Shown: piece by piece, positions 1 through 64,000 of the stretch | How the letters are laid out: the number at the start of each line of letters is the position of its first letter | How positions within the stretch are numbered: the stretch's first letter is position 1 | Origin: a bacterium | GTDB taxonomy: Bacteria > Patescibacteriota > Minisyncoccia > Phycocordibacterales > UBA2100 | Assembly (NCBI GenBank): GCA_030674455.1 | Contig: JAUSGQ010000007.1 | Span: 19,947 to 83,946, forward strand | Length of the DNA stretch: 64,000 bases | Direction of reading: 5' to 3' | Made by a program: the position numbers and the translations under genes | Notes under the pieces: generated by a model | What the model saw: only the letters and a program-made list of their open reading frames with translations | The model's database searches: none | What the model was told of the DNA's origin: nothing

Positions 1-331
1 GCCTACCTGCCACACGGGGACAGTATCGTGTTTCGGTTACGAACTTAAGAAAAACGCGATAAAAGAATTATTTGCTGTAATAAAAGACCGAAAGGCCTCG
101 CTTCCGGAAGGCTCGTACACCACGAGCTTGTTTAAGTCTGGCGTTGACAAGATTTCTCTAAAGGTCAGCGAGGAGGCTATGGAGGTCATACACGCCGCGC
201 AAAAACAAACGAAAGAGCGCTTAACGGAAGAAACGGTGGATTTGCTTTACCACTTGTTCGTGTTACTCGTCGAGAAAGGGCTTACCCTTGAGGAAATCGA
301 AGTTGAAATGCAAAACCGCGCCAAAAAGTAG
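1..331 (+). CDS. hisIE: bifunctional phosphoribosyl-AMP cyclohydrolase / phosphoribosyl-ATP pyrophosphatase HisIE, 3' portion (5' end outside window)
   Basis: Frame 2 is open from base 2. It translates to ...ACHTGxxSCF (the HisI C-terminal Cys motif) followed by ELKKNAIKELFAVIKDRK...EEAMEVIHAAQ, which is HisE-like. Confidence 0.65.
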   Translation, partial: PTCHTGTVSCFGYELKKNAIKELFAVIKDRKASLPEGSYTTSLFKSGVDKISLKVSEEAMEVIHAAQKQTKERLTEETVDLLYHLFVLLVEKGLTLEEIEVEMQNRAKK

Positions 332-414
332 AGATGTTGAAGCGATGTCGTTGTTTGTATTTGCATTGAGTCCATACTGAATACCAAATACTGAATACAA
401 GATACTCAGCATCT

Positions 415-741
415 ATGTCTATGGCGTATTTGAAAATCATTGTTTACGTTCCACTTGCCAACGCTGACGCCGTGCGTAAGGCGATAGGATATGCTGGCGG
501 CGGTAAAATCGGTAATTATTCCTTCTGCAGTTTTAGCAGCAGGGGAGTCGGCAGATTTTTACCGGAGACGGGGGCGCATCCTGCGACAGGAGAGATCGGG
601 AAACTTGAACAAGTGGAAGAGGAGCGCATTGAATTCGTTTGTGAGCCGGAATTAAGGGCAAAAGTGGTTGAGGCAATAAAGCGAGCCCACCCATACGAAG
701 AACCCGCGATTGACATCTGGCCTGTAGAAATCGAGCCTTAG
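415..741 (+). CDS. PII-like domain protein resembling the central insert domain of NIF3/YqfO family (GNYSxCSFxSxGxGxF...HPYEEPAxDI motif); called geneX below
   Basis: 108-aa ORF. The motifs GNYSFCSFSSRGVGRF and HPYEEPAIDIWP match the NIF3 middle domain as I recall it. Confidence 0.5.
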   Translation: MSMAYLKIIVYVPLANADAVRKAIGYAGGGKIGNYSFCSFSSRGVGRFLPETGAHPATGEIGKLEQVEEERIEFVCEPELRAKVVEAIKRAHPYEEPAIDIWPVEIEP

Positions 742-752
742 CCACTTTAATA

Positions 753-784
753 ACATTCCAACATTCTGCAGAATGTTGGAATGT
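753..784. repeat. perfect 32-bp palindrome ACATTCCAACATTCTG|CAGAATGTTGGAATGT, followed by a TTCTAGAAATGCT tail (copy 1 of 2)
   Basis: Self-complementary on inspection. A second near-identical copy lies at 1394..1425. Confidence 0.9.
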
Positions 785-855
785 TCTAGAAATGCTTCGG
801 CGGCTGTTGAACCATTAGCACAATGAGAGACTGGATGTCCCAACGCCATAAACAA

Positions 856-884
856 AGAGCAGGCGGGGCGACCTGCTCTTTTTG
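856..884. terminator. bidirectional rho-independent terminator (AGAGCAGG-loop-CCTGCTCT plus T-run, A-run upstream)
   Basis: GC stem with a T5 run, located between convergent genes 415..741(+) and 898..1380(-). Confidence 0.6.
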
Positions 885-897
885 GGTGTATGGGGGG

Positions 898-1380
898 TCA
901 GTCCACGACCTGAACCGCCTCCTTCATCCTTTCGTCAGTAAAGACCCCAACGCCGGTTGACTCTGATGTCTCGCGCAGACTACCGAACTCGGTCACCTCG
1001 AAGAAACCGAACGTGATCTTTCCGGTCGCTCCGTCCCAGTGGTGAGCGATTGTGTCGAAAACGGCGTACAGACCGTCACCGATGGAGGGACACTTTTCTT
1101 CTCCATCAACCAGCGCTACGACGCGATGGGGCGCATGATACTTTATGGCTCCCGTAGCTTCGCATTCCGCCAAAGAAACCACAAGACTCTTCGCCGGGAC
1201 TATTTGTACGCCCTTTTCCACGATGGTAATCCCAGCAGCTTTTAACGCACGCCGTAATTCGGCGCTGATAATTTCGGGCATAATTGCCTCCATTGATTTA
1301 GGGACGGTTTGCCAAGTGCATTCGTCTCCGCGTGGATAATGCATATATATATATCCTGTCAAGGAAAATCCGGCATACAA
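898..1380 (-). CDS. hypothetical protein (called geneY below). True start may be the internal Met, giving about 130 aa. It is flanked by the 32-bp palindrome pair.
   Basis: 160-aa ORF with no family I can name. It sits between the two palindromes and between the geneX 3' end and its diverged duplicate. Confidence 0.4.
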   Translation of the reverse strand: MYAGFSLTGYIYMHYPRGDECTWQTVPKSMEAIMPEIISAELRRALKAAGITIVEKGVQIVPAKSLVVSLAECEATGAIKYHAPHRVVALVDGEEKCPSIGDGLYAVFDTIAHHWDGATGKITFGFFEVTEFGSLRETSESTGVGVFTDERMKEAVQVVD

Positions 1381-1393
1381 ATTAACCCCCGTG

Positions 1394-1425
1394 ACATTCC
1401 AATATTCTTGAGAATGTTGGAATGT
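1394..1425. repeat. copy 2 of the 32-bp palindrome (2 mismatches), plus CGAGAAATGCTA tail
   Basis: ACATTCCAATATTCTTGAGAATGTTGGAATGT. It is in direct orientation with copy 1 (753..784). Confidence 0.9.
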
Positions 1426-1545
1426 CGAGAAATGCTACTGACACAACTGTCCGTAACTATTGACTCATTCTCACGAATTAGACAATAAGGAATTCTATTG
1501 ATGATTTATAACGATCTATTTTGAGCTGGTTTTTTATCGAATACC

Positions 1546-1623
1546 AACTACTTGCTTATTCGCGCGAATAAGCAAGTAGTTACGCAACTAATCTTCCTCC
1601 CTCCATACTCCATACGCGATACG
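1546..1623. repeat. intergenic element, copy 1. It has a perfect 36-bp palindrome AACTACTTGCTTATTCGC|GCGAATAAGCAAGTAGTT (TTCGCGCGAA core) and a conserved ATACTCCATACGCGATACG tail.
   Basis: A second copy lies at 2615..2706, with one mismatch in the palindrome and an identical tail. Confidence 0.85.
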
Positions 1624-1624
1624 A

Positions 1625-1681
1625 CAAGTTCATCCGTATGAAGAACCGGCGATCGATATTTGGCCGATAGAGATTCTTTAA
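1625..1681 (+). pseudogene. diverged duplicate of the 3' terminus of 415..741 (encodes ...HPYEEPAIDIWPIEIL*)
   Basis: The translation matches the C-terminus of geneX in 14 of 15 residues, while DNA identity is only about 70-75%. There is no start codon and no upstream coding context. Confidence 0.7.
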
Positions 1682-1843
1682 CAAAGAATATTTTGTCCAA
1701 TAGAATTCACACGAAGTTCAAGACCTCTTTGTTACTTTTAATTTTGATTCACCGAACGCAACAATTTGCGTGAGCGTTCTGATCTTATTTCTTTTGTTCT
1801 TTAAGGTCCATCCCCATACCCATCATCTAAAGGAGAGAAGGCC

Positions 1844-2368
1844 ATGATGCCTAGAAAGGGAATTCCGCTTCGGAAACGCGGAGGTAGCTTGTTTTTACGT
1901 AGCTACCTGCTTATAAATTCGTCCCTCTGCAGTATCAGCGGAGCGAATGAGCAGCTTGCGAAACTCTCCGAATCGTTGATTGTGATGACGACGAGTGCTG
2001 CGAATTCAGGAGCGCAGATTAAGGATTTTGAATTCCTAAATCCGATTGAAGTCGTTGTTGTTGCGAGCGCTAACGCCGATGCAGTCTTACTAACTGCAGC
2101 TCAAAGATTGGGCTGTTTTACAGTTTGTATCGGAACTCCTGACGATGAAGTCTCGGCGGATTTCATCACTCCTGATGTATTGGAGGCGTTGGACATGTTG
2201 ATGAACCCAACACAACTTAACGAACGTCTGCGCAACGGGCGCGGTAATAAGGGTTCCTTCTGGCAAACTACGATGTATTGGTGGGACTCGGTTCGCTCGT
2301 CTCGGTGGAAGTGCAAGCAAGCTGCCACTTCGCTCATCGCTAACCTCAATAAGGAAATTGTCGCCTGA
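1844..2368 (+). CDS. hypothetical protein
   Basis: 174-aa ORF with no recognisable family. The start is uncertain. Confidence 0.3.
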   Translation: MMPRKGIPLRKRGGSLFLRSYLLINSSLCSISGANEQLAKLSESLIVMTTSAANSGAQIKDFEFLNPIEVVVVASANADAVLLTAAQRLGCFTVCIGTPDDEVSADFITPDVLEALDMLMNPTQLNERLRNGRGNKGSFWQTTMYWWDSVRSSRWKCKQAATSLIANLNKEIVA

Positions 2369-2614
2369 GTCCGGATTTTGCGCGTTTGGCACGGAGGCAA
2401 TGGATATCCCTCTCGCTGTTCGCAGCGCGGGGGATTTCTACACATATTCATCCGAATAATCGGGAAATTTGTGTCAACCACAGTTACAGTATCGTTCACG
2501 CGCAAGAACATTCTAGTGAATTACTGATAAACACTCAACTCCCTAGCACGTTTCGTCCACCAACTGAGTCAAGATTTCCGCTAGTGAGTTACGTGAAAGT
2601 CAGTAGACCATGCA

Positions 2615-2706
2615 AACTACTTGCTTATTCGCGCGAATGAGCAAGTAGTTGAGTATAAATAGTTGAGTATCGAATCTTTCTATATGAATACTCCATACGC
2701 GATACG
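2615..2706. repeat. intergenic element, copy 2 (palindrome AACTACTTGCTTATTCGCGCGAATGAGCAAGTAGTT plus ATACTCCATACGCGATACG tail)
   Basis: Matches 1546..1623. Confidence 0.85.
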
Positions 2707-2776
2707 CCATACTAGATACATATGCATTGCATATCTGATGGGGTATACTGAATCATTAGTAATGCCTTAAAACCTC

Positions 2777-4213
2777 TTGCTTCAACATATGCTTGACCTT
2801 GGAGAAAAGTGCGGCGTTTTTGGAGTTTACGGGGAAGGATTGGACGTCGCGCGTATAACTTTCTTCGGTCTATTTGCACTTCAACATAGGGGTCAGGAAA
2901 GCTCCGGTATCGCATCTTCTGATGGCAAACGCATTGAATCGCACAAGGGCATGGGGCTCGTCTCGCAGGTCTTTTCCGAAGACGACATAAAAAAACTAAC
3001 CGGCCATATCGCTATCGGGCATAACCGGTATTCAACTGCCGGTGGGTCTCATGCGGATCACGCGCAGCCGACTATCGTGGGCGATTGGAGCATAGCTCTC
3101 GCTCACAACGGCAATATTCCCAGCACAGCCGCTTTGGAGGAATTCCTTCGGGCTCGGAATATTGAAACTGACAAACTTTCTGATTCTAGAATGATAGCGC
3201 AGGCAATCGCCGTGCTTGAGGGTGAAGGAGCGACACTGGAAGACGCGATTAAGAAAGCGTACCCGCTTATGACAGGTGCGTTTTCAATTCTTATAATGTC
3301 GAAAGATAAGCTGATCGCGATTCGCGATGAGTGTGGAATTCGCCCGCTTTCAATCGCAAAGCTCAACGGCGGCTTTGTATTTTCCTCCGAGACATGCGCA
3401 TTTCAAACAGTTGGTGCGGAATTTATTCGCGATGTAAATCCGGGTGAGATGGTAGTAGTAGACGCGAGCGGTTTGCGCGGTGAACAGCTTGTTCCTGCAA
3501 ATCCGAAGTTGGACATATTTGAATTCGTTTACTTTGCTCGACCGGATAGTCATTTACTGGGGAAATCGGTCTATGATGTGAGAAGGAATTTCGGCGTACA
3601 ACTTGCCAAGGAATATCCGCTTCGCGCGGATGTGGTTATCCCCGTTCCGGAAACAGCGATTCCGGTGGCAATCGGCTACGCAAACGAGTCCGGCATTCCG
3701 CTTGAAATGGGGCTGACAAAAAATCGTTACATTCACCGCACATTTATTGAGCCCGAACAGCACATCCGCGACCAGGGGGTGCGAGCGAAGCTCACCCCCA
3801 TTGCTGAAGTTATTAAGGGCAAACGTGTTGCGGTTATCGACGATTCAATAGTGCGCGGCACTACCTCCAGAAAAATCGTCGAGATGCTTTTCGGTGCAGG
3901 CGCTTCTGAAGTGCATTTTCTCGTCTCTTCTCCGCCGATAATGTTCCCTGATTTTTACGGTATTGATACTCCAAAACAGAAGAATCTTTTGGCATCCGAT
4001 AAGTCAATTCTTGAAATGAAGTCGTACCTTGGCGCAACATCGCTTAATTTTCTCTCATACATTGGAATGATAAAAGCAACCGGAATTTCGGAAGACCAGT
4101 TTTCAACGTCGTGTTTTACCGGAGAGTATCCAATAGACATCAAAGAGCGCATGAAGGAAATTGTAGCTAAGAAAGTCTGCTATACGCCGTTTGCGGATAA
4201 ACTGTCGGATTGA
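2777..4213 (+). CDS. purF: amidophosphoribosyltransferase (glutamine PRPP amidotransferase)
   Basis: N-terminal CGVFGV nucleophile motif and a PRTase domain; 478 aa. Confidence 0.9.
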   Translation: MLQHMLDLGEKCGVFGVYGEGLDVARITFFGLFALQHRGQESSGIASSDGKRIESHKGMGLVSQVFSEDDIKKLTGHIAIGHNRYSTAGGSHADHAQPTIVGDWSIALAHNGNIPSTAALEEFLRARNIETDKLSDSRMIAQAIAVLEGEGATLEDAIKKAYPLMTGAFSILIMSKDKLIAIRDECGIRPLSIAKLNGGFVFSSETCAFQTVGAEFIRDVNPGEMVVVDASGLRGEQLVPANPKLDIFEFVYFARPDSHLLGKSVYDVRRNFGVQLAKEYPLRADVVIPVPETAIPVAIGYANESGIPLEMGLTKNRYIHRTFIEPEQHIRDQGVRAKLTPIAEVIKGKRVAVIDDSIVRGTTSRKIVEMLFGAGASEVHFLVSSPPIMFPDFYGIDTPKQKNLLASDKSILEMKSYLGATSLNFLSYIGMIKATGISEDQFSTSCFTGEYPIDIKERMKEIVAKKVCYTPFADKLSD

Positions 4214-4268
4214 TATAGGCAACTCTGGGAAAGGACATCGCACTCTGCAGACCGCGGTCATTGAGACA

Positions 4269-4799
4269 TTAGTCCGCCATGCCATCTATATCGTCTGGCA
4301 GCAGTAGAACGCTCAAAGAACTCTCTCGCGCCAAACCAAGCGATGGGCGATCCGCGAAACCCACATACTCTACCTTCTTTCCCTTATTTAGGACGTATTT
4401 GATTGCCGGAATTAAATCTGTGTCAGAACTCACTATAACGGCGGTATCATACTCGTCCTCAACTGCCCCTATAACGAGGTCAATGGCGATTTTAACATCC
4501 ACTCCCTTTTCTCTGATTTTGTGGTCATAAACAATTCTTCCCCGCTCGATGAGGAATCCTTGAAGCTCTAGTGCGCTAAGAAATTTCTGCTGGCCTTCAA
4601 CCATCTTTTGACTTTGTTCAGTCTGATCATGGTTGCGAACTACTCCGATATAGTATCGTTTTGTCGACAAAGAACGTCCGCGAAGCAGACGGTCAATGAG
4701 TTTCGCGTAATTAAATCTCTTGCCCGGGAAAATGCCGCACTCTTTTAGTCGTTGGTACAGATTCCCGCCATCTATAAAGATAGCTACTTTCTCCGCCAT
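4269..4799 (-). CDS. NYN/LabA-like (PIN-like) domain protein
   Basis: The motifs IFIDGGNL...VDVKIAIDLV...VSSDTDLIPAI are present. The track ORF extends to 4874, but Met at 4799 (MAEKVAIFIDGGN) is the likely start. Confidence 0.7.
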   Translation of the reverse strand: MAEKVAIFIDGGNLYQRLKECGIFPGKRFNYAKLIDRLLRGRSLSTKRYYIGVVRNHDQTEQSQKMVEGQQKFLSALELQGFLIERGRIVYDHKIREKGVDVKIAIDLVIGAVEDEYDTAVIVSSDTDLIPAIKYVLNKGKKVEYVGFADRPSLGLARESSLSVLLLPDDIDGMAD

Positions 4800-5123
4800 C
4801 TGCCCAGTATACAACCAAAACTGCCCTTGCATTTCTGCAGGGGCAGTGAGGTTAGAAACCCCATTGTACACCACTGCACAGTTAATTTCCAGTGAAGGTG
4901 CATAACCCTAAAATAACCTTGAAAAGCTGCCTGTAAGTGCAGGCTCGGAATTCTATTCAGAGCGGAGAATTTCAAGTGATAGTGATTATTATTCTGATGA
5001 GGAGTATTACTATCATGGAGATGAGCCGGATATCTATTCTCCCTAGACACCTAAAATGACATTAGAAGTCTTTATTCTGTGAATTCATCGGTGGACAACA
5101 CGCGGTTCAGCCTGTAGTCTTGT

Positions 5124-6365
5124 TTGATGCAATATAAACCAAGCGATAGGATTCTTAAAAATTATGCGAATGTTCTGGTAAATTTTGCGCTCGGAGGAGG
5201 GAAGGGAATAAAGAAAGGAGAGGTTGTGCGCGTTTCAGCTTCCGAATCGGCGAAGCCGCTTTTTATGGCGGTTTGCAATGCGATTGTGGATGCCGGCGGA
5301 CATGTGATGTCACACTACGGTCCCGACGATGAACAGGGCGACAAGCGCCGCAACGTTTCCGTTTCGCGTTATTTTTACGAGCATGCTACCGACGAGCAGA
5401 TCAAACACTTTCCCGCAAAGTATCTTAAGGGCATCATCGATGAAATGGATCACTCGGTTTTCCTTCTTGCCGAGAAAGACCCGCACGCGCTCAAGGGCAT
5501 AGACGGAAAGAAGATTATGGCGCGCGGGCAAGCTCTCAAGCCGTTTATGGATTGGCGGCACGAGAAAGAATGGAAGGGAAAGTTTACATGGACCATTGCG
5601 CTCTACGGCACGCCAGCTATGGCCAGAGAAGCGGGCCTCTCTGAAAAAGAATACTGGCAACAAATTATCAAAGCCTGCTTTTTGGATGAAAAGGACCCTA
5701 TCGGGAAATGGAAAGCGGTATATCGCGATATAGAAAAATATCGCACTCGCCTCAACAAGTTGTCCCCTCGAATCGACAAACTTCACGCGGTCGGTGAGGA
5801 CATGGATATGTGGTACACGCTGGGAGAGAAGCGTGCGTGGCATGCAGGCTCGGGCCGCAATATACCGTCTTTCGAGATATTTACCTCGCCGGATTGGCGC
5901 GGGACCAACGGCTGGATTCGCGTCAATCAACCGCTTTATCGTTACAGCAATAAAATTACCGGCATCCAGCTGTGGTTTAAGGACGGCCTTGTCGTAAAAA
6001 GCAAAGCAAAAACTAACGAGAAACTGCTAAAGGAAATGATTGCGACGAAAGGTGCCGACAAAATCGGTGAGTATTCATTGACAGACAAACGCCACTCGCG
6101 CATTACCAAATTCATGGCGGAAACATTGTTTGATGAAAACATGGGCGGACCTTTTGGTAACTCACACATTGCGCTCGGCATGAGTTATCGCGACACGTAT
6201 GCAGGTGATGTATCGAAACTTACAGACGCGGAGGCAAAACGCTTGGGCTTCAACGACTCGTCCGTACATACTGATGTTGTTTCAACAACTGACAGAACAG
6301 TAACGGCACACCTCAAAGACGGCTCAACAAAAGTAATCTACAAAGACGGAAAGTTTGTGTTGTGA
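5124..6365 (+). CDS. ampS: aminopeptidase, M29 family (AmpS/PepS-like)
   Basis: At 413 aa the length and overall similarity to the thermophilic metalloprotease M29 family fit, as I recall that family. Confidence 0.65.
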   Translation: MMQYKPSDRILKNYANVLVNFALGGGKGIKKGEVVRVSASESAKPLFMAVCNAIVDAGGHVMSHYGPDDEQGDKRRNVSVSRYFYEHATDEQIKHFPAKYLKGIIDEMDHSVFLLAEKDPHALKGIDGKKIMARGQALKPFMDWRHEKEWKGKFTWTIALYGTPAMAREAGLSEKEYWQQIIKACFLDEKDPIGKWKAVYRDIEKYRTRLNKLSPRIDKLHAVGEDMDMWYTLGEKRAWHAGSGRNIPSFEIFTSPDWRGTNGWIRVNQPLYRYSNKITGIQLWFKDGLVVKSKAKTNEKLLKEMIATKGADKIGEYSLTDKRHSRITKFMAETLFDENMGGPFGNSHIALGMSYRDTYAGDVSKLTDAEAKRLGFNDSSVHTDVVSTTDRTVTAHLKDGSTKVIYKDGKFVL

Positions 6366-6385
6366 TCCTATAGATTTGCAGATTA

Positions 6386-6546
6386 TGACAAAGTGGAATC
6401 AATATTCAAACAGACAAAAGCTCATAGTGATTGTTTTGCTGACGATAATTATTGGAATCGCAGTGTATATTGCTAGAAGCGATTTCCTTACTGGACCGTG
6501 TGCTGGTAAGGTGCCGATATTTGGTTGGCCACAGGGAGGTTGCTGA
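6386..6546 (+). CDS. small hypothetical membrane protein
   Basis: A short ORF with one hydrophobic helix. Support is weak. Confidence 0.2.
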
Positions 6547-6570
6547 CCGGAATCTTGTCATACCGAATAC

Positions 6571-7338
6571 ATGAAAAACTCACAGCAAGGTTTTGCGCCA
6601 TTGTTACTTCTCGCGATTATCGCACTTTTAGCAATCGGCGGCGGGGCGTATGTGTATTTGCAAAAGAAGCAAGTAAATCTGCCCGAAGTGATTAAGACGC
6701 CTGCGCAGGCAAATCCAATTCCACAAACCCTGCCCCCTCAAAACCCTGTCTCTGATGCTAACAATGTAACTGCTAATTGGGAAACGTACACAAGCACTAA
6801 AGATGGCTACTCATTTCGGTATCCTGAAGAATGGAATATAGGCGATGGAGGAATTTTTTCGAAACAAGGAGTTCCAAGTAGTAGAAATGGATTTTTTGGC
6901 GCTTTTTATGCATCTGATTTATATGTACTGATTCACTCGCCGGAAAGCGCGAATTCCACAAGGAGAGCATCACCGCAAGAGGTAATGTCTGATGACTATC
7001 CATCAAATAGAGGTGTTAAAAAAGAAGAATGGCTTCATATTAATAATATTCCGGTTTTGTATTATGATACAACAAGTGACACCATTCCCGACGGTCCGAA
7101 CGGCGATATTAGATTTGTTATATTTACTGCCGAAAAGCAATACGTTTTTGTACTTAGTCCTGGCAATAAGGTGTCCCCGACATCTTTTGTGCCGGAAGAC
7201 ACCAATACAATGAAAAAGATAATTTCGACTTTTTCATTGCTTAATTCTTTTGATAAATTTGTAGATATGACGTCGATTCCGTTGAGTACTTTCCAATTAA
7301 AAACAACACCGTACCAACCATACCAACAAACACAGTAG
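6571..7338 (+). CDS. secreted/membrane-anchored hypothetical protein (N-terminal signal anchor)
   Basis: N-terminal hydrophobic segment LLLLAIIALLAIGGGAYVYL followed by a Pro/Gln-rich linker. Confidence 0.55.
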   Translation: MKNSQQGFAPLLLLAIIALLAIGGGAYVYLQKKQVNLPEVIKTPAQANPIPQTLPPQNPVSDANNVTANWETYTSTKDGYSFRYPEEWNIGDGGIFSKQGVPSSRNGFFGAFYASDLYVLIHSPESANSTRRASPQEVMSDDYPSNRGVKKEEWLHINNIPVLYYDTTSDTIPDGPNGDIRFVIFTAEKQYVFVLSPGNKVSPTSFVPEDTNTMKKIISTFSLLNSFDKFVDMTSIPLSTFQLKTTPYQPYQQTQ

Positions 7339-7430
7339 GTTTGTAATAAGTACGTATTTAAGACATCTAAGCCCCCAAATAATGAGGCGTTGCAATAAGT
7401 TATAATGTTGGCATGTTATACTAATTTCCC

Positions 7431-7982
7431 ATGAAATTTGAATACGCGACTGGATGGTTAAAATTCATCCTTGGATGGGTGGTTGTATTCTTATTTCGAT
7501 TGATTCCATTTCGTCCGCCTAATTTCGAGCCGATGCTCGCTACTATCATGCCGGTCTCAAAACGGTTCGGCATGCTCGGCAGTTTTCTTTTTGGTTTTTT
7601 GGGAATCGTTTTGTTTGACGCAGTCACATCCGGGTGGGGAAGTTGGACTGTGGTAACGGCAATCGCTTACGGGGTGCTCGGTATAGGTTCACAACTTTAT
7701 TTTAGAAATAGGGAAGCCACTGTTAGAAATTTCTTGAGCTTCGGCATCGTTGGAACTATTTTTTACGACGCAGTGACCGGCCTCACCATCGGCCCGATTT
7801 TCCAAGGCCAGTCGTTTATGGTCGCGCTTACGGGCCAAATACCATTCACGCTAATGCACCTCCTCGGCACAGTGGTCTTCGCGACATTTTTAAGCCCCGC
7901 ACTCTATAGGTGGGTAGTTAGGTCGGAAACCCTTGAATTGAGTGTTATTTTGCCGAAATTTGCCAAAATCGGCATTAAGTAG
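7431..7982 (+). CDS. polytopic membrane protein, possibly an ECF-transporter S component or vitamin-uptake protein
   Basis: About 5 predicted TM helices; 183 aa. Confidence 0.4.
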   Translation: MKFEYATGWLKFILGWVVVFLFRLIPFRPPNFEPMLATIMPVSKRFGMLGSFLFGFLGIVLFDAVTSGWGSWTVVTAIAYGVLGIGSQLYFRNREATVRNFLSFGIVGTIFYDAVTGLTIGPIFQGQSFMVALTGQIPFTLMHLLGTVVFATFLSPALYRWVVRSETLELSVILPKFAKIGIK

Positions 7983-8216
7983 TGTAGGACTTACGCAACA
8001 TCTGAATCGTCTTTGCGAGGCTTTGCCGAAGCAATCTAGGGTTAGAGCTGTAGATTCTGGATTGCTTCGCTCCGCTCGCAAAGACGGGAAGCTCGGTTTT
8101 ACGCTGTCTTTTGGGGTTCTTGCGTAGGTCCTATAGTATAAAAGTATTCCGTATACGGTATTCAGTATTCCGACTTCCATACTGTATACAGAATACAAAA
8201 TACTGTATACTGATAA

Positions 8217-9128
8217 TTGATGAATCATGTAACCAGAACACAACAGTTTGACAGAAGATATATAAAACGTTTATTCACTCTCGCGGACAAATTAAAAAAT
8301 GAAAGAGACGAGTCGCTGAAGGGAAAAATAATGGCTGCGCTTTTCTTTGAACCGTCAACGAGAACGCGCCTTTCTTTTTCTTCGGCAATGCTCCGCTTGG
8401 GCGGTTCGGTCATAACCATGGAAAGCGGGCAGGCGTCGTCACAATCAAAGGGCGAGACGCTTGAAGATTCAACCCGTGTTATTAGCAATTACGCTGATGT
8501 GATTGTGATGCGCCATCATGAAACCGGAGCGGCCGACAGAGCTGCCGCGGTTTCCAACGTGCCGATAATAAACGCGGGAGACGGAAATATGGGACAGCAC
8601 CCAACGCAGGCGCTTTTAGATTTATACACAATTCAGCGCGAACTAAAGCGCGAAGATGGGATACATGTGGCCATCATAGGGAATTTGCGATATTACCGTT
8701 CCGCACGGTCGCTCGCATATATTATAGGGAAATACAAGGATATGAAAATTACGTTTGTTTCTTCGCCGGAGCTTCAAATGGCCGATGACGTGAAGAAATA
8801 TCTCACGAGACATAAAGTAGCATGGGATGAAACTGAAGATATGACAGAGGTCGTCAAAAAGGCTGATGTCGTATATCAGACGCGCATTGCGAAGGAATGG
8901 ATAAAAGATGACGCATTGTATGAGAAGCAGAGAGGCCGCTATATCATTACGCGCAAAGTCGCTAATTCAATGAAAAAGGGCGCCATAATCATTCATCCGT
9001 TGCCGCGTATCGGAGAGATAACAGATGATGTCGACACTTCGCCGCATGCCGTGTATTTCCGGCAGGTCCGCTACGGCCTTCTTGTGCGCATGGCGCTTCT
9101 CAAAACTATTCTCTCTGGTCAGAAGTAG
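8217..9128 (+). CDS. pyrB: aspartate carbamoyltransferase catalytic subunit
   Basis: STRTR, HPTQ and HPLP motifs. Confidence 0.9.
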   Translation: MMNHVTRTQQFDRRYIKRLFTLADKLKNERDESLKGKIMAALFFEPSTRTRLSFSSAMLRLGGSVITMESGQASSQSKGETLEDSTRVISNYADVIVMRHHETGAADRAAAVSNVPIINAGDGNMGQHPTQALLDLYTIQRELKREDGIHVAIIGNLRYYRSARSLAYIIGKYKDMKITFVSSPELQMADDVKKYLTRHKVAWDETEDMTEVVKKADVVYQTRIAKEWIKDDALYEKQRGRYIITRKVANSMKKGAIIIHPLPRIGEITDDVDTSPHAVYFRQVRYGLLVRMALLKTILSGQK

Positions 9129-9672
9129 TCTTTTGCCCCAAGATTCTCGCGACTTTGATTCCTAGGAGAACAAATATTCCTCCGAGCACGTATCCTGCAA
9201 GAACGTCGCTCGGATAATGGACGCCTAGGTACAGGCGGCTATATCCTATCGCAATTATTAATACTGCGACTACGCCAATCGTAGGTTTCTTCCACGCGGG
9301 CGGTATTGAATCCCAGATAATCCAGAGAAGAAACGTGTAGAGCGCGAATGAAAAGGTTGCGTGCCCGCTTGGAAAGGAGTACCCGTTATCAGAGAGCATG
9401 TTGAGGTAGCCTGGCGGCCGAGGTCTGGCGATTAATTCTTTAAGTGCGTAAACGGCAATGTAGCTTCCCGATATACAAGCAGACAGGCCTGCCGCAAGCG
9501 CCCATCGCTTCTTATATGCGAGGATAATTAACGCGATGATCGTTAGTGCGGGAATTACTGTCTTATAGTCGCCGAGTTCGGTGAACCAGATATAAAATTG
9601 CGCGAGCGATGGGCTGCGTACTGTATAGAGTGCCTGCTCGAACTGAAGGTCAAATGTCGAAATGATGTTCAT
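9106..9672 (-). CDS. PAP2-family phosphatase (undecaprenyl-diphosphatase-like)
   Basis: PSGH and SRxxxxxHxxSDV motifs in a membrane protein. Confidence 0.8.
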   Translation of the reverse strand: MNIISTFDLQFEQALYTVRSPSLAQFYIWFTELGDYKTVIPALTIIALIILAYKKRWALAAGLSACISGSYIAVYALKELIARPRPPGYLNMLSDNGYSFPSGHATFSFALYTFLLWIIWDSIPPAWKKPTIGVVAVLIIAIGYSRLYLGVHYPSDVLAGYVLGGIFVLLGIKVARILGQKTTSDQRE

Positions 9673-10037
9673 GCTGTAAAGAAATTTATAACACGAGGAG
9701 TAAAGATAATGAGACCGATGAGGAGCGCTGTTAAAGCCGCAACAGATACGGCTGCGGCTGAAAGGTCCTTGATTTTTCCAATGTGAGGGTCGTGAGTGGG
9801 TTGGAATTTATCGCAGAGTTCTTCAAGCGCAGTATTAAAAAGTTCGGCGACGATCACAAAACTAATCATTGTGAGTATGATTAGAAATTCAATTATCGAA
9901 ACGCTGAAAATATAGGAAAAAAGAATCGTGAGAGACATCCATGCAATATGGAATCTGAAATTTGACTCTTCGCGCCAGACGATCAGAAGCCCATTGGCCG
10001 GATACTTAAATCGTTTAAAGTATTCTTTTAATGACAT
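9669..10037 (-). CDS. dgkA: diacylglycerol/undecaprenol kinase family protein
   Basis: EELFNTALE motif, 3 TM helices, 122 aa. Confidence 0.75.
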   Translation of the reverse strand: MSLKEYFKRFKYPANGLLIVWREESNFRFHIAWMSLTILFSYIFSVSIIEFLIILTMISFVIVAELFNTALEELCDKFQPTHDPHIGKIKDLSAAAVSVAALTALLIGLIIFTPRVINFFTA

Positions 10038-10046
10038 ACGAACTTA

Positions 10047-10838
10047 TCAGATACCAGCAAATGTAACCGCTACAAAAATGAACGCTATGCCCAATGCCGT
10101 CATTACAGTTGTCCACAGAGTCGGATGCTGGTGATGGCTCTCGGGCAAGAGGTCGCTTGCCCCGATATACAAAAAGAACCCGCAAAAAAGAGCAAGCGCG
10201 ATCCCAAGAATGTGCTCCGGCAATGTAAAGAAGATGCTTAAAAAGATTCCCATTACGGGTGCAAGAGCGTCGGTCGCGAGCCATTTGAAGGCGCTTTGTT
10301 TGCTACCGCCGTTTTTTAGAATAATGCTGACCGTGTTTATGCCGTCGGAAAAACCATGCGCCAAGACAGCAACAGCAACGATGGCGCCGACAGCAGCCGA
10401 AACCTGAAATGCCAATCCGACAGCAATTCCGTCGAGGAAACTATGTATTGAAAGGCTTCCGGCGCCGATAATCCCTCTTCCACAATGTCCGTCAGAGCCT
10501 GTGGCAGCGGCTTGACCATGCCCTGGTTCATCAGTGTGCGCATGAAGTGTTATGCATCGGTCTAAAAAAAGATACGCGACAAAGCCGAGAGCGACGACGC
10601 TTGTAATTATCGAGATGCCAAAATTCTCCCCCGCAAGAGCGAGTGATTCAGGGAGCAAATCAAAAAAAGCCACCCCGATTACAGAGCCAGCGCTGAATCC
10701 AAGAACAAGGTGTAGACGGTCGGTATATTTCAAAGCGAGCAGTCCACCCAAAAAAGTGGTTGCAAAAGCGATAAGCGCCACGAGAGTGAGCATTAAAGAA
10801 TTATACCAGTAAAACCTCATTAGAAGCGTCGCGGGCAT
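10047..10838 (-). CDS. zupT: ZIP-family metal (zinc) transporter
   Basis: HSFLDGIAVG and HGFSDG motifs. Confidence 0.8.
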   Translation of the reverse strand: MPATLLMRFYWYNSLMLTLVALIAFATTFLGGLLALKYTDRLHLVLGFSAGSVIGVAFFDLLPESLALAGENFGISIITSVVALGFVAYLFLDRCITLHAHTDEPGHGQAAATGSDGHCGRGIIGAGSLSIHSFLDGIAVGLAFQVSAAVGAIVAVAVLAHGFSDGINTVSIILKNGGSKQSAFKWLATDALAPVMGIFLSIFFTLPEHILGIALALFCGFFLYIGASDLLPESHHQHPTLWTTVMTALGIAFIFVAVTFAGI

Positions 10839-10956
10839 ATTCGCGCTCGCTAAAACAATGATTGATTAGTTAAATACGAGCTAAATCTTGCAGAACCTGT
10901 TTCTAACGGGGCAGGCCGTAATGGTTGATAATGCTTCGTAAAAATTATAGACTCCA

Positions 10957-12474
10957 TTGGCTATGGAAAAGACTAAGAATATCTTGCTGAAACGGCCATG
11001 GGTTACCGGTGTGGTCGTTATCGTTGCCGCTCTTGGCTTATGGTATTTCACGCGCTCAAATCAACCAGAGACAATCGACTATGTCGTAGTGGAACGCGGC
11101 ACTGTCGCACAGCTGGTTTCTGTGACAGGCATTGTAAAGGCCGCGAGCGAAGTAGACCTATCGTTTGAAAAAGGCGGCAAAATTACAGGAGTCTTTCACG
11201 GCGTTGGAGAAAGGGTAGGCGCCGGTTCAGCGCTCGTATCTATAGGCAGCGGGGAACTCTCGGCGCAAATAGCGCAGGCAGAGGCAGATGTAAAAGCCCA
11301 ACAGGCGAAACTTGCAGAGCTGGAGCGGGGGGCACGGCCGGAAGACATCGCTGTTTCAGAAGTTGATGTCGAGAATGCAAAAAATGATGTAGTAAATAGC
11401 ATACAGAGTGCGTATCTGAATGCAGACGACGCAATGCGCAACAAGGTTGACCAGCTGTTCTCAAATCCGCGTTCAGATTCTCCCACGTTTAATTTCAATC
11501 TTAGCGATTCGAAACTTAAAAACAAGCTCGAAACGGAACGAGTTCTGATAGAAACTCTATTAAGGAGCTGGAATACCGAGATTTCTAATTCCATTGTAGA
11601 GGTTGACGTCGAACCGTACATCACATTGACAAAAAATAATTTGGCGACGGTACAGAGCTTTCTTGACGAAGTCGCGTTCGCGGTCAACTCCCTGCAATCA
11701 AGCACGTTACTAACTCAAACGACGCTCGACGCCTATAGAGCTGCCATACTTGCCGGCAGAACCAACGTCTCAAATGCGATTGACAGTATAGTTTCTGAGC
11801 AAGAAACTTTACGTACTGCCGTATCAAAATTGGCACTAAAGAAAGCGGGCACAAGTAAAGAGGAAATTGACGCACAAGCGGCTAGAGTGGCCTCGGTGGA
11901 AGCAAGCGTTTTGAATCTCAAAGCTCAGCTCGCAAAGACCGTGATTTATTCGCCTATCTCCGGCATAGTAACGAAACAAGATGCAAAACTTGGAGAGATA
12001 GCTACTGCGGGAACTGTTCTCACATCTATAATTTCAGACGCTAAATATCAAATCGAAGCCAATGTAGCGGAAGCGGATATAGCAAAAATAAAAATCGGCG
12101 ATGACGCGCGCGTAACCCTTGATGCGTACGGCAGCGATGTTGTGTTTGGCGCCCGCGTAACAAAAATAGACCCGGCCGAAACTATCATTGACGGAGTGCC
12201 GACGTATAAAACGACTCTGCAATTTGTGCAGAATGATGCGCGAATTCGCTCCGGCATGACGGCAAATACGGATATCGCGGGACAAAAGCGTGAGACTGTA
12301 CTTTTTATTCCGGGCCGCGCCGTTCTAGGAAAGGGGACCGATAAGACAGTAGCCCTAGTAGGGGGTGCGACGACGACCGAAGTTAAAATCGAAACGGGTT
12401 TGCGCGGTTCGAACGGGGACGTGGAAGTGATATCCGGGCTTAACGAAGGCGACAGAATAAAGGCCAGCCAATAA
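10957..12474 (+). CDS. HlyD/MacA-like periplasmic adaptor (efflux membrane-fusion protein)
   Basis: N-terminal TM anchor, a coiled-coil region and a C-terminal beta-barrel domain. It is followed by ABC ATPase and FtsX permease genes. Confidence 0.75.
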   Translation: MAMEKTKNILLKRPWVTGVVVIVAALGLWYFTRSNQPETIDYVVVERGTVAQLVSVTGIVKAASEVDLSFEKGGKITGVFHGVGERVGAGSALVSIGSGELSAQIAQAEADVKAQQAKLAELERGARPEDIAVSEVDVENAKNDVVNSIQSAYLNADDAMRNKVDQLFSNPRSDSPTFNFNLSDSKLKNKLETERVLIETLLRSWNTEISNSIVEVDVEPYITLTKNNLATVQSFLDEVAFAVNSLQSSTLLTQTTLDAYRAAILAGRTNVSNAIDSIVSEQETLRTAVSKLALKKAGTSKEEIDAQAARVASVEASVLNLKAQLAKTVIYSPISGIVTKQDAKLGEIATAGTVLTSIISDAKYQIEANVAEADIAKIKIGDDARVTLDAYGSDVVFGARVTKIDPAETIIDGVPTYKTTLQFVQNDARIRSGMTANTDIAGQKRETVLFIPGRAVLGKGTDKTVALVGGATTTEVKIETGLRGSNGDVEVISGLNEGDRIKASQ

Positions 12475-12498
12475 CATCTGCAAACTAAGATTTGTGAT

Positions 12499-13230
12499 TT
12501 GGAACTTGCGAAGCATATGCCTCTCATTGAAGTGAAGAATCTCGAGAAAACGTATCACGATGAGGAGGTCGCGACTCAAGTGTTGTTTGGTCTGGACATC
12601 AAGATAAATAAGGGCGAATTTGTGGCCATCATGGGACCATCGGGTTCAGGAAAATCCACGCTTCTTCAGATCCTTGGATTTCTTGACCCGCCCACGGGAG
12701 GCGAGTACTTATTTGATAATAAGAACTCAACGGATTATTCCGAATATGAGGTCGCAAAAGTGAGAAACGAGCGGCTCGGATTTATTTTTCAGTCTTTTAA
12801 CCTGCTTCCGAGAACGACGGTGCTCGATAATGTGAAGCTTCCGCTTGTGTACTCTTCAACGAAGGAGGAGCTTTGGGATGGCATCGCGCGCAAAGCGGTG
12901 GATTCGGTGGGGCTTTCGCATCGCCTCGACTTTGAGCCTTCACAGTTGTCAGGCGGGGAAAAACAGAGAGTCGCTATTGCCCGCGCGCTTGTAAATAATC
13001 CGGATGTCATTTTTGCAGATGAACCAACCGGGAATCTTGATTCAAAATCGGGCGAGATTGTGATGGGCATCATCGGGATGCTTCACGCGAAATTTGGCCA
13101 CACGATAGTCCTCATCACGCACGAAACATATACTGCCGAATACGCCGAGAGAATTATTAAATTGCGCGACGGCAGGATTGAAAGCGACATGAAAGTCGCC
13201 AACCGCCGCGCAGGCGGTTTTATCAAGTAA
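12499..13230 (+). CDS. ABC transporter ATP-binding protein (MacB/LolD-like)
   Basis: Walker A GPSGSGKST, signature LSGGEKQR and Walker B IFADEPTGNLD. The start may be Met at 12517. Confidence 0.9.
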   Translation: MELAKHMPLIEVKNLEKTYHDEEVATQVLFGLDIKINKGEFVAIMGPSGSGKSTLLQILGFLDPPTGGEYLFDNKNSTDYSEYEVAKVRNERLGFIFQSFNLLPRTTVLDNVKLPLVYSSTKEELWDGIARKAVDSVGLSHRLDFEPSQLSGGEKQRVAIARALVNNPDVIFADEPTGNLDSKSGEIVMGIIGMLHAKFGHTIVLITHETYTAEYAERIIKLRDGRIESDMKVANRRAGGFIK

Positions 13231-13238
13231 CAAATCGT

Positions 13239-14477
13239 ATGCCGATTAACCACGCCATTCAAACGGCCTTTCGGGGGCTTAAAGCGAACAAAACACGCTC
13301 TGCACTCACCATACTAGGGATAGTAATCGGGGTCACGGCCATCATCATGGTGGTTTCGCTCGGGCAGGGCGCAAAGAACCTGATTTTAGGCCAAATTCAG
13401 GGTATTGGGGCGAAAACTATCGGCATTGTCCCGGGCCGTCAACCCAAAGGTCCGACTGATATTTTGGCAACGCTCACCGCGTCGCTAAAGGCGCGGGACA
13501 TCGTTGCATTGTCTCGAAAAGATAATGTACCGCATGCGCAGGACATCATGCCAGTAGTTTTTGGAAGCGAGACCGCGTCATACGGAGGTGAAACCTACAG
13601 GCCGACGATATTCGGGGGCAATGAACTGATGGCCGACATTTACGATTCGTATCCCGATCGCGGCAGAAGCATAACGGCAGACGACGTGCGCAGCTCCGCG
13701 GACGTGGTTGTCTTAGGTCAAACGGTAGTTGAAAAGCTTTCTCCCGACCATGACCTTTTGAACGAACGCATAAAAATCAAAGGTAGGAATTTCTTGGTAA
13801 TCGGAATACTTCCGAAAAAGGGCGGGGCCTCATTCATTAACTTTGATGAAATGGCGCTCATGCCGTACACAACCGCTCAAAATTATATTTTTGGCATCAA
13901 GCACTTTAATCGCGTGGTAGTAAGGGCTGACGATGAGTTGAATGTTGATGTGACTGTTAATGACATAAAGTCTACGCTTAGAGAACTGCACGGTATTACC
14001 GACCCGGAGAAAGACGATTTTGGCATTGAGACGCAGGCCGATGCACTGAAAACAGTCGGTACGATCCTCACCACCATGACGGTATTTCTGGCTATGGTTG
14101 CGGCAATATCGCTCGTAGTGGGAGGCATAGGAATTATGAACATAATGCTTGTTTCCGTGACGGACAGAACGCGGGAAATCGGGCTGCGAAAAGCGCTCGG
14201 CGCGACCAATAGAGACATTCTTATGCAATTCCTGCTTGAGGCAATCATCTTGACCGGCATTGGGGGAATCGTAGGCATTTTATTGGGTACCGGACTTTCA
14301 TTTGCAATTTCTTTAGTGATTACAAATGTGTTCGGTCTGATTTGGTCGTTTACATTCCCTCTAGGCGCTGCGATAGTCGGGATTCTAATTTCAACCATTG
14401 TTGGTCTTGTGTTCGGTCTTTACCCCGCTAGAAAGGCCTCACTGATGAGTCCTATTGAGGCTCTTCGGCACGAGTAG
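13239..14477 (+). CDS. ABC transporter permease, FtsX/MacB family
   Basis: MacB-type periplasmic domain and a C-terminal FtsX 4-TM domain. Confidence 0.85.
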   Translation: MPINHAIQTAFRGLKANKTRSALTILGIVIGVTAIIMVVSLGQGAKNLILGQIQGIGAKTIGIVPGRQPKGPTDILATLTASLKARDIVALSRKDNVPHAQDIMPVVFGSETASYGGETYRPTIFGGNELMADIYDSYPDRGRSITADDVRSSADVVVLGQTVVEKLSPDHDLLNERIKIKGRNFLVIGILPKKGGASFINFDEMALMPYTTAQNYIFGIKHFNRVVVRADDELNVDVTVNDIKSTLRELHGITDPEKDDFGIETQADALKTVGTILTTMTVFLAMVAAISLVVGGIGIMNIMLVSVTDRTREIGLRKALGATNRDILMQFLLEAIILTGIGGIVGILLGTGLSFAISLVITNVFGLIWSFTFPLGAAIVGILISTIVGLVFGLYPARKASLMSPIEALRHE

Positions 14478-14532
14478 CCTTTATTCACTTGCAGCGAATT
14501 CAAAGAGCGCGCTGGCTTTCATACGGGGCAGG

Positions 14533-14587
14533 CCCCGCTAGAAAGGCCTCACTGATGAGTCCTATTGAAGCCCTTAGACACGAATAA
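14533..14587 (+). pseudogene. duplicate of the permease 3' terminus (encodes PARKASLMSPIEALRHE*), part of a ~110-bp tandem duplication
   Basis: The first 37 nt are identical to 14423..14459. The last 6 codons differ only synonymously, so the peptide is identical. Confidence 0.75.
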
Positions 14588-14686
14588 ACTTAATTATCTT
14601 GCTGTGTAAGTTATTGATCACGCTGGCCTCCTTACGGGGCATGCGACCGCCAAAGAAACTTTCTCAATTTTGCCAAGACAGAATGT

Positions 14687-14718
14687 CAACGATATCTCAC
14701 GGTCGTGAGATATCGTTG
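14687..14718. promoter_or_regulatory. perfect 15-bp inverted repeat CAACGATATCTCACG-GT-CGTGAGATATCGTTG (operator-like)
   Basis: The palindrome is visible on inspection. There is no T-run, so it is not a typical terminator. Confidence 0.4.
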
Positions 14719-15019
14719 AATGCTTGTGAGCTCCAAAATATGAAACTTAGCGCGCTTACGCAGTCCTAGAAATCGCAAATATGATACAATCGCCATCTAT
14801 GAATATTGACGAGTTGCAAGAAAAAAGCGACAAGATGTTCCATGACCATGGCGATATTCTTATAAAAGTCTTTTCCGTTCTCGTTGCGTTTATTCTCCTG
14901 GCTCTTTGGTTTGCATCTACTGTCCGTCCGCAGGATTTTGCGCCAACCGATATTCAGCAACAAAATAGCTAGAATCTGTTGCGCTGACTCGCCTCATTCA
15001 TACATGGTATTATCAACGT

Positions 15020-16483
15020 ATGGCCGAAAGCGATATTCGAGATGAGCGCTTAAAAAAGCTTGAAAAGTTGAGAGAGGCAGGCATGGAGGCATATCCGGCC
15101 GATTCCCATCGAGACATCAGCATCGGTGATGCCATCGCTACATTTGACGAATTGGAAGCCAGCGGCAAGAAGCTCCACATTGGCGGGCGCATAATGTCGC
15201 TGCGCGGACAGGGCGGAATTGTATTTGCCGACCTTTTTGACGGAACCGGCCGGTTGCAAATAGTTCTTCAGAAGGCGGATATGGATGAATCTCTGTACGC
15301 GCTTTTCACAGAATGCGTCGATACCGGAGATTTTATTGAAGTATTTGGTATAGCATTTAAAACGAAGCGAGGCGAGCCTTCTATCAAAGTCGAAAAGTGG
15401 AGAATGCTTGCAAAAGCGTTGCTTCCGATACCCGACGAGTGGTTTGGGCTAAAGGATGAAGAAAAGCGTCTTCGCGAGCGCGCCGTCGACATTTTGCAAA
15501 ATGAGGAGTTGCGGCAAATGATTATTCGCAAGTCGCGATTTTGGTCTGCGTGCAGGACATTTTTTGAGAAAAAAGGCTTCATGGAAGTTGAAACTCCCGT
15601 ACTCGAAACTTCGCCGGGCGGAGCCGAGGCGAGGCCGTTCATAACGCATCACAATGCGCTCGATATAGACGTGTACCTGCGAATCTCCGCGGGCGAATTG
15701 TGGCAAAAAAGATTGCTTGTCGCAGGATTCCCCAAAATCTTTGAAATAGGGCGTATTTTCCGAAATGAGGGACAGTCCCGAGAGCATTTGCAAGATTACA
15801 CGCAGGTGGAATTTTATGAGGCGTATTCCGATTACAAAAACGGGATGATACAGGTGCAGGAACTTTACAGGCATTTGGCTCACGAGGTATATAAGAAGTA
15901 CACATTCACCATAAACGGATACGAGGTGGATTTTGCCGAAGAATGGAAGACGATTGATTTCTCGGAATCCATTAAAGAACACTTTGGCATTGACCCAATC
16001 AACTGCACGGAAAAGCAAGCGATAGACGCGGCGCGCGAGGCGGGTGTGCTATCGCCAAAAGTTGAGCCGAACAAGGAGCGCTCAATCGACAGTTTGTGGA
16101 AACACATTCGCAAAACGATTGCCGGGCCGGCATTTCTCGTCGGAGTGCCGATTTTTCTTGAACCGCTCGCAAAGCGTTCCTCAAAAAATCCGGAAGTTGT
16201 CGAACGATTCCAGGTCATTCTCGCAGGTTCCGAGGTCGGAAAGGGCTTCAGCGAATTAAATGACCCGATTGACCAGCGAAAGCGCTTTGAAGATCAGCAA
16301 AAACTTCGCGACAAAGGCGATGAAGAAGCCCAGCGGCTTGATTTGGACTACGTGCGCACGATGGAATACGGCATGCCGCCGGCATTCGGATTCGGTGTTT
16401 CGGAGCGCCTCTTTGCTTTCCTAGAGGACAAACCGATACACGAGGTGCAGATATTTCCACTTCTTAGGCCGAAGGCGGACTAA
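15020..16483 (+). CDS. lysS: lysyl-tRNA synthetase, class II
   Basis: N-terminal OB fold and class II motifs; 487 aa. Confidence 0.9.
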   Translation: MAESDIRDERLKKLEKLREAGMEAYPADSHRDISIGDAIATFDELEASGKKLHIGGRIMSLRGQGGIVFADLFDGTGRLQIVLQKADMDESLYALFTECVDTGDFIEVFGIAFKTKRGEPSIKVEKWRMLAKALLPIPDEWFGLKDEEKRLRERAVDILQNEELRQMIIRKSRFWSACRTFFEKKGFMEVETPVLETSPGGAEARPFITHHNALDIDVYLRISAGELWQKRLLVAGFPKIFEIGRIFRNEGQSREHLQDYTQVEFYEAYSDYKNGMIQVQELYRHLAHEVYKKYTFTINGYEVDFAEEWKTIDFSESIKEHFGIDPINCTEKQAIDAAREAGVLSPKVEPNKERSIDSLWKHIRKTIAGPAFLVGVPIFLEPLAKRSSKNPEVVERFQVILAGSEVGKGFSELNDPIDQRKRFEDQQKLRDKGDEEAQRLDLDYVRTMEYGMPPAFGFGVSERLFAFLEDKPIHEVQIFPLLRPKAD

Positions 16484-16492
16484 AGCGCGGCT

Positions 16493-16903
16493 ATGAGAGA
16501 GAGTGAATTTGAGGCTCTTGTGCGCGAGGGATTCGAACGGCTACCGAAAGGGGTACGCGAAAAAATAAGGAATGTGGCTCTACTTGTTGAGGACGAGCCG
16601 TCCGCCGAAGTGCGCAAGCGCGAGGGATTACGCAAATACGAAACGCTTCTCGGATATTATCAGGGAATACCGCTTTCCTATCGCGGCGATAATTACGGCG
16701 TTGGCCCTACTTTGCCGGATACCATCACGCTCTATAAACTGCCCATTGAAGACGAAGCGCATGAACTATTAAGGGCCAGCGAATCGCACGATTTTAAGGA
16801 AGCAGTAACCAAGGTCGTCAGAGATACTATTTGGCACGAGTTCGCACATCACTTTGGGATGAATGAGGGTGAGGTGAGCGAGCGCGAAGAAAAACGCCTC
16901 TAA
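16493..16903 (+). CDS. zincin-like metallopeptidase (DUF1025-like, HEFAHH motif)
   Basis: A C-terminal HExxH motif in a protein of about 136 aa. Confidence 0.6.
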   Translation: MRESEFEALVREGFERLPKGVREKIRNVALLVEDEPSAEVRKREGLRKYETLLGYYQGIPLSYRGDNYGVGPTLPDTITLYKLPIEDEAHELLRASESHDFKEAVTKVVRDTIWHEFAHHFGMNEGEVSEREEKRL

Positions 16904-16921
16904 ATGCTATAATCAGTTGGT

Positions 16922-17158
16922 ATGGAAAATCAAGAGGAATTTAAGGTAAGAGGCGAAGAGCTGATAAAAAAGGTCAAAGAGCTAATTAAGGCCGGAAATG
17001 CGCGCCGCATCATAATAAAGAACGAAGCAGGTGAGACCTTTGTTGAGATTCCGCTCACTGTCGGAGCAGTCGGAGCGCTCATAGCGCCGATGCTCGCCGC
17101 AGTCGGCGCAATAGCGGCACTCGTTACAAAATGCACTATTGTCGTGGTGAAAAAATAG
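16922..17158 (+). CDS. DUF4342-like small protein
   Basis: The pattern FKVxGxELxxKVKELIxxGNxRRIIIKNExG...CTIVV is the DUF4342 signature as I recall it. Confidence 0.6.
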   Translation: MENQEEFKVRGEELIKKVKELIKAGNARRIIIKNEAGETFVEIPLTVGAVGALIAPMLAAVGAIAALVTKCTIVVVKK

Positions 17159-17174
17159 AAATCTTTCGACCTGC

Positions 17175-17456
17175 ATGAAAGATAAAATTCAAAATTTGGA
17201 GGCGGAGTTGCTAGAAATAAAAAGCAGAAACGCGCGCGTAGAGGCCGACAAAGCGTGGGAGACAAGCCGATTCAGGATTTTCTCACTGCTCTTAATTACA
17301 TACGGAATCTCCGCATTTATTCTATACGAGATTGGAAATCAAAATCCATTCCGCAATGCTTTTATACCGACGATTGGATATTTTCTCTCTATACAGTCTT
17401 TGCCATTCCTGAAAAGCAGGTGGATACGGTCATATCTTGAGAAACGCTCCGTCTAA
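17175..17456 (+). CDS. hypothetical membrane protein
   Basis: 93 aa with 2 TM helices. Confidence 0.4.
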   Translation: MKDKIQNLEAELLEIKSRNARVEADKAWETSRFRIFSLLLITYGISAFILYEIGNQNPFRNAFIPTIGYFLSIQSLPFLKSRWIRSYLEKRSV

Positions 17457-17461
17457 GCGAT

Positions 17462-18406
17462 ATGCGGCGTCTATGGGGAAACATAGCAATTTTGATGGTA
17501 ATTGCCGGCTTGGCGTATGCGTATCGAGGACCGATTCAAGAGCAATTTGGCGGCTTAGTAGCAAACCTAGAGGCGACGTTTACGCCGTGTCAGAAACCTA
17601 TCGCATACTCACTTGGAACCTTTGATACTCGCTTTGGTATCTCTAAAGAAAGTTTCTTAAGAGCCGTTGCGGACGCAGAGGCAATATGGGAGAAGCCGAT
17701 AGGAAAGAATTTGTTTCAATATTCTTCCGATGGCCGGCTCGCAGTACACCTTATCTATGACTACCGGCAAGAAGCGACAGATAAGCTTAAGAGGCTCGGA
17801 ATAACTGTCGATGCAAGCAGGGCTTCATACGATTCGCTGAAAGTTAAATACTATGAGGTGAAGTCAGCACTGATGCAATCGCAAAAGCAGTACGAAACGG
17901 CTCTTGCTCTATATAAACAACATCTCGATTCTTATAATCAGGAAGTTGAGTCCTGGAATGCGAAGGGCGGAGCGCCTCGGTCGGAATTCGTACGCTTGAG
18001 TAGCGAAAAGCAAAGTCTCGATGCCGAGTTGTCCGCTTTGAAGTCGCTTCAAGATACAGTTAACGGCTATGTCGATGAGGTAAATTCTATAGCTGTTGTA
18101 TTAAATGGAATGGCAAATGCTCTTAATGTTGACGTCGGTAAATACAACACGATTGGCGCTTCGCGAGGCGAGGAATTCACCGAAGGCGATTATCAAAGCA
18201 AAGGAGGCGAGCAAAAAATAGATATATATGAATTCAGCACGCAGAACAAATTGGTGCGGGTATTAGCTCACGAACTGGGGCACGCTCTCGGTCTTGAGCA
18301 CGTGGAGGGTTCGACATCCATAATGTATGAGCTAAATCAAAGCACCAACGAAAAGCTTTCGTCACAGGACCTCGCAGCATTGAAATCAAAATGTGGCATT
18401 AAGTAG
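17462..18406 (+). CDS. matrixin-like zinc metalloprotease (HELGHALGLEH) with coiled-coil insert, membrane-anchored
   Basis: An HExxHxxGxxH zinc-binding motif and an N-terminal TM segment. Confidence 0.65.
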   Translation: MRRLWGNIAILMVIAGLAYAYRGPIQEQFGGLVANLEATFTPCQKPIAYSLGTFDTRFGISKESFLRAVADAEAIWEKPIGKNLFQYSSDGRLAVHLIYDYRQEATDKLKRLGITVDASRASYDSLKVKYYEVKSALMQSQKQYETALALYKQHLDSYNQEVESWNAKGGAPRSEFVRLSSEKQSLDAELSALKSLQDTVNGYVDEVNSIAVVLNGMANALNVDVGKYNTIGASRGEEFTEGDYQSKGGEQKIDIYEFSTQNKLVRVLAHELGHALGLEHVEGSTSIMYELNQSTNEKLSSQDLAALKSKCGIK

Positions 18407-18481
18407 TTGTTATGCAATAATTGAATCCGGCCAAATTATTAATATAATGCCTAGAACCTAATCCCTAACACCTACTTCTAT

Positions 18482-18754
18482 ATGGACTTGACCAAATTAC
18501 CGAAGCAGTTTTGCGAGAATATCGCCGTGGCTTTGTCGAAAGAATATTTTGTCATGAGCATGCTCACAGGCGAAACGGGAGTCACCTATGCGCTTACTCC
18601 GCAGCATATGAAGCGCTTATCACAATATATTGCCTATCAAATCGCAGAATACGAGAAGCAATTCGGCACTATTACGGCAGAGTGGACGCCAAATATTCAA
18701 AGTCCACTACAAACTAAAGACATTATGGATGGAGGTAAAGACAGCAACAAGTAG
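18482..18754 (+). CDS. hypothetical protein
   Basis: 90-aa ORF. Confidence 0.35.
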   Translation: MDLTKLPKQFCENIAVALSKEYFVMSMLTGETGVTYALTPQHMKRLSQYIAYQIAEYEKQFGTITAEWTPNIQSPLQTKDIMDGGKDSNK

Positions 18755-18821
18755 TTTCGACTAGCTCTAAAAATATGGTATAAATTTGACACTCGTCTTC
18801 TCCTTACGAGTGTCGACGAGT

Positions 18822-18872
18822 GGGGGCGGGATGGAATCCTATCATTGCTGTCCGATAGGCCCGCCCCTTTTA
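18822..18872 (+). terminator. GC-rich hairpin GGGGCGGG...CCCGCCCC plus TTTT. It lies 18 nt upstream of the tyrS start and is preceded by a second hairpin at 18788..18814.
   Basis: The stem and T-run are visible on inspection. It may terminate the upstream gene or act as a tyrS leader attenuator. Confidence 0.5.
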
Positions 18873-18889
18873 CATGCTATATTTTCTAC

Positions 18890-20149
18890 ATGTCTAATAT
18901 CGCACTTTCGCAGGTTTTGCGCGCTCGCGGGTACGTATACCAGCATTCGAGTGAGAAGCTGGAAGAAATTACAGATGGCGCTAAGCGCACGCTTTACTTA
19001 GGCATTGACCCCTCGGCCGACTCCTTACATGTAGGGCAACTACAGGCGTTTCTAATTCTTCGACGATTTCTAGAGGACGGCCACAAGTTAATCTTGTTGA
19101 TAGGCGGAGCCACGGGCATGATAGGCGACCCGAGCGGGAAGTCTGCCGAGCGTGTTCTTCAGGATGAAAAGACTGTCGCACGCAATGCAGAAATTATTTC
19201 GGCGCAAGTCAAAACGCTTCTCGGTTCCGGCGATTTTACCATTCTTGATAACTCCCAGTGGTTGTCTGAATTGAAGCTTATTGATTTTCTGCGCGATGCG
19301 GGCAAGCATTTCTCCGTAAATGCAATGCTTCAGAGAGATTTTATCAAGGAGCGGATAACAAATGTTGAAGAGGGAATATCATACACAGAATTTTCCTATG
19401 CGCTTTTACAAGCGTATGACTATTGGCACTTACACAAGAGTTACCAATGCGACCTGCAAGTTGGCGGCTCCGACCAGTGGGGAAACATTGTTTCTGGTAT
19501 AGATTTCATACGGCGTAAAGAGGGAAAAATCGTCTTCGGGCTAACATGGCCGCTGCTTGTCGATAAATCGGGTAAAAAGTTCGGCAAAAGCGAACAGGGA
19601 ACAATTTGGCTGGATCCGGCGAAAACGTCTCCATTCCAATTCTATCAATTTTGGATAAATATACCCGATGACGCTGTTCAGGAATATTTATTGAAGATGA
19701 CCACCGTTTCAGATTCGGAAATTCGCATGTTAATGACCGAACATAAGAAGAACCCGGGGAGCCGGAAAGCACAAAAGAGATTGGCACACGAGGCAACGAA
19801 ACTGGCTCATGGAGCGGACATCGCGAAAATCGTCGAGGATGTTTCCTCTGTTCTCTTTGGGAAGAAAGAAGCGAAAGAATTAAGCGCGGCCGAGCGCGAG
19901 ATGCTTCAAAAAGAAGCTCCATCATGCGAGGTGCGCCTCGGAGAAACGCTATTAGACATTTTAATTAAGACTAAGCTTGCCACTTCGCGCAGTCAGGCTC
20001 GCCAATTTATAGAAGATAACGCAGTCGCAGTAAACGGTGGCACTGTCTCCTTAATCGACAGGGTAATAATGCATGAGGATTTCCAAGACGCGCCGATTGC
20101 AACCTTAACGCGCGGCAAGCGCAACGCGGTAGTATTAACTCTAGGTTGA
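18890..20149 (+). CDS. tyrS: tyrosyl-tRNA synthetase with C-terminal S4 domain
   Basis: The HIGH-like GDPSAD region, KFGKS (KMSKS) motif and S4 domain are present. The likely ATG start is 18890. Confidence 0.9.
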   Translation: MSNIALSQVLRARGYVYQHSSEKLEEITDGAKRTLYLGIDPSADSLHVGQLQAFLILRRFLEDGHKLILLIGGATGMIGDPSGKSAERVLQDEKTVARNAEIISAQVKTLLGSGDFTILDNSQWLSELKLIDFLRDAGKHFSVNAMLQRDFIKERITNVEEGISYTEFSYALLQAYDYWHLHKSYQCDLQVGGSDQWGNIVSGIDFIRRKEGKIVFGLTWPLLVDKSGKKFGKSEQGTIWLDPAKTSPFQFYQFWINIPDDAVQEYLLKMTTVSDSEIRMLMTEHKKNPGSRKAQKRLAHEATKLAHGADIAKIVEDVSSVLFGKKEAKELSAAEREMLQKEAPSCEVRLGETLLDILIKTKLATSRSQARQFIEDNAVAVNGGTVSLIDRVIMHEDFQDAPIATLTRGKRNAVVLTLG

Positions 20150-20302
20150 ATCTGTCGAGAAAGTACACTTTGCGGCTCAATCCTGATAGAGTGGGCGGAT
20201 GGCCAAGTTTAAAATTAAATCGGACTACAAACCGGCAGGCGACCCCGATACCATAAGTTCTGCGAACTTAGCTACGGGGCGGGACATGCCATATTTTGAT
20301 GT

Positions 20303-22378
20303 ATGAGTAAATCTGGCGTATTCAAGCTACGTAGTGATTATCGACCAGCTGGAGATCAACCTACGGCTATAAAGTCACTCGTCGACGGCTTGAAAGAAGG
20401 GAAACGACACCAGACACTACTTGGCGTCACCGGTTCCGGCAAGACCTTTACGATGGCAAATGTGATTGAAAAAACGCAGAAACCTACGCTCGTCATTGCG
20501 CACAACAAGACGCTTGCCGCTCAACTCACTGCGGAATATCGCGAGTTCTTTCCCGAAAATGCAGTGCATTACTTTGTTTCTTATTACGATTACTATCAGC
20601 CGGAAGCATATATGCCGATAAGCGATACATATATCGAAAAAGAATCGCAAGTAAATGAGGACATAGAAAGGCTGCGGCACGCGGCGACGCAGGCGCTGCT
20701 TACAAGAAAAGATGTCATTGTCGTCGCGTCGGTCTCCTGCATTTATGGCCTAGGTAGCCCGTTTGAGTACGAGAAAGTAAACATGAAGCTCACGAAAGGA
20801 GAGCCGCTCACTCGCGCCGCTCTTATGAGACGACTAATCGGTATGTATTTCGAAAGAGTTGCCGGCGACCTTTCGCCCGGCACTTTTCGCGCGCTTGGCT
20901 CGTACGTGGAGATCATGCCGGCAAACGAGAGAATTATTAAAAGAATCGACCTCTCACAAGGTAAAGTCTCTAAAATAGAAGAAATCGACGCGACAACGCG
21001 TGAATCATTAGGGACGCACGACGCAATATTTGTTTTCCCGGCGAAGCATTATGTGACACCAAAGGATGTGCAAGAACTTGCACTTACTGATATTGAGCTC
21101 GAGCTTAAGGAACAGTTAAAAAAGTTTGATGCGGCTGGCAAAATATTGGAGGCGGAGCGATTGAAGCGAAGGACTCGTCAGGACATCTCAATGATACGCG
21201 AGTTCGGATTCTGCAACGGTATTGAAAATTATTCGCGGCACTTCGACAGACGGCAAGCGGGAGAGCCGCCGCATACTCTGCTTTCGTATTTTACGAAGAA
21301 TGTTGGAAGTTCAACGGATTTTCTCACAATTATAGATGAATCGCACGTTACCGTTCCGCAGATAGGCGGCATGTACGCAGGAGACCGCGCGCGCAAGGAT
21401 ATGCTGGTGCAACACGGATTCCGGCTTCCGAGCGCGATTGATAACAGACCGCTCAATTTTGATGAATTCCAAGAGCGTGTCGGACAAACAATTTATACGA
21501 GCGCGACACCCGGAACGTATGAATTAGAACATAGCGGCAAACCTATCGAACAGGTCATCCGCCCTACAGGACTCGTTGACCCAGAAATTATCGTGAAGCC
21601 CATCGTGGGCGGTGGACCGAGGACGGTCCTCAAGGGAGCCCGAGGACCGTCCTCGGTCCCCGAGAAGTATCCGGGGCAGGTAAAGGATTTCATCGCCGAG
21701 GCAGAAATCGTTACCAAGCGGGGCGGACGCTCGATGGTCACCGTCCTTACGAAAAAAATGGCAGAAGATCTGACAACCTTTTTGCTCGAAAAGAAGATTA
21801 GAGCGCAGTATGTACATTCCGACGTGAAAACAATCGAAAGAATAGAAATTCTTACGAATTTCCGCAAGGGCACGTTTGATGTATTGGTCGGCGTCAACTT
21901 ATTGCGAGAAGGATTGGATTTGCCCGAAGTCGAGCTCGTAGGAATTATGGACGCCGATAAAGAGGGCTTTCTGCGTTCCGAAACTTCACTCATCCAAACA
22001 ATCGGCCGAGCTGCGAGAAACGTGCTGGGTCGTGTGATTTTGTACGCGGATTCTCCTACGGGTTCTATGGAGAGGGCAATTCGCGTGACAAATGAGAGGC
22101 GCGCCCGCCAAATTGAATACAATAAGAAGCATGGTATTACGCCAAAAACGATAAAGACTAGGATAAAAGATATCGTGGGAGATATCGTAAGCGCAAGAAG
22201 GCGTGCGGTATTTGACCTTGCAAAGCTCGATTCTGCGGCATATGCGGGAAGCAAGGCAAGCTTAATCACAGCCAAGCGACGAGAAATGCGAGAGGCAGCG
22301 AGTATACTTGATTTTGAAACAGCCGCGCTTTTGCGGGATGAAATTCAAGAACTTGAAAAGGGTAAACGAAAGCGATAA
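20303..22378 (+). CDS. uvrB: excinuclease ABC subunit B
   Basis: Helicase motifs GVTGSGKT, the beta-hairpin region YYDYYQPEAY and a C-terminal UVR domain. Confidence 0.95.
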   Translation: MSKSGVFKLRSDYRPAGDQPTAIKSLVDGLKEGKRHQTLLGVTGSGKTFTMANVIEKTQKPTLVIAHNKTLAAQLTAEYREFFPENAVHYFVSYYDYYQPEAYMPISDTYIEKESQVNEDIERLRHAATQALLTRKDVIVVASVSCIYGLGSPFEYEKVNMKLTKGEPLTRAALMRRLIGMYFERVAGDLSPGTFRALGSYVEIMPANERIIKRIDLSQGKVSKIEEIDATTRESLGTHDAIFVFPAKHYVTPKDVQELALTDIELELKEQLKKFDAAGKILEAERLKRRTRQDISMIREFGFCNGIENYSRHFDRRQAGEPPHTLLSYFTKNVGSSTDFLTIIDESHVTVPQIGGMYAGDRARKDMLVQHGFRLPSAIDNRPLNFDEFQERVGQTIYTSATPGTYELEHSGKPIEQVIRPTGLVDPEIIVKPIVGGGPRTVLKGARGPSSVPEKYPGQVKDFIAEAEIVTKRGGRSMVTVLTKKMAEDLTTFLLEKKIRAQYVHSDVKTIERIEILTNFRKGTFDVLVGVNLLREGLDLPEVELVGIMDADKEGFLRSETSLIQTIGRAARNVLGRVILYADSPTGSMERAIRVTNERRARQIEYNKKHGITPKTIKTRIKDIVGDIVSARRRAVFDLAKLDSAAYAGSKASLITAKRREMREAASILDFETAALLRDEIQELEKGKRKR
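21614..21662. repeat. in-frame palindromic insert in uvrB (CCGAGGACGGTCCTC-AAGGGAGC-CGAGGACCGTCCTCGG), encoding GGGPRTVLKGARGPSSVPE
   Basis: The inverted repeat is visible. Relative to E. coli UvrB as I recall it, this region carries an extra segment of about 20 aa. Confidence 0.7.
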
Positions 22379-22488
22379 TTCTCAATTTACAATTTTGCAA
22401 TTTGCAATGAATTTACAATGATTAATTTACAACATTTATAAATTGAACCTTGATTGAAAATCGATAATTAAAAATTTAAAATTCAAGC

Positions 22489-23415
22489 ATGACCTTAGAC
22501 ATACGACATAATGTCCCCCTCGCTCCTCTGACCACTTTTAATATCGGCGGTCCGGCCAGATATTTCACCTACGTTCGCACAGAAAATGATATGCGGGAGG
22601 CGGTACTCTGGGCAAAGCAGAAATCAATCGACTTTGTTATTCTTTCCGGCGGCAGCAATGTGCTTATACCGGATGAAGGATTAAACAAACTCGTTATCCA
22701 TGTCATTAAGGGCGATTTTAGTATTCGGGAACAGTCGCTCACAGCCGATGCGGGATGTAATCTTTTGAAACTCATTCGAGCCGCCAGCGAAAACAATTTG
22801 GGAGGGTGGGAGAAACTGGCCGGCATTCCTGGGACGATTGGAGGTGCCATTCGCGGCAACGCAGGCGCGTTCGGGACTGAGATCAAAGACTTGCCCGTGA
22901 AAGTTCGTGCGCTGAATTATAAAACTTCGGAAATTAAGGAATTCCAAAATGCGGATTGCGGTTTTGCTTACCGCCGCAGCTTCTTTAAAGACAATCCGGA
23001 GTGGATTATTACGAATTTAGCAGTCAGACTGCTAAAAGTTGCCGAAGTTGAAAGTATAAGATTGATAGAGTACACCATAGCCGAACGAGAACAACGCCAT
23101 TTGCAGAATATACAAGCCGCAGGTTCGTATTTTATGAATCCGATTGTTCCGCCTGTGATTCAAGAACTCTTTGAGAACGATAAGGGTTTAAAATCAAAAG
23201 AGAATAGAGTCCCCGCGGGGTGGCTTATAGAAAGGGCAGGTATGAAAGGAGTAAAAGTCGGTGATGCCATTTCGAGTATTCAGCACCCAAATTATTTGGT
23301 TAACGATGGCAATGCGACCGCCAAAGATGTCAAACAGCTGGCACAAAGTATTAAGGACGCCGTTCACGCAAAGTTCGGTGTCAATCTCTGTGAAGAGGCA
23401 GTGATATTGTCTTGA
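22489..23415 (+). CDS. murB: UDP-N-acetylenolpyruvoylglucosamine reductase
   Basis: FAD-binding domain with the GGSN motif and a MurB C-terminal domain. Confidence 0.85.
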   Translation: MTLDIRHNVPLAPLTTFNIGGPARYFTYVRTENDMREAVLWAKQKSIDFVILSGGSNVLIPDEGLNKLVIHVIKGDFSIREQSLTADAGCNLLKLIRAASENNLGGWEKLAGIPGTIGGAIRGNAGAFGTEIKDLPVKVRALNYKTSEIKEFQNADCGFAYRRSFFKDNPEWIITNLAVRLLKVAEVESIRLIEYTIAEREQRHLQNIQAAGSYFMNPIVPPVIQELFENDKGLKSKENRVPAGWLIERAGMKGVKVGDAISSIQHPNYLVNDGNATAKDVKQLAQSIKDAVHAKFGVNLCEEAVILS

Positions 23416-23461
23416 TGAATGTCACTGCAACCTGTAACCTGTATCCTATAACCTACCCGAT

Positions 23462-24034
23462 ATGGAAAACTTTGCTGAAAGGACTCATGAGGCCATGCAA
23501 GATGTCGTTATGGTGCCGGGCGCTCCGGGGCCAGCCGTTCACTACTACATGATTCGAGGCGGTTCTAAGCAAAGAAACATTACAATTTGGCAAACGGGAA
23601 CGGTTGGCGGCGAATATATAAAAACGTACGGACACTACCATGTCGGTGATTTAGATGAGACTTATAAAATTCTGGAAGGAGAGGGAATCGCTCTTCTTCA
23701 AAAACTAGTAGTGGAAAATGGCGTTCCCGTTATTGACAGAGTCGATGAATTCAAAGCAATTAAGGTGAAGGCGGGCGATTCCATATACATGCCCCCGGGG
23801 TATGGGCATTTGGTAGTGAATACGGGAAGGACATGGCTCGTAACATCAGACGACAGCCCCGTCGATGGTTTTAACGATTCGGCATCTATGCCAGGACACG
23901 CTGATTACGAACCGGTAAAAAAGATGCGTGGATTTGCATATTACGTTGTCGAAAAAAGCGGCGCGCCCGCCCTCGTGCGCAATCCATTATATAAAGAAAT
24001 ACGTTCAGAAATATTAAATGGATTGTCTCAATAG
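23462..24034 (+). CDS. cupin-type glucose-6-phosphate isomerase (archaeal cPGI-like)
   Basis: At 190 aa with TYGHYH, ILEGEG and YMPPGYGHLVVNTG motifs, it resembles Pyrococcus-type cupin PGI in motifs and length as I recall them. Confidence 0.6.
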   Translation: MENFAERTHEAMQDVVMVPGAPGPAVHYYMIRGGSKQRNITIWQTGTVGGEYIKTYGHYHVGDLDETYKILEGEGIALLQKLVVENGVPVIDRVDEFKAIKVKAGDSIYMPPGYGHLVVNTGRTWLVTSDDSPVDGFNDSASMPGHADYEPVKKMRGFAYYVVEKSGAPALVRNPLYKEIRSEILNGLSQ

Positions 24035-24075
24035 TCATGATATATTTTAGTTTGGCATAAATTTGGGAGGACGCG

Positions 24076-24489
24076 ATGAATAAAAAACAGCTGCGGCTGT
24101 TTGTATTACCAGGGTCGTTATTAGCGCTGACGTTAGCGCTAATGATGTGGAACGGTAACACTTTTGATCTTTTTACTACCAATATTTGGTATGACAAGAT
24201 CATGCATTTGCTGGGAGGCGCCGGAGCGTGCATTCTAACGCTCTGGATTGCATCTATGCTAACGGATGATACGCGATGGAAAATTCTTCGCTTCGGTCTT
24301 CCGTTCGTAGGTGTAATTGGGGCCATTTGTTTCGGTCTAGGTTGGGAAGGATTAGAAGATTACTTCCCGATAATAACCGACTATGTCATCCAAAGCTCGG
24401 GGGATACCCTAGCGGATTTGTTTTTTGACATAGTCGGGGGCTATATCTCCTCCAGATACTATGAAGAAATCTGGAGGTGGCAATTATGA
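24076..24489 (+). CDS. hypothetical membrane protein
   Basis: 137 aa with 3-4 TM helices. Confidence 0.4.
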   Translation: MNKKQLRLFVLPGSLLALTLALMMWNGNTFDLFTTNIWYDKIMHLLGGAGACILTLWIASMLTDDTRWKILRFGLPFVGVIGAICFGLGWEGLEDYFPIITDYVIQSSGDTLADLFFDIVGGYISSRYYEEIWRWQL

Positions 24490-24490
24490 A

Positions 24491-24536
24491 GGCGACGAGG
24501 AATCGGCGATGACGCTACCTCGTCGCCGATTCTTTT
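24491..24536 (+). terminator. rho-independent terminator GGCGACGAGG...CCTCGTCGCC plus T-run
   Basis: Perfect 10-bp stem with a T-run immediately after it. Confidence 0.7.
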
Positions 24537-24590
24537 ATGTTATATTGCTCAGTACCAACCCTAGCGCAAAGCGAGGGTCGGTTTGTGTTT

Positions 24591-27287
24591 ATGTCAAAAA
24601 AAAACGAACATTCAGGGGAAGCCGAGAAAATCGTAGTTAAAGGCGCACGCACGCATAACTTGAAGAACATCACGGTAGAAATACCGCGGAATAAAATGGT
24701 GGTTTTTACAGGCCTTTCCGGCTCTGGGAAATCATCTCTCGCTTTTGACACCATATTTGCCGAGGGCCAGCGCAAATACGTGGAGTCTCTTTCTGCCTAT
24801 GCCCGTCAGTTCTTGCGGCAAATGCAAAAACCGGATGTCGATGAGATATCCGGCCTATCTCCTGCCATTTCAATAGACCAAAAATCGCGCTCGAATAATC
24901 CACGTTCCACAGTCGCTACAATTACCGAAATCTATGATTATCTGCGTGTTCTCTATGCGAGAGTAGGCAAACCTCACTGCACTATCTGCGGCAGGGAAGT
25001 TAAGAAACATACGAATGAGGAGATACTTGAGTCAGTTCTCAAAATAGTGGACAAGGCTCGAAAGTACCAAGGAGAGACCTTAAAATACCCAAGGTCTCAC
25101 CTTAAGGTTCAAGATAAGAAGCTCACAAAAAATGTATCGAGCGCAAAGGTCACAATAACGTCACCGGTGGTTGTCGGTAGAAAAGGGGAGTACTACCAGC
25201 TTCTTTATGACTTGCTCAATAAGGGATTCGAGAAAGTAATAATTGATGGCGAAGAGAAGAAGCTGCGTGAAAGAATCATTCTCGAGAAGAATCATAAACA
25301 CGATATAGATGTCGTGGTCGATGAAATATTTGTCAGTGAATTTGCCGACGATGCGAAAGCTGCGCGCGAACGGGCATCGGAAGCTATCGAAAGAGCTCTG
25401 CATGAATCCAATGGGCTGGTAAAGATAATAGGCGCGAGCGGAGAATCACACATTGTCTCGGCAAAGTTTATGTGCCCGTACGACGGATTCTCATTTCCTG
25501 AAATCGAGCCGCGGCTCTTTTCGTTCAATTCTCCGCATGGCGCTTGCCCCGCATGCAATGGCCTAGGTTCTAAGTATTTCTTTGGCGACGAGCCGTGCGA
25601 TGTGTGTAATGGTGCCCGGTTGCGTCCGGAGGCATTAAATGTGTTTCTTGGGACAAATAGTCGAGGAGACACCTCGCAAGCGAGGAGCCACCTCGACTCA
25701 CCCCATGGTCTGCATATTGTCGATTTAAGCTCGTCATCTATAGACGACGCAAAGAAATTCTTTGACTCGCTTAAACTTACCAAAAAGGAAGAGGAAATAT
25801 CCAAGGTCGTAATCAAAGAAATTATGAGCCGGCTGCGCTTTATGCAAGATGTCGGCATTGAATACTTAACACTCGACCGAAAAGCCAACACTCTATCGGG
25901 CGGTGAAGCACAGCGCATTCGTCTGGCATCACAGCTTGGAAGCGGGCTCGTTGGCGCGCTCTATGTGCTTGATGAGCCGACAATCGGGCTTCACCAGCGC
26001 GACAACGACAAACTTATTGAGACTCTCAAACACCTGCGCGATATCGGCAATACAGTAATCGTGGTAGAACACGATGAGGACACCATTTTCGCATCCGATT
26101 ACATCGTGGATCTAGGCCCTGGCGCTGGCATTCATGGAGGTAATGTCGTGGTGTCGGGGTGGCTCGATGAGCTATTGACCGCCAAATCCAATAAGTCCGG
26201 CTCGCGTACTCTTGCGTATCTACGTGGAGAGTCATCAATTGAAACGCCGGAGAAATGGCGAACTGCTGACAGAGGAAAGATAAAAATTCGCGGGGCTTCA
26301 AAATTTAACATTAAAAATATAAACGTTGATATACCGCTCGGCAAACTTGTGGCAATCACGGGGGTGTCTGGTTCCGGCAAGTCGACGTTTCTCTATGAGA
26401 TGCTTCATCGCAATTTGCTGGCGCGCTTTGATAAGCGGTACCGTACGGCAAAAATCTACAACTGCAAGGAATTCAGCGGAACGGAATATCTTTCACGCTC
26501 CATATTGATTGATCAATCGCCCATAGGAAGAACCCCGCGCTCAAATCCTGCAACGTACACAGGTGCTTTCACGCACATTCGCGACCTATTCGCGATGAGC
26601 GAGGATGCTCGAGCGCGCGGATGGGGTCCGGGACGATTTAGCTTCAATGTAAAAGGCGGGCGATGTGAGGTATGCCAGGGCAACGGCCTTGTCGCTGTCG
26701 AAATGCACTTTTTGCCGACGGTCTATGTCACATGCGACATGTGCAACGGAAAACGTTTTATGAAGGAGACACTTGATGTTAAATATAAAAAGAAAAGCAT
26801 TTATGACGTGTTATCCATGACCGTCGAAGAGGCCTCGGCCTTCTTTGAGGATGTTCCTGCAATATCTGACAGGTTAAAAACTTTGTCTGATGTTGGCCTG
26901 GACTATCTAGAACTCGGCCAGAGCGCGACAACTCTATCCGGCGGTGAAGCGCAGCGAGTGAAAATTGCGTCAGAACTATATCGGCCGTTGGATGCAAAAA
27001 CGATGTACCTGTTGGATGAACCCACTGTGGGACTCCACTACGACGACGTGCAAAAACTTATCGATATATTGCAAAAGCTGGTTCAGCGGGGAAATAGCGT
27101 CGTTGTTATCGAACACAATCTTGATGTCTTGAAATGCGCAGATTGGATTATGGATATGGGACCGGAAGGAGGCGCCGGAGGCGGCGAAATCGTAGCCCGA
27201 GGAACGCCGCTCGAAGTTTCTAAAACCGACGGCTCATACACCGGATATTATCTGAAGCGAGTTTTGAAGAGAAAGGTAAAAGATTGA
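24591..27287 (+). CDS. uvrA: excinuclease ABC subunit A
   Basis: Two ABC modules with zinc-finger Cys clusters. The start is set at Met 24591 to avoid overlapping the terminator. Confidence 0.95.
25660..25697. repeat. in-frame imperfect palindrome or direct repeat in uvrA (GTCGAGGAGACACCTCGC-AA-GCGAGGAGCCACCTCGAC), encoding [14 protein letters not shown]
   Basis: It uses the same CGAGGA/TCCTCG word as the uvrB insert. Relative to E. coli UvrA as I recall it, this region is about 18 aa longer. Confidence 0.55.
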
Positions 27288-27303
27288 GATGTCATCTCAA
27301 TCT
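27281..27303. terminator. hairpin AGATTGAGATG-T-CATCTCAATCT overlapping the uvrA stop codon (family of 3)
   Basis: 11-bp arms. Related copies lie at 36390..36420 and 41847..41867. Confidence 0.5.
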
Positions 27304-27538
27304 TTTCATCCTAAAGGGGTTTTAAAGCTATCCGGAGCTTAAGCTTGACTCAAATTCTGCAGGGTGTACAAAGCCATTATCATCGGCTGTTTTGTGGTCG
27401 ATGATCCGTTCCTCTGAGGGAAAGTGAGGGATTGTAGGTGGCATAAAAAGCCACACGCGGGATGTATTCAAAGCATCCCCAATGTGACCGGACTCTGACA
27501 CAACACGATTCGTGTGTTGCAGTGGCCGGTCTTTTTCT

Positions 27539-30500
27539 TTATGTATATGCATCGACCGAGATAGATTTGAGTTCAGACGCCTTAATTCCTGCAAAAGCCA
27601 TGATGAATGCCTCGGCAAGCTGGCGATTGGTTATGAGCGGTATATTCAAGTCCACCGCTTTTCGGCGGATTATGTAGCCGTCTATCGCATCGCGGCCAAA
27701 TGCTTGAGCGGGAATATTTATTATCAAATCTACTTTACCTTTCTCTATAAGCGTTCCTACATTGGGCTCCTTGCCTCCGATTTTATAAACCTTTTCACAT
27801 GCAATTCCATTTTCTCTCATAAAATCGGCAGTATGCTCGGTGGCAAATAACTTGAAATTCATTTTGGCCAATTCTTGCAGAGCGGATAGTAATTTAATTT
27901 TATTTTCCTCTTTTCCCAAGGAAATCAGTATATTTCCCGACGCTTTGGTCGGGATCCCGACCTCGCTTCGCGAGCGTCGGGACTTATACGGCAATCTCCG
28001 ACGCTTTGGTCGGGGCAGGCGGAATCCTGAAGCAAGCATTGATTTAATCAGAGCTTCTGAAAATGTATCACCAAAACAAGCGACTTCGCCGGTAGAAGCC
28101 ATTTCCACGTTGGAAACGGGGTCGGCACCCTTTATGCGCGCATAGGAGAATTGCGGCGACTTTACTGCAATGTAATCAAGTTCAAGGGTGCGATAATCGC
28201 CGGAAACGTCTTTACCGAGCATCGCGCGCGTAGCAATATCAATAAAGTTATATCCCGTAGCTTTTGACACGAAAGGAAAGCTTCGAGATGAACGAACATT
28301 GCACTCAATGACTTGCAAATGGTTATCTTTTGCGATGAATTGAATATTGAACGGGCCGGTAATTTTCAGTTCTTTGACGACGTCCTTCGTGATGTGTTTA
28401 GCTCGTCGAATTGTCTCCATATATGTGCGCTGGGGAGGCAAAACCACCGTAGCGTCGCCAGAGTGCGTGCCGGCATTTTCGACGTGCTCCGTAATCGCGT
28501 AAATTATGAGCTTCCCGCGCGAAGCAACTCCGTCAATTTCAATTTCCCGCGCATTCTCGATAAATTTGGAAATCACGACCGGATGTTCCGTAGAGATATC
28601 AACCGCGCGTTTGAGAAAGCGCAAAAGAGATGTCTCGTCGTGCGCAACGCTCATCGCAGAGCCGGAGAGAACATATGACGGCCGGACAAGCACGGGATAT
28701 CCGATTCGCGCCGCAGCTATCGCTGCTTCTTTATGAGTAGTAAGTTCTACCCACTCGGGCTGATCAATTTCGAGCCTATCAAGAAGTTTAGAGAATGTGT
28801 GCCTGTCTTCGGCGCGGTCTATATCTTCTGGTTTTGTTCCCATGATTCTTACTCCTCGCTTATGCAGTGGGAGCGCGAGATTATTCGGAATTTGGCCGCC
28901 AGTAGAAATTACGACTCCTCGCGCTTTCTCAAATTGATAAATATCTAGAACACGCTCAAGCGAAAGTTCTTCAAAATACAGTCGGCTCGACATGTCGTAG
29001 TCGGTTGAAACGGTCTCCGGATTTGAATTTATCATTATCGTTTCGTATTCATTTTTTGAAAGAGTTTTTAACGCTTGTACGCAAGACCAATCAAATTCTA
29101 CCGACGAACCGATGCAATACGGTCCGCTTCCAAGGACGATCATACTTTTCTTGGTGCGACCTATATCATTCTCGGTCCCGTTATACGTCACATACAGATA
29201 ATTTGTTTTGGCGGGAAATTCTCCAGCCAAAGTGTCGATTTGCTTTATAACTGGCAGGATTTTGTGGCGCATTCGCTCCTGTCGGATCTTATCCTCAGTA
29301 CTTTTAATCAATGTGGCAATTTGAATATCAGAAAAACCAAGCTTCTTAGCCTCGAGCATGTCTTCTCTAAGAAGGTCTGACCTTCCAGGAAGGTCAGACC
29401 TTCTGAGATTTCTCGAGCAACGCATGATGTTCTTCATTTTTTCTAGAAACCACGGATCAATGCCGCCGGAAAGACGGCTGATCTTTGAGACGGACGTACC
29501 TCTGCGAAGTGCCTCTGCAATGGCAAAAATGCGGCGGGTAGTCGGGTGCTTGATTTCATCCAGATAATTTGCCACGCGAAAGTTACCATTTTTATGCGCT
29601 ACAAAACCATCCGCGCCAATGGAAAGCATACGAATAGCTTTCTGCAGTACCTCCTCAAAACTTCTGCCGATTGCCATCACTTCTCCCACACTTTTCATCT
29701 CCGTACCAATTTGCGTGATGGCATTCTCAAATTTCGTCAAATCCCAGCGCGGCATTTTAAGCACGATGTAATCAAGCGCCGGCTCGAAACAGGCCGTCGT
29801 GGATTTGGTTACCGAGTTTTTTAGTTGCGGCAGAGTAAAGCCCATTGCGAGTTTCGCCGCAATGAACGCGAGCGGATATCCTGTGGCCTTTGAGGCAAGC
29901 GCAGATGAGCGGGAAAGGCGCGCATTAACTTCTATGACGCGATAATCTCCGGTTTTCGGATGAAGCGCGTACTGTATATTGCATTCTCCCACGACGCCGA
30001 GATGCCTGATGGTCTTTATCGCGATTTCGCGCAAGCGATGATACTCCTCGTTCGTAAGAGTTTGTGACGGCGCCACGACCATACTTTCGCCCGTATGAAT
30101 GCCCATCGGGTCTATGTTTTCCATATTGCAAACGGAAATGCAGTTGTCGGTTCTGTCGCGCACAATTTCATACTCAACTTCTTTCCAACCGCACAAATCT
30201 TCTTCGATCAATACCTGCGGACTCGAGCCAAAGATTTCTGACAGTTTAGCGACAAGTTCTTTTTCCGTACGAACCACTCCGGAGCCAAGGCCGCCCAAGG
30301 CGAATCCCGCGCGCAACATGACCGGATAACCGATTTTTGTCGCCGCCTTTTTGGCATCAGATATATTTCTTGCTGCGAAACTTCGCGCTGTCTTAACATC
30401 AATTTTTTGCAGCCGCTTTATGAACATGTCTCTATCTTCTGTTTCGCGTATGACAGATACCGGTGTTCCCAAAACCTGCACTTTGTATTTAGAGAGAATC

Positions 30501-30838
30501 CCTTTCTCCTCCAGTTCAAGGCCGAGATTAAGCGCGGTTTGGCCGCCGAACCCTAGGAGAATCGCATCGGGTTTTTCTTTCTTGATAACCTGTACGGCAA
30601 ACGGCAAGGTAAGTGGCAAGAGGTAGACGACGTCTGCTACGTTTTCACTCTTTGCATCAGTTCCTTGAGCTGGCGAGTCCGTTTGAACTGTTGCGATATT
30701 CGGATTTATGAGTATGACGCGAATGCCTTCTTCTTTAAGAGCCTTAATCGCTTGTGTGCCGGAGTAATCAAATTCTCCGGCCTGACCGATTTTAAGACCG
30801 CCTGAACCGAGCAACAATACTTTTTTTATGGTCGTCAT
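27539..30838 (-). CDS. carB: carbamoyl-phosphate synthase large subunit
   Basis: 1099 aa with two ATP-grasp halves and an MGS-like C-terminal domain. Confidence 0.95.
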   Translation of the reverse strand: MTTIKKVLLLGSGGLKIGQAGEFDYSGTQAIKALKEEGIRVILINPNIATVQTDSPAQGTDAKSENVADVVYLLPLTLPFAVQVIKKEKPDAILLGFGGQTALNLGLELEEKGILSKYKVQVLGTPVSVIRETEDRDMFIKRLQKIDVKTARSFAARNISDAKKAATKIGYPVMLRAGFALGGLGSGVVRTEKELVAKLSEIFGSSPQVLIEEDLCGWKEVEYEIVRDRTDNCISVCNMENIDPMGIHTGESMVVAPSQTLTNEEYHRLREIAIKTIRHLGVVGECNIQYALHPKTGDYRVIEVNARLSRSSALASKATGYPLAFIAAKLAMGFTLPQLKNSVTKSTTACFEPALDYIVLKMPRWDLTKFENAITQIGTEMKSVGEVMAIGRSFEEVLQKAIRMLSIGADGFVAHKNGNFRVANYLDEIKHPTTRRIFAIAEALRRGTSVSKISRLSGGIDPWFLEKMKNIMRCSRNLRRSDLPGRSDLLREDMLEAKKLGFSDIQIATLIKSTEDKIRQERMRHKILPVIKQIDTLAGEFPAKTNYLYVTYNGTENDIGRTKKSMIVLGSGPYCIGSSVEFDWSCVQALKTLSKNEYETIMINSNPETVSTDYDMSSRLYFEELSLERVLDIYQFEKARGVVISTGGQIPNNLALPLHKRGVRIMGTKPEDIDRAEDRHTFSKLLDRLEIDQPEWVELTTHKEAAIAAARIGYPVLVRPSYVLSGSAMSVAHDETSLLRFLKRAVDISTEHPVVISKFIENAREIEIDGVASRGKLIIYAITEHVENAGTHSGDATVVLPPQRTYMETIRRAKHITKDVVKELKITGPFNIQFIAKDNHLQVIECNVRSSRSFPFVSKATGYNFIDIATRAMLGKDVSGDYRTLELDYIAVKSPQFSYARIKGADPVSNVEMASTGEVACFGDTFSEALIKSMLASGFRLPRPKRRRLPYKSRRSRSEVGIPTKASGNILISLGKEENKIKLLSALQELAKMNFKLFATEHTADFMRENGIACEKVYKIGGKEPNVGTLIEKGKVDLIINIPAQAFGRDAIDGYIIRRKAVDLNIPLITNRQLAEAFIMAFAGIKASELKSISVDAYT
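27935..28015. repeat. structured insert in the carB C-terminal region (direct repeats TCCCGACGCTTTGGTCGGG x2 with CTCGCTTCGCGAG between), encoding RPKRRRLPYKSRRSRSEVGIPTKAS on the minus strand
   Basis: Nested hairpins are visible. An arginine-rich segment of about 25 aa is absent from E. coli CarB at this position, as I recall it. Confidence 0.6.
29370..29404. repeat. perfect 17-1-17 palindrome AGAAGGTCTGACCTTCC-A-GGAAGGTCAGACCTTCT in frame in carB, encoding RRSDLPGRSDL
   Basis: The palindrome reads RSDLPGRSDL on both strands. It appears to be an 11-12-aa insertion relative to other CarB sequences. Confidence 0.75.
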
Positions 30839-30843
30839 ATGAG

Positions 30844-30943
30844 TGCCAATCTACAAATGGACTCCAATCTACAAATAACTACGAATAAGCAATGCTCACA
30901 TTTGTAGCTATTCGTAGTATTCGGATGATTCGTAGATTGGGAC
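30844..30943. repeat. ~100-bp composite palindromic repeat (CCAATCTACAAAT ... ATTCGTAGATTGG), family copy R1 of 6, REP/BIME-like
   Basis: It shares words with the copies at 42502, 47001, 48156, 49350 and 61654, and it fills the carA-carB spacer. Confidence 0.85.
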
Positions 30944-30955
30944 ATAATAAATATT

Positions 30956-32014
30956 CTAGATGCTGATAGAACGTATAAACTCATCAAATATCCATGCGGT
31001 GTCCGTTGGCCCCGGTGCTGCCTCGGGGTGGAACTGCACAGCTCGCCAGGCTTTTGATTTGTGCTTGATGCCCTCCACGCTTCCGTCATTCGCGTTGGTG
31101 AACCATACAGCCCAATCATGCGGAAGCGATTTTGCGTCAACAGCATACCCGTGATTTTGCGATGTTATGTAACAACGGCCTGTCTCCTGATCTACGCATG
31201 GTTGATTTTGTGAGCGATGACCGTATTTGAGCTTGTATGTACTTCCGCCCGCGGCGAGCGCCAAGAGTTGAGTTCCGAGGCAGATGCCTAATATCGGCTT
31301 TGGCATAAGCATTGCACGCTTGAGATTTTCAATTGTATTGCCGCACATGTTTGGGTCGCCGGGCCCGTTGGAAATCACAAGCGCATCATGCGGCTCATTC
31401 GCAAAATCATAGTCCCATGGAACGCGTACGATCGTAATTTCAGGGCGCACGAGTGAGCGCAAAATATTTTCCTTCATCCCGCAGTCAACTATAACGATGG
31501 TAGTGGCCCCATTGCCGTACGTTTCCGGCTTTTTTATACTGACCCGCGCAACGAGATTCTCCTTATTCGGGTCAACAAAAGCCGATGCAGTGAGGCGTCG
31601 CCTCACTGCATTCACAGGCCTGGCGTCTATTATGCCGAGCATCACACCGTGTTCGCGCAATTTTTTTGCAAGCGCACGCGTATCTACGCCCGTAATTGCC
31701 GGAACACCGGAGCGCTTAAGCCACTCCGATAATGACTCGCACGCCAACTGGTGCGAATAATTCTCGGAATAGTCCGCCACGATTAGGCCAGCGGCCTGGA
31801 TTTTATCGGATTCAAAATATTTACGTTCTGGCACGCCATAATTTCCCACCAGAGGATAGCTCAAGACAATGATTTGTCCTGCATATGAGGGGTCCGATAA
31901 GCTCTCTACATATCCGACCATCCCCGTGTTAAAAACCACCTCGCCGGATGCCGATACGGGTGCGCCAAAGCTTTTACCCTCAAATACTGTCCCGTCTTTA
32001 AGAGTTAATTTCAT
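30956..32014 (-). CDS. carA: carbamoyl-phosphate synthase small subunit (glutamine amidotransferase)
   Basis: GATase class I motifs, including ICLGHQ-like GICLGTQ. Confidence 0.9.
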   Translation of the reverse strand: MKLTLKDGTVFEGKSFGAPVSASGEVVFNTGMVGYVESLSDPSYAGQIIVLSYPLVGNYGVPERKYFESDKIQAAGLIVADYSENYSHQLACESLSEWLKRSGVPAITGVDTRALAKKLREHGVMLGIIDARPVNAVRRRLTASAFVDPNKENLVARVSIKKPETYGNGATTIVIVDCGMKENILRSLVRPEITIVRVPWDYDFANEPHDALVISNGPGDPNMCGNTIENLKRAMLMPKPILGICLGTQLLALAAGGSTYKLKYGHRSQNQPCVDQETGRCYITSQNHGYAVDAKSLPHDWAVWFTNANDGSVEGIKHKSKAWRAVQFHPEAAPGPTDTAWIFDEFIRSISI

Positions 32015-32238
32015 AATGTATGAGACCCTACTTCGCTTCCTCCTACGTCAAGACTACGGAGGACAAGAAAGCTACGAAGGGTTGCTCTCTCATGAAAATG
32101 CCCGCTTACTGCGGGCAGAAATGGAGAGCAAAAAAATACACCCGGGCGGGTGTTTCTCTTATTAATTCCTTGCGAGTTCATTAAAGTTGAATTATATGCC
32201 CATATTTGCCGGTGTCAAATTTTAACCTGGCTGTGGAT

Positions 32239-33561
32239 ATGTCGCGTGAGTATACTGGAAACATGGTGCGCGATGACTTAATCAAATTTAAATTGCCCGA
32301 CAGTCCGGGTATATACTATTATCGAAATTCGAGGGGCAAAATTCTATACATTGGTAAAGCTACATCTCTGCGCGACCGCGTACGGAGCTATTTTTTGTCA
32401 GGTCTATCGGAATCTCGAAGCACGGCAATCGCAGCAATGATAGATGAGACGCACTCCGTCACATGGCAAACGACCGAGTCGGTTCTTGAAGCTCTGATAC
32501 TCGAAGCGAATGAGATAAAAAAACATCAGCCGAAATACAATGCACGAGAAAAGGACGACAAGAGCTTTAATTTTCTCGTAATCACAAAGGAAGATTTCCC
32601 GCGCGTTTTAGTAATTCGCGGCCGCGAACTATTTTCTCCACTTATCGCTAATCGCTATTCGCTAACCGCTATCTTCGGCCCATATCCGCAGGGACGTTCA
32701 CTGCAAGAAGCTCTGAAAATCGTTCGGAAAATATTTCCTTTCCGCGATAAATGCATTCCATGTGACACTGCGGAAAAATCCTTACTTTCTAATTCGCGCG
32801 AATTAGAAAGTAAAGAAACTCATGTACATCTTAAACATAAATGCAGGCCGTGCTTCAATCATCAGATAGGATTATGTCCCGGTGTATGCAGTGGGGAAAT
32901 ATCAAAAAACGATTATGCTCGAACTATACGACACATTAAGACTCTATTTTCAGGGAAAATAAAGAGGTTGAAGAGGGATCTGGAACGAGAAATGAGAGCC
33001 GAATCGAAAGCCGAGCGATTTGAAAAGGCCGCCATATTGCGTCGACAAATTGGTTCGTTAAACCACATACGCGACGTATCGCTAATAAATAACGATAACA
33101 TGGCCGATTTACCCAGGAAACCTACGAGGATAGAGGCGTATGACGTGGCACATACGTCGGGATCGGAGACAGTAGCCGTAATGACTGTTGTGAATAATGG
33201 CGAGCCCGAAAAGAGTTCCTACAGAAAATTCAAGATTCAAACTGCTGCAAACGACGACATTGGAGCACTCAAAGAGGTTCTCTCACGCCGCCTGGCGCAC
33301 TCGGAGTGGCCCTTGCCGAGCGTGTTTGTTGTGGACGGAGGAACTGCGCAATTGCGTGCGGCCGCAAATATTCTAAAAGACGCTGGTATAATGATTCCCG
33401 TGGTATCTGTGGTAAAAAACGAATTTCATAAACCCGAACGGCTCATGGGAGATACGAATGCAATTAAGACCTTGGGAAAAGAAATTCTTCTTGCCAATCA
33501 AGAAGCGCATCGTTTTGCGATTACGTATCATAGAAAACGACGAGGTCGACTAACGATATGA
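32239..33561 (+). CDS. uvrC: excinuclease ABC subunit C, short form lacking C-terminal HhH
   Basis: GIY-YIG motif (PGIYYY...ILYIGKA), a UVR domain and an RNase H-like endonuclease domain. The track start at 32206 is also possible. Confidence 0.85.
   Translation: MSREYTGNMVRDDLIKFKLPDSPGIYYYRNSRGKILYIGKATSLRDRVRSYFLSGLSESRSTAIAAMIDETHSVTWQTTESVLEALILEANEIKKHQPKYNAREKDDKSFNFLVITKEDFPRVLVIRGRELFSPLIANRYSLTAIFGPYPQGRSLQEALKIVRKIFPFRDKCIPCDTAEKSLLSNSRELESKETHVHLKHKCRPCFNHQIGLCPGVCSGEISKNDYARTIRHIKTLFSGKIKRLKRDLEREMRAESKAERFEKAAILRRQIGSLNHIRDVSLINNDNMADLPRKPTRIEAYDVAHTSGSETVAVMTVVNNGEPEKSSYRKFKIQTAANDDIGALKEVLSRRLAHSEWPLPSVFVVDGGTAQLRAAANILKDAGIMIPVVSVVKNEFHKPERLMGDTNAIKTLGKEILLANQEAHRFAITYHRKRRGRLTI
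32782..32813. repeat. perfect 32-bp palindrome TTACTTTCTAATTCGC|GCGAATTAGAAAGTAA in frame in uvrC (encodes LSNSRELESK)
   Basis: TTCGCGCGAA core, as in the intergenic copies and the yggS copy. Confidence 0.8.
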
Positions 33562-33574
33562 TTATGAGTGTTGT

Positions 33575-34069
33575 ATGAGTAAAGAAAACGGAGAAGGCGG
33601 GAATGTCGTCAATTTGAAACGGCGATTGGAACAACTAAAGGCGACGCGTAGCCTAAGACCTACAGCAGACGCTCAACAGCAGGAAACCATCCCACCGCTA
33701 ACGGACAAAGAAGTGTTACAAAAAGCTAGAGAGATTGTGGAAAGATTCCCGGGCATTGCCTCGTTGGCTAAAGACTTAGATAGTCAAGAGATCGCCCTTG
33801 GCCGGATACCGAGTGAAAGAAATGTTGAACTGGCACGTGCTGGTTATGAGGAAGAATTGGGACGAGCCCGAGAGAGAGCCGAGGTGAATGTCCGAAACAA
33901 ACCTGAATCCCCATTACAGAATAGACTTCAGGAGGATGTCAGAATCATGTTCGCTGGATATGAATGGACGCAACCGGTGTTTTTCAATACCAAATATGCC
34001 GCCTATGCCCGCGCCTATCTCGAAAAATTTGATCCAAAATTCAAACTGCCTGATTTTACCGACATATGA
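33575..34069 (+). CDS. hypothetical protein
   Basis: 164 aa. Its stop overlaps the start of the next ORF (ATGA). Confidence 0.4.
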   Translation: MSKENGEGGNVVNLKRRLEQLKATRSLRPTADAQQQETIPPLTDKEVLQKAREIVERFPGIASLAKDLDSQEIALGRIPSERNVELARAGYEEELGRARERAEVNVRNKPESPLQNRLQEDVRIMFAGYEWTQPVFFNTKYAAYARAYLEKFDPKFKLPDFTDI

Positions 34070-34461
34070 TGAATAAATGGAAGCAAGGAAAAGTCGTTAG
34101 CTTAAAAGTTGCGCAGTTGAAAATTCAGCGCAGGGAGACATCCGAACTTTCGGCCAAAGAAAGAATGCACCTCTCGCTATTCGCAAAAGAGACTATTCCT
34201 AAACTTAACGAAAAAGTCTTGATGGAAGACTTTATGAGAAGATTTCATAAGGCAGATCTATCCAAGGTCAGACACAACATCGAAGAGATAAGAAGAGATA
34301 TACGGCGGGAGATCGGCGGTTTTACGGAGATTGTTAAACAGAGCTACAAACTTAAAGACCTAGAAGAGTTACTGCTTAAATACAAAACTGGAGAAAGTTC
34401 TGCACCCTTAACGTTTATTTACGCAGCCGCGCAGGAATATATTAAACGAGTTTACCTTTAG
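34066..34461 (+). CDS. hypothetical protein
   Basis: 131 aa. It is translationally coupled to the upstream ORF. Confidence 0.4.
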   Translation: MMNKWKQGKVVSLKVAQLKIQRRETSELSAKERMHLSLFAKETIPKLNEKVLMEDFMRRFHKADLSKVRHNIEEIRRDIRREIGGFTEIVKQSYKLKDLEELLLKYKTGESSAPLTFIYAAAQEYIKRVYL

Positions 34462-34488
34462 GATGAATTGAGGTGTTATAATTTCGAA

Positions 34489-35460
34489 ATGTCGCGGACT
34501 ATAGTCGGCGTTTTGCGCGGGGGGACATCAAACGAATATGCTCTTTCGCTCAAAACGGGTGCGGCTCTTCTTTCTGCACTACCGGAAGAGAAGTATGACA
34601 CTCGCGATATTCTCGTGGACAAGAGCGGCGTGTGGCATTCGCGAGGAATTCCAATGGATGCTCCGCGTGCGCTGGCGCAAATCGATGTCGTTCTGAACGG
34701 ATTGCACGGCGGCGCCGGCGAAGATGGCACGGTGCAGCGCCTATTAGATAGGGCAGGAGTCGCATATGCAGGTTCGCGCGCGCGAGGCGCAGCTGTTTCG
34801 CTCAACAAATCCCTTTCGCACGAAATTTTGCAGAAAGCGGGAATACAGATGCCGCGCGCCGTTTCATTTACCCTTAACAATCAAATTGATACCGGCGAGA
34901 TGGCTCAAGCGGTTTTCTCTCAATTCGGCCCTCCATATATTGTAAAGCCCGTGAATGATGGCGCTTCTCATGGCATTCGTTTTGCCGTCAATCTGCTCGA
35001 GCTGCCGGATGCTATCGGCGACATTTTGGATGAATACGGAGCTGCCCTGATTGAAGAGTTTGTCTTAGGGGATGAAGTCAGTGTGGGTGTAATTGATAAT
35101 TATCGCGGACAAGAATTGTACGTTTTGCCGCCGGCACATGTGCATTACCCCGATGAGAGCAAATTTCTCACTCACCATGTACATGAGAACGCGACTGCGA
35201 AATACGAATGCCCGAGCAATTTCACGCACGAGGAAAAACAAGCTATTGAAGAAATGGCGCGGACCGCTCACCGCGCACTCGAACTTTCGCATTTTTCACG
35301 CGCCGACATTATCTTGACGCGCCGAGGCCCGTACCTCTTGGAGGTTAACGCATTGCCCGGATTGTATTCCGGAGCATCCCTTCCGGTAATGCTTGAAGCC
35401 GTCGGAGCATCAACAGGGGAGTTTGTAGAGCATGCAATCGGTCTCGCGAAGCAATATTAG
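34489..35460 (+). CDS. ddl: D-alanine--D-alanine ligase
   Basis: ATP-grasp fold with Ddl N-terminal motifs (GGxSxE). The likely start is Met 34489. Confidence 0.85.
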   Translation: MSRTIVGVLRGGTSNEYALSLKTGAALLSALPEEKYDTRDILVDKSGVWHSRGIPMDAPRALAQIDVVLNGLHGGAGEDGTVQRLLDRAGVAYAGSRARGAAVSLNKSLSHEILQKAGIQMPRAVSFTLNNQIDTGEMAQAVFSQFGPPYIVKPVNDGASHGIRFAVNLLELPDAIGDILDEYGAALIEEFVLGDEVSVGVIDNYRGQELYVLPPAHVHYPDESKFLTHHVHENATAKYECPSNFTHEEKQAIEEMARTAHRALELSHFSRADIILTRRGPYLLEVNALPGLYSGASLPVMLEAVGASTGEFVEHAIGLAKQY

Positions 35461-35507
35461 ATTATTTGCTAGTCTGGCAGAAAACCTGTAACCTACACCC
35501 TGTTCAT

Positions 35508-35580
35508 GGGCCGGTAGTTCAGTGGTAGAACGTCTCATTTGCAATGAGAAGGTCGGGGGTTCGATTCCTCTCCGGTCCAC
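35508..35580 (+). tRNA. tRNA-Ala (anticodon UGC)
   Basis: Acceptor stem GGGCCGG/CCGGTCC with the G3:U70 Ala identity pair, anticodon loop CTCATTTGCAATGAG (TGC) and T-loop GGTTCGATTCC. Confidence 0.9.
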
Positions 35581-35650
35581 CCCGTTAGAGATTAGTAACG
35601 TCTTTATTACTGATTCGTCGAATAACTCTTTTATATATCTAAAGGTATAA

Positions 35651-36376
35651 ATGATCTCTAACGGGGTCCACAAAATGATTAGTGCAAATCTTAGGAATAT
35701 AGAAGGCGAAATGAGTAGCGCGGGTAGGAAAGTTACCTTGGTTGCTGTAACAAAAAGCGTGGGGATAGACGAAACAAACGAAATCATTAAAGCGGGAGTG
35801 CGCGCAATCGGAGAAAATAGAGTCGAGGATTTTGAAAAGAAAATCACGCAATTGCTTCCGGTAGAAAAGCATTTCATCGGGCAAATTCAATCGCGAAAGA
35901 TTAAACGAATTGTAGAACTATTTGATGTTATTCAATCTGTCGATTCAATCGAGCACTTAGAGAAAATCGAGAGGGAGGCAGTCTCTCAAAACAAAAAAAT
36001 AAAAATTCTTCTACAGTTCAATATTTCACGGGAGGCGCAAAGAGGCGGCTTCGAACCAAGTGATGTCGTACAAATTATTAAAGCTATTGGAAGGTATTCA
36101 CTATCGGTTAATTCGCGCGAATTAACCGATAAGAGCAATAGCATTTTGTCGATTCAACATGTGGAAATCATCGGAGTGATGGGAATGGCTAGCGATACTA
36201 CAGATACTGAAGTGGTGAGAGAGCAGTTTCGCTTGCTAAAAGATATTAGAGACCAATTGCAGTCGAAATATCCTAAAATCAAAGAACTGTCGATGGGCAT
36301 GTCTAGTGACTGCCAAATCGCCCTGGAGGAAGGCGCCACAATACTGCGAATCGGCAGGGCACTATTCAGCAATTAG
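35651..36376 (+). CDS. yggS: YggS-family pyridoxal phosphate homeostasis protein
   Basis: VTKSV, GENRVQ-like GENRVE, HFIGQIQSRK and SMGMSSD motifs. Confidence 0.85.
   Translation: MISNGVHKMISANLRNIEGEMSSAGRKVTLVAVTKSVGIDETNEIIKAGVRAIGENRVEDFEKKITQLLPVEKHFIGQIQSRKIKRIVELFDVIQSVDSIEHLEKIEREAVSQNKKIKILLQFNISREAQRGGFEPSDVVQIIKAIGRYSLSVNSRELTDKSNSILSIQHVEIIGVMGMASDTTDTEVVREQFRLLKDIRDQLQSKYPKIKELSMGMSSDCQIALEEGATILRIGRALFSN
36105..36128. repeat. perfect 24-bp palindrome CGGTTAATTCGC|GCGAATTAACCG in frame in yggS (encodes SVNSRELTDK)
   Basis: Same TTCGCGCGAA core and the same reading frame (NSREL) as the uvrC copy. Confidence 0.8.
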
Positions 36377-36389
36377 CGCGTTTCTTTGA

Positions 36390-36420
36390 CAATCCAATGA
36401 GATGTCATCTCATTGGATTG
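36390..36420. terminator. hairpin CAATCCAATGAGATG-T-CATCTCATTGGATTG, 14 nt after the yggS stop
   Basis: 15-bp arms. It belongs to the same GAGATGNCATCTC family as 27281 and 41847. Confidence 0.5.
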
Positions 36421-36551
36421 CATAATTGACGGGGTGATGTACTATGCTGGCGTAATGTAAGTTTTCCATAGCTTGAGTAGGTTGCATTAGACCAAGGGAA
36501 GCGAGGAAAGGTTGGTTTACATTTTTATACAGAAAACAAAAAAATAGCATC

Positions 36552-36893
36552 ATGGCAAAGAAACTTTACGTCGGCGGGCTGCCTTACAGCACGACCGATG
36601 CAGAACTCAAGGACGCTTTCTCGCAGTCTGGTTCCGTCGTGTCGGCCGTCGTCATCATTGATAAGATGAGCGGGCGCTCGAAGGGATTCGGATTCGTAGA
36701 AATGTCATCCGATGAGGAAGCGCAGAAAGCGATAGACGCTTTCAACGGGAAGGACTTCGGCGGACGAACCCTCACAGTAAACGAGGCTCGCCCGATGGAG
36801 GAGAGACCGCGACGCGATTTCCGAGGTGGCGGCAATGGCGGCAGTGACCGCGGCGGCTACGGAGGAGGCGACAGAGGCGGACGAAGCTGGTAA
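36552..36893 (+). CDS. RRM-domain RNA-binding protein with Gly/Arg-rich tail
   Basis: RNP-1 motif KGFGFVEM and RNP-2 motif LYVGGL. Confidence 0.9.
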   Translation: MAKKLYVGGLPYSTTDAELKDAFSQSGSVVSAVVIIDKMSGRSKGFGFVEMSSDEEAQKAIDAFNGKDFGGRTLTVNEARPMEERPRRDFRGGGNGGSDRGGYGGGDRGGRSW

Positions 36894-36911
36894 TTTTTCA
36901 GCTTTTCAAAC

Positions 36912-36948
36912 AAAAAGCTCTGTGGTAAAACGCAGAGCTTTTTGTTTT
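36912..36948 (+). terminator. rho-independent terminator (AAAGCTCTG...CAGAGCTTT plus TTTGTTTT)
   Basis: Stem plus T-run directly after the RRM gene. Confidence 0.7.
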
Positions 36949-37155
36949 ATCTGTCGAGGATAGCGAGAGAAGTGAAAGAGTACTCTCTTTCACTTCTGAG
37001 CGGCGCAGACAGCAAAGGTGATAACCCCGCGGCTTGCCGCGGAAACCTTTCATACGCATCTGACCTATAACCTTTTACCTGACACCTGTAACCTGTTGCG
37101 TGATATCCACAAGCTAGTAAAGGAAATTACACTCTGATGAGTCATACTGTACTCA

Positions 37156-37536
37156 ATGCTTAGATACCGCTCTCTTCTCGGGTGGGGAATTACGATATAC
37201 GCCATTATGTATGTGGTGTGGGCCGGCTTCACCATATACGGATTTATAGTGGGCACTGCGCCTCATGTCGCGGCTCTGCTCATCCTGCTCGTGATTGCCG
37301 CGATTGCCGGAAGTTCTCTGCGCCTCGCCTCATGGAAAGACATCTTTCCATACTCGCTCACGTGGGCTGTATCAATGGCAATATTGAATTCTGTCATGTC
37401 TATGCCATATGTCGGATGGAATGTATTTGCGGAACCATACGTCTGGGCTAGTTATGCGCTCGTCGTGCTTGTCCCGCTATTTTGCGCCGAGCAAGTTTCT
37501 ATAACGGATGAGATGTCGTCGCGGTGGCACACGTAG
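37156..37536 (+). CDS. hypothetical membrane protein
   Basis: 126 aa with 3-4 TM helices. Confidence 0.4.
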   Translation: MLRYRSLLGWGITIYAIMYVVWAGFTIYGFIVGTAPHVAALLILLVIAAIAGSSLRLASWKDIFPYSLTWAVSMAILNSVMSMPYVGWNVFAEPYVWASYALVVLVPLFCAEQVSITDEMSSRWHT

Positions 37537-38798
37537 GCGCTATGGCAGTTACTCAAGATGCAGTAATTCTATCCGATGCGGGACATAGGTTCGGGTTTCT
37601 CCACATTCACAGATTTGTATTTCGAATAGGGTTGAGCATCGCGAATACATTCGCTTGGATTTTCGTGCTTCAGTATTTTATAAATATAACGAGCAGCCTC
37701 TCGCGGGCATTTATTGCCGTATTTGTAATGTATGCAATCGGGCAGGTGGTGACTATTATTTTGACGCCCATTTCCGCGGCACACTTGCGCCGCGGCACGA
37801 GGCATTCGCTATTTTTCGGCGCACTCGTCGCCGGCGGCGCATATATAACGCTCGGTGCAACTCTTGGTGGAATATTCAACGGCGCGTCGATGGGGTTGGC
37901 ATCGACACCTGTAGACGGGCCGACTGGATGGGGAATAGCGGTATTTGCGATACTCCTCGGCGCATACAGAGCCATTTATTGGGTTCCATACCAACTCCGC
38001 TCATCCACAGAGGAGCACGGTCGCTCCCGCCTGCCGCTTGTATACGAGGCTTTAATCGCTCTCATGCCAGCGTTTGCGGGAATCACGATGGCGGTTGAGC
38101 CATTTGCTCCTCTGCGCCTACTCTTCGGTAGTGCTGTCTTGCTTGCTGTTTCTCTTTTGCCGATTCTGCCGCTCAAAGATTATTACGAAAGATTTTCGTG
38201 GAATTACGGAGAGACCTTCGCACAATTATTAAAGCCCCGCAATCGCCGCTTGCTATCATCTTCGTTTAGCGGGGGATTGCAGGGAACAGTACTATTCCTG
38301 ATATGGCCGATTTATGTTTTCTTTCTCGTTGGCACAAATTACAAAGTCCTTGGAGCAATATTGAGTGTTACATTTTTTGCGGTGCTTCTTCTGCGCTACG
38401 CCTATCGCAAGCTGGCTCACAAGGTGAAATTCAGCCAATCAGTCGTAGTTCACATCGTATTTTCCATGTCGGGTTGGGTGATGCGGATTTTTGTCGGCTC
38501 GCCACTCGGTGTAGTTCTTGCTGATTCTTATTCCCATATCGGCGCTCCTCGAACTTCTCACAGCATAGACACGCACACCATGGAACAAACTGCCGACAAC
38601 GGCTCGTTTATCGATGAATACACCGCTCTCAAAGAAATTGGGCTGGCCATTGGCAGAATCGGCGCGTGCGCAATAGCGGGATTACTTTTCGTGCTTACAA
38701 CGCCTCCAATAGCGCTCACCGGCATGCTGCTTATAGCGGGAATTTCCGCGGCGGTTTCTGTATATATGGAACGAACCGCCGAGCGAAATTCATTTTAA
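37524..38798 (+). CDS. polytopic membrane protein (transporter-like, about 10-12 TM)
   Basis: 424 aa and hydrophobic throughout. No family can be named with confidence. Confidence 0.45.
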   Translation: MAHVGAMAVTQDAVILSDAGHRFGFLHIHRFVFRIGLSIANTFAWIFVLQYFINITSSLSRAFIAVFVMYAIGQVVTIILTPISAAHLRRGTRHSLFFGALVAGGAYITLGATLGGIFNGASMGLASTPVDGPTGWGIAVFAILLGAYRAIYWVPYQLRSSTEEHGRSRLPLVYEALIALMPAFAGITMAVEPFAPLRLLFGSAVLLAVSLLPILPLKDYYERFSWNYGETFAQLLKPRNRRLLSSSFSGGLQGTVLFLIWPIYVFFLVGTNYKVLGAILSVTFFAVLLLRYAYRKLAHKVKFSQSVVVHIVFSMSGWVMRIFVGSPLGVVLADSYSHIGAPRTSHSIDTHTMEQTADNGSFIDEYTALKEIGLAIGRIGACAIAGLLFVLTTPPIALTGMLLIAGISAAVSVYMERTAERNSF

Positions 38799-39023
38799 AA
38801 TAATCAATTTAGGTATATCCTTGGTTCGGGAATGTGTGATAGTTGGCCTGTTTGCGATTGACCTTGGTCCGGCCCAATCCAGACTGAAGAGAAACTACAT
38901 AACCAATTGTTGACTCTCCCGGGTGAACATGGACTCATTCACTCATTACTCGCGGCCAGGCTCTCCTCCTGGTCGCTTTTTTTTGCAAAAAAAAAGACGC
39001 GTCCGGACGCCGTTCAGCCTAAT

Positions 39024-39353
39024 CTAATTGTTCTCATCTGGCTGGCTTTTACTTATAAAAGAAACCTTGGGCAGTATTATCGGACGCCGTGCATCCTCCT
39101 CAGGTTTCTTAGCTACCGAAGATTCTGGCTGTATATTTTCTTGCGAATGTTCTGTGTTTTTAGCCAGAATTTGCTTCATTCGAGATTCAGGAATCGCATC
39201 AAGGGCCTCTCGCAAGGTAATATTCTTTCTACCTGCAAATCTTGGCTTAGCGAATGGCTTTGGTTCTTCTTTCATGCATGGAATGAACTCGAAGTCTATC
39301 CTATAGTTTTGTGAGATTCTCGCTTTCTGTAATTTTCCCACCATAGTGCACAT
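39024..39353 (-). CDS. hypothetical protein (weak call; overlaps the next ORF by about 58 nt)
   Basis: ORF only. Confidence 0.2.
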   Translation of the reverse strand: MCTMVGKLQKARISQNYRIDFEFIPCMKEEPKPFAKPRFAGRKNITLREALDAIPESRMKQILAKNTEHSQENIQPESSVAKKPEEDARRPIILPKVSFISKSQPDENN

Positions 39354-39745
39354 TCAAGAAACTCTTCCGGATCCTTATTTGCGTCAACATTTTCGTTATC
39401 CCAGTCAGTCAACTTTTGAATGGCAGCAATCGCCTTTTGGTCGACGGCATCACCCACATTTGGCTCGATTGGGGGAGTATTTGTGACTACACGTATCTTC
39501 TCCATTCTTAGTCGTACTTCATCATTTGATCCATACTTGCTTATGATCGCTTTTGCGTTTCGATCCGCCTGCTGTTCTAACCTCCGTTTGTCCATCTCTC
39601 GTGTCCTCAGATTCGTCATAAATCCCTCTACATCTCGTTTGTGCGCAACAACATTTCTAACTTCTCGAGTATGCACTATTCTATTTCTGGGGAATTGGAC
39701 CACTTTGCCCGGCTTATCTTTGTTGTCGCTGCCGCTTTCAATCAT
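39296..39745 (-). CDS. hypothetical protein
   Basis: 149-aa ORF. Confidence 0.3.
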   Translation of the reverse strand: MIESGSDNKDKPGKVVQFPRNRIVHTREVRNVVAHKRDVEGFMTNLRTREMDKRRLEQQADRNAKAIISKYGSNDEVRLRMEKIRVVTNTPPIEPNVGDAVDQKAIAAIQKLTDWDNENVDANKDPEEFLECALWWENYRKRESHKTIG

Positions 39746-39785
39746 GTTAGTACTATATCACTTTCCACGCTCGCGAGTATGTTTA

Positions 39786-40265
39786 CTACAATAATGATTC
39801 AATCACCTCTTTTACAACAGTCCCATCCGTCTGTCCTTTCAACTCTTTCATAACCGCGCCGACGAGCTTACCCCTAAACGCGGCGTTTTGCGTCGCGTCG
39901 GGCGAACCGCCTTCGGCGGTTTTAGCCATTTTCTCTTTGACTTGTTTTGCAACCACCTCAATTTGCTCGCGCGACATCTGAGCCGGCATATATTCCTCGA
40001 GTATTTTCATTTCCGCTTCTTCTTTCTGCGCTAAGTCTTCGCGGTTGCCCGCTTTGAATTGCTGAATAGAGTCTTTGCGCTGTTTAACCGCACGCTTGAT
40101 TACATTAAGTGCGTCCGCATCCGCAATCTGCTCTTGCGGCTTAATGCCTTTTGAGACCAGTTCGTTCGTGAAAGCTGATAGCAACCCGCGCAAAGTGTTC
40201 ATTTTTAGCGAGTCCTTTGCCCTCATCGCATCGGTCAATTCCTCGCGTATTTTTGCACTCAACAT
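39786..40265 (-). CDS. yqeY: GatB/YqeY-domain protein
   Basis: Typical YqeY length (159 aa), with LKMNTLRGLLSAFTNE and EEYMPAQMSREQIE segments. Confidence 0.75.
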   Translation of the reverse strand: MLSAKIREELTDAMRAKDSLKMNTLRGLLSAFTNELVSKGIKPQEQIADADALNVIKRAVKQRKDSIQQFKAGNREDLAQKEEAEMKILEEYMPAQMSREQIEVVAKQVKEKMAKTAEGGSPDATQNAAFRGKLVGAVMKELKGQTDGTVVKEVIESLL

Positions 40266-40310
40266 ATACGCGAATTATAACAAAATCAGACCGTGGTACA
40301 ATGCTGAAAT

Positions 40311-41444
40311 ATGGAATGGTCTATTTTTGTAACCCCAGGAGCGCTTGTTCTGTTTTTCGTACTTCTTTACGTAAAGCGTCGCGCAATTGCAGACTATTTT
40401 ATTGTTGTATCTCAAAAAGCGGTTGATGAAAGTCTCAAGGTAGCGGAACAAAGAACTAGAGAGGTCATGAAAGATGAAAGGGAAAGAATTACTGAATTAG
40501 TAGAGGCGCGCATGAAGCTTAACGATCAATCACTAGAAGCAAAAAAAGATTTAATACTTGAAAGCGTTAAGAATATGCGCGAGGAAATTAATCGTAGTCA
40601 GGACAGGCTTGTTAAGACTGACGAGAAGAGAGTCACGGAATTTGAGAATCTACGAACTCTGATGTCAGAGCAGAAGGCCGTCACTCAGTCGCTGCAGTTG
40701 ACAACTGATAACCTAAGGCGAGTGCTTTCGAATAACCAGATGCGCGGTTCATTCGGGCAGGAAGTGGCTGAGGATCTTTTAAAAATGGCAGGCTTTGTTA
40801 AGGGTCAAAATTACTCCTCACAGGAACAACAAGGTTCTGGCAATAAGCCGGATTTCACGATTTTACTTCCCGATGGAACCAAGGTGAATATTGACGTAAA
40901 ATTCCCGTTCCAAGCTCTTCAGCGACTCCAAGAAACAGAAGATAAAGAACAACAAAAACAATATCTTGCGGAATTTAAGGGAGCCATAAAAACCAAGATG
41001 AAAGAAGTTACGACGCGTGATTATATAAATCCTGAGGAAAATACGGTTGACTTTGTAATAATGTTCATCCCAAATGAAATGATTTTTAGTTTCATTTATG
41101 AGAAATTTGACGATGTTTGGAGAGATGGGATGAAAAGCAAAGTTGTCATGTGCGGCCCTTTTGGATTTGTTGCCATTTTACGAATGATTCAGCAGTCGTA
41201 TGAGAATTTTAAGTATCAGAAAGATTTACATAACATAATTGCGCAAATTAAGATATTTGAGACTGAATATATAAAATTTAGTGAATCACTTGATACTCTG
41301 GGCGATAAAATTTTATTGGTTGATAAACAATACCAAGTAGTTTCTGGTGTGCGTGACCGGCAACTAACGAAAGTGATCGATAAAATTCGCTCAGGTGGAA
41401 CTGTTTTAAACGAACCAGTATTAAAGATTAGCTCTAAGGACTAG
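40311..41444 (+). CDS. rmuC: DNA recombination protein RmuC
   Basis: N-terminal TM anchor, a coiled coil and a C-terminal RmuC nuclease-like region (GSFGQ...DFTILLPDGTKVNIDVKFP). Confidence 0.8.
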   Translation: MEWSIFVTPGALVLFFVLLYVKRRAIADYFIVVSQKAVDESLKVAEQRTREVMKDERERITELVEARMKLNDQSLEAKKDLILESVKNMREEINRSQDRLVKTDEKRVTEFENLRTLMSEQKAVTQSLQLTTDNLRRVLSNNQMRGSFGQEVAEDLLKMAGFVKGQNYSSQEQQGSGNKPDFTILLPDGTKVNIDVKFPFQALQRLQETEDKEQQKQYLAEFKGAIKTKMKEVTTRDYINPEENTVDFVIMFIPNEMIFSFIYEKFDDVWRDGMKSKVVMCGPFGFVAILRMIQQSYENFKYQKDLHNIIAQIKIFETEYIKFSESLDTLGDKILLVDKQYQVVSGVRDRQLTKVIDKIRSGGTVLNEPVLKISSKD

Positions 41445-41515
41445 AGAAGCACAGCTTGAGGACTAGACTAGACCTTGCTGTGATGTTCAGCGTGGGTTAT
41501 AGTGTTCGCTTCATG

Positions 41516-41824
41516 GCAAAGATAGCTATCATAGAGACAGGAGGGAAGCAGTACCTGGTCACCCAGGATTCTGTTTTGAATGTTGAAAAGCTTCCCGCAA
41601 CTGACGGTAAAATCACTTTTGATAAGGTGTTGCTTGTGGATGACGGAAAAGAAACCACGGTTGGCGCACCATATATCGCCGGCGCAGTAGTCTCCGCGGA
41701 GCATGTTGCAGAAGGAAGAAACCCGACAGTTACCGTAATCAAATACCGCCAAAAGAGCCGATATTTCAAAAAGAGGGGACACAGACAGCCATTCACGAAA
41801 GTAAGAATCACCGCCCTGCCGTAG
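41516..41824 (+). CDS. rplU: 50S ribosomal protein L21
   Basis: MAKIAIIETGGKQY start. It is followed by terminator CCGCCCT...AGGGCGG-TTTT overlapping the stop. Confidence 0.9.
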   Translation, partial: AKIAIIETGGKQYLVTQDSVLNVEKLPATDGKITFDKVLLVDDGKETTVGAPYIAGAVVSAEHVAEGRNPTVTVIKYRQKSRYFKKRGHRQPFTKVRITALP

Positions 41825-41846
41825 GGCGGTTTTCTTATCCCAATCG

Positions 41847-41867
41847 ATTGAGATGACATCTCAATCC
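41847..41867. terminator. hairpin GATTGAGATG-A-CATCTCAATC after rplU (family of 3)
   Basis: 10-bp arms. A second hairpin ATGAGGTT-TAA-CCTCAT follows. Confidence 0.5.
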
Positions 41868-41890
41868 GATGAGGTTTAACCTCATAGATT

Positions 41891-42496
41891 CTAACGTCTG
41901 GAATCGAGAGCGCTTTTTATTGTGTCGGGGTCGGCGTATTCAATTTCGCTACCGGTGGAAAGGCCTCTGCCGAGCGATGTAACTCTCAATGAATGGCCCT
42001 TTGCAAGGGATTCCAATTCCTCTTTAAGCCGGATGGATGTGGCATCACCTTCGGGATTGGCAGGAAATGCCAAAATTATTTCTTTTAATCCGCCTTTGGC
42101 CAATTTTGGAACATACGCAATTAGCTCGCGCAGTCGCAAACCACTAAGTACTTCCGATGCGAGCGACACCGTTCCACCGAATACGAAATATTTTCCACGA
42201 TACGTTCCACTTCGCTCAATGGCCAAAAGGTCAGTATCGTTCGCTACAACGGCAAGCAGAGTGCTGTCGCGCTCCAGGTTTTCGCATATCGAGCATATCG
42301 CACGCTTACCCGAGTGATATCGCATGCACTCCAAACACTGGTGAACGGCGGCGCTTAGACTTTCAATAGCCGCCGCGAGTTCAGCGCGCGTCCTTTGCGA
42401 ACTACGCAGAAGAAACTGAACAAACCTGCCGGCTTGCCGCGGGCCGATGCCGGGGAATTTCTCGAATATTGATGACAGTTTTTCAATGGAATCCAT
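41891..42496 (-). CDS. recR: recombination protein RecR
   Basis: HhH motif (KFPGIGPRQA), C4 zinc finger, Toprim domain and a C-terminal Walker B-like segment. Confidence 0.9.
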   Translation of the reverse strand: MDSIEKLSSIFEKFPGIGPRQAGRFVQFLLRSSQRTRAELAAAIESLSAAVHQCLECMRYHSGKRAICSICENLERDSTLLAVVANDTDLLAIERSGTYRGKYFVFGGTVSLASEVLSGLRLRELIAYVPKLAKGGLKEIILAFPANPEGDATSIRLKEELESLAKGHSLRVTSLGRGLSTGSEIEYADPDTIKSALDSRR

Positions 42497-42501
42497 ATTG
42501 T

Positions 42502-42597
42502 CCCAATCTACGAATCATCCGAATACTACAAATGACTGCAAATACTCGCATTTCTTATTCGTAGACATTTGTAGATTGGAATCCATTTGTAGATTGG
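42502..42597. repeat. composite GTAG-palindromic repeat, copy R2, filling the recR-dnaB spacer
   Basis: It has the words CCAATCTACGAAT and ATTTGTAGATTGG, the latter twice. Confidence 0.85.
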
Positions 42598-42601
42598 CAC
42601 T

Positions 42602-43990
42602 TCAAAACGGTGAATCTTCTTCACCGACTTTTGCCTCGGTCGCAAAATCTCCAAAATCGCTCTTTTCTATCGGAAGAAAAGTGGTTTTGGCCTCATCAAA
42701 CCGCAGGTCGATTTTACCCACGGGGCCGTTGCGGTGCTTCTCTATCATGATTTCTGCAATGCCCGGCCTGTCTGAATTCTCGTTCATTTTGTCGTCGCGG
42801 TGTATGAACATGACGACATCCGCGTCTTGCTCCAGAGCGCCCGAGTCGCGAAGGTCGGAGAGGCGCGGTTTTCCTCGCCGACTCTCCACCGCACGCGAAA
42901 GCTGGGAAAGCGCAAGAACCGGCACGTCTAGCTCGCGCGCCATTGCTTTAAGTGAGCGGGATATTTCCGTTATCTGCTGGACCATTGAATCTCCTCCGCG
43001 CGCGTGAAGGGGAGTTATAAGCTGAAGATAATCAATTACGACGAGACCAAGACCTTTTTCCATCTTTAGCCGGCGGGCGACAGAACGCATCGAGAGAACC
43101 GTACTGCTTGGCCTGTCATCAATGTATATAGGCGCTTCGGATAGAACACTGAGTCCCGCCTGCAGCCGCTCGTATTCCGCGTCTTTTGAAATCTTGCCGG
43201 TGCGCAAGCGCCACGCATCAACTCCCGCCTGAGCCGCGAGCATTCTGTCTACGAGCTGTTGGGAACTCATTTCCAAAGAGAAGATGCCGACAGCCGTTCC
43301 ATGCTTAGTCGCTGTCTGGCGAGCTATGTCCAAAGCAAGCGCAGTCTTTCCCATTGAAGGTCTCGCCGCGAGAATGATGAGGTCTGATTTTTGGAAGCCA
43401 GCGAGAATATTATCTAGCTGGGGAAAACCGGTGGGAACGCCTCGTATCGTGCCGCCGTGTTTCTGAAGATGCTCCAACCGTTCCCACGCTTCCGACAACT
43501 CGTCTTTGAGCGCCGAAAAAGATTGCAGCATCGGCGAATTAGCAACTCTAAAAACTGCGGCCTGCGCCTCATCTAAGATTTCTTCTATTTCGCGGTCTTC
43601 CTGAAAGCCAAGCTCTCCAATCGTTGAGGCGGCATTTATGAGTGAGCGAAGAATAAATTTCGTCTGTACAACGTGCGCGTAATGCTGGGCGCTCCCGGGG
43701 CTCGCCGCGGCTCCCGTTAATTCCGAAAGGTACGCCGCACCGCCTATGTCCGCGAGTTGCTTTCGTTCTTTGAGCTTGCCGGAAACTGTAACTACATCAA
43801 TGGGTTCGCCTTTAGAGTAAAGAGCCATCATTGATTCATAGATGACGCGATGCTTACCGGCATAAAACGAGTCCGCGATTACAATGTCCGCGACCTCGTA
43901 CATCGCGTTCTGGTTCATCATGAGCGCCCCGAGGAGTGCGCGCTCTGTTTCAACATCTTGCGGCGGAACTCTCGGAGTATTCACTGACAT
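42602..43990 (-). CDS. dnaB: replicative DNA helicase
   Basis: DnaB N-terminal domain, Walker A GARPSMGKT and RecA-like motifs. Confidence 0.9.
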   Translation of the reverse strand: MSVNTPRVPPQDVETERALLGALMMNQNAMYEVADIVIADSFYAGKHRVIYESMMALYSKGEPIDVVTVSGKLKERKQLADIGGAAYLSELTGAAASPGSAQHYAHVVQTKFILRSLINAASTIGELGFQEDREIEEILDEAQAAVFRVANSPMLQSFSALKDELSEAWERLEHLQKHGGTIRGVPTGFPQLDNILAGFQKSDLIILAARPSMGKTALALDIARQTATKHGTAVGIFSLEMSSQQLVDRMLAAQAGVDAWRLRTGKISKDAEYERLQAGLSVLSEAPIYIDDRPSSTVLSMRSVARRLKMEKGLGLVVIDYLQLITPLHARGGDSMVQQITEISRSLKAMARELDVPVLALSQLSRAVESRRGKPRLSDLRDSGALEQDADVVMFIHRDDKMNENSDRPGIAEIMIEKHRNGPVGKIDLRFDEAKTTFLPIEKSDFGDFATEAKVGEEDSPF

Positions 43991-44109
43991 TTCGCGATTC
44001 TATCACGGCACGCATTTATAAATACTATGGAATCAACTTCAATTCTGTGTTCTACATGGGGAAAACTATCTAGGTGGTAAACTTTACTCGTACCCCCAGT
44101 TTTAGAGAG

Positions 44110-44197
44110 AAAGCCATGCATTTTTGACGGTGCGGGTTTATCTTCCCTTCTACAGGTGCCTATCATGACCGATAGGCCGTCAAAAATGCATGGCTTT
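44110..44197. other. long structured element with 21-bp inverted repeat AAAGCCATGCATTTTTGACGG / CCGTCAAAAATGCATGGCTTT and an inner hairpin CCTATC..GATAGG, inside a 457-nt noncoding region
   Basis: The inverted repeat is visible on inspection. This is the largest intergenic region in the window. Confidence 0.5.
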
Positions 44198-44456
44198 TGA
44201 AAGTTCGTGTTGCCATAAGGTTGACGTTATGGTATTGTTCTGTTATTGTCACGGTGTAAGCGAGTCACAGCAAAACATAATCCCTAAAATAGTCAAATAA
44301 ATCAACCCAAAAGCAACTTTATGCCCGGTAGGACAATTTCGAATCGCATTGTATGAACAATCAACATCACAGTAAGCAAATATTGACGGGTCGGTTTTTA
44401 CATATGTACACAGGTACAACTACTGCAGAAATTATTCGAAATTGTACTAACCGGGT

Positions 44457-45476
44457 ATGATCACATTTTCGCCGCGAGCAGTATCAAAGGATCTATTGTC
44501 TGAACTTCAGGACCGTTCTCGGCACGTTCTTATAGAGCGATTCGGCCTCGGCCCCAAGGGCATCTCAAGGACACTCGATTCGATCGGCCAAGAATACGGC
44601 ATCACGCGCGAACGCATTCGCCAGATAGAAAACCACGCTGTCGCGCAGGTACGAGAATCATCGAAATACGCCGAGCACACTGCGCACCTTAACGATCTAA
44701 AAACCGCGATTCACAACCTGGGCGCGGTTCTTTCGAACCAAACCATACTTTCGAACATTGCGGATGAAAAAGACCGCAATCATGTTGTATTCCTGCTTAC
44801 CGTCGGCCATCATTTCACAGACCGCCGCGAGAACAACGACTTTTATGCGCGATGGCACACCGACGAACAGCTGGCGGACCAAGTGGAGCGGGCGCTTACG
44901 AGCTTGGCCAGCTCGATCGAACCAGACAAGCTGACGCCGGAAGAAGAGTTTTTACAGATTTTTGCAAAGGCACTCAAACAGGAAGGAATTAAGAATCGCC
45001 CGAATGAAGTGCTGTCGAGATGGCTCGTCATATCAAAGCGCATAGGCCGCAATCCGCTTGGCGAATGGGGTAGGGCGGATTCTCCGCACGTGAGAATAAA
45101 GAACACGCGCGATTTTGCATACCTCACTTTGCGCCGCCACGGCTCGCCGATGCACTTCACAGAAGTTGCGAAGAACATCAGAGACCTTTTTGGCCGCGAA
45201 GCTCATCCCGCAACGACGCACAACGAGCTAATCAAAGACAACCGCTTCGTTTTGGTAGGCCGCGGATTGTATGCACTCAAAGAGTGGGGCTACCAGCCGG
45301 GCGTCGTTCGCGATGTCATCAAAGCCATTCTCGAACGCGAGGGAGCGCTCACGCGAGAAGAGATAGTTGAACGAGTACGGCGCGAACGCTATGTCAAAGA
45401 CGCGACTATTGCCGCCAATCTTCAGCACGGCATTTTCATTCGACTTTCGGATGGACGCCACTCTCTCGCGAAATAA
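44457..45476 (+). CDS. sigma-70 region-4-like HTH domain protein (N-terminal), function unknown
   Basis: The segment LGPKGISRTLDSIGQEYGITRERIRQIENHAVAQVR resembles a sigma-70 region 4 HTH. Confidence 0.45.
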   Translation: MITFSPRAVSKDLLSELQDRSRHVLIERFGLGPKGISRTLDSIGQEYGITRERIRQIENHAVAQVRESSKYAEHTAHLNDLKTAIHNLGAVLSNQTILSNIADEKDRNHVVFLLTVGHHFTDRRENNDFYARWHTDEQLADQVERALTSLASSIEPDKLTPEEEFLQIFAKALKQEGIKNRPNEVLSRWLVISKRIGRNPLGEWGRADSPHVRIKNTRDFAYLTLRRHGSPMHFTEVAKNIRDLFGREAHPATTHNELIKDNRFVLVGRGLYALKEWGYQPGVVRDVIKAILEREGALTREEIVERVRRERYVKDATIAANLQHGIFIRLSDGRHSLAK

Positions 45477-45537
45477 GATTTTGGGGTCCGACCGATATAA
45501 CGCTAGCAAATGCGGTCGCATTTGCTAGCGTTATAGA

Positions 45538-46998
45538 TTGCATATCACTGCTGGGCAATGTTCTGGAAATGGTATAATTGTATATATGGCAGACACGCCC
45601 GTGCATGGTCCTCCTTCGGACGTAAAGAAGTTTTTTAACGCGATCAAATCCTTTGACTGGGATGAGTGGAACGATTATTTCTATTTTTGGGGAATTTCGC
45701 GATTTCTATATCACACAATAATTTTCTTCGGCTTATTGGGCATTCTGTCGCTACAAGTCCCAAATCTATTTCTTTTTGCAACAGGGTGGCTAATTGGAAC
45801 CGCACCCATTTGGCTTCCGATAGCCATGCTAATCGGATTCTACGAGATATGGTTCTGGTATGTCCGCTCGAATTTTATTTTTCATAAAAAACCGGTGCTG
45901 TTGGAGATGAGGATACCGCGCGAAATCACCAAATCTCCCCGAGCGATGGAAACAGCGCTCACGAATTTATGGGTGCCTCAAGGAGTCACGACGCTATACC
46001 AGCGAATGTTTAAAGGAATGGTTCTACCATGGTATTCGCTGGAAATGGCCTCCTTGGGGGGTGAAATTCACTTCTATATTTGGGTCTGGCAGGACTGGCG
46101 AAAGATAGTCGAGGCAACTCTCTATGCGGAATATCCTGAAATCGAACTGCATGAGGCGGAAGATTATGCACAAAAGTTTGTTTATAACCCAGAGACGCAG
46201 ACGTGCTACGGATGCGGGTGGCGGTTAGAACCGTATAATCCAAAAGTCAGATATATAGACGCGTACGTGATGAAAACATATATCGACTTGGAGCTCGATA
46301 AAGACCCAAAAGAGGAATTTAAAATTGACCCGCTTGCAGAAGTTCTGGAGGTTATGGGTTCCATGAACAAAGACCAGCAGATGTGGATACAGTTTCTGAT
46401 AACTCCGGAATTTAAATGGGGCAAACTTAGTCCAAAAGAAAGCGATTGGTCGGCTAGGGTTAAATGGGAAGTGGAGAAAATCCGCGCGACATCGCTCACG
46501 TTCTCTAAAGAGGCAGAGGCATTGCTCACAGAACGCCAGAGAATGCTCGCCCGCCCGAGGCCGACGTGGGTTCAGGAACATCAACTGGAGACCATGCAGA
46601 GAAATCTCGGCAAACATCCCTTTGCAGTGGTCCCGCGCGGGATTTTTATATCGCCGCACAAAGATTTCGGCGTGCGATTTTGGGACATGCGATGGATATG
46701 GCGGCCATTTGCAAATCCGCAGTACATGACACAAATGCGTAATCGCTGGTATCACACGGTAATGGATTATCCGTGGCAGGACTTTCACGATATGCGCTGG
46801 GAAATGCTTACCAAACGCTTTATTGATGCCTACAGGCGCAGGTCGGGCTTTTACAGCCCATGGGATTTTCCTCCGAATGTTATGACAACTGAATTACTCG
46901 CGACGTTCTATCATCCGCCAAGCAGTTCAATCAAAGTGCCGGGCCTAGTCCGCATTGAATCAAAGAAGTCTGCGCCACCGCCGAATCTTCCACAATAA
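45538..46998 (+). CDS. large Trp-rich membrane-anchored hypothetical protein
   Basis: 486 aa with N-terminal TM helices. It has no recognisable family, and the start is uncertain (Met 45586 is possible). Confidence 0.4.
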   Translation: MHITAGQCSGNGIIVYMADTPVHGPPSDVKKFFNAIKSFDWDEWNDYFYFWGISRFLYHTIIFFGLLGILSLQVPNLFLFATGWLIGTAPIWLPIAMLIGFYEIWFWYVRSNFIFHKKPVLLEMRIPREITKSPRAMETALTNLWVPQGVTTLYQRMFKGMVLPWYSLEMASLGGEIHFYIWVWQDWRKIVEATLYAEYPEIELHEAEDYAQKFVYNPETQTCYGCGWRLEPYNPKVRYIDAYVMKTYIDLELDKDPKEEFKIDPLAEVLEVMGSMNKDQQMWIQFLITPEFKWGKLSPKESDWSARVKWEVEKIRATSLTFSKEAEALLTERQRMLARPRPTWVQEHQLETMQRNLGKHPFAVVPRGIFISPHKDFGVRFWDMRWIWRPFANPQYMTQMRNRWYHTVMDYPWQDFHDMRWEMLTKRFIDAYRRRSGFYSPWDFPPNVMTTELLATFYHPPSSSIKVPGLVRIESKKSAPPPNLPQ

Positions 46999-47000
46999 GT

Positions 47001-47114
47001 CCCAATCTGCAAATATATTCCAATCAACGAATGAATCCCAATCTACAAATGGCTACGAATGGACAATGCTTACATTTGTAGTTATTCGTAGTATTCGTAT
47101 CATTTGTAGATTGG
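47001..47114. repeat. composite GTAG-palindromic repeat, copy R3 (ends 7 nt before the mltG start)
   Basis: Same family. Confidence 0.85.
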
Positions 47115-47120
47115 AACTCT

Positions 47121-48152
47121 ATGGCTTCCTTTGAAAAATTCCTTGAACGCGCATTCGACGCATATGACCGCGTTTTGAATGATTTGTCGAATCGATGGCG
47201 GGAACACGCGAATCGCAGAACGATAATTACGCTCCTATCCGTCGGCACATTGGCGATAGTGTTATACCTGAACGTCATACGACCGCCGGACAACTTTCCG
47301 CTCGATACGCTCGTGACTATAGAAGATGGCGCGACGGTAAGCGATGCCGCCTCGGTGCTTGAGTCAAATCACGTTGTGCGTTCCGGAACGGCCTTGCGAT
47401 ATCTCATTATCCTGCTTGGTGACCAGAAAAATGTGCATGCAGGAGATTATCTTTTTAAAGAACCGCGCGATTTATTCAGCGTAGCGCGCGCTATTGTAAT
47501 CGGGGCATATGGACTGGAACCTCTGCGCATTCGCATTCCCGAGGGCGCGACGACAAAAGAAATGGCGCGCATTTTAGAAGCGCGGCTTCTGCGCTTCAAC
47601 GGCGATACATTTATCGCTGAAGCACAACCGCTGGAGGGATTCCTTTTTCCCGATACCTATTATTTTCTTCCGAACGCAAGCGAAGAACTTGTGATTCGAA
47701 CAATGCGTCAGACATTTGACACGCGGACATCGGAAATTGACGCACAAATCAAATCATTCGGAAAACCACTGAATGACGTCATTATAATGGCATCTCTTTT
47801 AGAGCGTGAGGCGCGCACATCAAAAGACAGAAGAATGATTGCCGGAGTTTTGTGGAATCGGTTGAACAAAGGCATGTTGCTCCAGGTTGACGCCGCTTTT
47901 CGCTACACCATCGGAAAGGGAACATACCAGCTGACGACAGAAGACCTCGCGAGCGATTCCCCCTACAACACGTATCGGAACCCAGGGTTGCCGCCGACAC
48001 CCATCGGTAGCCCAAGTCTTGATTCCATCCTGGCGGCCGTTACTCCCCTCAAGCATAACTATTTATATTACCTTGCCGATAGAAGCGGAGTTACTCACTA
48101 CAGCAAGACATACGCCGAACATTTGCGATATAAGCGAAAATATATAGACTAA
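47121..48152 (+). CDS. mltG: endolytic murein transglycosylase MltG (YceG family)
   Basis: N-terminal TM anchor and LEGFLFPDTY, ASLLEREA and NTYRNPGLPPTPI motifs. Confidence 0.9.
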   Translation: MASFEKFLERAFDAYDRVLNDLSNRWREHANRRTIITLLSVGTLAIVLYLNVIRPPDNFPLDTLVTIEDGATVSDAASVLESNHVVRSGTALRYLIILLGDQKNVHAGDYLFKEPRDLFSVARAIVIGAYGLEPLRIRIPEGATTKEMARILEARLLRFNGDTFIAEAQPLEGFLFPDTYYFLPNASEELVIRTMRQTFDTRTSEIDAQIKSFGKPLNDVIIMASLLEREARTSKDRRMIAGVLWNRLNKGMLLQVDAAFRYTIGKGTYQLTTEDLASDSPYNTYRNPGLPPTPIGSPSLDSILAAVTPLKHNYLYYLADRSGVTHYSKTYAEHLRYKRKYID

Positions 48153-48155
48153 AGT

Positions 48156-48266
48156 GCCAATCTGCGAATGATACGAATACTACGAATGGCTACAAATGTG
48201 AGTGTTGATTATTCGTAGTTATTTGTAGATTGGAATATATTCGTAGATTGGTACTTGTTAGATTGG
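48156..48266. repeat. composite GTAG-palindromic repeat, copy R4
   Basis: Same family. Confidence 0.85.
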
Positions 48267-48273
48267 AACATGT

Positions 48274-49392
48274 ATGTCAAAAACAGTTTTCGTTGGTTTG
48301 TCGGGTGGCGTCGATTCCGCCGTTTCGGCTGCGCTGCTTAAAGAGCAAGGCTATAACGTCGCTGGCGTATTCATAAAAATCTGGCAACCTGAATTTATAG
48401 AATGCACGTGGGCGAAAGACCGTCTGGACGCGATGCGCGTTTGCGTTTCGCTCGGAATCCCGTTCCAGGAAATAGACCTTTCATCTGATTACAAACGCAC
48501 GGTTGTGGACGACATGATCTCCGCATATTCGCGCGGCATCACTCCAAATCCGGATGTCCTGTGCAATAGACACATAAAATTCGGCAGTTTTATGAACTAT
48601 GCGCGCAAAGAGGGTGCGGATTATATTGCGACGGGACATTACGCCCGTGTCGCCTTAGGCGACCGCAGATTTACGCAGAAAGAACCCAAAAACGTATACA
48701 AATTATTAAGAGGGTCAGATAACAATAAAGACCAGTCATACTTCTTGTACTTATTGAAACAGGATGACCTTGTGCATACGCTATTCCCCGTGGGAAATCT
48801 TTTAAAGTCAGAGGTAAGGAAGCTTGCAGCTAAGTTTTCTCTTCCTGTTGCAGAAAAATCCGATAGCCAAGGATTGTGCTTTGTCGGCGATGTGACGATG
48901 AAGGATTTTCTCTCGAGATATATGAAACTCGACGAAGGAAAAGTCATAGATACAAATGGCACATGCATAGGCAGTCACGAAGGAGCTGCGCTTTATACGA
49001 TAGGACAACGACACGGATTCACAACCGAGCGCCTTGCGGGTGACAGAACCCCGTACTATGTCGTCTCTGTTAATATTCCCGCGAATACAATAACTGTTTC
49101 CACAAGGCGCGACGACGCAACGCAAAAAGATATACGCATCGACTCAATGCATTGGATATCGGGCGCTCCGGAAATGCCGTTGCGCGCACAAACACAGGCG
49201 AGATATAGAGAAAAACCGAGCGAAGCAACAATTTCTGTAGAGGGTGGAGGTGTGAGCGTTGCTTTTGATGAGCCGCAAATTGCCGCGGCCGGGCAATCGA
49301 TCGTTGTGTATAACGACGACACATGTTTAGGCGGAGGCACCATAGAGTACCAATCTACGAATGAATTCCAATCTACAAATAACTACGAATAA
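48274..49392 (+). CDS. mnmA: tRNA-specific 2-thiouridylase MnmA. The last ~14 codons (YQSTNEFQSTNNYE) are encoded by repeat copy R5.
   Basis: PP-loop SGGVDS and MnmA domains. The ORF reads into the repeat before reaching a stop. Confidence 0.9.
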   Translation: MSKTVFVGLSGGVDSAVSAALLKEQGYNVAGVFIKIWQPEFIECTWAKDRLDAMRVCVSLGIPFQEIDLSSDYKRTVVDDMISAYSRGITPNPDVLCNRHIKFGSFMNYARKEGADYIATGHYARVALGDRRFTQKEPKNVYKLLRGSDNNKDQSYFLYLLKQDDLVHTLFPVGNLLKSEVRKLAAKFSLPVAEKSDSQGLCFVGDVTMKDFLSRYMKLDEGKVIDTNGTCIGSHEGAALYTIGQRHGFTTERLAGDRTPYYVVSVNIPANTITVSTRRDDATQKDIRIDSMHWISGAPEMPLRAQTQARYREKPSEATISVEGGGVSVAFDEPQIAAAGQSIVVYNDDTCLGGGTIEYQSTNEFQSTNNYE

Positions 49393-49444
49393 TCATTTCT
49401 CCACATTTGTAGCCATTCGTAGTATTCGTGCATTCGTAGATTGG
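49350..49444. repeat. composite GTAG-palindromic repeat, copy R5
   Basis: Same family. Confidence 0.85.
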
Positions 49445-49459
49445 GACTATACTATTTAA

Positions 49460-50341
49460 ATGCAAACATATGCACGTGGTGCGTCATCAGTAGCTCACGG
49501 TTATGGTGCGCAAAATATTGGGAGTGTATTGATTACAAAAGCAGACGGCGAGCAAGAAATGTTCGTCCCTACCAAGCTGGATAACTCTCTAGCACGCGTA
49601 GGCGTTGGGCCAGACATGCGCAAGCGTGTCATTGACCATGTCATACGCGAACTGAAACCCGGCATGACTACTGAAGAAATTTATCGGCACGCTTTCGATA
49701 TCCTGCGTAGGGAAGAAAGCGCGCCCATGGCGGCGCGCTATTCGATAAAGCGGGCGGTTTTCGCCCTTGGTCCTTCGGGATTTCCTTTTGAGCAATTCCT
49801 GGCGGAGATACTGCGCGCGCACGGATGGACATGCCGCACTGGAGCAGCACTCAATGGTCACTGTGCTCCACACGAAGTAGATGTGTTAGCAGAAAAGAGC
49901 GGAAGAAAAATCGGAATCGAAGCAAAGTTCCACAATGATGCCGGGGGAAAGACCGATATTAAAGACGCACTTTATGTGCATGCCCGCTATGAGGATTTGA
50001 AGAAAACGACGGAGGAATCTTCCCACGTTGATGAGGGGTGGCTCGTCACTAATACTACTTTTACACACAACGCAATCCGCTATGCGCAATGCTCCGGCCT
50101 GACGCTCCTCGGATGGGATTATCCGAACGGCCGCGGACTCCTGCCTATGATAGAAGAAGCAAAAGTCCATCCTTTGACCTGCCTCACGACTCTTACAGAG
50201 GGTGAAAAACGGCAATTGCTCGACAACAAAATTGTTCTGTGCAAGAGCGTGCAATCGCGGCACCTGCTGGATGAATACGGCATCCGGCCAGGACGAATAC
50301 CTCAAGTAATGGAGGAAGCCCAGCGCCTATGCGGGATATGA
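49460..50341 (+). CDS. ATP-cone domain + Mrr-like restriction-endonuclease (PD-(D/E)XK) domain protein
   Basis: N-terminal ATP-cone-like segment (VPTKLDNSLARVGV...) and a C-terminal Mrr_cat-like segment (FEQFLAEILRAHGW...VDVLAEK...IEAKF...LVTNTTFT). The real start may be an internal Met. Confidence 0.5.
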   Translation: MQTYARGASSVAHGYGAQNIGSVLITKADGEQEMFVPTKLDNSLARVGVGPDMRKRVIDHVIRELKPGMTTEEIYRHAFDILRREESAPMAARYSIKRAVFALGPSGFPFEQFLAEILRAHGWTCRTGAALNGHCAPHEVDVLAEKSGRKIGIEAKFHNDAGGKTDIKDALYVHARYEDLKKTTEESSHVDEGWLVTNTTFTHNAIRYAQCSGLTLLGWDYPNGRGLLPMIEEAKVHPLTCLTTLTEGEKRQLLDNKIVLCKSVQSRHLLDEYGIRPGRIPQVMEEAQRLCGI

Positions 50342-50449
50342 GTACAGTATACAGTATTCCGTATTCCGTATTCTGTATTCTGTATTTTTTATACAGTATA
50401 CTAGATACTGAATACAGTATACACGTTTAAGGGTGCTATACTTTGAATT

Positions 50450-50953
50450 ATGGAATCAGTAGCGCAATTCACAGACACTACGATAGTGATGTTTGCAAAA
50501 CTGGTTCTTGCTGTTGTGTTGGGGGGAATCATCGGCACGGAGCGCGCCGTCATGGCGCGGCAGGCGGCCGGCACTCGCACGTTCGGCCTTGTCGCCCTCG
50601 GAGCATGTCTCTTTGTCCTCACCGCGAATTACGTTGATTTGGCTCATCTCGGTATCGTTAATTTCGACCCGATGCGGGTAGCCGCGGCAATCATTACGGG
50701 CGTTGGTTTCTTGGGAGGCGGACTCATTATTTTCAGAGGCGAGACTCAACACGGCATCACTACAGCGGCCGGTTTGTGGATCTCTTCCGCCGTCGGAATT
50801 GCCGTCGCTTTTGGACTATACGCGATAGCGATATTCTCCACCGTTCTCGTTCTTTTGATTTTTACAGGTATGTGGTACATGGAAAACCGCTTCAAGCACT
50901 GGTTCGAAGACCACAAACCGGAAATAGAAAGAAAAGCTGATAACGGTTTGTAG
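50450..50953 (+). CDS. mgtC: MgtC/SapB family membrane protein
   Basis: LGGIIGTER motif and 4-5 TM helices; 167 aa. Confidence 0.8.
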   Translation: MESVAQFTDTTIVMFAKLVLAVVLGGIIGTERAVMARQAAGTRTFGLVALGACLFVLTANYVDLAHLGIVNFDPMRVAAAIITGVGFLGGGLIIFRGETQHGITTAAGLWISSAVGIAVAFGLYAIAIFSTVLVLLIFTGMWYMENRFKHWFEDHKPEIERKADNGL

Positions 50954-51040
50954 AAAATACTCGAGGTGACTCCTTGCATTGGGCGAGGTGTCTCCTCGGG
51001 TATTTTCCCAGCTATGCCAGTCCTCTGCTATACTGCCTCA

Positions 51041-51844
51041 ATGTCCACCTACTACAAACCCGATAGAAACCCCGGTTGGAATTACGGCGGAGAGCGATTC
51101 CGTCTTTCGCGTTCTAAAATTGCGCTTTTCCTCGACTGCCCGCGATGCTTCTATGTCGACAACAAGCTCGGCACCGCCCGTCCACCCGGATATCCGTTTA
51201 ATCTTAACAGCGCGGTGGATGCGCTTTTAAAGAAAGAATTCGACACACATAGAAACGGGAAGACAACGCATCCCCTCATGAAAGCTTACGGATTAGATGC
51301 CGTACCGTTCGCCGACGAGCGCATGGATGAATGGCGCGATTCACTGCGGCGAGGCATACAGTTTAAGCACAAAACAGGTCTTTTGGTCACAGGAGGTGTC
51401 GACGATGTGTGGGTAAGGCCCAACGGAGAACTAATAATTGTAGATTACAAAGCCACGAGTAAGGATGCAAAAATAACCGAGCTTGACCAGGAATGGCAGG
51501 ATGGTTACAGACGACAGATGGAAATTTACCAATGGCTGTTCCGGCAGAACGGTTTCAAAGTTTCTGATACAGGGTACTTTGTTTACGCAAACGCAGGCAG
51601 AGACAAAGAAGCATTCGACGGCGTGCTCAATTTTGAAGTTACTCTCGTTCCATACAAAGGCGACGACTCGTGGGTTGAGGGTAAGCTCGTAGAACTGAAA
51701 AAATGTCTTGATAGCGACGAACTTCCCGAGGCATCCGCGGAGTGCGATTATTGCAGGTACCGCGAAGCTGTCGGAAAAAAGATGCTGGCATTCACAAAGA
51801 AGCCGCAAAAGAAAACAGCGGGTGACGGGACTCTAGGAATATGA
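51041..51844 (+). CDS. Cas4-like PD-(D/E)XK nuclease with Cys cluster (standalone, no CRISPR nearby)
   Basis: N-terminal CPRC, the IVDYKA motif and a C-terminal ECDYC motif. The track start at 50966 is also possible. Confidence 0.5.
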   Translation: MSTYYKPDRNPGWNYGGERFRLSRSKIALFLDCPRCFYVDNKLGTARPPGYPFNLNSAVDALLKKEFDTHRNGKTTHPLMKAYGLDAVPFADERMDEWRDSLRRGIQFKHKTGLLVTGGVDDVWVRPNGELIIVDYKATSKDAKITELDQEWQDGYRRQMEIYQWLFRQNGFKVSDTGYFVYANAGRDKEAFDGVLNFEVTLVPYKGDDSWVEGKLVELKKCLDSDELPEASAECDYCRYREAVGKKMLAFTKKPQKKTAGDGTLGI

Positions 51845-51977
51845 AAACACAAATCCTAAATCCTAAGCTCTAAACAAATCTTTAGCACCAAAACCCGAAA
51901 CGAAACATTTTTGAATTTGAAAATTGTGATTTTGATTTTGTTTAGGATTTAGATATTAGAGTTTAGGATTTCTTCCA

Positions 51978-52712
51978 ATGATTATGACCGAGAAGCAGGA
52001 ACAGGAATCGGACGTTAAGATGGAAGAATCATGGAAAAACGCGTTAAAGGATGAATTCGGGCAGGACTACTTCAAGCAACTGCGGGAATTCGTCAAAGGC
52101 GAGTACAAGCATGCCATCGTGTACCCGCCGCCAAAGAATATCTTTCGCGCGTTTGAGCTTTGCCCCTTTGATAAAGTCGAGGTTGTGCTACTCGGACAAG
52201 ACCCATATCACGGCCCGAAACAGGCAAATGGACTCTGTTTCGCAGTGAGCGAAGGGCTTGCTCTACCGCCCTCTCTTCAGAATATCTTTAAGGAATTGGC
52301 CGCAGATATGGGATTGTCCCACGATGCCTTGCTTGCCCGTCGAAGCCTTGGCGAAGTCGGGGCGAAGAAGGGTGGAACTCTTGAGGATTGGGCCAAGCAA
52401 GGTGTTCTACTACTCAATGCAACATTGACCGTGGCAGCGCGCGCGCCCGGTTCGCATCAAGGAAAGGGGTGGGAAGAATTTACCGATGCGGTTATACGCA
52501 AACTTTCTAACGAGCGCGAGAATCTAGTCTTTATTCTTTGGGGCAACTACGCAAAAGCCAAAGGCGCGCACATCGACCGCACCAAGCACCTCGTCATTGA
52601 ATCCGCGCACCCTTCGCCTTTTTCCGCCGACCGCTTCTTCGGCTCTAAACCTTTCAGCAAAACGAACGAATATCTGAAAGCCCACGACAAAAAGCCGATT
52701 GATTGGTTGTAA
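51978..52712 (+). CDS. ung: uracil-DNA glycosylase, family 1
   Basis: GQDPYHGP, LLLNATLTV and HPSPFSA motifs, with C-terminal KKPIDWL. Confidence 0.9.
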   Translation: MIMTEKQEQESDVKMEESWKNALKDEFGQDYFKQLREFVKGEYKHAIVYPPPKNIFRAFELCPFDKVEVVLLGQDPYHGPKQANGLCFAVSEGLALPPSLQNIFKELAADMGLSHDALLARRSLGEVGAKKGGTLEDWAKQGVLLLNATLTVAARAPGSHQGKGWEEFTDAVIRKLSNERENLVFILWGNYAKAKGAHIDRTKHLVIESAHPSPFSADRFFGSKPFSKTNEYLKAHDKKPIDWL

Positions 52713-52713
52713 T

Positions 52714-52742
52714 CTTCTACCAAGGTCTTACCTTGGTAGAAG
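52714..52742. repeat. 27-bp GTAG-type palindrome CTTCTACCAAGGT-CTT-ACCTTGGTAGAAG (REP-like, left flank of RAYT). It begins 2 nt after the ung stop, and its right arm encodes the RAYT C-terminal LLPR.
   Basis: The palindrome is visible. Inverted-centre copies lie at 53439..53465 and 53235..53258. Confidence 0.85.
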
Positions 52743-53420
52743 TTCGTTATCATCTTGCCGAGCATATATTTTTGCCTCCTCGATAAGTTGGTCAATCGTT
52801 TGCGAAGCATCGAGTATTTCCAACACCGGCTCTTTGTTTATGATAGAGGACTCCGGACGCGTTCCTGAGTAGTCGAGAAAACTGGAGTACTGATACTCCG
52901 ATAAAAATTTCCGCAAATTCTTTTCGTTCTGTATCGAACATTGTTTCCATTTCGGCTCTATTAGCTCTGCAGGGTTTGCATGAATATAACTAACTACTCT
53001 ATTTAGATTCTGATCCGACTCTATTCGTTTCGCCTTAAAGGTGCCTTGAAACAATGCTCCGTTACGTTCGTATTTGATATTGAAGTACATCGTGTAGCCC
53101 GTTCCGAGCTGTCGCATAAAGGATGTGATGCCTCCATAATTATGTTCACGTAAAAACAGGTGATGATGGTTTGGCATCAGGCAGTACGCGCCAATGTCCA
53201 CGAGTTTTTCTTTTCTCTCAACTGCCGCCACGAGTTCTACCAAGGTCTTACCTTGGTTGATGTTGCTGATATGTATTGGTTCGCGACTGTTACATGCATA
53301 TAGAAGCATCACAAATCGCTCGTAGTCTTCTGGATTTGTGAAAACGACCCGCTTATCAACGCCGCGATTGTAGCAGTGATACCATTCGTTCGGTGCGAAG
53401 GAAATTGTTCGCTGTCCCAT
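52728..53420 (-). mobile_element. IS200-like HUH tyrosine transposase (REP-associated tyrosine transposase, RAYT-like)
   Basis: WYHCYNRG (YHVxxRG-like), HUH motif CLMPNHHHLFL and catalytic-Tyr region YIHANPAE. The track ORF starts at TTG 53510, but the likely start is Met 53420. Confidence 0.75.
53235..53258. repeat. internal copy of the RAYT-flank palindrome (TTCTACCAAGGTCTTACCTTGGTTGA) in frame inside the RAYT gene (encodes INQGKTLVEL)
   Basis: Same word, with arms degenerate by 2 nt. Confidence 0.7.
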
Positions 53421-53438
53421 ATCGATAATAATAACATG

Positions 53439-53465
53439 TTCTACCAAGGTAAGACCTTGGTAGAG
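53439..53465. repeat. right-flank palindrome TTCTACCAAGGT-AAG-ACCTTGGTAGAG (centre inverted relative to the left copy)
   Basis: The REP pair is in inverted orientation around the RAYT gene. Confidence 0.85.
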
Positions 53466-53484
53466 ACTTCCAGTGGATAAGAGT

Positions 53485-53574
53485 TTCTTCGGCTCAAAAC
53501 CCTTAGGCAAGACGAATGAATACCTTGTGGATCTTCCAAAGGTCTCTCCTCGAGAATTCAGTATTTTGAGGTGA
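53485..53574 (+). pseudogene. diverged duplicate of the ung 3' terminus (encodes FFGSKPLGKTNEYL... then diverges)
   Basis: About 80% nucleotide identity to ung 52634..52680 (FFGSKPFSKTNEYL). There is no upstream coding context. Confidence 0.7.
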
Positions 53575-53730
53575 GGCCTTGGGGATTTTTAAGGTTTAAC
53601 CTTGGTTGCATAACGAGTTTTCTCTCCCTTTACTGACTACGTACTACTAACTACTGACTGCCAAGCCAATTGACTCTCTCTCTCTGATTTGAGATAGTGT
53701 CGCCAGTCGACCTAATGCATTAGGTCTTAT

Positions 53731-53997
53731 ATGGAGGCAAAAATGGCTGATGAGAAAACGCATCCGACATACGCGCAACTCGTTGCGAAAGTCGAGCGGT
53801 TGGAAAGGAATGAGAAACGGTTAGTAGAGTGGTCCAAAACACTTGGACCCATCTTCAAACAGCTTGAGGACGCACTGAATGACCTCGCCACGAACCACGG
53901 CAGGTCGCAGTCTCGCGCTCAAATACTGATGGAACCGTTCATCTCACTCGAAACCAAGCCGGATGGAAGCCCCATGCGGCCGATAGAAGGAGGGTGA
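53731..53997 (+). CDS. hypothetical protein
   Basis: 88-aa ORF preceded by a TACTACTAACTAC repeat block. Confidence 0.35.
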   Translation: MEAKMADEKTHPTYAQLVAKVERLERNEKRLVEWSKTLGPIFKQLEDALNDLATNHGRSQSRAQILMEPFISLETKPDGSPMRPIEGG

Positions 53998-54012
53998 GAC
54001 TTGCTTTATCGT

Positions 54013-54048
54013 GGCGCCTTCCGAGCAATCGGAAGGCGCTGGACTTAT
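54013..54048. terminator. hairpin GCGCCTTCCGA-GCAA-TCGGAAGGCGC between convergent genes
   Basis: 11-bp stem with a weak T-run. Confidence 0.5.
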
Positions 54049-55329
54049 TTAGGCTCGCAAAAGAGAGAGGAACTTTTCTCTATCCAAATGCGGACCAATA
54101 ATTGCGAGGTTCAATCCTTCTGTCCGCAACAGGTCTTTAGCTACTCTGAAAACATCTGACGCTTTCACTTTGTCTATGCCCCTTGTGATGTCCTCCATCG
54201 TGCGGATTTTGCCGAGACTAATAAGAGATGTCGCGGCCTGCGCGGCCACGGCGTCGCTCGTTTCGAGCGCCATGGCAAGCGTTCCCTTGATGTGTGCTTT
54301 TGCCTTCTTAAGTTCTTCGTCCGATACCTTCACGTTCTTTATCTTGCGGAATTCCGCGAGAATAGTAGTGATGGCCTTTTCCAGCTTTCCATGCTCAACG
54401 CCGGCCTGAACCGCAAGGTAGCCGGTGTCTGGATATTTCTCAACCGATGCATGTACTGAATAGGCGAGGCCTCTCTTTTCGCGCACTTCCAAAAACAAAC
54501 GGCTCGACATGCCGCCGCCTAGTATAGTCGCTAGAACTTCCAAAACGTATTCATCCTTGTGCGCATAAGGATATGAAGGAACGCCGAGCATCAATTGAGT
54601 CTGGTCGGTTTTCTTTTCCTTAATTGCAACGCGAGGACTCACTTGCATTGACGCGAAAGGAACAAACCGCGGAGCGGGACTCTTCGCCACTTTCCCGAAT
54701 GAACGGTTTATAGCATCCAAAACTTTCTGTTCCGATATCGCGCCTGCAACGCACACCACAGTATTTTCCGGAGTGTAGTGATGCTTCAAATAATTTGCAA
54801 AATCCTTCCGCATGAACGTGCGGATGTTATCTTTCGGTCCCAAGATTGTTCGCCCCAACGGGTGGTCGCCGCCAAAAATGAGTTCATCAAACACGTTATC
54901 AATAATACGCATCGGCATGTCCTCATACATATCAATTTCTTGAATGATCGCACCGCGCTCCTTCGTAATTTCCTTGCCGGGCAATGTCGAGTTGAGGAAA
55001 ATGTCGCTGATTACATCAAGAGCCGTGTCCAAATACTTACTGCTCACTTTCGCGTAATATGCCGTCCTGTCCTTCGCGGTGAACGCGTTATAAACGCTTC
55101 CTATCGCATCCAATTCTTCGCTGATGAGCCGCGCGCTCGGGCGATTCTTCGTCCCTTTAAAAAACATGTGCTCAAGAAAGTGCGCCAGGCCGTTCTCTTC
55201 TTTTGTTTCGTAGCGCGAACCAGTACCCGCCATAACGACAACAGTCGCCGTTTTGGCATCGAGCATTGGCACGAGTACGACACGGAGTCCGTTATGCAGA
55301 GTGTGGATGTTGTACTTCATTCCGAGCAA
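54049..55329 (-). CDS. M16-family (insulinase-like) zinc peptidase
   Basis: HFLEHMFFKGT (HxxEH) motif; 426 aa. Confidence 0.85.
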   Translation of the reverse strand: MLGMKYNIHTLHNGLRVVLVPMLDAKTATVVVMAGTGSRYETKEENGLAHFLEHMFFKGTKNRPSARLISEELDAIGSVYNAFTAKDRTAYYAKVSSKYLDTALDVISDIFLNSTLPGKEITKERGAIIQEIDMYEDMPMRIIDNVFDELIFGGDHPLGRTILGPKDNIRTFMRKDFANYLKHHYTPENTVVCVAGAISEQKVLDAINRSFGKVAKSPAPRFVPFASMQVSPRVAIKEKKTDQTQLMLGVPSYPYAHKDEYVLEVLATILGGGMSSRLFLEVREKRGLAYSVHASVEKYPDTGYLAVQAGVEHGKLEKAITTILAEFRKIKNVKVSDEELKKAKAHIKGTLAMALETSDAVAAQAATSLISLGKIRTMEDITRGIDKVKASDVFRVAKDLLRTEGLNLAIIGPHLDREKFLSLLRA

Positions 55330-55557
55330 TACTATCGCCTTATCGCACCCAAAGCAATTTTGAATAATAAACTTCTTTTAATCATGACTAATAATCATGA
55401 CAAATAGAGCGAATATCGGCAGATAAAACACTCTGTACATACTTCATGCGACCGCATGATGTATGTACACATGGATTTCTACCAATATCAGAACCTGTAA
55501 CCCGAATCTCTGAGGGCACTTACATGACGAACGGATGGTGGGGTATAATCTTCACAC

Positions 55558-57534
55558 ATGGATATACACGAAATTCGGGCGAAATATCTGGAATTCTTCG
55601 AGAGGCGCGGGCATGCGCTTATTCCTTCGGCGCCTATAATTCCGGAAAATGACCCTACGACTCTCTTTACAGGAAGCGGAATGCAGCCCTTGATTCCGTA
55701 TCTTCTCGGCAAAAAGCACCCCGTGGGAGATCGGCTCGTGAATTCACAAACATGCTTTCGAGCGATGGATATCGACGAGGTAGGCGATAATCGCCACACA
55801 ACGTTTTTTGAGATGCTTGGAAATTGGTCCCTCGGAGATTACTTCAAGAGTGAACAGTTGCCGTGGCTTTTCGAATTTCTCACCGAAGAAATCGGGCTCG
55901 ACCCCAAGCGGCTTTATGTAACCGCTTTCATCGGAGACGAAAAAAACGGAATTCCTCGCGACACTGAATCAGTCGCGATTTGGAAATGGCTATTTGAAAA
56001 AAATGGGATTGATGCCAAAGAGGTCGCACTCGGCTCCGAGGCGGATGGATACAGAATCGGTATGCAAGTCGGCCCTAATCCTGCGGACGGGCAAGGACGC
56101 ATTTTTTATTACGACGCAAGCAAGAATTGGTGGAGCCGCGCCGGCACGCCGGAGGAAATGCCGGAGGGAGAGCCGGGAGGCCCCGATTCGGAAGTATTTT
56201 ACGATTTTCAGACTCCGCACGACAAGAAATTTGGCAACGAGTGCCATCCGAATTGCGAATGCGGACGTTTCCTGGAAATCGGCAACTCCGTTTTTATGCA
56301 ATACATAAAACAAGGCAATTCCTTCTCTCTATTGCCAAAACAAAACGTAGACTTCGGCGGCGGTCTCGAACGTATTGCGGCCGCTAAAAATAGTAATCCT
56401 GACGTATTCACCACAGATGTCTTTGAGAAACTAATTGAGCTTCTGGAATTTTATTCCGATGGAAAGTCGTATGACGACAGCCGATACACAGGAAGCTTCC
56501 GCATAATTGCAGACCACATGCGCGCGGCAACATTTATGATTGCCGACGGAGTTAAACCATCCAATACCGACCGCGGTTACATTTTGCGGCGGCTTATCCG
56601 CCGCGCCGCGCAACACGCGATATCGCTCGGCTGCGCTCAGGGGCAAGAGAAGGAGAACGAGCTGGTTCGATGCGCGACTCTGGTTATTGAAAAATATAAA
56701 GGGTGGTACACGAAGTTGGGTGGCGAGGAAATGTACGAAACCATCTCGCGAGAAATATGGCAGGAAGAAAAACAGTTTGCTCATGCCCTCGAGCAGGGGA
56801 CTCGCGAGTTTGAAAAGATGACTACAGGCACTATTTCCGGCGAGCAAGCGTTCATGCTTTTCACAACCTATGGCTTCCCACTCGAGATGACGCTCGAAAT
56901 GGCGCAGGAAAAAGGAAAATCTGTCGATGTAATGGCCTTTAAAGCGCTCATGGAAAAGCACAAAGACACTTCGCGCGCAGGTTCGGGGCAGAAATTCAAA
57001 GGAGGTCTTGCCGATACTTCAGTCGCAACAACCCGCCTGCATACAGCGCACCACCTTTTGTTGAAAGCTCTCCAAATAGTTCTGGGGCCGCAGGTGAAGC
57101 AGAGGGGAAGCAACATCACGAGCGAGCGCCTGCGAATAGATTTCTCTCACGGCGAGAAAATGAAGCCGGAGCAAATTGCGGAAGTTGTAAGAATCGTGAA
57201 TGAGAAAATCAAAGAGGCGTTACCTGTCATAAACTCGACGCTTCCAAAGAGAGAAGCGGAAAAACTCGGAGCACAGCAAGAGTTCGGCGCGAAATATCCC
57301 GACATGGTTTCCGTATATTCCGTGGGGCCAGAAGGAGCGACAAAAGATAACCCGCAATTTGAAAAAACATTTTCAATAGAATTCTGCGGCGGCCCTCACG
57401 TCGAGAATACCGGCGACCTAGCCGGTATTCGAGATCCTGACGGCAGTCGCCGGAAGGATGTATTCAAAATCCTGAAGGAAGAAGCGGTGGCATCAGGAAT
57501 AAGACGCATCAAGGCGGTATTGGTAAGGGATTGA
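55558..57534 (+). CDS. alaS: alanyl-tRNA synthetase, short form (catalytic + editing domains, no C-Ala domain)
   Basis: Class II AlaRS N-terminal motifs and the editing HxxxH (TAHHLL) motif. At 658 aa it is shorter than the ~870 aa of typical bacteria. Confidence 0.9.
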   Translation: MDIHEIRAKYLEFFERRGHALIPSAPIIPENDPTTLFTGSGMQPLIPYLLGKKHPVGDRLVNSQTCFRAMDIDEVGDNRHTTFFEMLGNWSLGDYFKSEQLPWLFEFLTEEIGLDPKRLYVTAFIGDEKNGIPRDTESVAIWKWLFEKNGIDAKEVALGSEADGYRIGMQVGPNPADGQGRIFYYDASKNWWSRAGTPEEMPEGEPGGPDSEVFYDFQTPHDKKFGNECHPNCECGRFLEIGNSVFMQYIKQGNSFSLLPKQNVDFGGGLERIAAAKNSNPDVFTTDVFEKLIELLEFYSDGKSYDDSRYTGSFRIIADHMRAATFMIADGVKPSNTDRGYILRRLIRRAAQHAISLGCAQGQEKENELVRCATLVIEKYKGWYTKLGGEEMYETISREIWQEEKQFAHALEQGTREFEKMTTGTISGEQAFMLFTTYGFPLEMTLEMAQEKGKSVDVMAFKALMEKHKDTSRAGSGQKFKGGLADTSVATTRLHTAHHLLLKALQIVLGPQVKQRGSNITSERLRIDFSHGEKMKPEQIAEVVRIVNEKIKEALPVINSTLPKREAEKLGAQQEFGAKYPDMVSVYSVGPEGATKDNPQFEKTFSIEFCGGPHVENTGDLAGIRDPDGSRRKDVFKILKEEAVASGIRRIKAVLVRD

Positions 57535-57615
57535 CATAGGACTTAATACGTGCTATCGTTTAGATACTCGGTGTTTGAGACCGGGCTCGTTTTTCAATTC
57601 TTCAAGGGGAAGCAA

Positions 57616-58395
57616 ATGAACAAACGCGATTCGATCTTTGCAACATTTGTCCTGCTCATCGCACTATTCGGATGTGCAGAACAGGAAAACATAAACCTCG
57701 TAGACGGCGTTGCACCAGTTTCCACAGCGTTTGTCGATATTGAGCCGACGCTTCGTGAAATGGCAGCAATGGCCCCGGCCGAGCGCGCTTCATACCTCGC
57801 CCGGGTCCGGCCGCGCCTTGCACTTGACGTGGTTCAGTACCTGCGTAATCAAAGGAAGATCACACGGGATCAGAAAGTGAACAATGTGACTTTCTTTTTC
57901 GGTTCGCTGAAAGAAGTGAGCGCAGAAAGTCATGGCGGTGGCAGACACCAAGGCTACTTCAATGACCAGCTCGTGGCCAGGGTCGAGGTGGCAGGAGCTG
58001 CGCCCATTGAGGTTATCGTTAAATGCCTCAACGGCCTTTTCATGACAATCAATCGCCTGAATTCACTGCAGACGGTCGGTAACTACCCGATTCTCGAACG
58101 CTTCAAAATCGGGCGTCACGAAGGGCTGGTGCACCATGTTAGTTACCAGCTCGCAATGGACATTGCCCAACGTTTTAACTTGCCATTGTATCGCGGTCGC
58201 GGCAAGGGGGAGATGCGCATCACCCCTGACCAAGCTCGTGTACTTGAAAGCGAGACAGACCGTGTTCGGGTCAGGGTTCATGTGGTCGAGGGCGATCGGT
58301 TCGACCTCGTCAACATGACGTTTACACCGTCACCGCTCCGAGGAGTGACCAGAGGTGCTGTTCTCGACTTGAAGACCGGCACGTTCAAGCGGTAG
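57616..58395 (+). CDS. putative lipoprotein (lipobox LFGC)
   Basis: Signal peptide with a lipobox Cys. The track ORF starts at 57550. Confidence 0.45.
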   Translation: MNKRDSIFATFVLLIALFGCAEQENINLVDGVAPVSTAFVDIEPTLREMAAMAPAERASYLARVRPRLALDVVQYLRNQRKITRDQKVNNVTFFFGSLKEVSAESHGGGRHQGYFNDQLVARVEVAGAAPIEVIVKCLNGLFMTINRLNSLQTVGNYPILERFKIGRHEGLVHHVSYQLAMDIAQRFNLPLYRGRGKGEMRITPDQARVLESETDRVRVRVHVVEGDRFDLVNMTFTPSPLRGVTRGAVLDLKTGTFKR

Positions 58396-58443
58396 CCGGG
58401 TCGAGGAAGTAAAATACCCGTAGTTGCAGTTGCATCACGGAAG

Positions 58444-58493
58444 AAGGCGGCCAATGGTACGAACCGTACTGAATTGTGGTCGCCTTTTTTCTT
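58444..58493 (+). terminator. rho-independent terminator (GGCGGCCA...TGGTCGCC plus T6)
   Basis: Stem with a nested hairpin and a T-run. Confidence 0.65.
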
Positions 58494-58562
58494 ACATAAT
58501 TTTTACACTACTTACTACTAACTACCGACTACTAACTATTTTCTGCGTTATAATGTTAGCTA

Positions 58563-59726
58563 ATGTCCTTGTCATTTGCACATAAGCGCGAAAGGGTCAT
58601 CGCAGTCGCCGATATTGCGAGCGACAGCGCGGGCGCTTGCATTGCGCTCGTGCGCGACGACGCGCCTGCTTCAATTATTTGCGCGGAACGTTCATCGCTC
58701 ACATACGACGAGAAATCACCGGAGCAAGCAATAACCAGCATCCTTTCTCTTCTTGAAGACGCGAGCGCAAAGGTGATGCGCATATATTCAAAGTTACCGA
58801 ATGCAGATAAGCGGCCGATTTCTTCCGTACACGCGATAATTCATACGCCTCTCGTAACTTCGCAAACTGAGCGAGCTGATACTTCATTCAAAACAGAAGA
58901 ACTCATAACGCACAATGTTATCGGGAATCTGGCGAGAACGGCTCTCACAGGCCAGAAAGACTTGGACAAGGCGCGATTATTTGAAGCCGGCGTTGCAAGC
59001 ATAGAGCTGAACGGTTACCGGACGGGGCGTCCGGTCGGCAGGCGCGCCCACAATGTTTCCGTCGCGGCACTCATCTCGCAATGCGAGCCGGAACTTCGCG
59101 CCAAAATCGTCGACACATTGCGAAAGGGATTCGGCGTGCAAAATCCGGTGCTTCACAGCGACACGCGCGCGATTCTACTCGGCACGCATGCCAACTCAAT
59201 TCGCACGAACATCCACTTTACGATTGACGTCTCCGGCTACTCAACGAATTGCGTGGTCATTCACAAGGATGCCGCCGCAGAGCATCTTGTCGTCCCCGAA
59301 GGAGTGCGGACAATTTTGAAACGCATCGCCGGGAAGGGACTGGCAGAAGAGAAACTTTCTCTGATGAAGATGGTGTCGCGCGATTCGTGCACCACAACAG
59401 CCTGCGAGGAACTCAATGCCACACTCGCGCGCGTCGAACCGGAGCTTGTGAAGATTTTTGGCGAAGCCTTCAGTAAACTCATTTCCGAGCGCCGCATGCC
59501 CAACGACCTCGTGCTTATAGTCGCTCCGGATTTCGCGCCATGGATGAGCAATTTCTTTTCCCGTATTGATTTCGGGCAATTTACGGTCACCGCGAGACAA
59601 TTTTCAGTCCACGCCCTCACACCCGAGGCCATGCGCGATTCCGTCTCGGGCAATTTAGGGCCAAAGGTTGACGCCTGGCTCTCGCTAGGCACCGCACTTG
59701 CCAGCGCAGATGAGAAATCCACATAA
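58563..59726 (+). CDS. hypothetical protein, possibly an actin-like (ASKHA) ATPase
   Basis: N-terminal IAVADIASDSAG and later IDVSGYSTNCVV resemble the phosphate-1 and phosphate-2 motifs. The similarity is weak. Confidence 0.3.
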   Translation: MSLSFAHKRERVIAVADIASDSAGACIALVRDDAPASIICAERSSLTYDEKSPEQAITSILSLLEDASAKVMRIYSKLPNADKRPISSVHAIIHTPLVTSQTERADTSFKTEELITHNVIGNLARTALTGQKDLDKARLFEAGVASIELNGYRTGRPVGRRAHNVSVAALISQCEPELRAKIVDTLRKGFGVQNPVLHSDTRAILLGTHANSIRTNIHFTIDVSGYSTNCVVIHKDAAAEHLVVPEGVRTILKRIAGKGLAEEKLSLMKMVSRDSCTTTACEELNATLARVEPELVKIFGEAFSKLISERRMPNDLVLIVAPDFAPWMSNFFSRIDFGQFTVTARQFSVHALTPEAMRDSVSGNLGPKVDAWLSLGTALASADEKST

Positions 59727-59866
59727 AAGAGTATCTTGTATACTGTATGCTGTATTCAGTATGATAGAATCATCGTTATACACTTTAGTTGCGAGAGGGA
59801 GTTGTGTATTTATGAGTTATACTAAATACTAATACGGAATACTGTATACCGTATACTAATTTTGAT

Positions 59867-61249
59867 ATGGCTAAAGACTATTTCCAGGACATTCTGCAAC
59901 CGGATGATGGTAAACCAGCAAGTTCCTTTGTTACTGGCAAGAATCTGCGCGACGCAGGTCAGGAATCACAAGGTGCAGGCGAGCGCTCAATAAGAAACAT
60001 CACGGTCACACGCGCTTCGCGCCCTCGTGGAATGTCCAGCGATGTGAGAGATTCTGTCTCCGAGCCGCAGCCGCCATACGAAAGGTCTAGTTTGGGAGGC
60101 CAGCGGCGCGTTTGGATTTGGGTAGTTGCGGCGATTTCGGTCGTCGTTCTGGGTGTACTTGCGATTTTTGCATTCCGCAGCACGGCGATAACGGTAACGC
60201 AGAGGTCACGTCCGATAATCTTCGACCAGTCCGTGCATTTCGTTGCTAACGCGACCGCAGATGACCCTACTGCACTTACATACACAGTCGTCACCAACGA
60301 ACTTGAAGACACTGCCGTAGTTCCGTCAAACGGAACAGAGCGCGTGGAAGAAAAGGCAAGCGGAACGATACAAGTTTTCAATTCATATTCCGCAGCTCCC
60401 GTACGTCTTATAAAAAACACGAGATTCTCGACACCTGACGGTTTGATTTTCAGAGTTCCCGCAACTGTCGTGATTCCGGGAAAGAAGGGGACTACGCCCG
60501 GCTCCGTGGAGGTTACCGTTTCTGCCGATCAGGCGGGCGAGAAGTACAAAGTCGGTCCGATTGATAAATTTACTCTGCCCGGCCTAAAGACAAGTCCGGA
60601 AATGTACAAAGGAGTATACGGGCGTTCCACTGCGGCATTTACCGGAGGCTTCATCGGCGACAGGCCAGCCATGGAGGCAGGCGCGCTTGATGCTGCAAAA
60701 GCCGAGGTTCGTGGCCGCTTGGAAACTAAGGCGCGCGACGGCGCACGCGCACTCGGGAATGATACATCGACAGTCTTTCCGGATCTGATACGCATCACCT
60801 ACGAATCACTGCCGCCGACGGCAGAAGCTGGCGGAGGTTCTCGCATCCACGAAAAAGCCAGAGTTGAAATCCCTGTACTGCCTGCGCAAGCATTCGCGAA
60901 AACTGTCGTGGAGGGAGTCGGCGAGAATACGGAGGGCACAAGCTTTACGATTCAAGGCTTGGATAATCTGACCGCAAGAGGCGGTGCGACAATTTCTAAT
61001 GTAGCACTTGGCAAAGACGCGATTGATTTCACGCTCTCGGGCAATGCGGTACTCGTTTGGAATGTCGATTCTGCAGCACTCGCGGCGGCTCTCGCCGGAC
61101 GAGATGAAAGTGCATTTCAGGGCATAATAACTGGCTTTCCTAGCATTCAGGAAGCTCGCGCCAGAATCGAACCTTTTTGGAAGAGCACATTCCCTGCATC
61201 GGCTTCCGACATCAAAGTTGAGTTCGCGCCGCTTCAATCGTCGCAATAG
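59867..61249 (+). CDS. membrane-anchored hypothetical protein (single TM near residue 90, large extracytoplasmic domain)
   Basis: 460-aa ORF with one hydrophobic segment. Confidence 0.4.
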   Translation: MAKDYFQDILQPDDGKPASSFVTGKNLRDAGQESQGAGERSIRNITVTRASRPRGMSSDVRDSVSEPQPPYERSSLGGQRRVWIWVVAAISVVVLGVLAIFAFRSTAITVTQRSRPIIFDQSVHFVANATADDPTALTYTVVTNELEDTAVVPSNGTERVEEKASGTIQVFNSYSAAPVRLIKNTRFSTPDGLIFRVPATVVIPGKKGTTPGSVEVTVSADQAGEKYKVGPIDKFTLPGLKTSPEMYKGVYGRSTAAFTGGFIGDRPAMEAGALDAAKAEVRGRLETKARDGARALGNDTSTVFPDLIRITYESLPPTAEAGGGSRIHEKARVEIPVLPAQAFAKTVVEGVGENTEGTSFTIQGLDNLTARGGATISNVALGKDAIDFTLSGNAVLVWNVDSAALAAALAGRDESAFQGIITGFPSIQEARARIEPFWKSTFPASASDIKVEFAPLQSSQ

Positions 61250-61446
61250 TTTCTTCTCTCGATGCTTTTCCCGTCTTTCACTCCTCATAATGCGGCTTCG
61301 GGGTTGACTCGCCGGCAATTAACTGATATTGTCCCCTGCGCAGATATGTCCGTACACACGAATTACCGCAATCAATTTGTTGCAGTGATTTCGAGAGTAC
61401 TTCTGTCGGCCGGAATGTCATCGCGCTTTTCTTTCGTGTGATGAAT

Positions 61447-61653
61447 ATGGCCGAACAAGAATCTGTGGAAGGAGTTGTTGAGGAAGCTCTTCCGAATACG
61501 CTTTTTCGAGTGAGAATGCCGTCGGGAGAATTAGTAATCGCGTATCTGGCCGGCAAGATGCGCCTGCACAGGATAAAAGTCCTTGTGGGAGATAAGGTTT
61601 CCGTGCATCTCGACCCATACGGAGGTCGCGCGCGAATTATAAGGAGGGTTTAG
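61447..61653 (+). CDS. infA: translation initiation factor IF-1
   Basis: S1-like domain (GVVEEALPNTLFRVRM...). Confidence 0.9.
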   Translation: MAEQESVEGVVEEALPNTLFRVRMPSGELVIAYLAGKMRLHRIKVLVGDKVSVHLDPYGGRARIIRRV

Positions 61654-61749
61654 TTCCAATCTGCAAATGAATTCCAATCTACAAATAACTACAAATGAGA
61701 AAGCGGATATTCGTAGCCATTTGTAGTATTCGTATCATTCGTATATTGG
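61654..61749. repeat. composite GTAG-palindromic repeat, copy R6, between infA and rpmJ
   Basis: Same family. It starts immediately after the infA stop. Confidence 0.85.
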
Positions 61750-61758
61750 TACATATTT

Positions 61759-61872
61759 ATGAAGGTAAAAGCATCAGTTAAAAAGATATGCATGCATTGC
61801 AAACATGTAAAGCGCCACGGGCGTCTTTTGGTTATCTGCTCCAACCCGCGGCATAAACAGAGGCAGGGATAA
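61759..61872 (+). CDS. rpmJ: 50S ribosomal protein L36
   Basis: [37 protein letters not shown]. It is not in the ORF track because it is under 60 aa. Confidence 0.9.
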
Positions 61873-62032
61873 GCACGAAATCCGAAACTCGAAATCCGAA
61901 AAAACACAAAATATGAAAAATATAAAAAAGATTCCAGAAATACAGCGAGGTGGCTTGAGTTTTGGATTTAGAATTTATAATTTTGCCTATTTTTCGGATT
62001 TCGTGCTTCGTGCTTCGAATTTCTAAATTATT

Positions 62033-62416
62033 ATGTTGCGTATCTCAGGAGTAACCGTGCCGGAAAATAAGCGCCTCGAAATAGCGCTCACATCTATATA
62101 TGGTGTCGGCCGTTCTCGTGCGCTTTCCGTTCTTTCGCAACTCGGCATAGACGCTGGCAAGCGCGCATCTCAACTATCTGCTACTGACGAAAACAAGCTG
62201 CGCGTGTCTATCGAAAAGTTTGCCGTGGAGGGCGAGCTCAAGCGCCAGATAAGCAGCCACATCAGGCGCCTCAAAGACATTAAATCGTATCGAGGGTCCC
62301 GGCACGCAAAGCATCTGCCGGCGCGCGGCCAGAGAACAAAAACCAATTCTCGCACCACCCGCGGCAATGTTCGCAAGACAATGACATCCGGCAAGCGCAA
62401 ACTCGAAAAGACATAG
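62033..62416 (+). CDS. rpsM: 30S ribosomal protein S13
   Basis: RISGVTVPENKRLEIALTSIYGVG. Confidence 0.95.
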   Translation: MLRISGVTVPENKRLEIALTSIYGVGRSRALSVLSQLGIDAGKRASQLSATDENKLRVSIEKFAVEGELKRQISSHIRRLKDIKSYRGSRHAKHLPARGQRTKTNSRTTRGNVRKTMTSGKRKLEKT

Positions 62417-62561
62417 TCTTTTCTAGAAAGTAGCAAGTATCAAGTATCATGTATCAAACAATATCCAAGCATCAAATCAATAAATCAAAAACTTTCACTT
62501 ATCACTTAATTACTGATACTTATTTGATACTTGCTAATTGAGACTTGATACTTAATGTAAT

Positions 62562-62996
62562 ATGGGAAAAAAACGTATAATCAGAAAATCAGGAGGCAGC
62601 GTGGATGCGGGTCTAAAATCGCGCTCGCTTGCTCGGGTAGCCAAGAAGAACCTCGTATCGGGCATTCTCAATATTCACGCGACATACAACAACACCAAGA
62701 TACTTCTTGCCGACAAGGATGGAAACACTGTTGCGTGGTCATCCTCCGGCGCTCTTGGATTCTCCGGCGCAAAGAAAGGCACTCCTTTTGCAGCCGCCAA
62801 GGTGGGTGAAATAGTCGGCGACAAAGCGAATATAATCGGCATTAAAGAAGTTGATGTGGTTATCCGCGGCGTCGGCGCTGGGCGCGAATCCGCACTGCGC
62901 GCATTCGCGGGAAAGGGAATTGACGTATTACGCATTTCAGACGATACACCGATTCCTCACAACGGCCCGCGCCCGCCGAAGCCGAGGAGAATTTAA
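62562..62996 (+). CDS. rpsK: 30S ribosomal protein S11
   Basis: IHATYNNT...SSSGALGFSGAKKGTPFAA. Confidence 0.95.
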   Translation: MGKKRIIRKSGGSVDAGLKSRSLARVAKKNLVSGILNIHATYNNTKILLADKDGNTVAWSSSGALGFSGAKKGTPFAAAKVGEIVGDKANIIGIKEVDVVIRGVGAGRESALRAFAGKGIDVLRISDDTPIPHNGPRPPKPRRI

Positions 62997-63175
62997 TAGA
63001 AAAATAATGAGTTTACGAATATATTTTTCATTACCCAGCACCTTTAACATCAAATTATTTATTGAATATGAGTCACAAAACAGATACTATCCTGCAGTTC
63101 AGCGACCGATATCACGTGAAAGGTGCTGGGTGTAAGATTTACTAAACTCGTTATCACTCGTTAAGAAAATCTAAC

Positions 63176-63793
63176 ATGCTTCAAATTAAATCAAAATACA
63201 AAATTGCCAAACGCCTCGGTGCCGGAATTTTCGAGCAGACGCAAACTCAAAAGTTCGCACTTTCAGAGGCGCGCTCAAAAGCGACCAAAACTCCTCGCGG
63301 AAGACGCGGCGGTTCCGATTACGGACGACAGCTTTTGGAAAAACAACGCCTTCGATTTACATACGGACTTTCAGAGCGCCAGCTATCCAACTATGCGGAA
63401 GAAGCGTTTTCACAGCCGAATCCGCCGGCTGCTCTTCACAAAGCTCTTGAAATGCGCGCCGATAATGCCGCCTATCGCGCAGGAATAGCTACAACCAGGA
63501 GAGCCGCGCGTCAAATCGTTTCCCACGGCCACATAACGGTCAACGGAAAACGAATAACGATACCTTCGTACAAGGTTCACAAGGGAGATGTCATCGCGGT
63601 ACGCGAGGGAAGCCGCACGAGTTCGCTCTTTACCAGATTAACTGACCCGGAGGAGGCATCTAAAGGAACAAAGTCTGCATGGATAGTGCTTGATGCGCCG
63701 CTTATGAAGGCGGAGGTGGTGGAAGAGCCGACCTACACGCCAGCGGAGAGCGGAATTGACTATTCGACAGTGTTTGAGTTTTATAGCAGATAG
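63176..63793 (+). CDS. rpsD: 30S ribosomal protein S4
   Basis: S4 N-terminal and S4 RNA-binding domains. Confidence 0.9.
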   Translation: MLQIKSKYKIAKRLGAGIFEQTQTQKFALSEARSKATKTPRGRRGGSDYGRQLLEKQRLRFTYGLSERQLSNYAEEAFSQPNPPAALHKALEMRADNAAYRAGIATTRRAARQIVSHGHITVNGKRITIPSYKVHKGDVIAVREGSRTSSLFTRLTDPEEASKGTKSAWIVLDAPLMKAEVVEEPTYTPAESGIDYSTVFEFYSR

Positions 63794-63889
63794 TGTTATA
63801 ATTGCACCCGTTTTTTGTCACATCGGCTCTATTTATTAATTTTAGTATTATTTATTTAGCGTTTATTAATTAGATTTTTCGTATTTGAT

Positions 63890-64000
63890 ATGTCTGACTA
63901 CCACATAGCCCTGCCTTCCAAGCCTCGTGTTGTTTCCGAATCCGAAAGGAGCGGTACATACGAGATAGACGGATTGTACCCGGGTTATGGATACACTCTC
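63890..64000 (+). CDS. rpoA: DNA-directed RNA polymerase alpha subunit, 5' portion (continues beyond window)
   Basis: MSDYHIALPSKPRVVSESERSGTYEIDGLYPGYGYTL, in the expected position after rpsD. Confidence 0.75.
   Translation, partial: MSDYHIALPSKPRVVSESERSGTYEIDGLYPGYGYTL

Follow-up and report, generated by a model that had tools for sequence, protein, structure and literature searches.

The spacer between geneX and purF

We analyzed a 64-kb window, the whole stretch of DNA under study, from an uncultured CPR (Patescibacteria) bacterium, and focused on the spacer between geneX and purF. The features of this region, by position and strand, are as follows.

1..331, + strand: 3' end of hisIE (PRA-PH domain, Pfam PRA-PH 2.2e-14), the conserved left flank
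415-741, + strand: geneX, intact copy, a free-standing PII/CutA-like domain with homology to the NIF3/YqfO insert domain
753..784, unstranded: P1a, perfect 32-bp palindrome (16+16), DNA hairpin -14.6 kcal/mol, z = -7.6
785..831, + strand: sp_a, first copy of the spacer motif, matching the L085 spacer at 78% identity along 46 nt (0/1000 shuffles as high)
832..838, + strand: TGGATGT, probable vestige of the end of a P1 right arm, tentatively marking junction 1 and the start of the orf160 block
857..885, unstranded: hairpin resembling a bidirectional terminator (A-run, GC stem, T-run), where geneX and orf160 converge, kept in L002 and L209
898..1380, - strand: orf160, the block 1 cargo, encoding a small, rare, beta-rich protein
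1394..1425, unstranded: P1b, second P1 copy (29/32 match), upstream of orf160
1426..1488, + strand: sp_b, second copy of the spacer motif (CATTCTCACGAATTAGACA), matching the L085 spacer at 78% identity along 41 nt (0/1000 shuffles)
1541..1623, + strand: P2a and heptad tail, first copy of the purF-upstream backbone, the tail ending in GCGATACG
1616..1623, + strand: junction 2, the 8-bp microhomology GCGATACG, common to the purF-upstream heptad tract and geneX codons A-I-R
1616..1681, + strand: orphan 3' end of a diverged geneX allele, reading AIRQVHPYEEPAIDIWPIEIL to its stop, the left end of block 2
1844..2368, + strand: orf174, the block 2 cargo, an ORFan and singleton preceded by a good Shine-Dalgarno sequence
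2610..2706, + strand: P2b and heptad tail, second backbone copy, running on into the purF promoter region
2777..4213, + strand: purF (amidophosphoribosyltransferase; Pfam GATase_6/7 and Pribosyltran), the conserved right flank

A complete hisIE is found on L001, which overlaps the window, and the purF protein shares 88-90% amino acid identity with those of the relatives L063, L083, and L085. The hisIE/geneX side and the P2-heptads-purF side are both conserved in relatives and are potential homologous anchors. We found 812 homologues of geneX, chiefly in Patescibacteria. The family profile matched residues 160-262 of PDB entry 2gx8 at E = 1.8e-39 and 2nyd/3lnl at 5e-20, and the family has a conserved C-terminal HPYEEP motif, with H92, P93, Y94, and E96 invariant in 32 sequences. 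By this PII-like homology and C-terminal motif, geneX belongs to the NIF3/YqfO insert-domain family. Its own C-terminus reads ...AIKRAHPYEEPAIDIWPVEIEP to the stop.

Both P1 copies lie where a first-pass annotation of this DNA had placed a 32-bp palindrome; its description of the second copy as lying in direct orientation is meaningless for a perfect palindrome. They are the only two in 64 kb (chance expectation 0), and the palindrome family is widespread in metagenomes. The TTCGCGCGAA element reported previously is present as well, at the center of P2a, a perfect 36-bp palindrome (1546-1581) whose second copy (P2b, 2615-2650, matching at 35/36 positions) and common tail up to GCGATACG had not been described. 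P2 is 39/39 identical to its counterpart in L085, and the P2b region is 74% identical over 141 nt to the sequence upstream of purF in that relative. The window holds two copies of P2, both at this locus, and both P1 and P2 form strong ssDNA hairpins. The spacer motif comes after P1 in relatives, and the backbone order in this clade, as read from aligned sequences, is geneX, P1, spacer motif, P2, ATACnnn heptads, and purF. The base composition of the inserts shows nothing atypical, and an Rfam scan of positions 1-3000 returned sub-threshold chance matches only.

The 160-aa reading frame proposed at 898..1380 exists, but its start is probably at 1281, because a GGAGG Shine-Dalgarno sequence lies 5 nt upstream of that position in both the window and L002; this suggests a coding sequence of 898-1281 and a product of 127 aa starting with MPEIIS. 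orf160 has one close homologue (P0002, 56-57% identity) and about eight remote ones among 1.8 billion representatives; it is no housekeeping enzyme and belongs to a very rare family. An AF2 model reached pLDDT 92 from a 10-sequence alignment, and neither the predicted fold nor the sequence matched a known fold or family or anything recombinase-like. The annotation had suggested cargo or a recombination function for this gene; we treat it as the cargo of block 1. A homologue, P0124 on L209, lies in another context with no P1 within 659 bp. The proposed bidirectional terminator was recovered as a terminator-like computed hairpin (862-879) followed by a T run, with the preceding A run seen by eye. 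The cargo of block 2, orf174, had only a self-match among 5.8 billion proteins, no Pfam or PHROG match, and a weak PADLOC match (E = 0.0056).

A stranded geneX tail and the alleles of relatives

As first reported, the 3' end of geneX recurs in an orphan frame downstream. Aligned over 60 nt (673-732 versus 1616-1675), the two tails agree at 42/60 nucleotides (70%) and 16/20 residues, and tblastn matched the orphan tail to geneX at E = 2e-9. The frame had been placed from 1625; the similarity begins at 1616 and sequence unique to the remnant at 1624, an offset of 1-2 nt. Because 13 of the 18 nucleotide differences fall at third codon positions, with pS = 1.03 and pN = 0.10 against the resident gene, we read the orphan tail as descended from a functional geneX homologue that diverged under purifying selection. 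This agrees with the earlier proposal of mostly synonymous differences and a functional source, as does simulation: 18 random substitutions left four or fewer amino acid changes in 0/200,000 trials. At the DNA level, the orphan tail lies nearer to geneX from other lineages, with 81% identity to L085 and 86% to L007, than to the resident geneX (70%). This pattern of divergence, together with the blocks missing from relatives, marks the inserted DNA as putatively foreign and of other-lineage origin.

Relatives carry the empty sites that the first-pass annotation had proposed to look for. geneX lies directly beside purF in L063, L083, and L017 (26-106 bp apart), and L085 has a 315-bp spacer without a gene. 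L085 and L086 contain P1, the spacer motif, P2, and the heptads in the same order as the window, without orf160, orf174, or the remnant, and L002 has P1-orf160-P1 without the geneX remnant or orf174. By these comparisons, the DNA between geneX and purF is inserted and polymorphic. They do not fit the proposal that 742..1624 is one integrated cassette running from one geneX tail to the other: part of it is native backbone kept in L085/L086, the orf160 block of L002 occurs without a remnant, and the remnant belongs to block 2, as its left end. Second geneX tails were sought in 80 other genomes and only L044 had one, as two full-length geneX copies bracketing a Fic-gene insert. Per-gene identities to L063, L083, and L085 (58-94%) have no clear step at the locus, these relatives being too distant, and gave no usable recombination breakpoint. 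A diverged relative with a backbone-only allele co-occurs in the same sample, SRR13727527.

The second tail could also have arisen by in-situ tandem duplication of the segment from the geneX tail to the heptads in one lineage, followed by divergence and replacement of cargo. GCGATACG stands at both ends of the repeat unit, as would suit unequal crossing-over or slippage, and another scar in the window, at macB/ftsX, is a simple 110-bp tandem repeat. A non-functional copy would, however, gain random changes, with which the substitution pattern and simulations are incompatible, and no homology is detectable between the two interiors (orf160 versus orf174). This explanation is already disfavored, and we give it only a very slight chance.

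Alternatively, an e14/icd-type element may have integrated site-specifically at the geneX 3' end, bringing a replacement tail and pushing the native one to its far end. The topology is that of the e14 prophage in icd with its icdC pseudo-tail (Hill 1989; PMC13626634), in which an intact gene and a displaced tail, mainly synonymously different, bracket inserted DNA; the same topology is also found at ung. Unlike e14, this locus lacks an integrase or excisionase, whether between the copies (where the ORFs are orf160 and short spurious frames) or in the surrounding 2 kb, and has no clear att core (the longest identical run shared by the tails is 8 nt, GAAGAACC), and no element-like content in an insert of ~0.9-2 kb. 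The interval includes the native intergenic backbone retained in the insert-free L085/L086, the L002 allele lacks the remnant, and the remnant itself adjoins purF-upstream sequence instead of an element end. An e14-type origin is thus already largely refuted, and we consider it very unlikely.

Junctions and the proposed stacking of alleles

Block 2 (remnant, orf174, and 240 bp) is flanked by an 83-97-bp direct repeat of native P2 and heptads (1541-1623/2610-2706). The two backbone copies are identical over the 18 nt up to junction 2 and diverge immediately after GCGATACG, where copy 1 passes into the geneX 3' end. This 8-mer occurs on the + strand of the window at 1616 and 2699 only, and at the same A-I-R codons in geneX of L085/L086 and L088. 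The heptad-remnant junction is no artefact of MAG assembly, since an independent Logan assembly of run SRR13727527 (L087) carries it too. For junction 1, window positions 832-888 align to L002 from inside the P1 right arm of the latter (TGGAATGT), with 78% identity over 60 nt (0/1000 shuffles), on the basis of the 7-nt vestige and a single relative in the window assembly. Block 1 is flanked by a doubled P1 and spacer motif.

The junctions bear on whether the locus is an assembly chimera of co-occurring strains joined at common palindromes. Related populations do co-occur in SRR13727527, and Logan contigs break at P1a and at P2a. Junction 2, however, lies in unique sequence 35-42 nt past P2a, and L087 runs on through orf174, P2b, and purF; junction 1 likewise lies in non-repeated sequence, and a de Bruijn join is impossible from an 8-bp overlap. 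We find a chimera scarcely credible.

On balance, we favor a reading in which the geneX-purF spacer is a hypervariable intergenic hotspot of this genome and diverged alleles of it were stacked in tandem by homology-facilitated illegitimate recombination (HFIR). We observe directly how the locus is built, that its parts are present in some relatives and absent from others, that a microhomology stands at the junction, and that the remnant bears the mark of purifying selection. Imprecise recombination with diverged relatives seems to have remade the spacer two or more times, with two orphan genes, doubled palindromes, and one stranded gene tail as the apparent products.

Under this proposal, the window would hold three partial passes over the backbone, stacked in tandem: (i) geneX-P1a-sp_a (415-831); (ii) P1 arm vestige-terminator-orf160-P1b-sp_b-P2a-heptads (832-1623); and (iii) geneX' 3' tail-orf174-P2b-heptads-purF (1616 onward). 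The passes apparently derive from distinct, diverged alleles of this one locus, whose cargo genes differ or are lacking. Incoming DNA, which natural transformation probably brought in from a related lineage, would pair by homology with a conserved flank, either his operon/geneX or P2-heptad/purF, and its opposite end would be joined out of register at a short microhomology, which for junction 2 would be the match between the purF-upstream heptads and geneX codons 87-89. The outcome would be accretion instead of replacement, the resident geneX tail and cargo being shifted downstream and retained as a scar. We infer the recombination pathway, the route of DNA uptake, and which side was the donor. 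Pass 3 is deduced solely from the remnant and the P2 duplication, because no donor allele with orf174 downstream of a geneX was found and orf174 is a singleton.

Several observations favor stacking. Block 1 starts inside an L002-type P1 right arm, with P1 and spacer doubled around it, and the 8-bp microhomology at 1616-1623 has the length expected of an illegitimate joint (3-10 bp). No integrase or recombinase was found in or near the locus. Against it, pass 3 has no detectable vestige of P1 or the spacer motif (alignment scores in the orf174 block were within the shuffle range), the relatives are too diverged to map a homologous crossover or a donor flank, strong palindromes bound both blocks, and P1-gene-P1 modules elsewhere could mean a palindrome-directed mechanism.

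HFIR is rare in experimental systems according to the account in PMC5361080, where it is also put forward as a source of the orphaned 3' ends of genes in T6SS and Rhs arrays. It was reported in Acinetobacter, S. pneumoniae, and P. stutzeri (de Vries & Wackernagel 2002, Prudhomme 2002, and Meier & Wackernagel 2003, as cited in PMC5361080 and PMC3240628). The window resembles those cases in having one homologous anchor and one illegitimate joint at microhomology (8 bp here), and in the addition of foreign DNA beside a conserved gene with no need for a dedicated recombinase. It differs in that the process is deduced here from scars in an uncultured CPR genome and was not observed, and in that the incoming DNA was apparently a diverged allele of the same locus, giving a tandem allele stack with doubled backbone. 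The likeness extends to Rhs, CDI, and T6SS effector-immunity arrays (Jackson 2009; Kirchberger 2017, PMC5361080), where successive insertions push the old 3' end and the downstream gene along, leaving orphaned 3' fragments and cargo. Unlike those genes, geneX encodes a small conserved PII-like protein whose C-terminus is conserved and not polymorphic, and there is no toxin/immunity logic here, the cargo being unrelated ORFans.

Palindromes, mobile systems, and other scars

P1 belongs to a widespread family of metagenomic palindromes of 30-38 bp, conserved in many lineages. Of 132 metagenomic copies, about 27 are found either 16-45 bp upstream of an HTH_5/HVO_A0114-type gene or overlapping its last 13 nt, 11 lie between convergent genes, and some are inside ORFs. 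That about one-fifth of the copies stand at operator-like distance from an ArsR-type gene suggests that P1 may be a regulatory (operator-like) site. The window has no ArsR-type gene; a candidate decayed ArsR 3' end right of P1b (tblastn E = 1.8) was too weak to claim. P1 was absent from 80 other geneX loci (771 kb), and neither P1 nor P2 was found in IMG/VR viral contigs.

The palindromes also raise the possibility of cassette exchange, in which P1 and P2 would be dif/lox/attC-like sites of a putative site- or hairpin-specific recombinase that inserts single-gene modules and leaves a palindrome copy on each side. Two copies of one palindrome do bracket each cargo (P1 for orf160, P2 for orf174), P1 has a 13-6-13/15-2-15 layout resembling recombinase core sites and is conserved over contigs of 29-60% GC, and the insertions seen in L085 and L002 are exactly at the P1 center. 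P1-gene-P1 modules recur on unrelated metagenome contigs, including P1-ArsR-P1 modules with 340-415 bp spacing in L095, L149, and L157. Yet the duplications reach past the palindromes into the backbone (~45 nt of spacer motif, ~43 nt of heptad tail), and the junctions lie outside the palindromes, junction 2 being 35-42 nt 3' of P2a at a microhomology within the coding remnant. No recombinase was found near the locus in this window, which has P1 and P2 in two copies each, and no identical cassette was seen at a second site; the proximity of P1 to ArsR-type genes points toward a possible regulatory role. We therefore regard palindrome-directed exchange as unlikely. Its broader form, in which P1 (perhaps also P2) would be the recombination site of an unrecognized palindrome-directed single-gene cassette system in CPR, the locus a small cassette array, and the tail remnants side products of imprecise hairpin events, strikes us as slightly less likely again; if it were true, P1-gene-P1 modules (with ArsR-type genes or orf160) would move between genomes.

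Each integron cassette has one attC site, an imperfect palindrome in which R''-L''/L'-R' cores (GTTRRRY) are joined by extrahelical bases. The locus shares with integron cassettes and Acinetobacter pdif modules single promoter-proximal genes bracketed by (im)perfect palindromic sites, but has no IntI or Xer gene nearby and has its breakpoints outside the palindromes. In contrast to attC, P1a and P2a are perfect palindromes without R''/L''/L'/R' asymmetry or extrahelical bases, the same palindrome stands on both sides of the cargo, and the GTTGGAA of P1 does not fit GTTRRRY. Where an integron would have IntI, attI, and Pc, hisIE and geneX lie upstream, and no tyrosine recombinase was present among the proteins scanned.

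Finally, single-strand transposition of the RAYT/REP (IS200/IS605-like) type would use the P1 and P2 hairpins as ends and mobilize the gene between them. As in REP/RAYT systems and REPINs, there are strong extragenic palindromes, capable of forming ssDNA hairpins, and the window does contain a Y1 transposase (RAYT-like, 52728-53510) with its own flanking palindromes, beside the ung remnant. But its palindrome (TTCTACCAAGG...) is unrelated to P1 and P2, which are low-copy within 64 kb and without RAYT association, P1 being often beside an ArsR-type regulator gene; moreover, HUH transposition neither duplicates 45-95 nt of flanking backbone nor makes diverged copies of gene tails. We consider this route highly improbable.

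We return to stacking by HFIR. The locus is a real and fairly ordinary scar and no new mobile cassette; more likely than not, it arose by HFIR. These findings do not overturn current understanding, and for gene regulation in CPR the side result on P1 could prove the more useful one. Read this way, the locus is a clear case from nature of a streamlined, uncultured CPR genome acquiring and stacking orphan genes with no mobile-element machinery, the gene tail of the previous allele persisting as a datable scar after out-of-register joining of hotspot alleles. Orphan gene ends that differ from the neighboring gene mainly at synonymous sites are a signature that can be searched for in MAGs.

With this locus, the window has four scars in 64 kb, which suggests that illegitimate recombination with DNA of related lineages is frequent in these organisms. 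Such a frequency would fit the competence (com) genes that CPR genomes conserve; Saccharibacteria have been shown to undergo natural transformation by way of homologous recombination (PMC10633639). The three further diverged gene-end scars are a 3' tail of ung (pS 0.72, pN 0.13), a 3' tail of macB/ftsX (17/17 aa, with five nucleotide differences, all synonymous), and a 5' head of uvrB.

Architecture of the geneX-purF interval

The window derives from the metagenome-assembled genome (MAG) of an uncultured member of the Patescibacteria (CPR), whose NCBI proteins are labeled "MAG: bacterium" and carry locus tags Q7S01_01070, _01075, and _01080 on a 154-kb contig. We located all of the elements listed in the first-pass annotation, including the geneX tail, the orphan frame, and the palindromes. 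The interval and its flanks comprise:

upstream of geneX: the his operon, with hisIE as its last gene
415-741, + strand: geneX, 108 aa, a stand-alone homologue of the PII/CutA-like insert domain of NIF3/YqfO proteins
753-784: P1a, a perfect 32-bp palindrome
898-1380, - strand: orf160
1394-1425: P1b, the second P1 copy (29/32 vs P1a)
1546-1581: P2a, a perfect 36-bp palindrome with TTCGCGCGAA at its center
1616-1681: remnant, the orphan frame, reading AIRQVHPYEEPAIDIWPIEIL up to a stop codon
1844-2368, + strand: orf174
2615-2650: P2b (35/36 vs P2a)
2777-4213: purF, downstream of geneX

The geneX family profile matches residues 160-262 of PDB 2gx8 (1.8e-39). Its homologues (n=812) are in the majority Parcubacteria/Kaiserbacteria-like, and the HPYEEP motif at the C-terminus is almost invariant. 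A 387-aa protein at 58563-59726, which has no Pfam match, contains CEPELRAKIVDTLRKGF, similar to geneX residues CEPELRAKVVEAIKRAH (E = 5e-5), and may be a divergent NIF3-like relative.

The proposal that the second geneX tail came from a functional homologue was borne out. The remnant matches geneX 673-732 at 42/60 nucleotides and 16/20 residues, with 13 of the 18 differences at third positions (pS ~1.0, pN 0.10). The view that it evolved inside a working gene of another lineage is sound, because none of 200,000 simulations, each with 18 random substitutions, retained 16 or more residues of the geneX tail. Its DNA is closer to geneX of two relatives, L007 (86%) and L085 (81%), than to the resident copy (70%). 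Duplication in tandem at the site itself is highly improbable, given that the divergence of the geneX tails is synonymous-only and that the interiors are unrelated.

The TTCGCGCGAA element of the annotation is present as the center of P2a, but the second copy, P2b, and the tail shared by both P2 copies had been overlooked. By alignment, the native backbone found upstream of purF (P2 plus heptads) is present twice, at 1541-1623 and at 2610-2706, and reads TACTCCATACGCGATACG in either copy. The second, as in L085, runs on into the purF promoter, and the first changes over to ACAAGTTCATCCG…, the geneX tail. On the + strand of the window, GCGATACG occurs at two positions only, one per P2-heptad copy, and in the relatives L085/L086 and L088 it encodes A-I-R at precisely the corresponding codons of geneX. 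Junction 2, where the heptads meet the remnant, is thus a classic joint at a microhomology, linking one allele's heptad tract to the 3' end of geneX from a second allele. The purF-proximal ATACnnn tract supplies the microhomology; such 7-nt periodic ATACnnn/GTATnnn tracts lie just upstream of geneX, purF, and other genes (373-407, 2685-2725, 8143-8213, 50339-50422, and 59729-59763). The segment between the P2-heptad repeats comprises the remnant, 162 bp, orf174, and 240 bp, and looks to be the right-hand portion of an allele with the order geneX-orf174-P2-heptads-purF.

The orf160 block has P1 and a backbone spacer motif on either side. Its spacers (785-828 and 1448-1488) are each 78% identical to the L085 spacer, a score that 0/1000 shuffles reached, and at the start of the block, TGGATGT can be aligned to where a P1 right arm ends in the relative L002. 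From left to right, backbone order is restarted twice: geneX-P1-spacer / (P1 end)-terminator-orf160-P1-spacer-P2-heptads / geneX tail-orf174-P2-heptads-purF. The interval is a stack and not one cassette.

We considered whether a palindrome-directed cassette system built this arrangement. Each cargo gene lies between two copies of a single palindrome type, and modules of the form P1-gene-P1 are also found elsewhere, but the breakpoints fall outside the palindromes and the repeats reach 45-95 nt into ordinary sequence. We regard such a system as unlikely, though as the most credible of the rival explanations. An assembly chimera is the least credible explanation, being excluded for junction 2 by an independent Logan assembly contig (L087, run SRR13727527). 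This contig begins at the center of P2a and is 100% identical to the window through the heptads, junction 2, the remnant, orf174, P2b, purF, and the NYN-domain gene; another, L001, includes geneX and the his operon and ends at the center of P1a. The breaks in both fall at perfect palindromes and none at the junctions. A backbone-only relative, L086, was found in the same run (SRR13727527), so diverged alleles co-occur.

The interval in relatives and the cargo genes

A scan of the genome collection with the geneX alignment gave 80 loci, to which metagenome contigs were added by exact-protein look-ups. The outcome that the annotation named as evidence against its reading, an 898-1380 product that is a housekeeping enzyme in an invariant syntenic setting, is not what we observed, because the geneX-purF interval takes five states among the relatives compared. 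The predicted empty sites exist: the interval is 26 bp in L017, 94 bp in L063 (synteny hisIE-geneX-purF-M29, purF 90% identical), and 106 bp in L083. In L085/L086 it spans 315 bp, with P1, the spacer motif (…CCATTCGCGCGAATTAGAC), P2, the ATACnnn heptad tract, and the purF promoter, and contains neither gene nor remnant; P1 carries a 48-nt insertion at its center, and P2 is identical to P2a at 39/39 positions. The L002 order is geneX, long-loop P1, terminator, orf160 homologue (56-57% identical, opposite strand), P1, spacer, and purF promoter, without remnant, orf174, or P2. The window, at 2,035 bp, is the most complex state seen. Taken together, these states mark the interval as a hypervariable intergenic hotspot.

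An NYN-domain gene (4269-4874, - strand) between purF and the M29 peptidase gene, and an ORFan (6571-7338, + strand) after M29, are absent from the syntenic L063, L083, and L085; no flanking palindromes are evident around either. Gain of genes in intergenic gaps is common along this part of the window.

A profile search of 1.84 billion representatives returned only ~8, small, relatives of orf160, and a confident AF2 model with these in the alignment (pLDDT 92, pTM 0.84) predicts two N-terminal helices followed by a mostly beta fold. Neither search nor model gives any indication of the recombination function suggested for it. Translation probably starts at 1281 (MPEIIS…, 127 aa), because the window and L002 alike have a GGAGG 5 nt before this position. 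For orf174, no homologues were found at all.

A probable recombination scar and its counterparts

We favor, with some reserve and as the simplest account, an origin of the interval as a layered recombination scar in a hypervariable hotspot, formed by homology-facilitated illegitimate recombination (HFIR). A fragment from a related lineage would pair homologously on one side and be ligated out of register at a microhomology on the other; because one end is joined out of register, the resident allele would be displaced rather than replaced. We infer this from the microhomology, from the duplication of native flanking sequence, from the purifying-selection signature that marks the remnant as foreign, from the lack of any recombinase found in or near the locus, and from like scars elsewhere in the window. 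The idea of an integrated cassette with its own recombination function was only partly right, as native backbone lies inside the interval. For T6SS and Rhs loci, HFIR has been put forward to account for orphaned 3' ends together with the genes that follow them (PMC5361080). CPR bacteria in general have conserved competence genes, and Saccharibacteria have been shown to undergo natural transformation in which the DNA integrates homologously (PMC10633639). The product would be indistinguishable under a Campbell-type variant, in which a circle is excised from another allele at its two GCGATACG sites and then enters the P2-heptads through homologous recombination. An integrative element like e14 at icd has the same topology (PMC13626634), but the locus differs in three defining respects: it has no integrase, the two tails share no run longer than 8 nt that could be an identical core, and the supposed element contains native backbone. 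We consider such an element improbable.

The ung locus (51978-53570) shares the topology of the geneX-purF interval: the intact ung gene is followed by a 27-bp palindrome (52715-52741), a Y1_Tnp/RAYT-like gene (52728-53510, - strand), another palindrome (53439-53465), and an orphan ung tail from ~53479 (FFGSKPLGKTNEYL…; 36/48 nt, pS 0.72, pN 0.13). A third copy of the 27-bp palindrome (53235-53261) lies inside the RAYT-like ORF. At 14423-14602, a unit made up of the final 17 codons of the macB/ftsX permease and the next ~55 nt recurs as a tandem repeat at a distance of 110 bp (86% nucleotide identity; all 17 residues conserved, with 5 nucleotide differences that are all synonymous). A diverged 5' end of uvrB (MAKFKIKSDYKPAGDPD…, 20202-20252), orphaned 50 bp upstream of the real start at 20303, is the mirror image of these 3' scars. 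In L044 (4034-6300; Paceibacterota MAG JBAYJB010000006.1), a 1.6-kb insert between two full-length geneX copies (93% over 319 nt) contains an ORF whose product looks secreted and a gene for a Fic-like protein, in which an HPFxDGNGR motif was read by eye; it adjoins a 576-aa ORF, DUF262/GmrSD-like by eye. We regard the geneX-purF interval as a tidy, somewhat unusual natural example, with a known process as its likeliest origin.

Palindrome families

Within the 64-kb window, the search for further P1 copies prompted by the annotation found none beyond P1a and P1b. The exact-core pattern of P1 occurs in at least 120 metagenome contigs (L089-L208) with at least 132 copies; among the matches listed, contig GC ranges from 29% to 60% and the P1 center is TGCA, TTGA, TCAA, TATA, or TTAA. 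Neither the IMG/VR viral contigs nor 771 kb of sequence surrounding geneX in 80 other genomes contained P1. P1 is usually lengthened by A·T pairs to ~38 bp, with the third flanking pair alternating AT/CG. Copies are intergenic in all orientations, and some lie within ORFs, such as truB of L093. There (6671-7863), truB contains P1 in frame (…QHSNILKNVGML…), and the 3' part of the gene is then duplicated exactly as a 473-bp tandem repeat, both copies beginning at P1, which could be a recent event or an assembly artifact.

About one-fifth of the P1 copies (~27 of at least 132) lie 16-45 bp upstream of, or over the last 13 nt (…TFQHS at the stop codon) of, an ArsR/HVO_A0114-type winged-helix gene (90-105 aa), and P1-ArsR-P1 modules occur in L095 (1799-2171), L149 (6767-7211), and L157 (3046-3415). 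The window has no gene of this type. P1 as a candidate operator is a reasonable lead, a module boundary being the other possible role; the association is a side lead that deserves follow-up of its own.

The core of P2 is found again in the spacer of L085/L002. It is also shared by a 38-bp palindrome, centered on TTCGCGCGAA, that lies in frame in uvrC (32206-33561) at 32779-32816 (…CIPCDTAEKSLLSNSRELESKETHVHLKHKCRPCFNHQIGLC…) and looks like an insertion in the style of the Rickettsia palindromic element; we take it to make the stretch between the Cys motifs ~20 residues longer than in E. coli UvrC. Neither P1 nor P2 matched an Rfam family. The window also holds composite palindromic intergenic repeats of ~100 nt each, built of CCAATCTACAAAT / ATTCGTAG units in both orientations (30842-30944, 42499-42601, 47020-47121, 48154-48255, 49346-49447, and 61652-61753).

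Follow-up and report, generated by a model that had tools for sequence, protein, structure and literature searches.

Genomic islands and prophages that move by means of an integrase insert at the 3' ends of tRNA, tmRNA, or protein-coding genes and bring a replacement for the end that they displace, and serial integration at one gene leaves displaced fragments in tandem. Williams, in "Traffic at the tmRNA gene," reportedly provides an example of islands that carry replacement 3' ends. Sequential displacement in polymorphic-toxin loci yields the orphan C-terminal modules of CDI and Rhs systems. Folded hairpins serve as recombination substrates in integron attC sites, in the attP(+) site of CTX phage, and at the ends of IS200/IS605 elements. 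The effector/immunity modules of the Vibrio cholerae type VI secretion system form arrays by sequential displacement (PMC5361080), and the minimal mobile elements of Neisseria are described as insertions whose exchange relies on transformation and on homologous recombination in the conserved genes at their flanks (PMC3787668).

The locus described here is the 3' end of a permease gene in a 64,000-nucleotide stretch of DNA (the window, meaning the whole stretch that was analyzed), where the gene end lies in a cassette of ∼110 nucleotides (nt). The cassette resembles an integrase island in that a new end restores the gene, the old end remains as a downstream direct repeat, arrivals stack, and the differences between copies are allele-like; it differs from an island in its size, in that no integrase, cargo, or attP-bearing element was found with it, and in that the flanks of one locus (L171, below) have the appearance of an exchanged patch. 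Polymorphic-toxin arrays are similar in that the new module arrives by recombination anchored in a conserved upstream gene and the previous one is kept downstream as an orphan; however, their modules span kilobases and bring a new toxin domain and an immunity gene, whereas the cassette brings almost the same 17 residues and no gene. Minimal mobile elements likewise have no mobility genes, are locus specific, and need competence and flank homology. They are whole-gene cassettes between two conserved genes, whereas the right-hand homology here is the displaced gene end and the unit is 110 nt. Compared with known footprints, the differences are the 110-nt scale, the lack of any gene, cargo, or change of protein function, and a conserved self-complementary end. 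A limited literature search, aimed at related mechanisms, found no published description of the 110-nt cassette.

The gene encodes a MacB/FtsX-type ABC transporter permease with Pfam matches to MacB_PCD (3.2e-37) and FtsX (1.2e-18). It is the last gene of an operon that begins with an HlyD-like gene (10957-12474) and an ABC ATPase gene (12499-13230), and on its 3' side are a small open reading frame (ORF) and then lysS, encoding LysRS. The neighbors recorded at the locus were HlyD-like, ABC ATPase, small ORF, LysRS, Zincin_1, and Peptidase_M10. An exact-protein look-up returned no entry for the window permease; the protein P0001 is 100% identical to it. The closest relatives are metagenome-assembled Patescibacteria (CPR), whose source labels vary (Saccharibacteria, Parcubacteria, Kaiserbacteria, and Paceibacterota). 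C-terminus types were drawn from the best 120 homologues, among which ...AAAK[S/N]PIEALRYE and related forms dominate. The window permease, which ends in ...GLYPARKASLMSPIEALRHE followed by the stop codon, has a different type, ...AS[LQYR]M[S/N]PI[DE]ALR[HY]E, referred to here as M class. The features of the locus are as follows.

13239 to 14477, + strand: MacB/FtsX-type ABC transporter permease gene, 412 amino acids (ORF list, translation, and Pfam).
14423 to 14477, + strand: copy 1, the functional gene end, M class, forming the 5' part of cassette 1 (aligned with M-class ends from six other lineages).
14478 to 14532, + strand: tail 1 of cassette 1, variable at 14478-14509, followed by the region of the conserved 23-mer, GCGCTGGCTTTCATACGGGGCAGG, at 14510-14532.
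14533 to 14587, + strand: copy 2, the displaced former gene end, out of frame with the gene, forming the 5' part of cassette 2.
14588 to 14643, + strand: tail 2 of cassette 2, with a decayed motif, GCTGGCCTCCTTACGGGGCATG, that has 3 mismatches to the consensus.
14423 to 14438, + strand: left arm of the inverted repeat, CCCCGCTAGAAAGGCC, which encodes P-A-R-K-A (RNAalifold consensus helix and pair counts).
14514 to 14528, + strand: right arm of the inverted repeat, GGCTTTCATACGGGG, which also pairs with the start of copy 2.

A tandem duplication of the permease 3' end had been reported in the first-pass annotation and was found at 14423-14477 and 14533-14587. Both copies encode (Y)PARKASLMSPIEALRHE followed by a stop codon, and copy 1 is the true 3' end of the permease ORF. 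The identical tract at the start of the copies, given as 37 nt, is 36 nt long, since position 37 already differs (GAG/GAA). Downstream of it the copies differ at 6 nt in 5 codons: GAG/GAA, GCT/GCC, CGG/AGA (2 nt), GAG/GAA, and TAG/TAA. All of these differences are synonymous, as had been claimed, although the original list omitted one of the two GAG/GAA pairs; the probability that 6 random substitutions in the last 19 nt would all be synonymous is 4e-5. The tails of ∼55 nt described as related do align (14478-14532 and 14588-14643, with a 1-nt indel), and the whole units of 110 and 111 nt are 79.5% identical over 112 columns (E = 5.7e-21). Divergence is uneven along the unit, with 0 differences in the first 36 nt, 6 in the next 19, and ∼40% in the tails, which is not like a recent simple duplication. 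Within the 64-kb window, the 22-mer form of the conserved motif was found only at 14511-14532 (1 mismatch) and 14622-14643 (3 mismatches), where 0 occurrences are expected. The permease had been counted as the third gene of the window with a duplicated 3' end. This count was not borne out: when each ORF end in the window was compared with the DNA that follows it, at both the nucleotide and the protein level, the permease was the only case, and the self-similar segments at 25848/26889 and 28999/30676 belong to repeats inside large genes. From 14644 onward, behind tail 2, the similarity to a degenerate class-B gene-end remnant was not significant (P about 0.06-0.08).

Comparison of the locus with related genomes, which the first-pass annotation had proposed, revealed the same cassette layout in six other lineages. 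The seven lineages, counting the window, include L001, L171/L172, L177, L188/L189, L190, and L191. In all of them the cassette lies directly after the Tyr codon of G-L-Y-P-A-R-K-A in the orthologous MacB/FtsX-type permease, is 109 to 113 nt long, and consists of a 55-nt M-class end, ∼32 variable nt, and the conserved 23-mer GCTGGCCTTCATACGGGGCAGG. The replacement end is of the type xM[S/N]PI.ALR[H/Y]E plus stop. Behind the cassette stands the lineage's own earlier gene end, displaced and intact except in L177, where the cassette is followed by 130 extra noncoding nt and then by only the last 16 nt of an AAAK-type end. The displaced ends are of the types AAAKNP (L171), ASKLNP (L188), AAAKSP (L190), and AAKLNP (L191). 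That of L188/L189 (PARRASKLNPIEALRYE and stop) is protein-identical to the functional end of the tree neighbor P0040; those of L190 and L191 read PARQAAAKSPIEALRYE and PARRAAKLNPIDALRYE, each with its stop.

Slippage cannot produce a layout in which heterologous native ends stand behind the same cassette. The resemblance of the displaced ends to the functional ends of the nearest relatives shows, in addition, that they were displaced recently and independently, which rules out slippage and a single ancient vertical duplication. Slippage-type duplication was therefore rejected on the basis of both the uneven divergence and the heterologous ends. The earlier interpretation of the duplication, as a scar between homologous alleles and not a product of slippage, is supported by these ends, and synonymous-only differences are also the pattern expected of two functional alleles of a gene end. 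No integrated element or recombinase was found at the locus.

One relative matches the window more fully. L001, whose permease is ∼82% identical to that of the window, has the same arrangement of two M-class copies, spaced by 109 nt versus 110 nt in the window, and its copies are more like each other than like the window copies. Among 139 FtsX-type permease loci from genome and metagenome scans, a duplicated end was found only in L001. The closer relatives L163, L164-168, L169, and L170 have a single end, with only 35 to 51 nt before the small ORF. M-class ends also occur without the tail (L163 and L176). The architecture is present in independent assemblies from NCBI, JGI, ENA, and Logan.

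L171 and L173 form the sole closely matched pair of filled and empty loci. Their genes are ∼90% identical; L171/L172 have the M-class end, and L173-175 have an AAAK-type end. L171 differs from L173 by one clean 113-nt indel right after the TAC codon of G-L/I-Y-P-A-R-K-A. The extra DNA consists of an M-class end, its stop codon, and a 58-nt tail that ends in CTTACTGGGCAGG, and an intact AAAK-type end lies directly behind it. Compared with the functional end of L173, this displaced end has 3 mismatches in its first 17 nt and then more than 40 identical nt. After the stop codon the two loci have the next 9 to 10 nt in common (ACCT[A/G]CGAC), and L173 then has a 41-nt insertion of its own. In a divergence scan over the 1,184-nt comparison (background, 10.5%), the 22 nt upstream of the junction contained 7 mismatches, the maximum for the gene, a level reached in 3 of 1,163 windows of the scan, all at the junction. 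These mosaic flanks, as read from this one alignment, indicate that ∼155 nt were exchanged as a patch whose crossovers lay in the gene and the displaced end, and they do not fit a precise cut-and-paste event. No target-site duplication was seen at the L171/L173 junctions beyond a shared CCCGC. An extra 249-amino-acid ORF in L171 had no significant Pfam match.

The distribution of the cassette was examined next to the phylogeny of its hosts. When the last 20 residues are left out of the tree, the M-class permeases still fall at 8 or more separate positions, interspersed with AAAK-type relatives. The tails of L001 and L190 are 83% identical (77% in the variable part), whereas four-fold sites of the host genes are 34% identical, which is saturation. 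L177 and L190 are sister hosts; their tails are 56% identical in the variable part and their genes 50% identical at four-fold sites, values that suggest roughly neutral evolution of that part. The scatter of M-class ends, together with 83% tail identity between saturated hosts, requires horizontal movement. The motif was found only at these permease loci in a search of 1.6 Mb of fetched DNA, from which viral loci chosen by means of the pattern had been excluded.

The two ends of the cassette are complementary. The core of the 23-mer, GGCCTTCATACGGGG, is complementary in inverted orientation, though imperfectly, to the 16 nt with which the cassette begins, CCCCGCACGAAAGGCC. The helices predicted by RNAalifold, one of 5 pairs and one of 7, enclose a loop of ∼78 nt in which the stop codon lies. 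Across 8 cassettes, 95.8% of the cells in these 12 pairs are paired; a shift of the register by one lowers this to 58%. The bases vary at a single pair, which is G-C in 5 cassettes, A-U in 2, and G-U in 1. Covariation was not significant (81 of 500 shuffles reached the observed level), and the left arm is constrained in any case, because it codes for PARKA. Folding of single sequences was not exceptional (z = −1.2 and −0.75). A consensus scan found no promoter or intrinsic terminator inside the cassette and no terminator-like U tract, and an Rfam 15 scan of window positions 14300-14900 and of L177 positions 3000-3500 gave nothing better than E = 0.25, with all scores far below gathering thresholds. 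The junction hairpin that the right arm forms with the start of the next copy has a folding energy of −17.9 kcal/mol in the window (14514-14548) and −20.0 kcal/mol in L001 and is stable only there. The first-pass annotation had proposed a test of whether the junction coincides with a recombinase core; since the palindrome is strong only in the window and L001, where the following copy is itself M class, it does not represent a general core site. The inverted repeat, as modeled, could be a stem at the transcript 3' end or a structure recognized by a recombinase. Conservation of the 23-mer far above that of the adjacent spacer points to a function or a recognition site.

These properties were compared with those of known element types. 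The arrangement shares with an integrative element bounded by attL and attR the restoration of the gene by the incoming copy, with the old end downstream (L171 versus L173; also L188, L190, and L191). That identity was rejected: across the seven lineages only 54 to 59 nt separate the repeats, without an ORF, and a larger version did not turn up. A viral attP was sought in IMG/VR in three scans that used core and tail patterns, and these returned only chance matches in GC-rich coding DNA. Terminal inverted repeats of 12 bp in two blocks would suit a miniature inverted-repeat element, with the left arm being coding sequence; a MITE or other dispersed repeat was rejected on the basis that there is no target-site duplication and that the motif is confined to the permease locus in the 64-kb window and in the 1.6 Mb of loci. 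The resemblance to attC-like substrates lies in the two short helices, an internal loop, an extrahelical base, a long variable loop, and a size within the attC range. The cassette differs in having no integrase or array context at its locus and in a pairing that is conserved without covariation support, and an integron gene cassette was rejected because the ends given above do not have the GTT/AAC core of RYYYAAC...GTTRRRY. A diversity-generating retroelement (DGR) was considered because a near-copy lies just downstream of a gene 3' end and the downstream copy has A in 5 of the 6 window differences. The target here, however, does not correspond to a variable ligand-binding domain, and a template/variable repeat pair was rejected: every window change is synonymous, 12 of the 17 adenines stay the same, and only 2 of 5 L001 differences fall at A.

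A coding role for copy 2, by frameshift, read-through, or as a small ORF, was also rejected, since copy 2 is not in the same frame in all genomes and only 3 of 6 have a start codon for it. An ATG that overlaps the stop codon opens an ORF of 38 to 39 amino acids in L001, L171, and L190 and is absent in the window, L188, and L191. A peptide-profile census of ORFs composed of tail plus displaced end recovered only two, both already known.

We propose, with slightly better than even confidence, that the unit is a gene-end replacement cassette, spread horizontally through homologous recombination in which the displaced end acts as the homology arm on the right. The cassette would enter after the Tyr codon and supply the last 17 codons and the stop; the gene would then end in the cassette copy, and the old end would stay untranslated directly behind the tail. 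A filled locus would be homologous to an empty orthologue on both sides, through the gene body on the left and through the displaced end and downstream DNA on the right. With homology on both sides, RecA-type recombination could integrate the 110 nt from DNA that has been taken up, and the cassette would need no enzyme of its own. Saccharibacteria are naturally competent and integrate linear DNA through flanking homology in a ComEC-dependent manner, and com genes are conserved across the CPR (PMC10633639). We infer that transformation and homologous recombination are the vehicle, and infer likewise the gene conversion and the order of events proposed below; the architecture, the recurrence of the cassette, its horizontal distribution, and the mosaic flanks of the one matched pair are observed.

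In the window, two cassettes are stacked, after either two entries or the duplication of one cassette, with cassette 1 (14423-14532) as the current end and cassette 2 (14533-14643) as the previous one. Cassette 2 is probably the older, judging from its motif, which has 3 mismatches to the consensus versus 1 in cassette 1. The synonymous differences in the last 19 nt may be the residual allelic difference between two ends that were each once functional, and the 36-nt identical tract is most simply explained by short-tract gene conversion between close copies. Conversion is supported by the likeness of copies within two other genomes. In L001, 38 of the first 39 nt are identical between the copies, yet 7 of the first 36 positions are not the same in L001 as in the window; in L190, the last 15 nt of copies 1 and 2 are identical at 14 positions. 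Alternatively, the window may keep a progenitor-type tandem duplication of a native M-class end and its 3' untranslated region (UTR), from which the portable unit arose.

Several observations argue against homologous recombination. Hosts with similar cassettes are only ∼70% identical in the gene, which makes a poor RecA substrate, and the part of the right arm that lies in the displaced end is short. The right junction does not vary between lineages. Conservation of the 23-mer and its pairing with the start of the cassette are not predicted by pure hitchhiking. The main rival is a tiny nonautonomous mobile element that is moved in trans by a site-specific recombinase or by a single-strand recombinase that recognizes hairpins, a possibility that we take seriously and consider unlikely. 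Here the stem, with its internal loop and one extrahelical base, would be the recognition structure, CCCCGC the crossover core, and the replacement end the part that "heals" the target. Such an element would account for the identity of both the insertion point and the right junction in all seven lineages, for a 23-mer conserved beside a neutral spacer, for the 12-bp terminal inverted repeat (95.8% paired, with its one G-C/A-U/G-U pair), for the 5 to 6 nt of CCC(C)GC at both junctions, and for apparent moves between hosts too diverged for easy homologous exchange. However, no recombinase is linked to any of the loci, no copy was found elsewhere in the DNA scanned, and viral contigs yielded no attP-like copy. 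The covariation lacks statistical support, a strong junction palindrome is seen only with an M-class copy 2, and both the integron attC consensus (RYYYAAC/GTTRRRY) and a target-site duplication are absent. An exchanged patch of ∼155 nt, moreover, is indicated by the peak in divergence on the upstream side of the junction and by mismatches in the L171 displaced end. A specific form of this idea, a minimal target-healing element, seems quite doubtful to us: a hairpin-ended single-strand cassette, arriving through competence or copied from a chromosome, would be placed by a host recombinase at one codon of an essential-type transporter gene and would bring no more coding sequence than is needed to keep that gene whole.

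Another alternative is an old in situ tandem duplication of the gene end and 3' UTR in one ancestor that descended vertically, was lost repeatedly, and was kept where a stem in the 3' UTR, formed by the tail and the PARKA codons, was useful, for transcript 3'-end stability or insulation of downstream genes. The window by itself does look like a plain tandem duplication, with no recognizable foreign displaced end after tail 2 (P about 0.07). The conserved stem has the stop codon in its loop, loss by recombination between copies would be easy and harmless, and there are M-class ends with no tail (L163 and L176). Nevertheless, we consider this account distinctly improbable. The displaced ends of L171, L188, L190, and L191 differ in class from copy 1; those of L171 and L188 agree with the ends in use in L173 and P0040, their nearest relatives without a cassette; and the phylogenetic scatter and the 83% tail identity between saturated hosts call for horizontal movement. 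Folding of single sequences is also unexceptional (z = −1.2 and −0.75), and a terminator-like U tract is lacking. An assembly artifact, in which two co-occurring strain variants of a single-cassette locus were joined through the 36-nt exact repeat, is conceivable in a metagenome-assembled genome; the repeat is shorter than some assembly k-mers. This explanation has very little chance of being correct. Two M-class copies are arranged in the same way in L001, which belongs to another species and was assembled independently, and assemblies from four sources contain single cassettes followed by displaced ends. In addition, the junction of tail 1 with copy 2 must exist in reads for any assembly path, and final k-mers of at least 55 would span the repeat.

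Restoration of a gene end with displacement of the old one is a hallmark of integrase islands, and here it results from an insert of ∼110 nt that encodes the replacement end alone and that recurs at one codon in at least five lineages of Patescibacteria. If homologous recombination is the only agent, the cassette would be a natural marker of transformation-mediated exchange between diverged CPR lineages and an example of an insertion that itself creates the homology on its right-hand side. Should the conserved hairpin instead be a recognition site, the cassette would be a new minimal mobile element. The conserved 23-mer offers a simple probe for surveying CPR genomes, and stacked displaced ends provide a readable record of successive allele replacements.

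At L176, a related patescibacterial locus with an M-class gene end and no tail, the stop region (3729-3750) contains an 11-nt tandem repeat, ACACGAGTAAT / ACACGAGTGAT. As a result of the repeat, a second CAC GAG TGA directly follows the real CAC GAG TAA. This is a duplicated gene end in miniature. In L173, a relative with an AAAK-type permease end, 41 nt (3749-3789) are inserted compared to L171, closely 3' of the stop; L174 and L175 are organized likewise. CGAC repeats lie at the flanks of the L173 insertion, and its terminal sequence, CTCACTGCGGGGCATG, is similar to the decayed end of tail 2 in the window, CCTTACGGGGCATG. The insertion may be the relic of an earlier cassette tail behind the AAAK-type end.

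In the cassette-bearing locus L177, ∼130 nt of extra sequence (3219-3348) separates the cassette tail from the truncated displaced end, of which the final 16 nt are present. This segment carries the tail motif as an inverted copy, GAGCCCGACCTGCCCCGTAAC, which pairs with the tail to form a long hairpin (DNA fold of −29.7 kcal/mol; z = −2.3). In the window, ∼110 nt (14644-14753) lacks a counterpart in cassette-free relatives, in which the intergenic gap is just 35 to 51 nt. A perfect hairpin with a 15-bp stem (14686-14719; TCAACGATATCTCAC GGTC GTGAGATATCGTTGA) is located 3' of tail 2 and 5' of the small ORF's promoter-like region.

Elsewhere in the window, families of long intergenic palindromes are made up of units that resemble heptamers (e.g., CCAATCTACAAATGG...CATTTGTAGATTGG; ...TTATTCGCGCGAATAA...), and two large ORFs contain diverged internal repeats.

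Palindromes, heptamer arrays, and repeat-containing ORFs in the window
30846-30943, 42503-42600, 47020-47117, 48157-48254, 49350-49447, 61652-61752: long intergenic palindromes
1541-1581/2610-2650/32775-32815: further long intergenic palindromes
753-784/1394-1425: further long intergenic palindromes
52715-53468: further long intergenic palindromes
374-406, 2688-2719, 50343-50423, 58507-58538, 62428-62457: short heptamer arrays
24537-27287, minus strand: ORF of 916 aa, repeat 25848-26075 versus 26889-27119
27539-30838, minus strand: ORF of 1099 aa, repeat 28999-29113 versus 30676-30790

L173 and the related locus L170 also have hairpins like these palindromes, together with TTACGAC repeats, 3' of the permease gene. 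The repeats in the 916-aa and 1099-aa ORFs are internal to the ORFs and do not represent duplication of a 3' end.

At L171, an inserted ORF of 249 aa (1630-2379) separates the ABC ATPase gene from the permease gene; a Pfam search with this ORF returned no significant match. The same interval in L173, a close relative, holds only a 29-aa ORF.

Among the gene calls P0123 to P0240, many of 25 to 70 aa comprise just the last transmembrane helix and C terminus of FtsX-type permeases (e.g., P0133, P0140, P0156, P0165, and P0188 to P0191). Some are located on long contigs of other phyla (e.g., Lutibacter and Gemmatimonadaceae). These short calls may represent displaced ends or, alternatively, pseudogenes or contig-edge fragments.

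Follow-up and report, generated by a model that had tools for sequence, protein, structure and literature searches.

The window, that is, the whole 64-kb stretch of DNA analysed here, carries genes for UvrB, UvrA, CarB, CarA and a RAYT-like Y1/HUH transposase, all of them containing short palindromic units in frame, with further copies in the intergenic DNA (Table 1). The UvrB encoded in the window is 100% identical to a protein annotated as UvrB (P0001) that was recovered in the homology search. The true start of uvrA may be the methionine at 24591.

Table 1. Genes and palindromic elements located in the window
Feature	Position	Strand	Description
uvrB, host gene of the first insert	20303..22378	+	691 aa; matches UvrB structures by phmmer, E = 1e-230
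uvrB REPIN-like inverted doublet	21614..21659		Inside a 22-aa insertion (about nt 21605-21670)
uvrA, host of two inserts	24537..27287	+	916-aa ORF; matches UvrA structures by phmmer, E = 2e-295
uvrA site 1, second insert	25069..25103		Doublet AAGGAGAGACCTT-aaaataccc-AAGGTCTCACCTT, in frame
uvrA site 2	25659..25698		Direct doublet GAGGAGACACCTC-gcaagc-GAGGAGCCACCTC; 18-aa insertion
carB doublet	29366..29408		AAGGTCTGACCTT-ccagg-AAGGTCAGACCTT, in frame, 21-nt arms; carB gene 27539..30838, minus strand
carA single unit	31585..31611		ATGCAGTGAGGCG-t-CGCCTCACTGCAT, in frame, long arms; carA gene 30956..32014, minus strand
Single unit	41871..41883		GAGGTTTAACCTC, between convergent genes
Intergenic doublet	50953..51007		Begins where an MgtC-like gene stops; arms of 25 nt; -37 kcal/mol, z = -6.7
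REP at the 3' end of the RAYT-like gene	52712..52744		Same REP as 53440..53464; overlaps the stop codon, between convergent genes
RAYT-like Y1/HUH transposase gene	52728..53420	-	230 aa; HUH motif in PNHHHLFL, Tyr in SYIHANP
REP inside the RAYT-like ORF	53236..53260		Same REP as 53440..53464; in frame, peptide ..NQGKTLVE..
REP in the 5' flank of the RAYT-like gene	53440..53464		TCTACCAAGGT-aag-ACCTTGGTAGA, CTAC...GTAG ends
Three further units upstream of the RAYT-like gene	53539..53603		Clustered; two form a doublet whose spacer, AAAAATCCCC, resembles those in uvrB and at uvrA site 1

Palindromic inserts in uvrB and uvrA

The initial annotation had described in uvrB, at 21614-21662, a palindrome with a 15-bp stem that codes in frame. 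The palindrome is there as described except that one C had been dropped from its string, which reads CCGAGGACGGTCCTC-AAGGGAGC-CCGAGGACCGTCCTCGG, and the stem is longer than had been thought: the two arms (21614-21631 and 21642-21659) are 18 nt each, 100% complementary and 10 nt apart. Within the 691-aa UvrB, the element encodes the peptide GGGPRTVLKGARGPSSVPE in frame. Structurally, this is an inverted doublet of two units, GAGGACGGTCCTC (21619-21631) and GAGGACCGTCCTC (21642-21654), with loops G and C and the spacer AAGGGAGCCC between them; its predicted RNA fold reaches -47 kcal/mol (z = -6.3), and 0 of 200 shuffles were equally stable. In uvrA, the string GTCGAGGAGACACCTCGC-AA-GCGAGGAGCCACCTCGAC was found at 25660-25697, as had been reported. 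It belongs to site 2, an imperfect palindrome (19-nt arms, 84% complementary; RNA fold z = -5.2) that is also a direct tandem of one unit, with the loops AGACA and AGCCA.

Both proteins had been claimed to carry insertions of roughly 18–20 aa, and alignment, the comparison chosen beforehand to put this claim at risk, revealed differences in length at both sites: 22 residues of UvrB (435-456) have no counterpart in the solved structure of B. caldotenax UvrB (2fdc_A), and 18 residues of UvrA (373-390) have none in 9gxk_A. The segment at uvrA site 1 is likewise unmatched by 9gxk_A and falls in a region whose length varies among orthologs. The UvrB insert follows the strand ..IIVKP and precedes the helix GQVKDF..; a poor AlphaFold model (60 close homologs, pLDDT 64) weakly supports a coil, flanked by a strand and a helix, for residues 436-454.

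A dispersed repeat family

A common unit, (C)GAGG-N5-CCTC(G), together with the doublet architecture and the hairpin potential, unites the uvrB and uvrA inserts in one family, as had been proposed. Two parts of that proposal have to be given up: the signature CGAGGA(N)7-9TCCTCG does not define the family, since CGAGGA-N(1-20)-TCCTCG gives only one site in the window, and the family is not peculiar to the excision-repair pair, since the same unit occurs in carB, carA, the transposase gene and intergenic DNA.

In the 64-kb window, to which all counts and shuffle controls refer, the form that unites the uvrB and uvrA inserts, CGAGG-N5-CCTCG, gave 7 matches against 1.85 expected, whereas RAGG-N5-CCTY was found 19 times against 2.7 expected (the largest count in any shuffle was 7, and 0 of 100 shuffles reached 19). 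Hairpins with stems of at least 13 bp were similarly in excess, with 19 in the window and 0.4 in the shuffles. Eleven of the 19 units lie inside ORFs, in frame, and six are located at or around the transposase gene. Seven doublets are present, with pairs at uvrB, the two sites of uvrA, carB and the intergenic site at 50953. The arms of the elements are 13-25 nt long, and for six elements the RNA fold z ranges from -3.7 to -6.7.

Several of these copies are tied to one another by sequence. The uvrB doublet has a spacer similar to those found in two other doublets, at uvrA site 1 and upstream of the RAYT-like gene. The uvrA site-2 unit, the 15-mer CGAGGAGACACCTCG, has exact copies in the intergenic DNA at 50984-50998 and in uvrA of a relative (L081), and the intergenic doublet at 50953-51007 contains CGAGGTGTCTCCTCG, its exact reverse complement. 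An Rfam scan matched just a tRNA, with no family at the elements.

A RAYT-like transposase gene flanked by the repeats

The RAYT-like gene lies about 30 kb from the uvr inserts, in the same window. Its product matches the Pfam family Y1_Tnp (PF01797; E = 3.9e-8, 33.9 bits against a cutoff of 23), and H85, H87 and Y145 are invariant in 32 homologs. Among NCBIfam models the top score goes to NF047646, the REP-associated tyrosine transposase, at 44.1 bits; this is under the equivalog cutoff of 80, which points to a distant clade. Sequence searches against the PDB did not discriminate, a single-sequence search giving no match and a profile search giving only weak values for ISDra2 TnpA (0.03) and 4er8 (0.16), and it is the fold comparison that decided the matter: the AlphaFold model (pLDDT 86.5) has as its best PDB match 4er8_A, the E. 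coli RAYT in complex with a REP hairpin (TM 0.67 by target length; E = 8e-6). Homologs of the protein number 2246, labelled for example as Kaiserbacteria, Paceibacteria or Parcubacteria.

The arrangement in the window recurs elsewhere. The same palindrome stands on both flanks in 49 of 70 homologous metagenomic loci, 26 of these 49 having the RAGG-N5-CCTY core, and 22 of the 49 hold an internal REP copy at a conserved position in the RAYT-like ORF; doublets adjoin the RAYT gene in L101, L112 and L121. Classical REPs bear a conserved tetranucleotide, GTAG or CGTC, at one end. The RAYT-flanking copies carry a GTAG tag and read CTACCAAGGT...ACCTTGGTAG, as do those of some metagenomic loci (L101, L104 and L127), while the uvrB and uvrA inserts have neither GTAG nor CGTC at their ends. 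The in-gene and the RAYT-flanking elements are linked by sequence: identical stems of the window's flanking REP, CTACCAAGGT-NNN-ACCTTGGTAG, occur in carB of a relative (L082), and the uvrA site-2 unit is found near RAYT homologs with one mismatch (three copies in L120) or with two mismatches (on both flanks in L133). The uvrB-type unit GAGGAC-S-GTCCTC flanks no RAYT gene among the 80 loci examined, and its link to the RAYT system is drawn from the shared core, architecture and spacer.

Orthologous sites in relatives

All the in-gene palindromes coincide with gaps of variable length among syntenic orthologs. A scan of contigs with UvrB peptides retrieved L001-L080, at 51-64% identity and from many phyla. 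Among 60 Kaiserbacteria-like UvrB orthologs, the site is empty in 18 and 42 have different palindromes in the same loop; sister pairs differ in the insert, and the insert peptides are unrelated across the many lineages in which this loop has been re-used. In three relatives, GCA_039732165.1 (L083), GCA_016186695.1 (L087) and L086, the uvrB inserts read CGGGATTT-CGT-AAATCCCG, GGGAGAT-CGT-ATCTCCC and CGACTT-ACG-AAGTCG; these genomes have almost no RAGG units and other palindromes instead. In contrast, the carB doublet is the same element at the same site in L081, an identical 17-mer of the carA element is present in carA of L084, and L082 carries an exact 13-mer, AAGGACSGTCCTT, in uvrB (twice), uvrA and uvrC. 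The arms of the uvrB insert co-vary with those of L081, L082 and L084. We considered whether the element is spliced out or bypassed and rejected this, because the frame is kept and stops are absent in every ortholog examined; a conserved regulatory hairpin was rejected because of the empty orthologs and the presence of the same units at unrelated loci.

Discussion

We consider it likely that the palindromes in uvrB and uvrA are REP/REPIN-like repeats that lie inside genes and belong to the RAYT system of a Kaiserbacteria-like CPR genome. The dispersed family, the in-frame position of its copies, the RAYT-like gene with its REP flanks and the sequence links between in-gene and RAYT-flanking copies are all directly observed; from these we infer that this RAYT mobilises the inserts, and also their translation and their neutrality for the host proteins. 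By analogy with TnpA(REP) and the IS200/IS605 transposases, the HUH/Y1 enzyme would bind the hairpin in single-stranded DNA, then cut and rejoin it, so that copies spread or are maintained. The copies that survive would be those that fall in a tolerant surface loop, keep the frame and bring no stop codon, adding loops of 15-25 aa to UvrB, UvrA (at two sites), CarB, CarA and the transposase itself, while intergenic copies, at gene ends, would form hairpins that serve as terminators or stabilisers. Once occupied, a loop may serve as a neutral landing pad in which elements are lost, replaced or homogenised, and such turnover would leave some orthologs with an unrelated palindrome there and others with an empty loop. 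Within each doublet, the outer arms differ from copy to copy but pair perfectly, which the simple cutting and pasting of one fixed element does not explain; this hints at local inverted duplication.

That last feature also suits a different origin, which on the whole we find unlikely: the palindromes would be made locally, by template-switching during replication (fold-back copying and quasipalindrome correction) in loops that tolerate indels and without a transposase, the arms staying perfectly matched as their sequence drifts, and their likeness across loci would come from convergence or gene conversion. Perfect arms (18, 21 and 28 nt) that change by paired substitutions would be expected of such a process, as would unrelated palindromes at orthologous sites, and, among the loci sampled, the palindrome class with ACG or CGT loops seen in relatives is not linked to any RAYT. 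It does not account, however, for identical units of 13-23 nt at non-orthologous loci, both within and between genomes, nor for the same core flanking RAYT genes in dozens of loci. Furthermore, free drift would predict the opposite of what is observed: the elements are much better conserved than neutral positions, with identities between genomes of 78-93% (uvrB, carB and carA) or 71-86% (uvrA site 2), whereas synonymous positions in the host genes have reached saturation at 29-39%.

Such conservation could instead mean that the hairpins or loops are selected parts of the repair genes, acting through translation pausing between UvrB domains, mRNA stability or a peptide that modifies the activity of UvrA or UvrB (along the lines of the mutator hypothesis of Di Nocera and colleagues). 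We judge this very unlikely. The substitutions in the arms are compensatory between genomes, the RNA folds are very stable, the same loop is hit in many lineages, 3-4 of the 6-8 in-gene elements of the window are in uvrA, uvrB or uvrC (about 11% of the coding sequence), and repair genes have already been reported to contain REPs in excess (PMC3733652). Nonetheless, almost a third of the close UvrB orthologs (18 of 60) do without the insert, sister pairs and peptides vary as described above, and the same elements are found in carA, carB, the transposase gene and intergenic DNA; as to the uvr enrichment, the test was post hoc and is confounded, because all the genes concerned lie within one 11-kb stretch. 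Chance similarity or an assembly artefact, suggested by the shortness of the motif only, is practically negligible given the shuffle controls and the recovery of the same inserts in independent assemblies from NCBI, ENA and JGI.

A bolder version of the RAYT reading, and in our opinion a rather unlikely one, is that CPR REP/REPINs are targeted to a few codon-level hot spots of housekeeping genes, not merely filtered there, that the REP families of co-evolving RAYTs succeed one another, and that the excess in nucleotide excision repair (NER), which other phyla show as well, reflects a functional coupling of hairpin-processing transposases with NER and not tolerance alone. The UvrB loop that follows PTGLxDPxIxVxP would be one candidate, along with a pair of loops in UvrA and loops in CarA, CarB and UvrC.

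The elements share with the REP/REPIN-RAYT systems of the Proteobacteria (REPtrons; E. coli, Pseudomonas) several features: (i) short hairpins of 13-45 nt, often in doublets that form a longer hairpin; (ii) a Y1/HUH gene with the repeat on both flanks; (iii) a family that is genome- or lineage-specific; (iv) intergenic copies at the 3' ends of genes; and (v) a transposase whose fold is nearest to 4er8. However, they also show differences: (i) the host belongs to the CPR/Patescibacteria, the core is RAGG-N5-CCTY, and the GTAG tag is confined to the RAYT-flanking subset; (ii) most of the window units are inside genes, in frame, and the RAYT ORF itself holds a copy at a conserved position; (iii) the transposase of the window, with about 230 aa, is longer at its C terminus than 4er8 (165 aa). 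As regards the usual definition of REPs, the copies are dispersed, form doublets and can fold as hairpins, but they are not predominantly extragenic (11 of 19 are in ORFs); since intragenic REPs have been published, this is a deviation from the name and not in kind.

Palindromic elements in coding sequence are familiar from other systems. The Rickettsia palindromic elements (RPE; cited in PMC3733652), which Ogata and colleagues reportedly described in 2000 as in-frame insertions into numerous housekeeping genes of a small genome, are tolerated as surface loops, RPE-1 being 100–150 bp long, and no dedicated transposase is known for them. Our elements differ in their size (27-55 bp) and in the presence of a RAYT-like gene, and they match no Rfam family; the likeness is in behaviour only. 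In mitochondrial genes, for example those of Nematomorpha, perfect inverted repeats of up to 284 bp lie in coding sequence with both arms translated (PMC6649704); these are organellar, much longer and have no transposase association. Far closer is the report of Di Nocera, De Gregorio and Rocco (2013; BMC Genomics 14:522, PMC3733652) of single or dimeric REPs coding for 20-30 aa inside uvrA, uvrB and other repair and housekeeping genes, for example R. conorii uvrB and the uvrA genes of Thioalkalivibrio and Opitutus terrae, with two inserts each. Because REP dimers inside uvrA and uvrB were described there, the inserts are a known kind of element: the phenomenon is the same, in other phyla and with other repeat sequences. 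That study does not report one orthologous loop held by different families, or a link between in-gene and RAYT-flanking copies, and in the literature searched we found no paper treating RAYT and CPR together and nothing specific on palindromic in-frame inserts in CPR. In that literature, intragenic REP-like inserts had not come up for these ultra-small CPR bacteria, REPs inside DNA-repair genes of other bacteria being already known.

The association between intragenic REPs and uvrABC, published but unexplained, is repeated here independently. In practice, the palindromes break assemblies, many RAYT homologs being on contigs of about 1 kb, and create spurious protein "insertions" in alignments. 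The empty, occupied and replaced sites provide a natural allele series for testing the gain and loss of REPs. Even CPR genomes of about 1 Mb maintain a REP/RAYT system, whose repeats decorate the essential UvrA, UvrB, CarA and CarB, and part of the known variation in the length of CPR proteins may stem from such repeats.

Inserts in uvrB and uvrA belong to a dispersed hairpin family

The initial annotation, which had reported related palindromic in-frame inserts in uvrB and uvrA, is borne out except for one dropped base and an underestimated uvrB stem. The uvrB palindrome pairs two 18-nt arms, GGACCGAGGACGGTCCTC and GAGGACCGTCCTCGGTCC, with perfect complementarity across a 10-nt gap (-47 kcal/mol, z = -6.3, folded as RNA), and is enclosed by 22 residues of UvrB (435-456) that are unmatched in alignment to the B. 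caldotenax UvrB structure. The alignment and a weak AlphaFold model, which shows residues 436-454 as coil of low confidence, place the insert between a strand ending ..IIVKP and a helix that begins with GQVKDF, where the second helicase domain starts. The uvrA insert first reported (site 2) has 19-nt arms with 84% complementarity (RNA fold z = -5.2), enclosed by 18 residues (373-390) missing from the solved UvrA 9gxk. Elsewhere in UvrA, at residues about 340-350, the HMMER alignment is split and the segment matching 9gxk_A residues about 347-421 is apparently absent; judging from sequence, UvrA of this lineage may lack part of a domain.

Both inserts are doublets of a 13-nt unit, RAGG-N5-CCTY: GAGG-ACGGT-CCTC with GAGG-ACCGT-CCTC in uvrB, and GAGG-AGACA-CCTC with GAGG-AGCCA-CCTC at uvrA site 2. 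The window holds 19 matches to this core against 2.7 expected (shuffle maximum 7 in 100 shuffles), and 19 hairpins with stems of at least 13 bp, where dinucleotide shuffles give 0.4. The uvrA unit CGAGGAGACACCTCG recurs, exactly but in reverse complement, in an intergenic element at 50984-50998. The two inserts are members of a larger dispersed hairpin family, which occupies variable loops in frame.

Other palindromes are also found in the window. A second family, with core ATTCGCGCGAAT, has four copies against 0.03 expected, their outer arms differing; two copies lie between genes, another is in frame within a variable insertion of uvrC, and the fourth is inside a YggS-like PLP-protein gene. 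A third family stands at gene ends (three sites against 0.01 expected), the TGA of its copy at 27285 being the uvrA stop codon. Between genes lie several more long palindromes, perfect or nearly so, which may be terminators or additional repeat families.

Features of the window and of relatives' loci (L numbers)
Feature	Position	Details
uvrB	20303-22378	E = 1e-230 against solved UvrB structures
uvrA	24537-27287	E = 2e-295 against solved UvrA structures
uvrC	32206-33561	451 aa
RAYT-like Y1 transposase gene	52728-53420	minus strand; 230 aa; Pfam Y1_Tnp match
PD-(D/E)XK nuclease-family gene	50966-51844	directly downstream of doublet 50953-51007
tRNA gene	35508-35579	sole Rfam match in window
RAGG-N5-CCTY, uvrB	21614-21659	2 units
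RAGG-N5-CCTY, uvrA site 1	25069-25103	2 units
RAGG-N5-CCTY, uvrA site 2	25659-25698	2 units
RAGG-N5-CCTY, carB	29366-29408	2 units
RAGG-N5-CCTY, carA	31585-31611	1 unit
RAGG-N5-CCTY, intergenic	41871	convergent genes either side
RAGG-N5-CCTY, intergenic	50953-51007	2 units; 25-nt-arm hairpin from stop codon of MgtC-like gene onward
RAGG-N5-CCTY, RAYT-like gene	within and near 52728-53420	6 units
RAGG-N5-CCTY, alaS		1 match, probably fortuitous
TCTACCAAGGT-NNN-ACCTTGGTAGA	53440-53464; 52712-52744	both flanks of RAYT-like gene
TCTACCAAGGT-NNN-ACCTTGGTAGA	53236-53260	in frame within RAYT-like ORF
Mini-ORF	53570-53620	minus strand; RAYT-upstream doublet
ATTCGCGCGAAT family	1546-1581; 2615-2650; 32779-32816; 36102-36131	cores 1558, 2627, 32792, 36111
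TGAGATG-T-CATCTCA	27285-27299; 36398-36412; 41849-41863	gene ends
ACATTCCAAnATTCT pair	750-787; 1393-1426	intergenic
Palindromes centred on (G/A)CG-gt/ac-CG(C/T)	14686-14719; 45496-45535; 55434-55469	intergenic
Inverted repeat	44110-44197	intergenic; perfect, 21 nt; halves 46 nt apart
ACG/CGT-triloop palindromes	L083 7965-8020; L086 11302-11347; L087 11316-11357	
ACG/CGT-triloop palindromes	L088 1587-1615, 8444-8490, 16242-16276	
ACG/CGT-triloop palindromes	L081 368-386, 1068-1109; L084 20263-20299	

A RAYT-like gene stands in a REPtron arrangement

The window encodes a protein like the REP-associated tyrosine transposases (RAYTs), with an HUH motif in PNHHHLFL and a conserved tyrosine in SYIHANP. 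Among NCBIfam models, 'REP-associated tyrosine transposase' scores best, at 44 bits and below the equivalog cutoff of 80. The AlphaFold model of the protein (pLDDT 86.5) has as top fold match 4er8 (E = 8e-6), the E. coli RAYT in complex with a REP hairpin, above the IS200/IS605 transposases. REP/RAYT systems are defined by a gene lying between two copies of the same palindrome, the REPtron arrangement; the gene here stands in this arrangement, with three further RAGG-N5-CCTY units just upstream.

Homologs number 2246 at E <= 1e-10, those labelled being from Kaiserbacteria, Paceibacteria and Parcubacteria, and some carry the name RayT from JGI. Among 80 metagenomic loci retrieved, 70 had sufficient flank, and 49 of these 70 show the same palindrome on both sides of the gene. 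The RAGG-N5-CCTY core is present in 26 of the 49, and 22 of the 49 have an extra copy within the ORF, conserved in position, which may have an autoregulatory role or be a favoured target. The in-ORF copy lies at about aa 55-60 or, in a clade further removed, at about aa 150; loci with it include the window, L098, L105, L111, L117, L118, L121, L122, L127 and L143-L157. Because many homologs (P0122-P0240) lie on short contigs, about 0.8-3 kb long, the flanking repeats appear to break metagenome assemblies.

Sequence links join the in-gene copies to those flanking RAYT genes: (i) uvrA-unit copies flank the RAYT homolog of L120 (three copies, one mismatch) and lie on both sides of that of L133 (two mismatches). 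(ii) The window's RAYT-flanking REP recurs in carB of the relative L082, its stems unchanged. (iii) The uvrB doublet spacer AAGGGAGCCC (AAAGGGTCCC in L082) is similar to the spacers of uvrA site 1, AAAATACCC, and of the RAYT-upstream doublet, AAAAATCCCC. (iv) The latter doublet, if read, encodes PRLNLKNPQGLT, closely resembling the UvrB insert PRSDLKNPQGLT of the ortholog P0051. As a mini-ORF it reads MQPRLNLKNPQGLTSKY and a stop, a peptide similar to the P0051 insert; it is probably not a gene and illustrates what the elements encode when read. The weakest link in this chain is the uvrB-type unit, which was found beside no RAYT gene in the sampled metagenomic loci.

The same loops carry changing elements in relatives

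The organism is a CPR bacterium, and its closest UvrB proteins come from Kaiserbacteria, Paceibacteria and Parcubacteria MAGs. We compared eight syntenic loci (gene order uvrB-murB-..-uvrA-carB-carA-uvrC). In L081, L082 and L084 the UvrB loop holds the same element as the window, with paired, compensatory arm substitutions; the loop of L083 is occupied by a perfect palindrome of unrelated sequence (28-nt arms), that of L087 by a further one (21-nt arms) and that of L086 by CGACTT-ACG-AAGTCG as a direct doublet, and L085 has no element there. Both uvrA sites, the carB and carA sites and a uvrC site behave likewise. Among 60 UvrB orthologs, the site is empty in 18, of the RTVL/RSDL type in 18 and filled by other inserts in 24, and in a rough neighbour-joining tree the insert types are scattered, empty alleles being sister to occupied ones.

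The repeat families are genome-specific: in L082 the exact unit AAGGACSGTCCTT stands in uvrB, uvrA and uvrC alike, whereas RAGG units are almost absent from L083, L086 and L087. Family AACGACTTACGAWGTCGTT turns up in three genomes, each time at a different locus. Identity across genomes is 78-93% for the elements of uvrB, carB and carA and 71-86% for that at uvrA site 2; in the host genes, synonymous third positions have reached saturation, at 29-39%. The elements would be either younger than the gene divergence or constrained in nucleotide sequence, and either fits a maintained repeat population. The relatives also hold another perfect-palindrome class, with ACG/CGT triloops; an exact 23-mer recurs at two L088 loci, one family occupies a different locus in each of three genomes, and none of these palindromes adjoins a RAYT gene in the sampled loci.

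Discussion

By analogy with TnpA(REP) and the IS200/IS605 transposases, the RAYT-like enzyme would act on hairpins in single-stranded DNA; insertions would persist only in tolerant loops and with the reading frame preserved, and an occupied loop would then become a neutral site at which elements are replaced or deleted. This scheme does not account for the outer arms of the doublets, which are specific to each copy and yet pair perfectly, a pattern that points to local inverted duplication as a contributor to doublet formation.

In-frame palindromic elements have their classic case in the Rickettsia RPEs. Di Nocera et al. (2013, PMC3733652) described REPs, single or as dimers and coding for 20-30 aa, within uvrA/uvrB of Rickettsia conorii, Thioalkalivibrio and Opitutus terrae, as well as in other repair genes, and noted that chance would hardly explain the repair-gene excess. 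In the window, three of the six in-gene RAGG-type elements are in uvrA or uvrB, and with the separate ATTCGCGCGAAT family included, nucleotide-excision-repair genes, about 11% of coding sequence, hold four of eight. This excess echoes the 2013 paper and is suggestive; it is also post hoc, and confounded because uvrB, uvrA, carB, carA and uvrC all lie within one 11-kb stretch. UvrC itself has GIY-YIG, UVR and RNase-H-like domains, and Pfam reports no C-terminal helix-hairpin-helix domain.

Intragenic REPs as such are already published, and the literature library searched holds no paper joining RAYT with CPR terms. New here are the CPR as a host group, the RAGG-N5-CCTY core, the density with which copies occur in frame, the presence of one within the RAYT ORF and the succession of families at a single orthologous loop.
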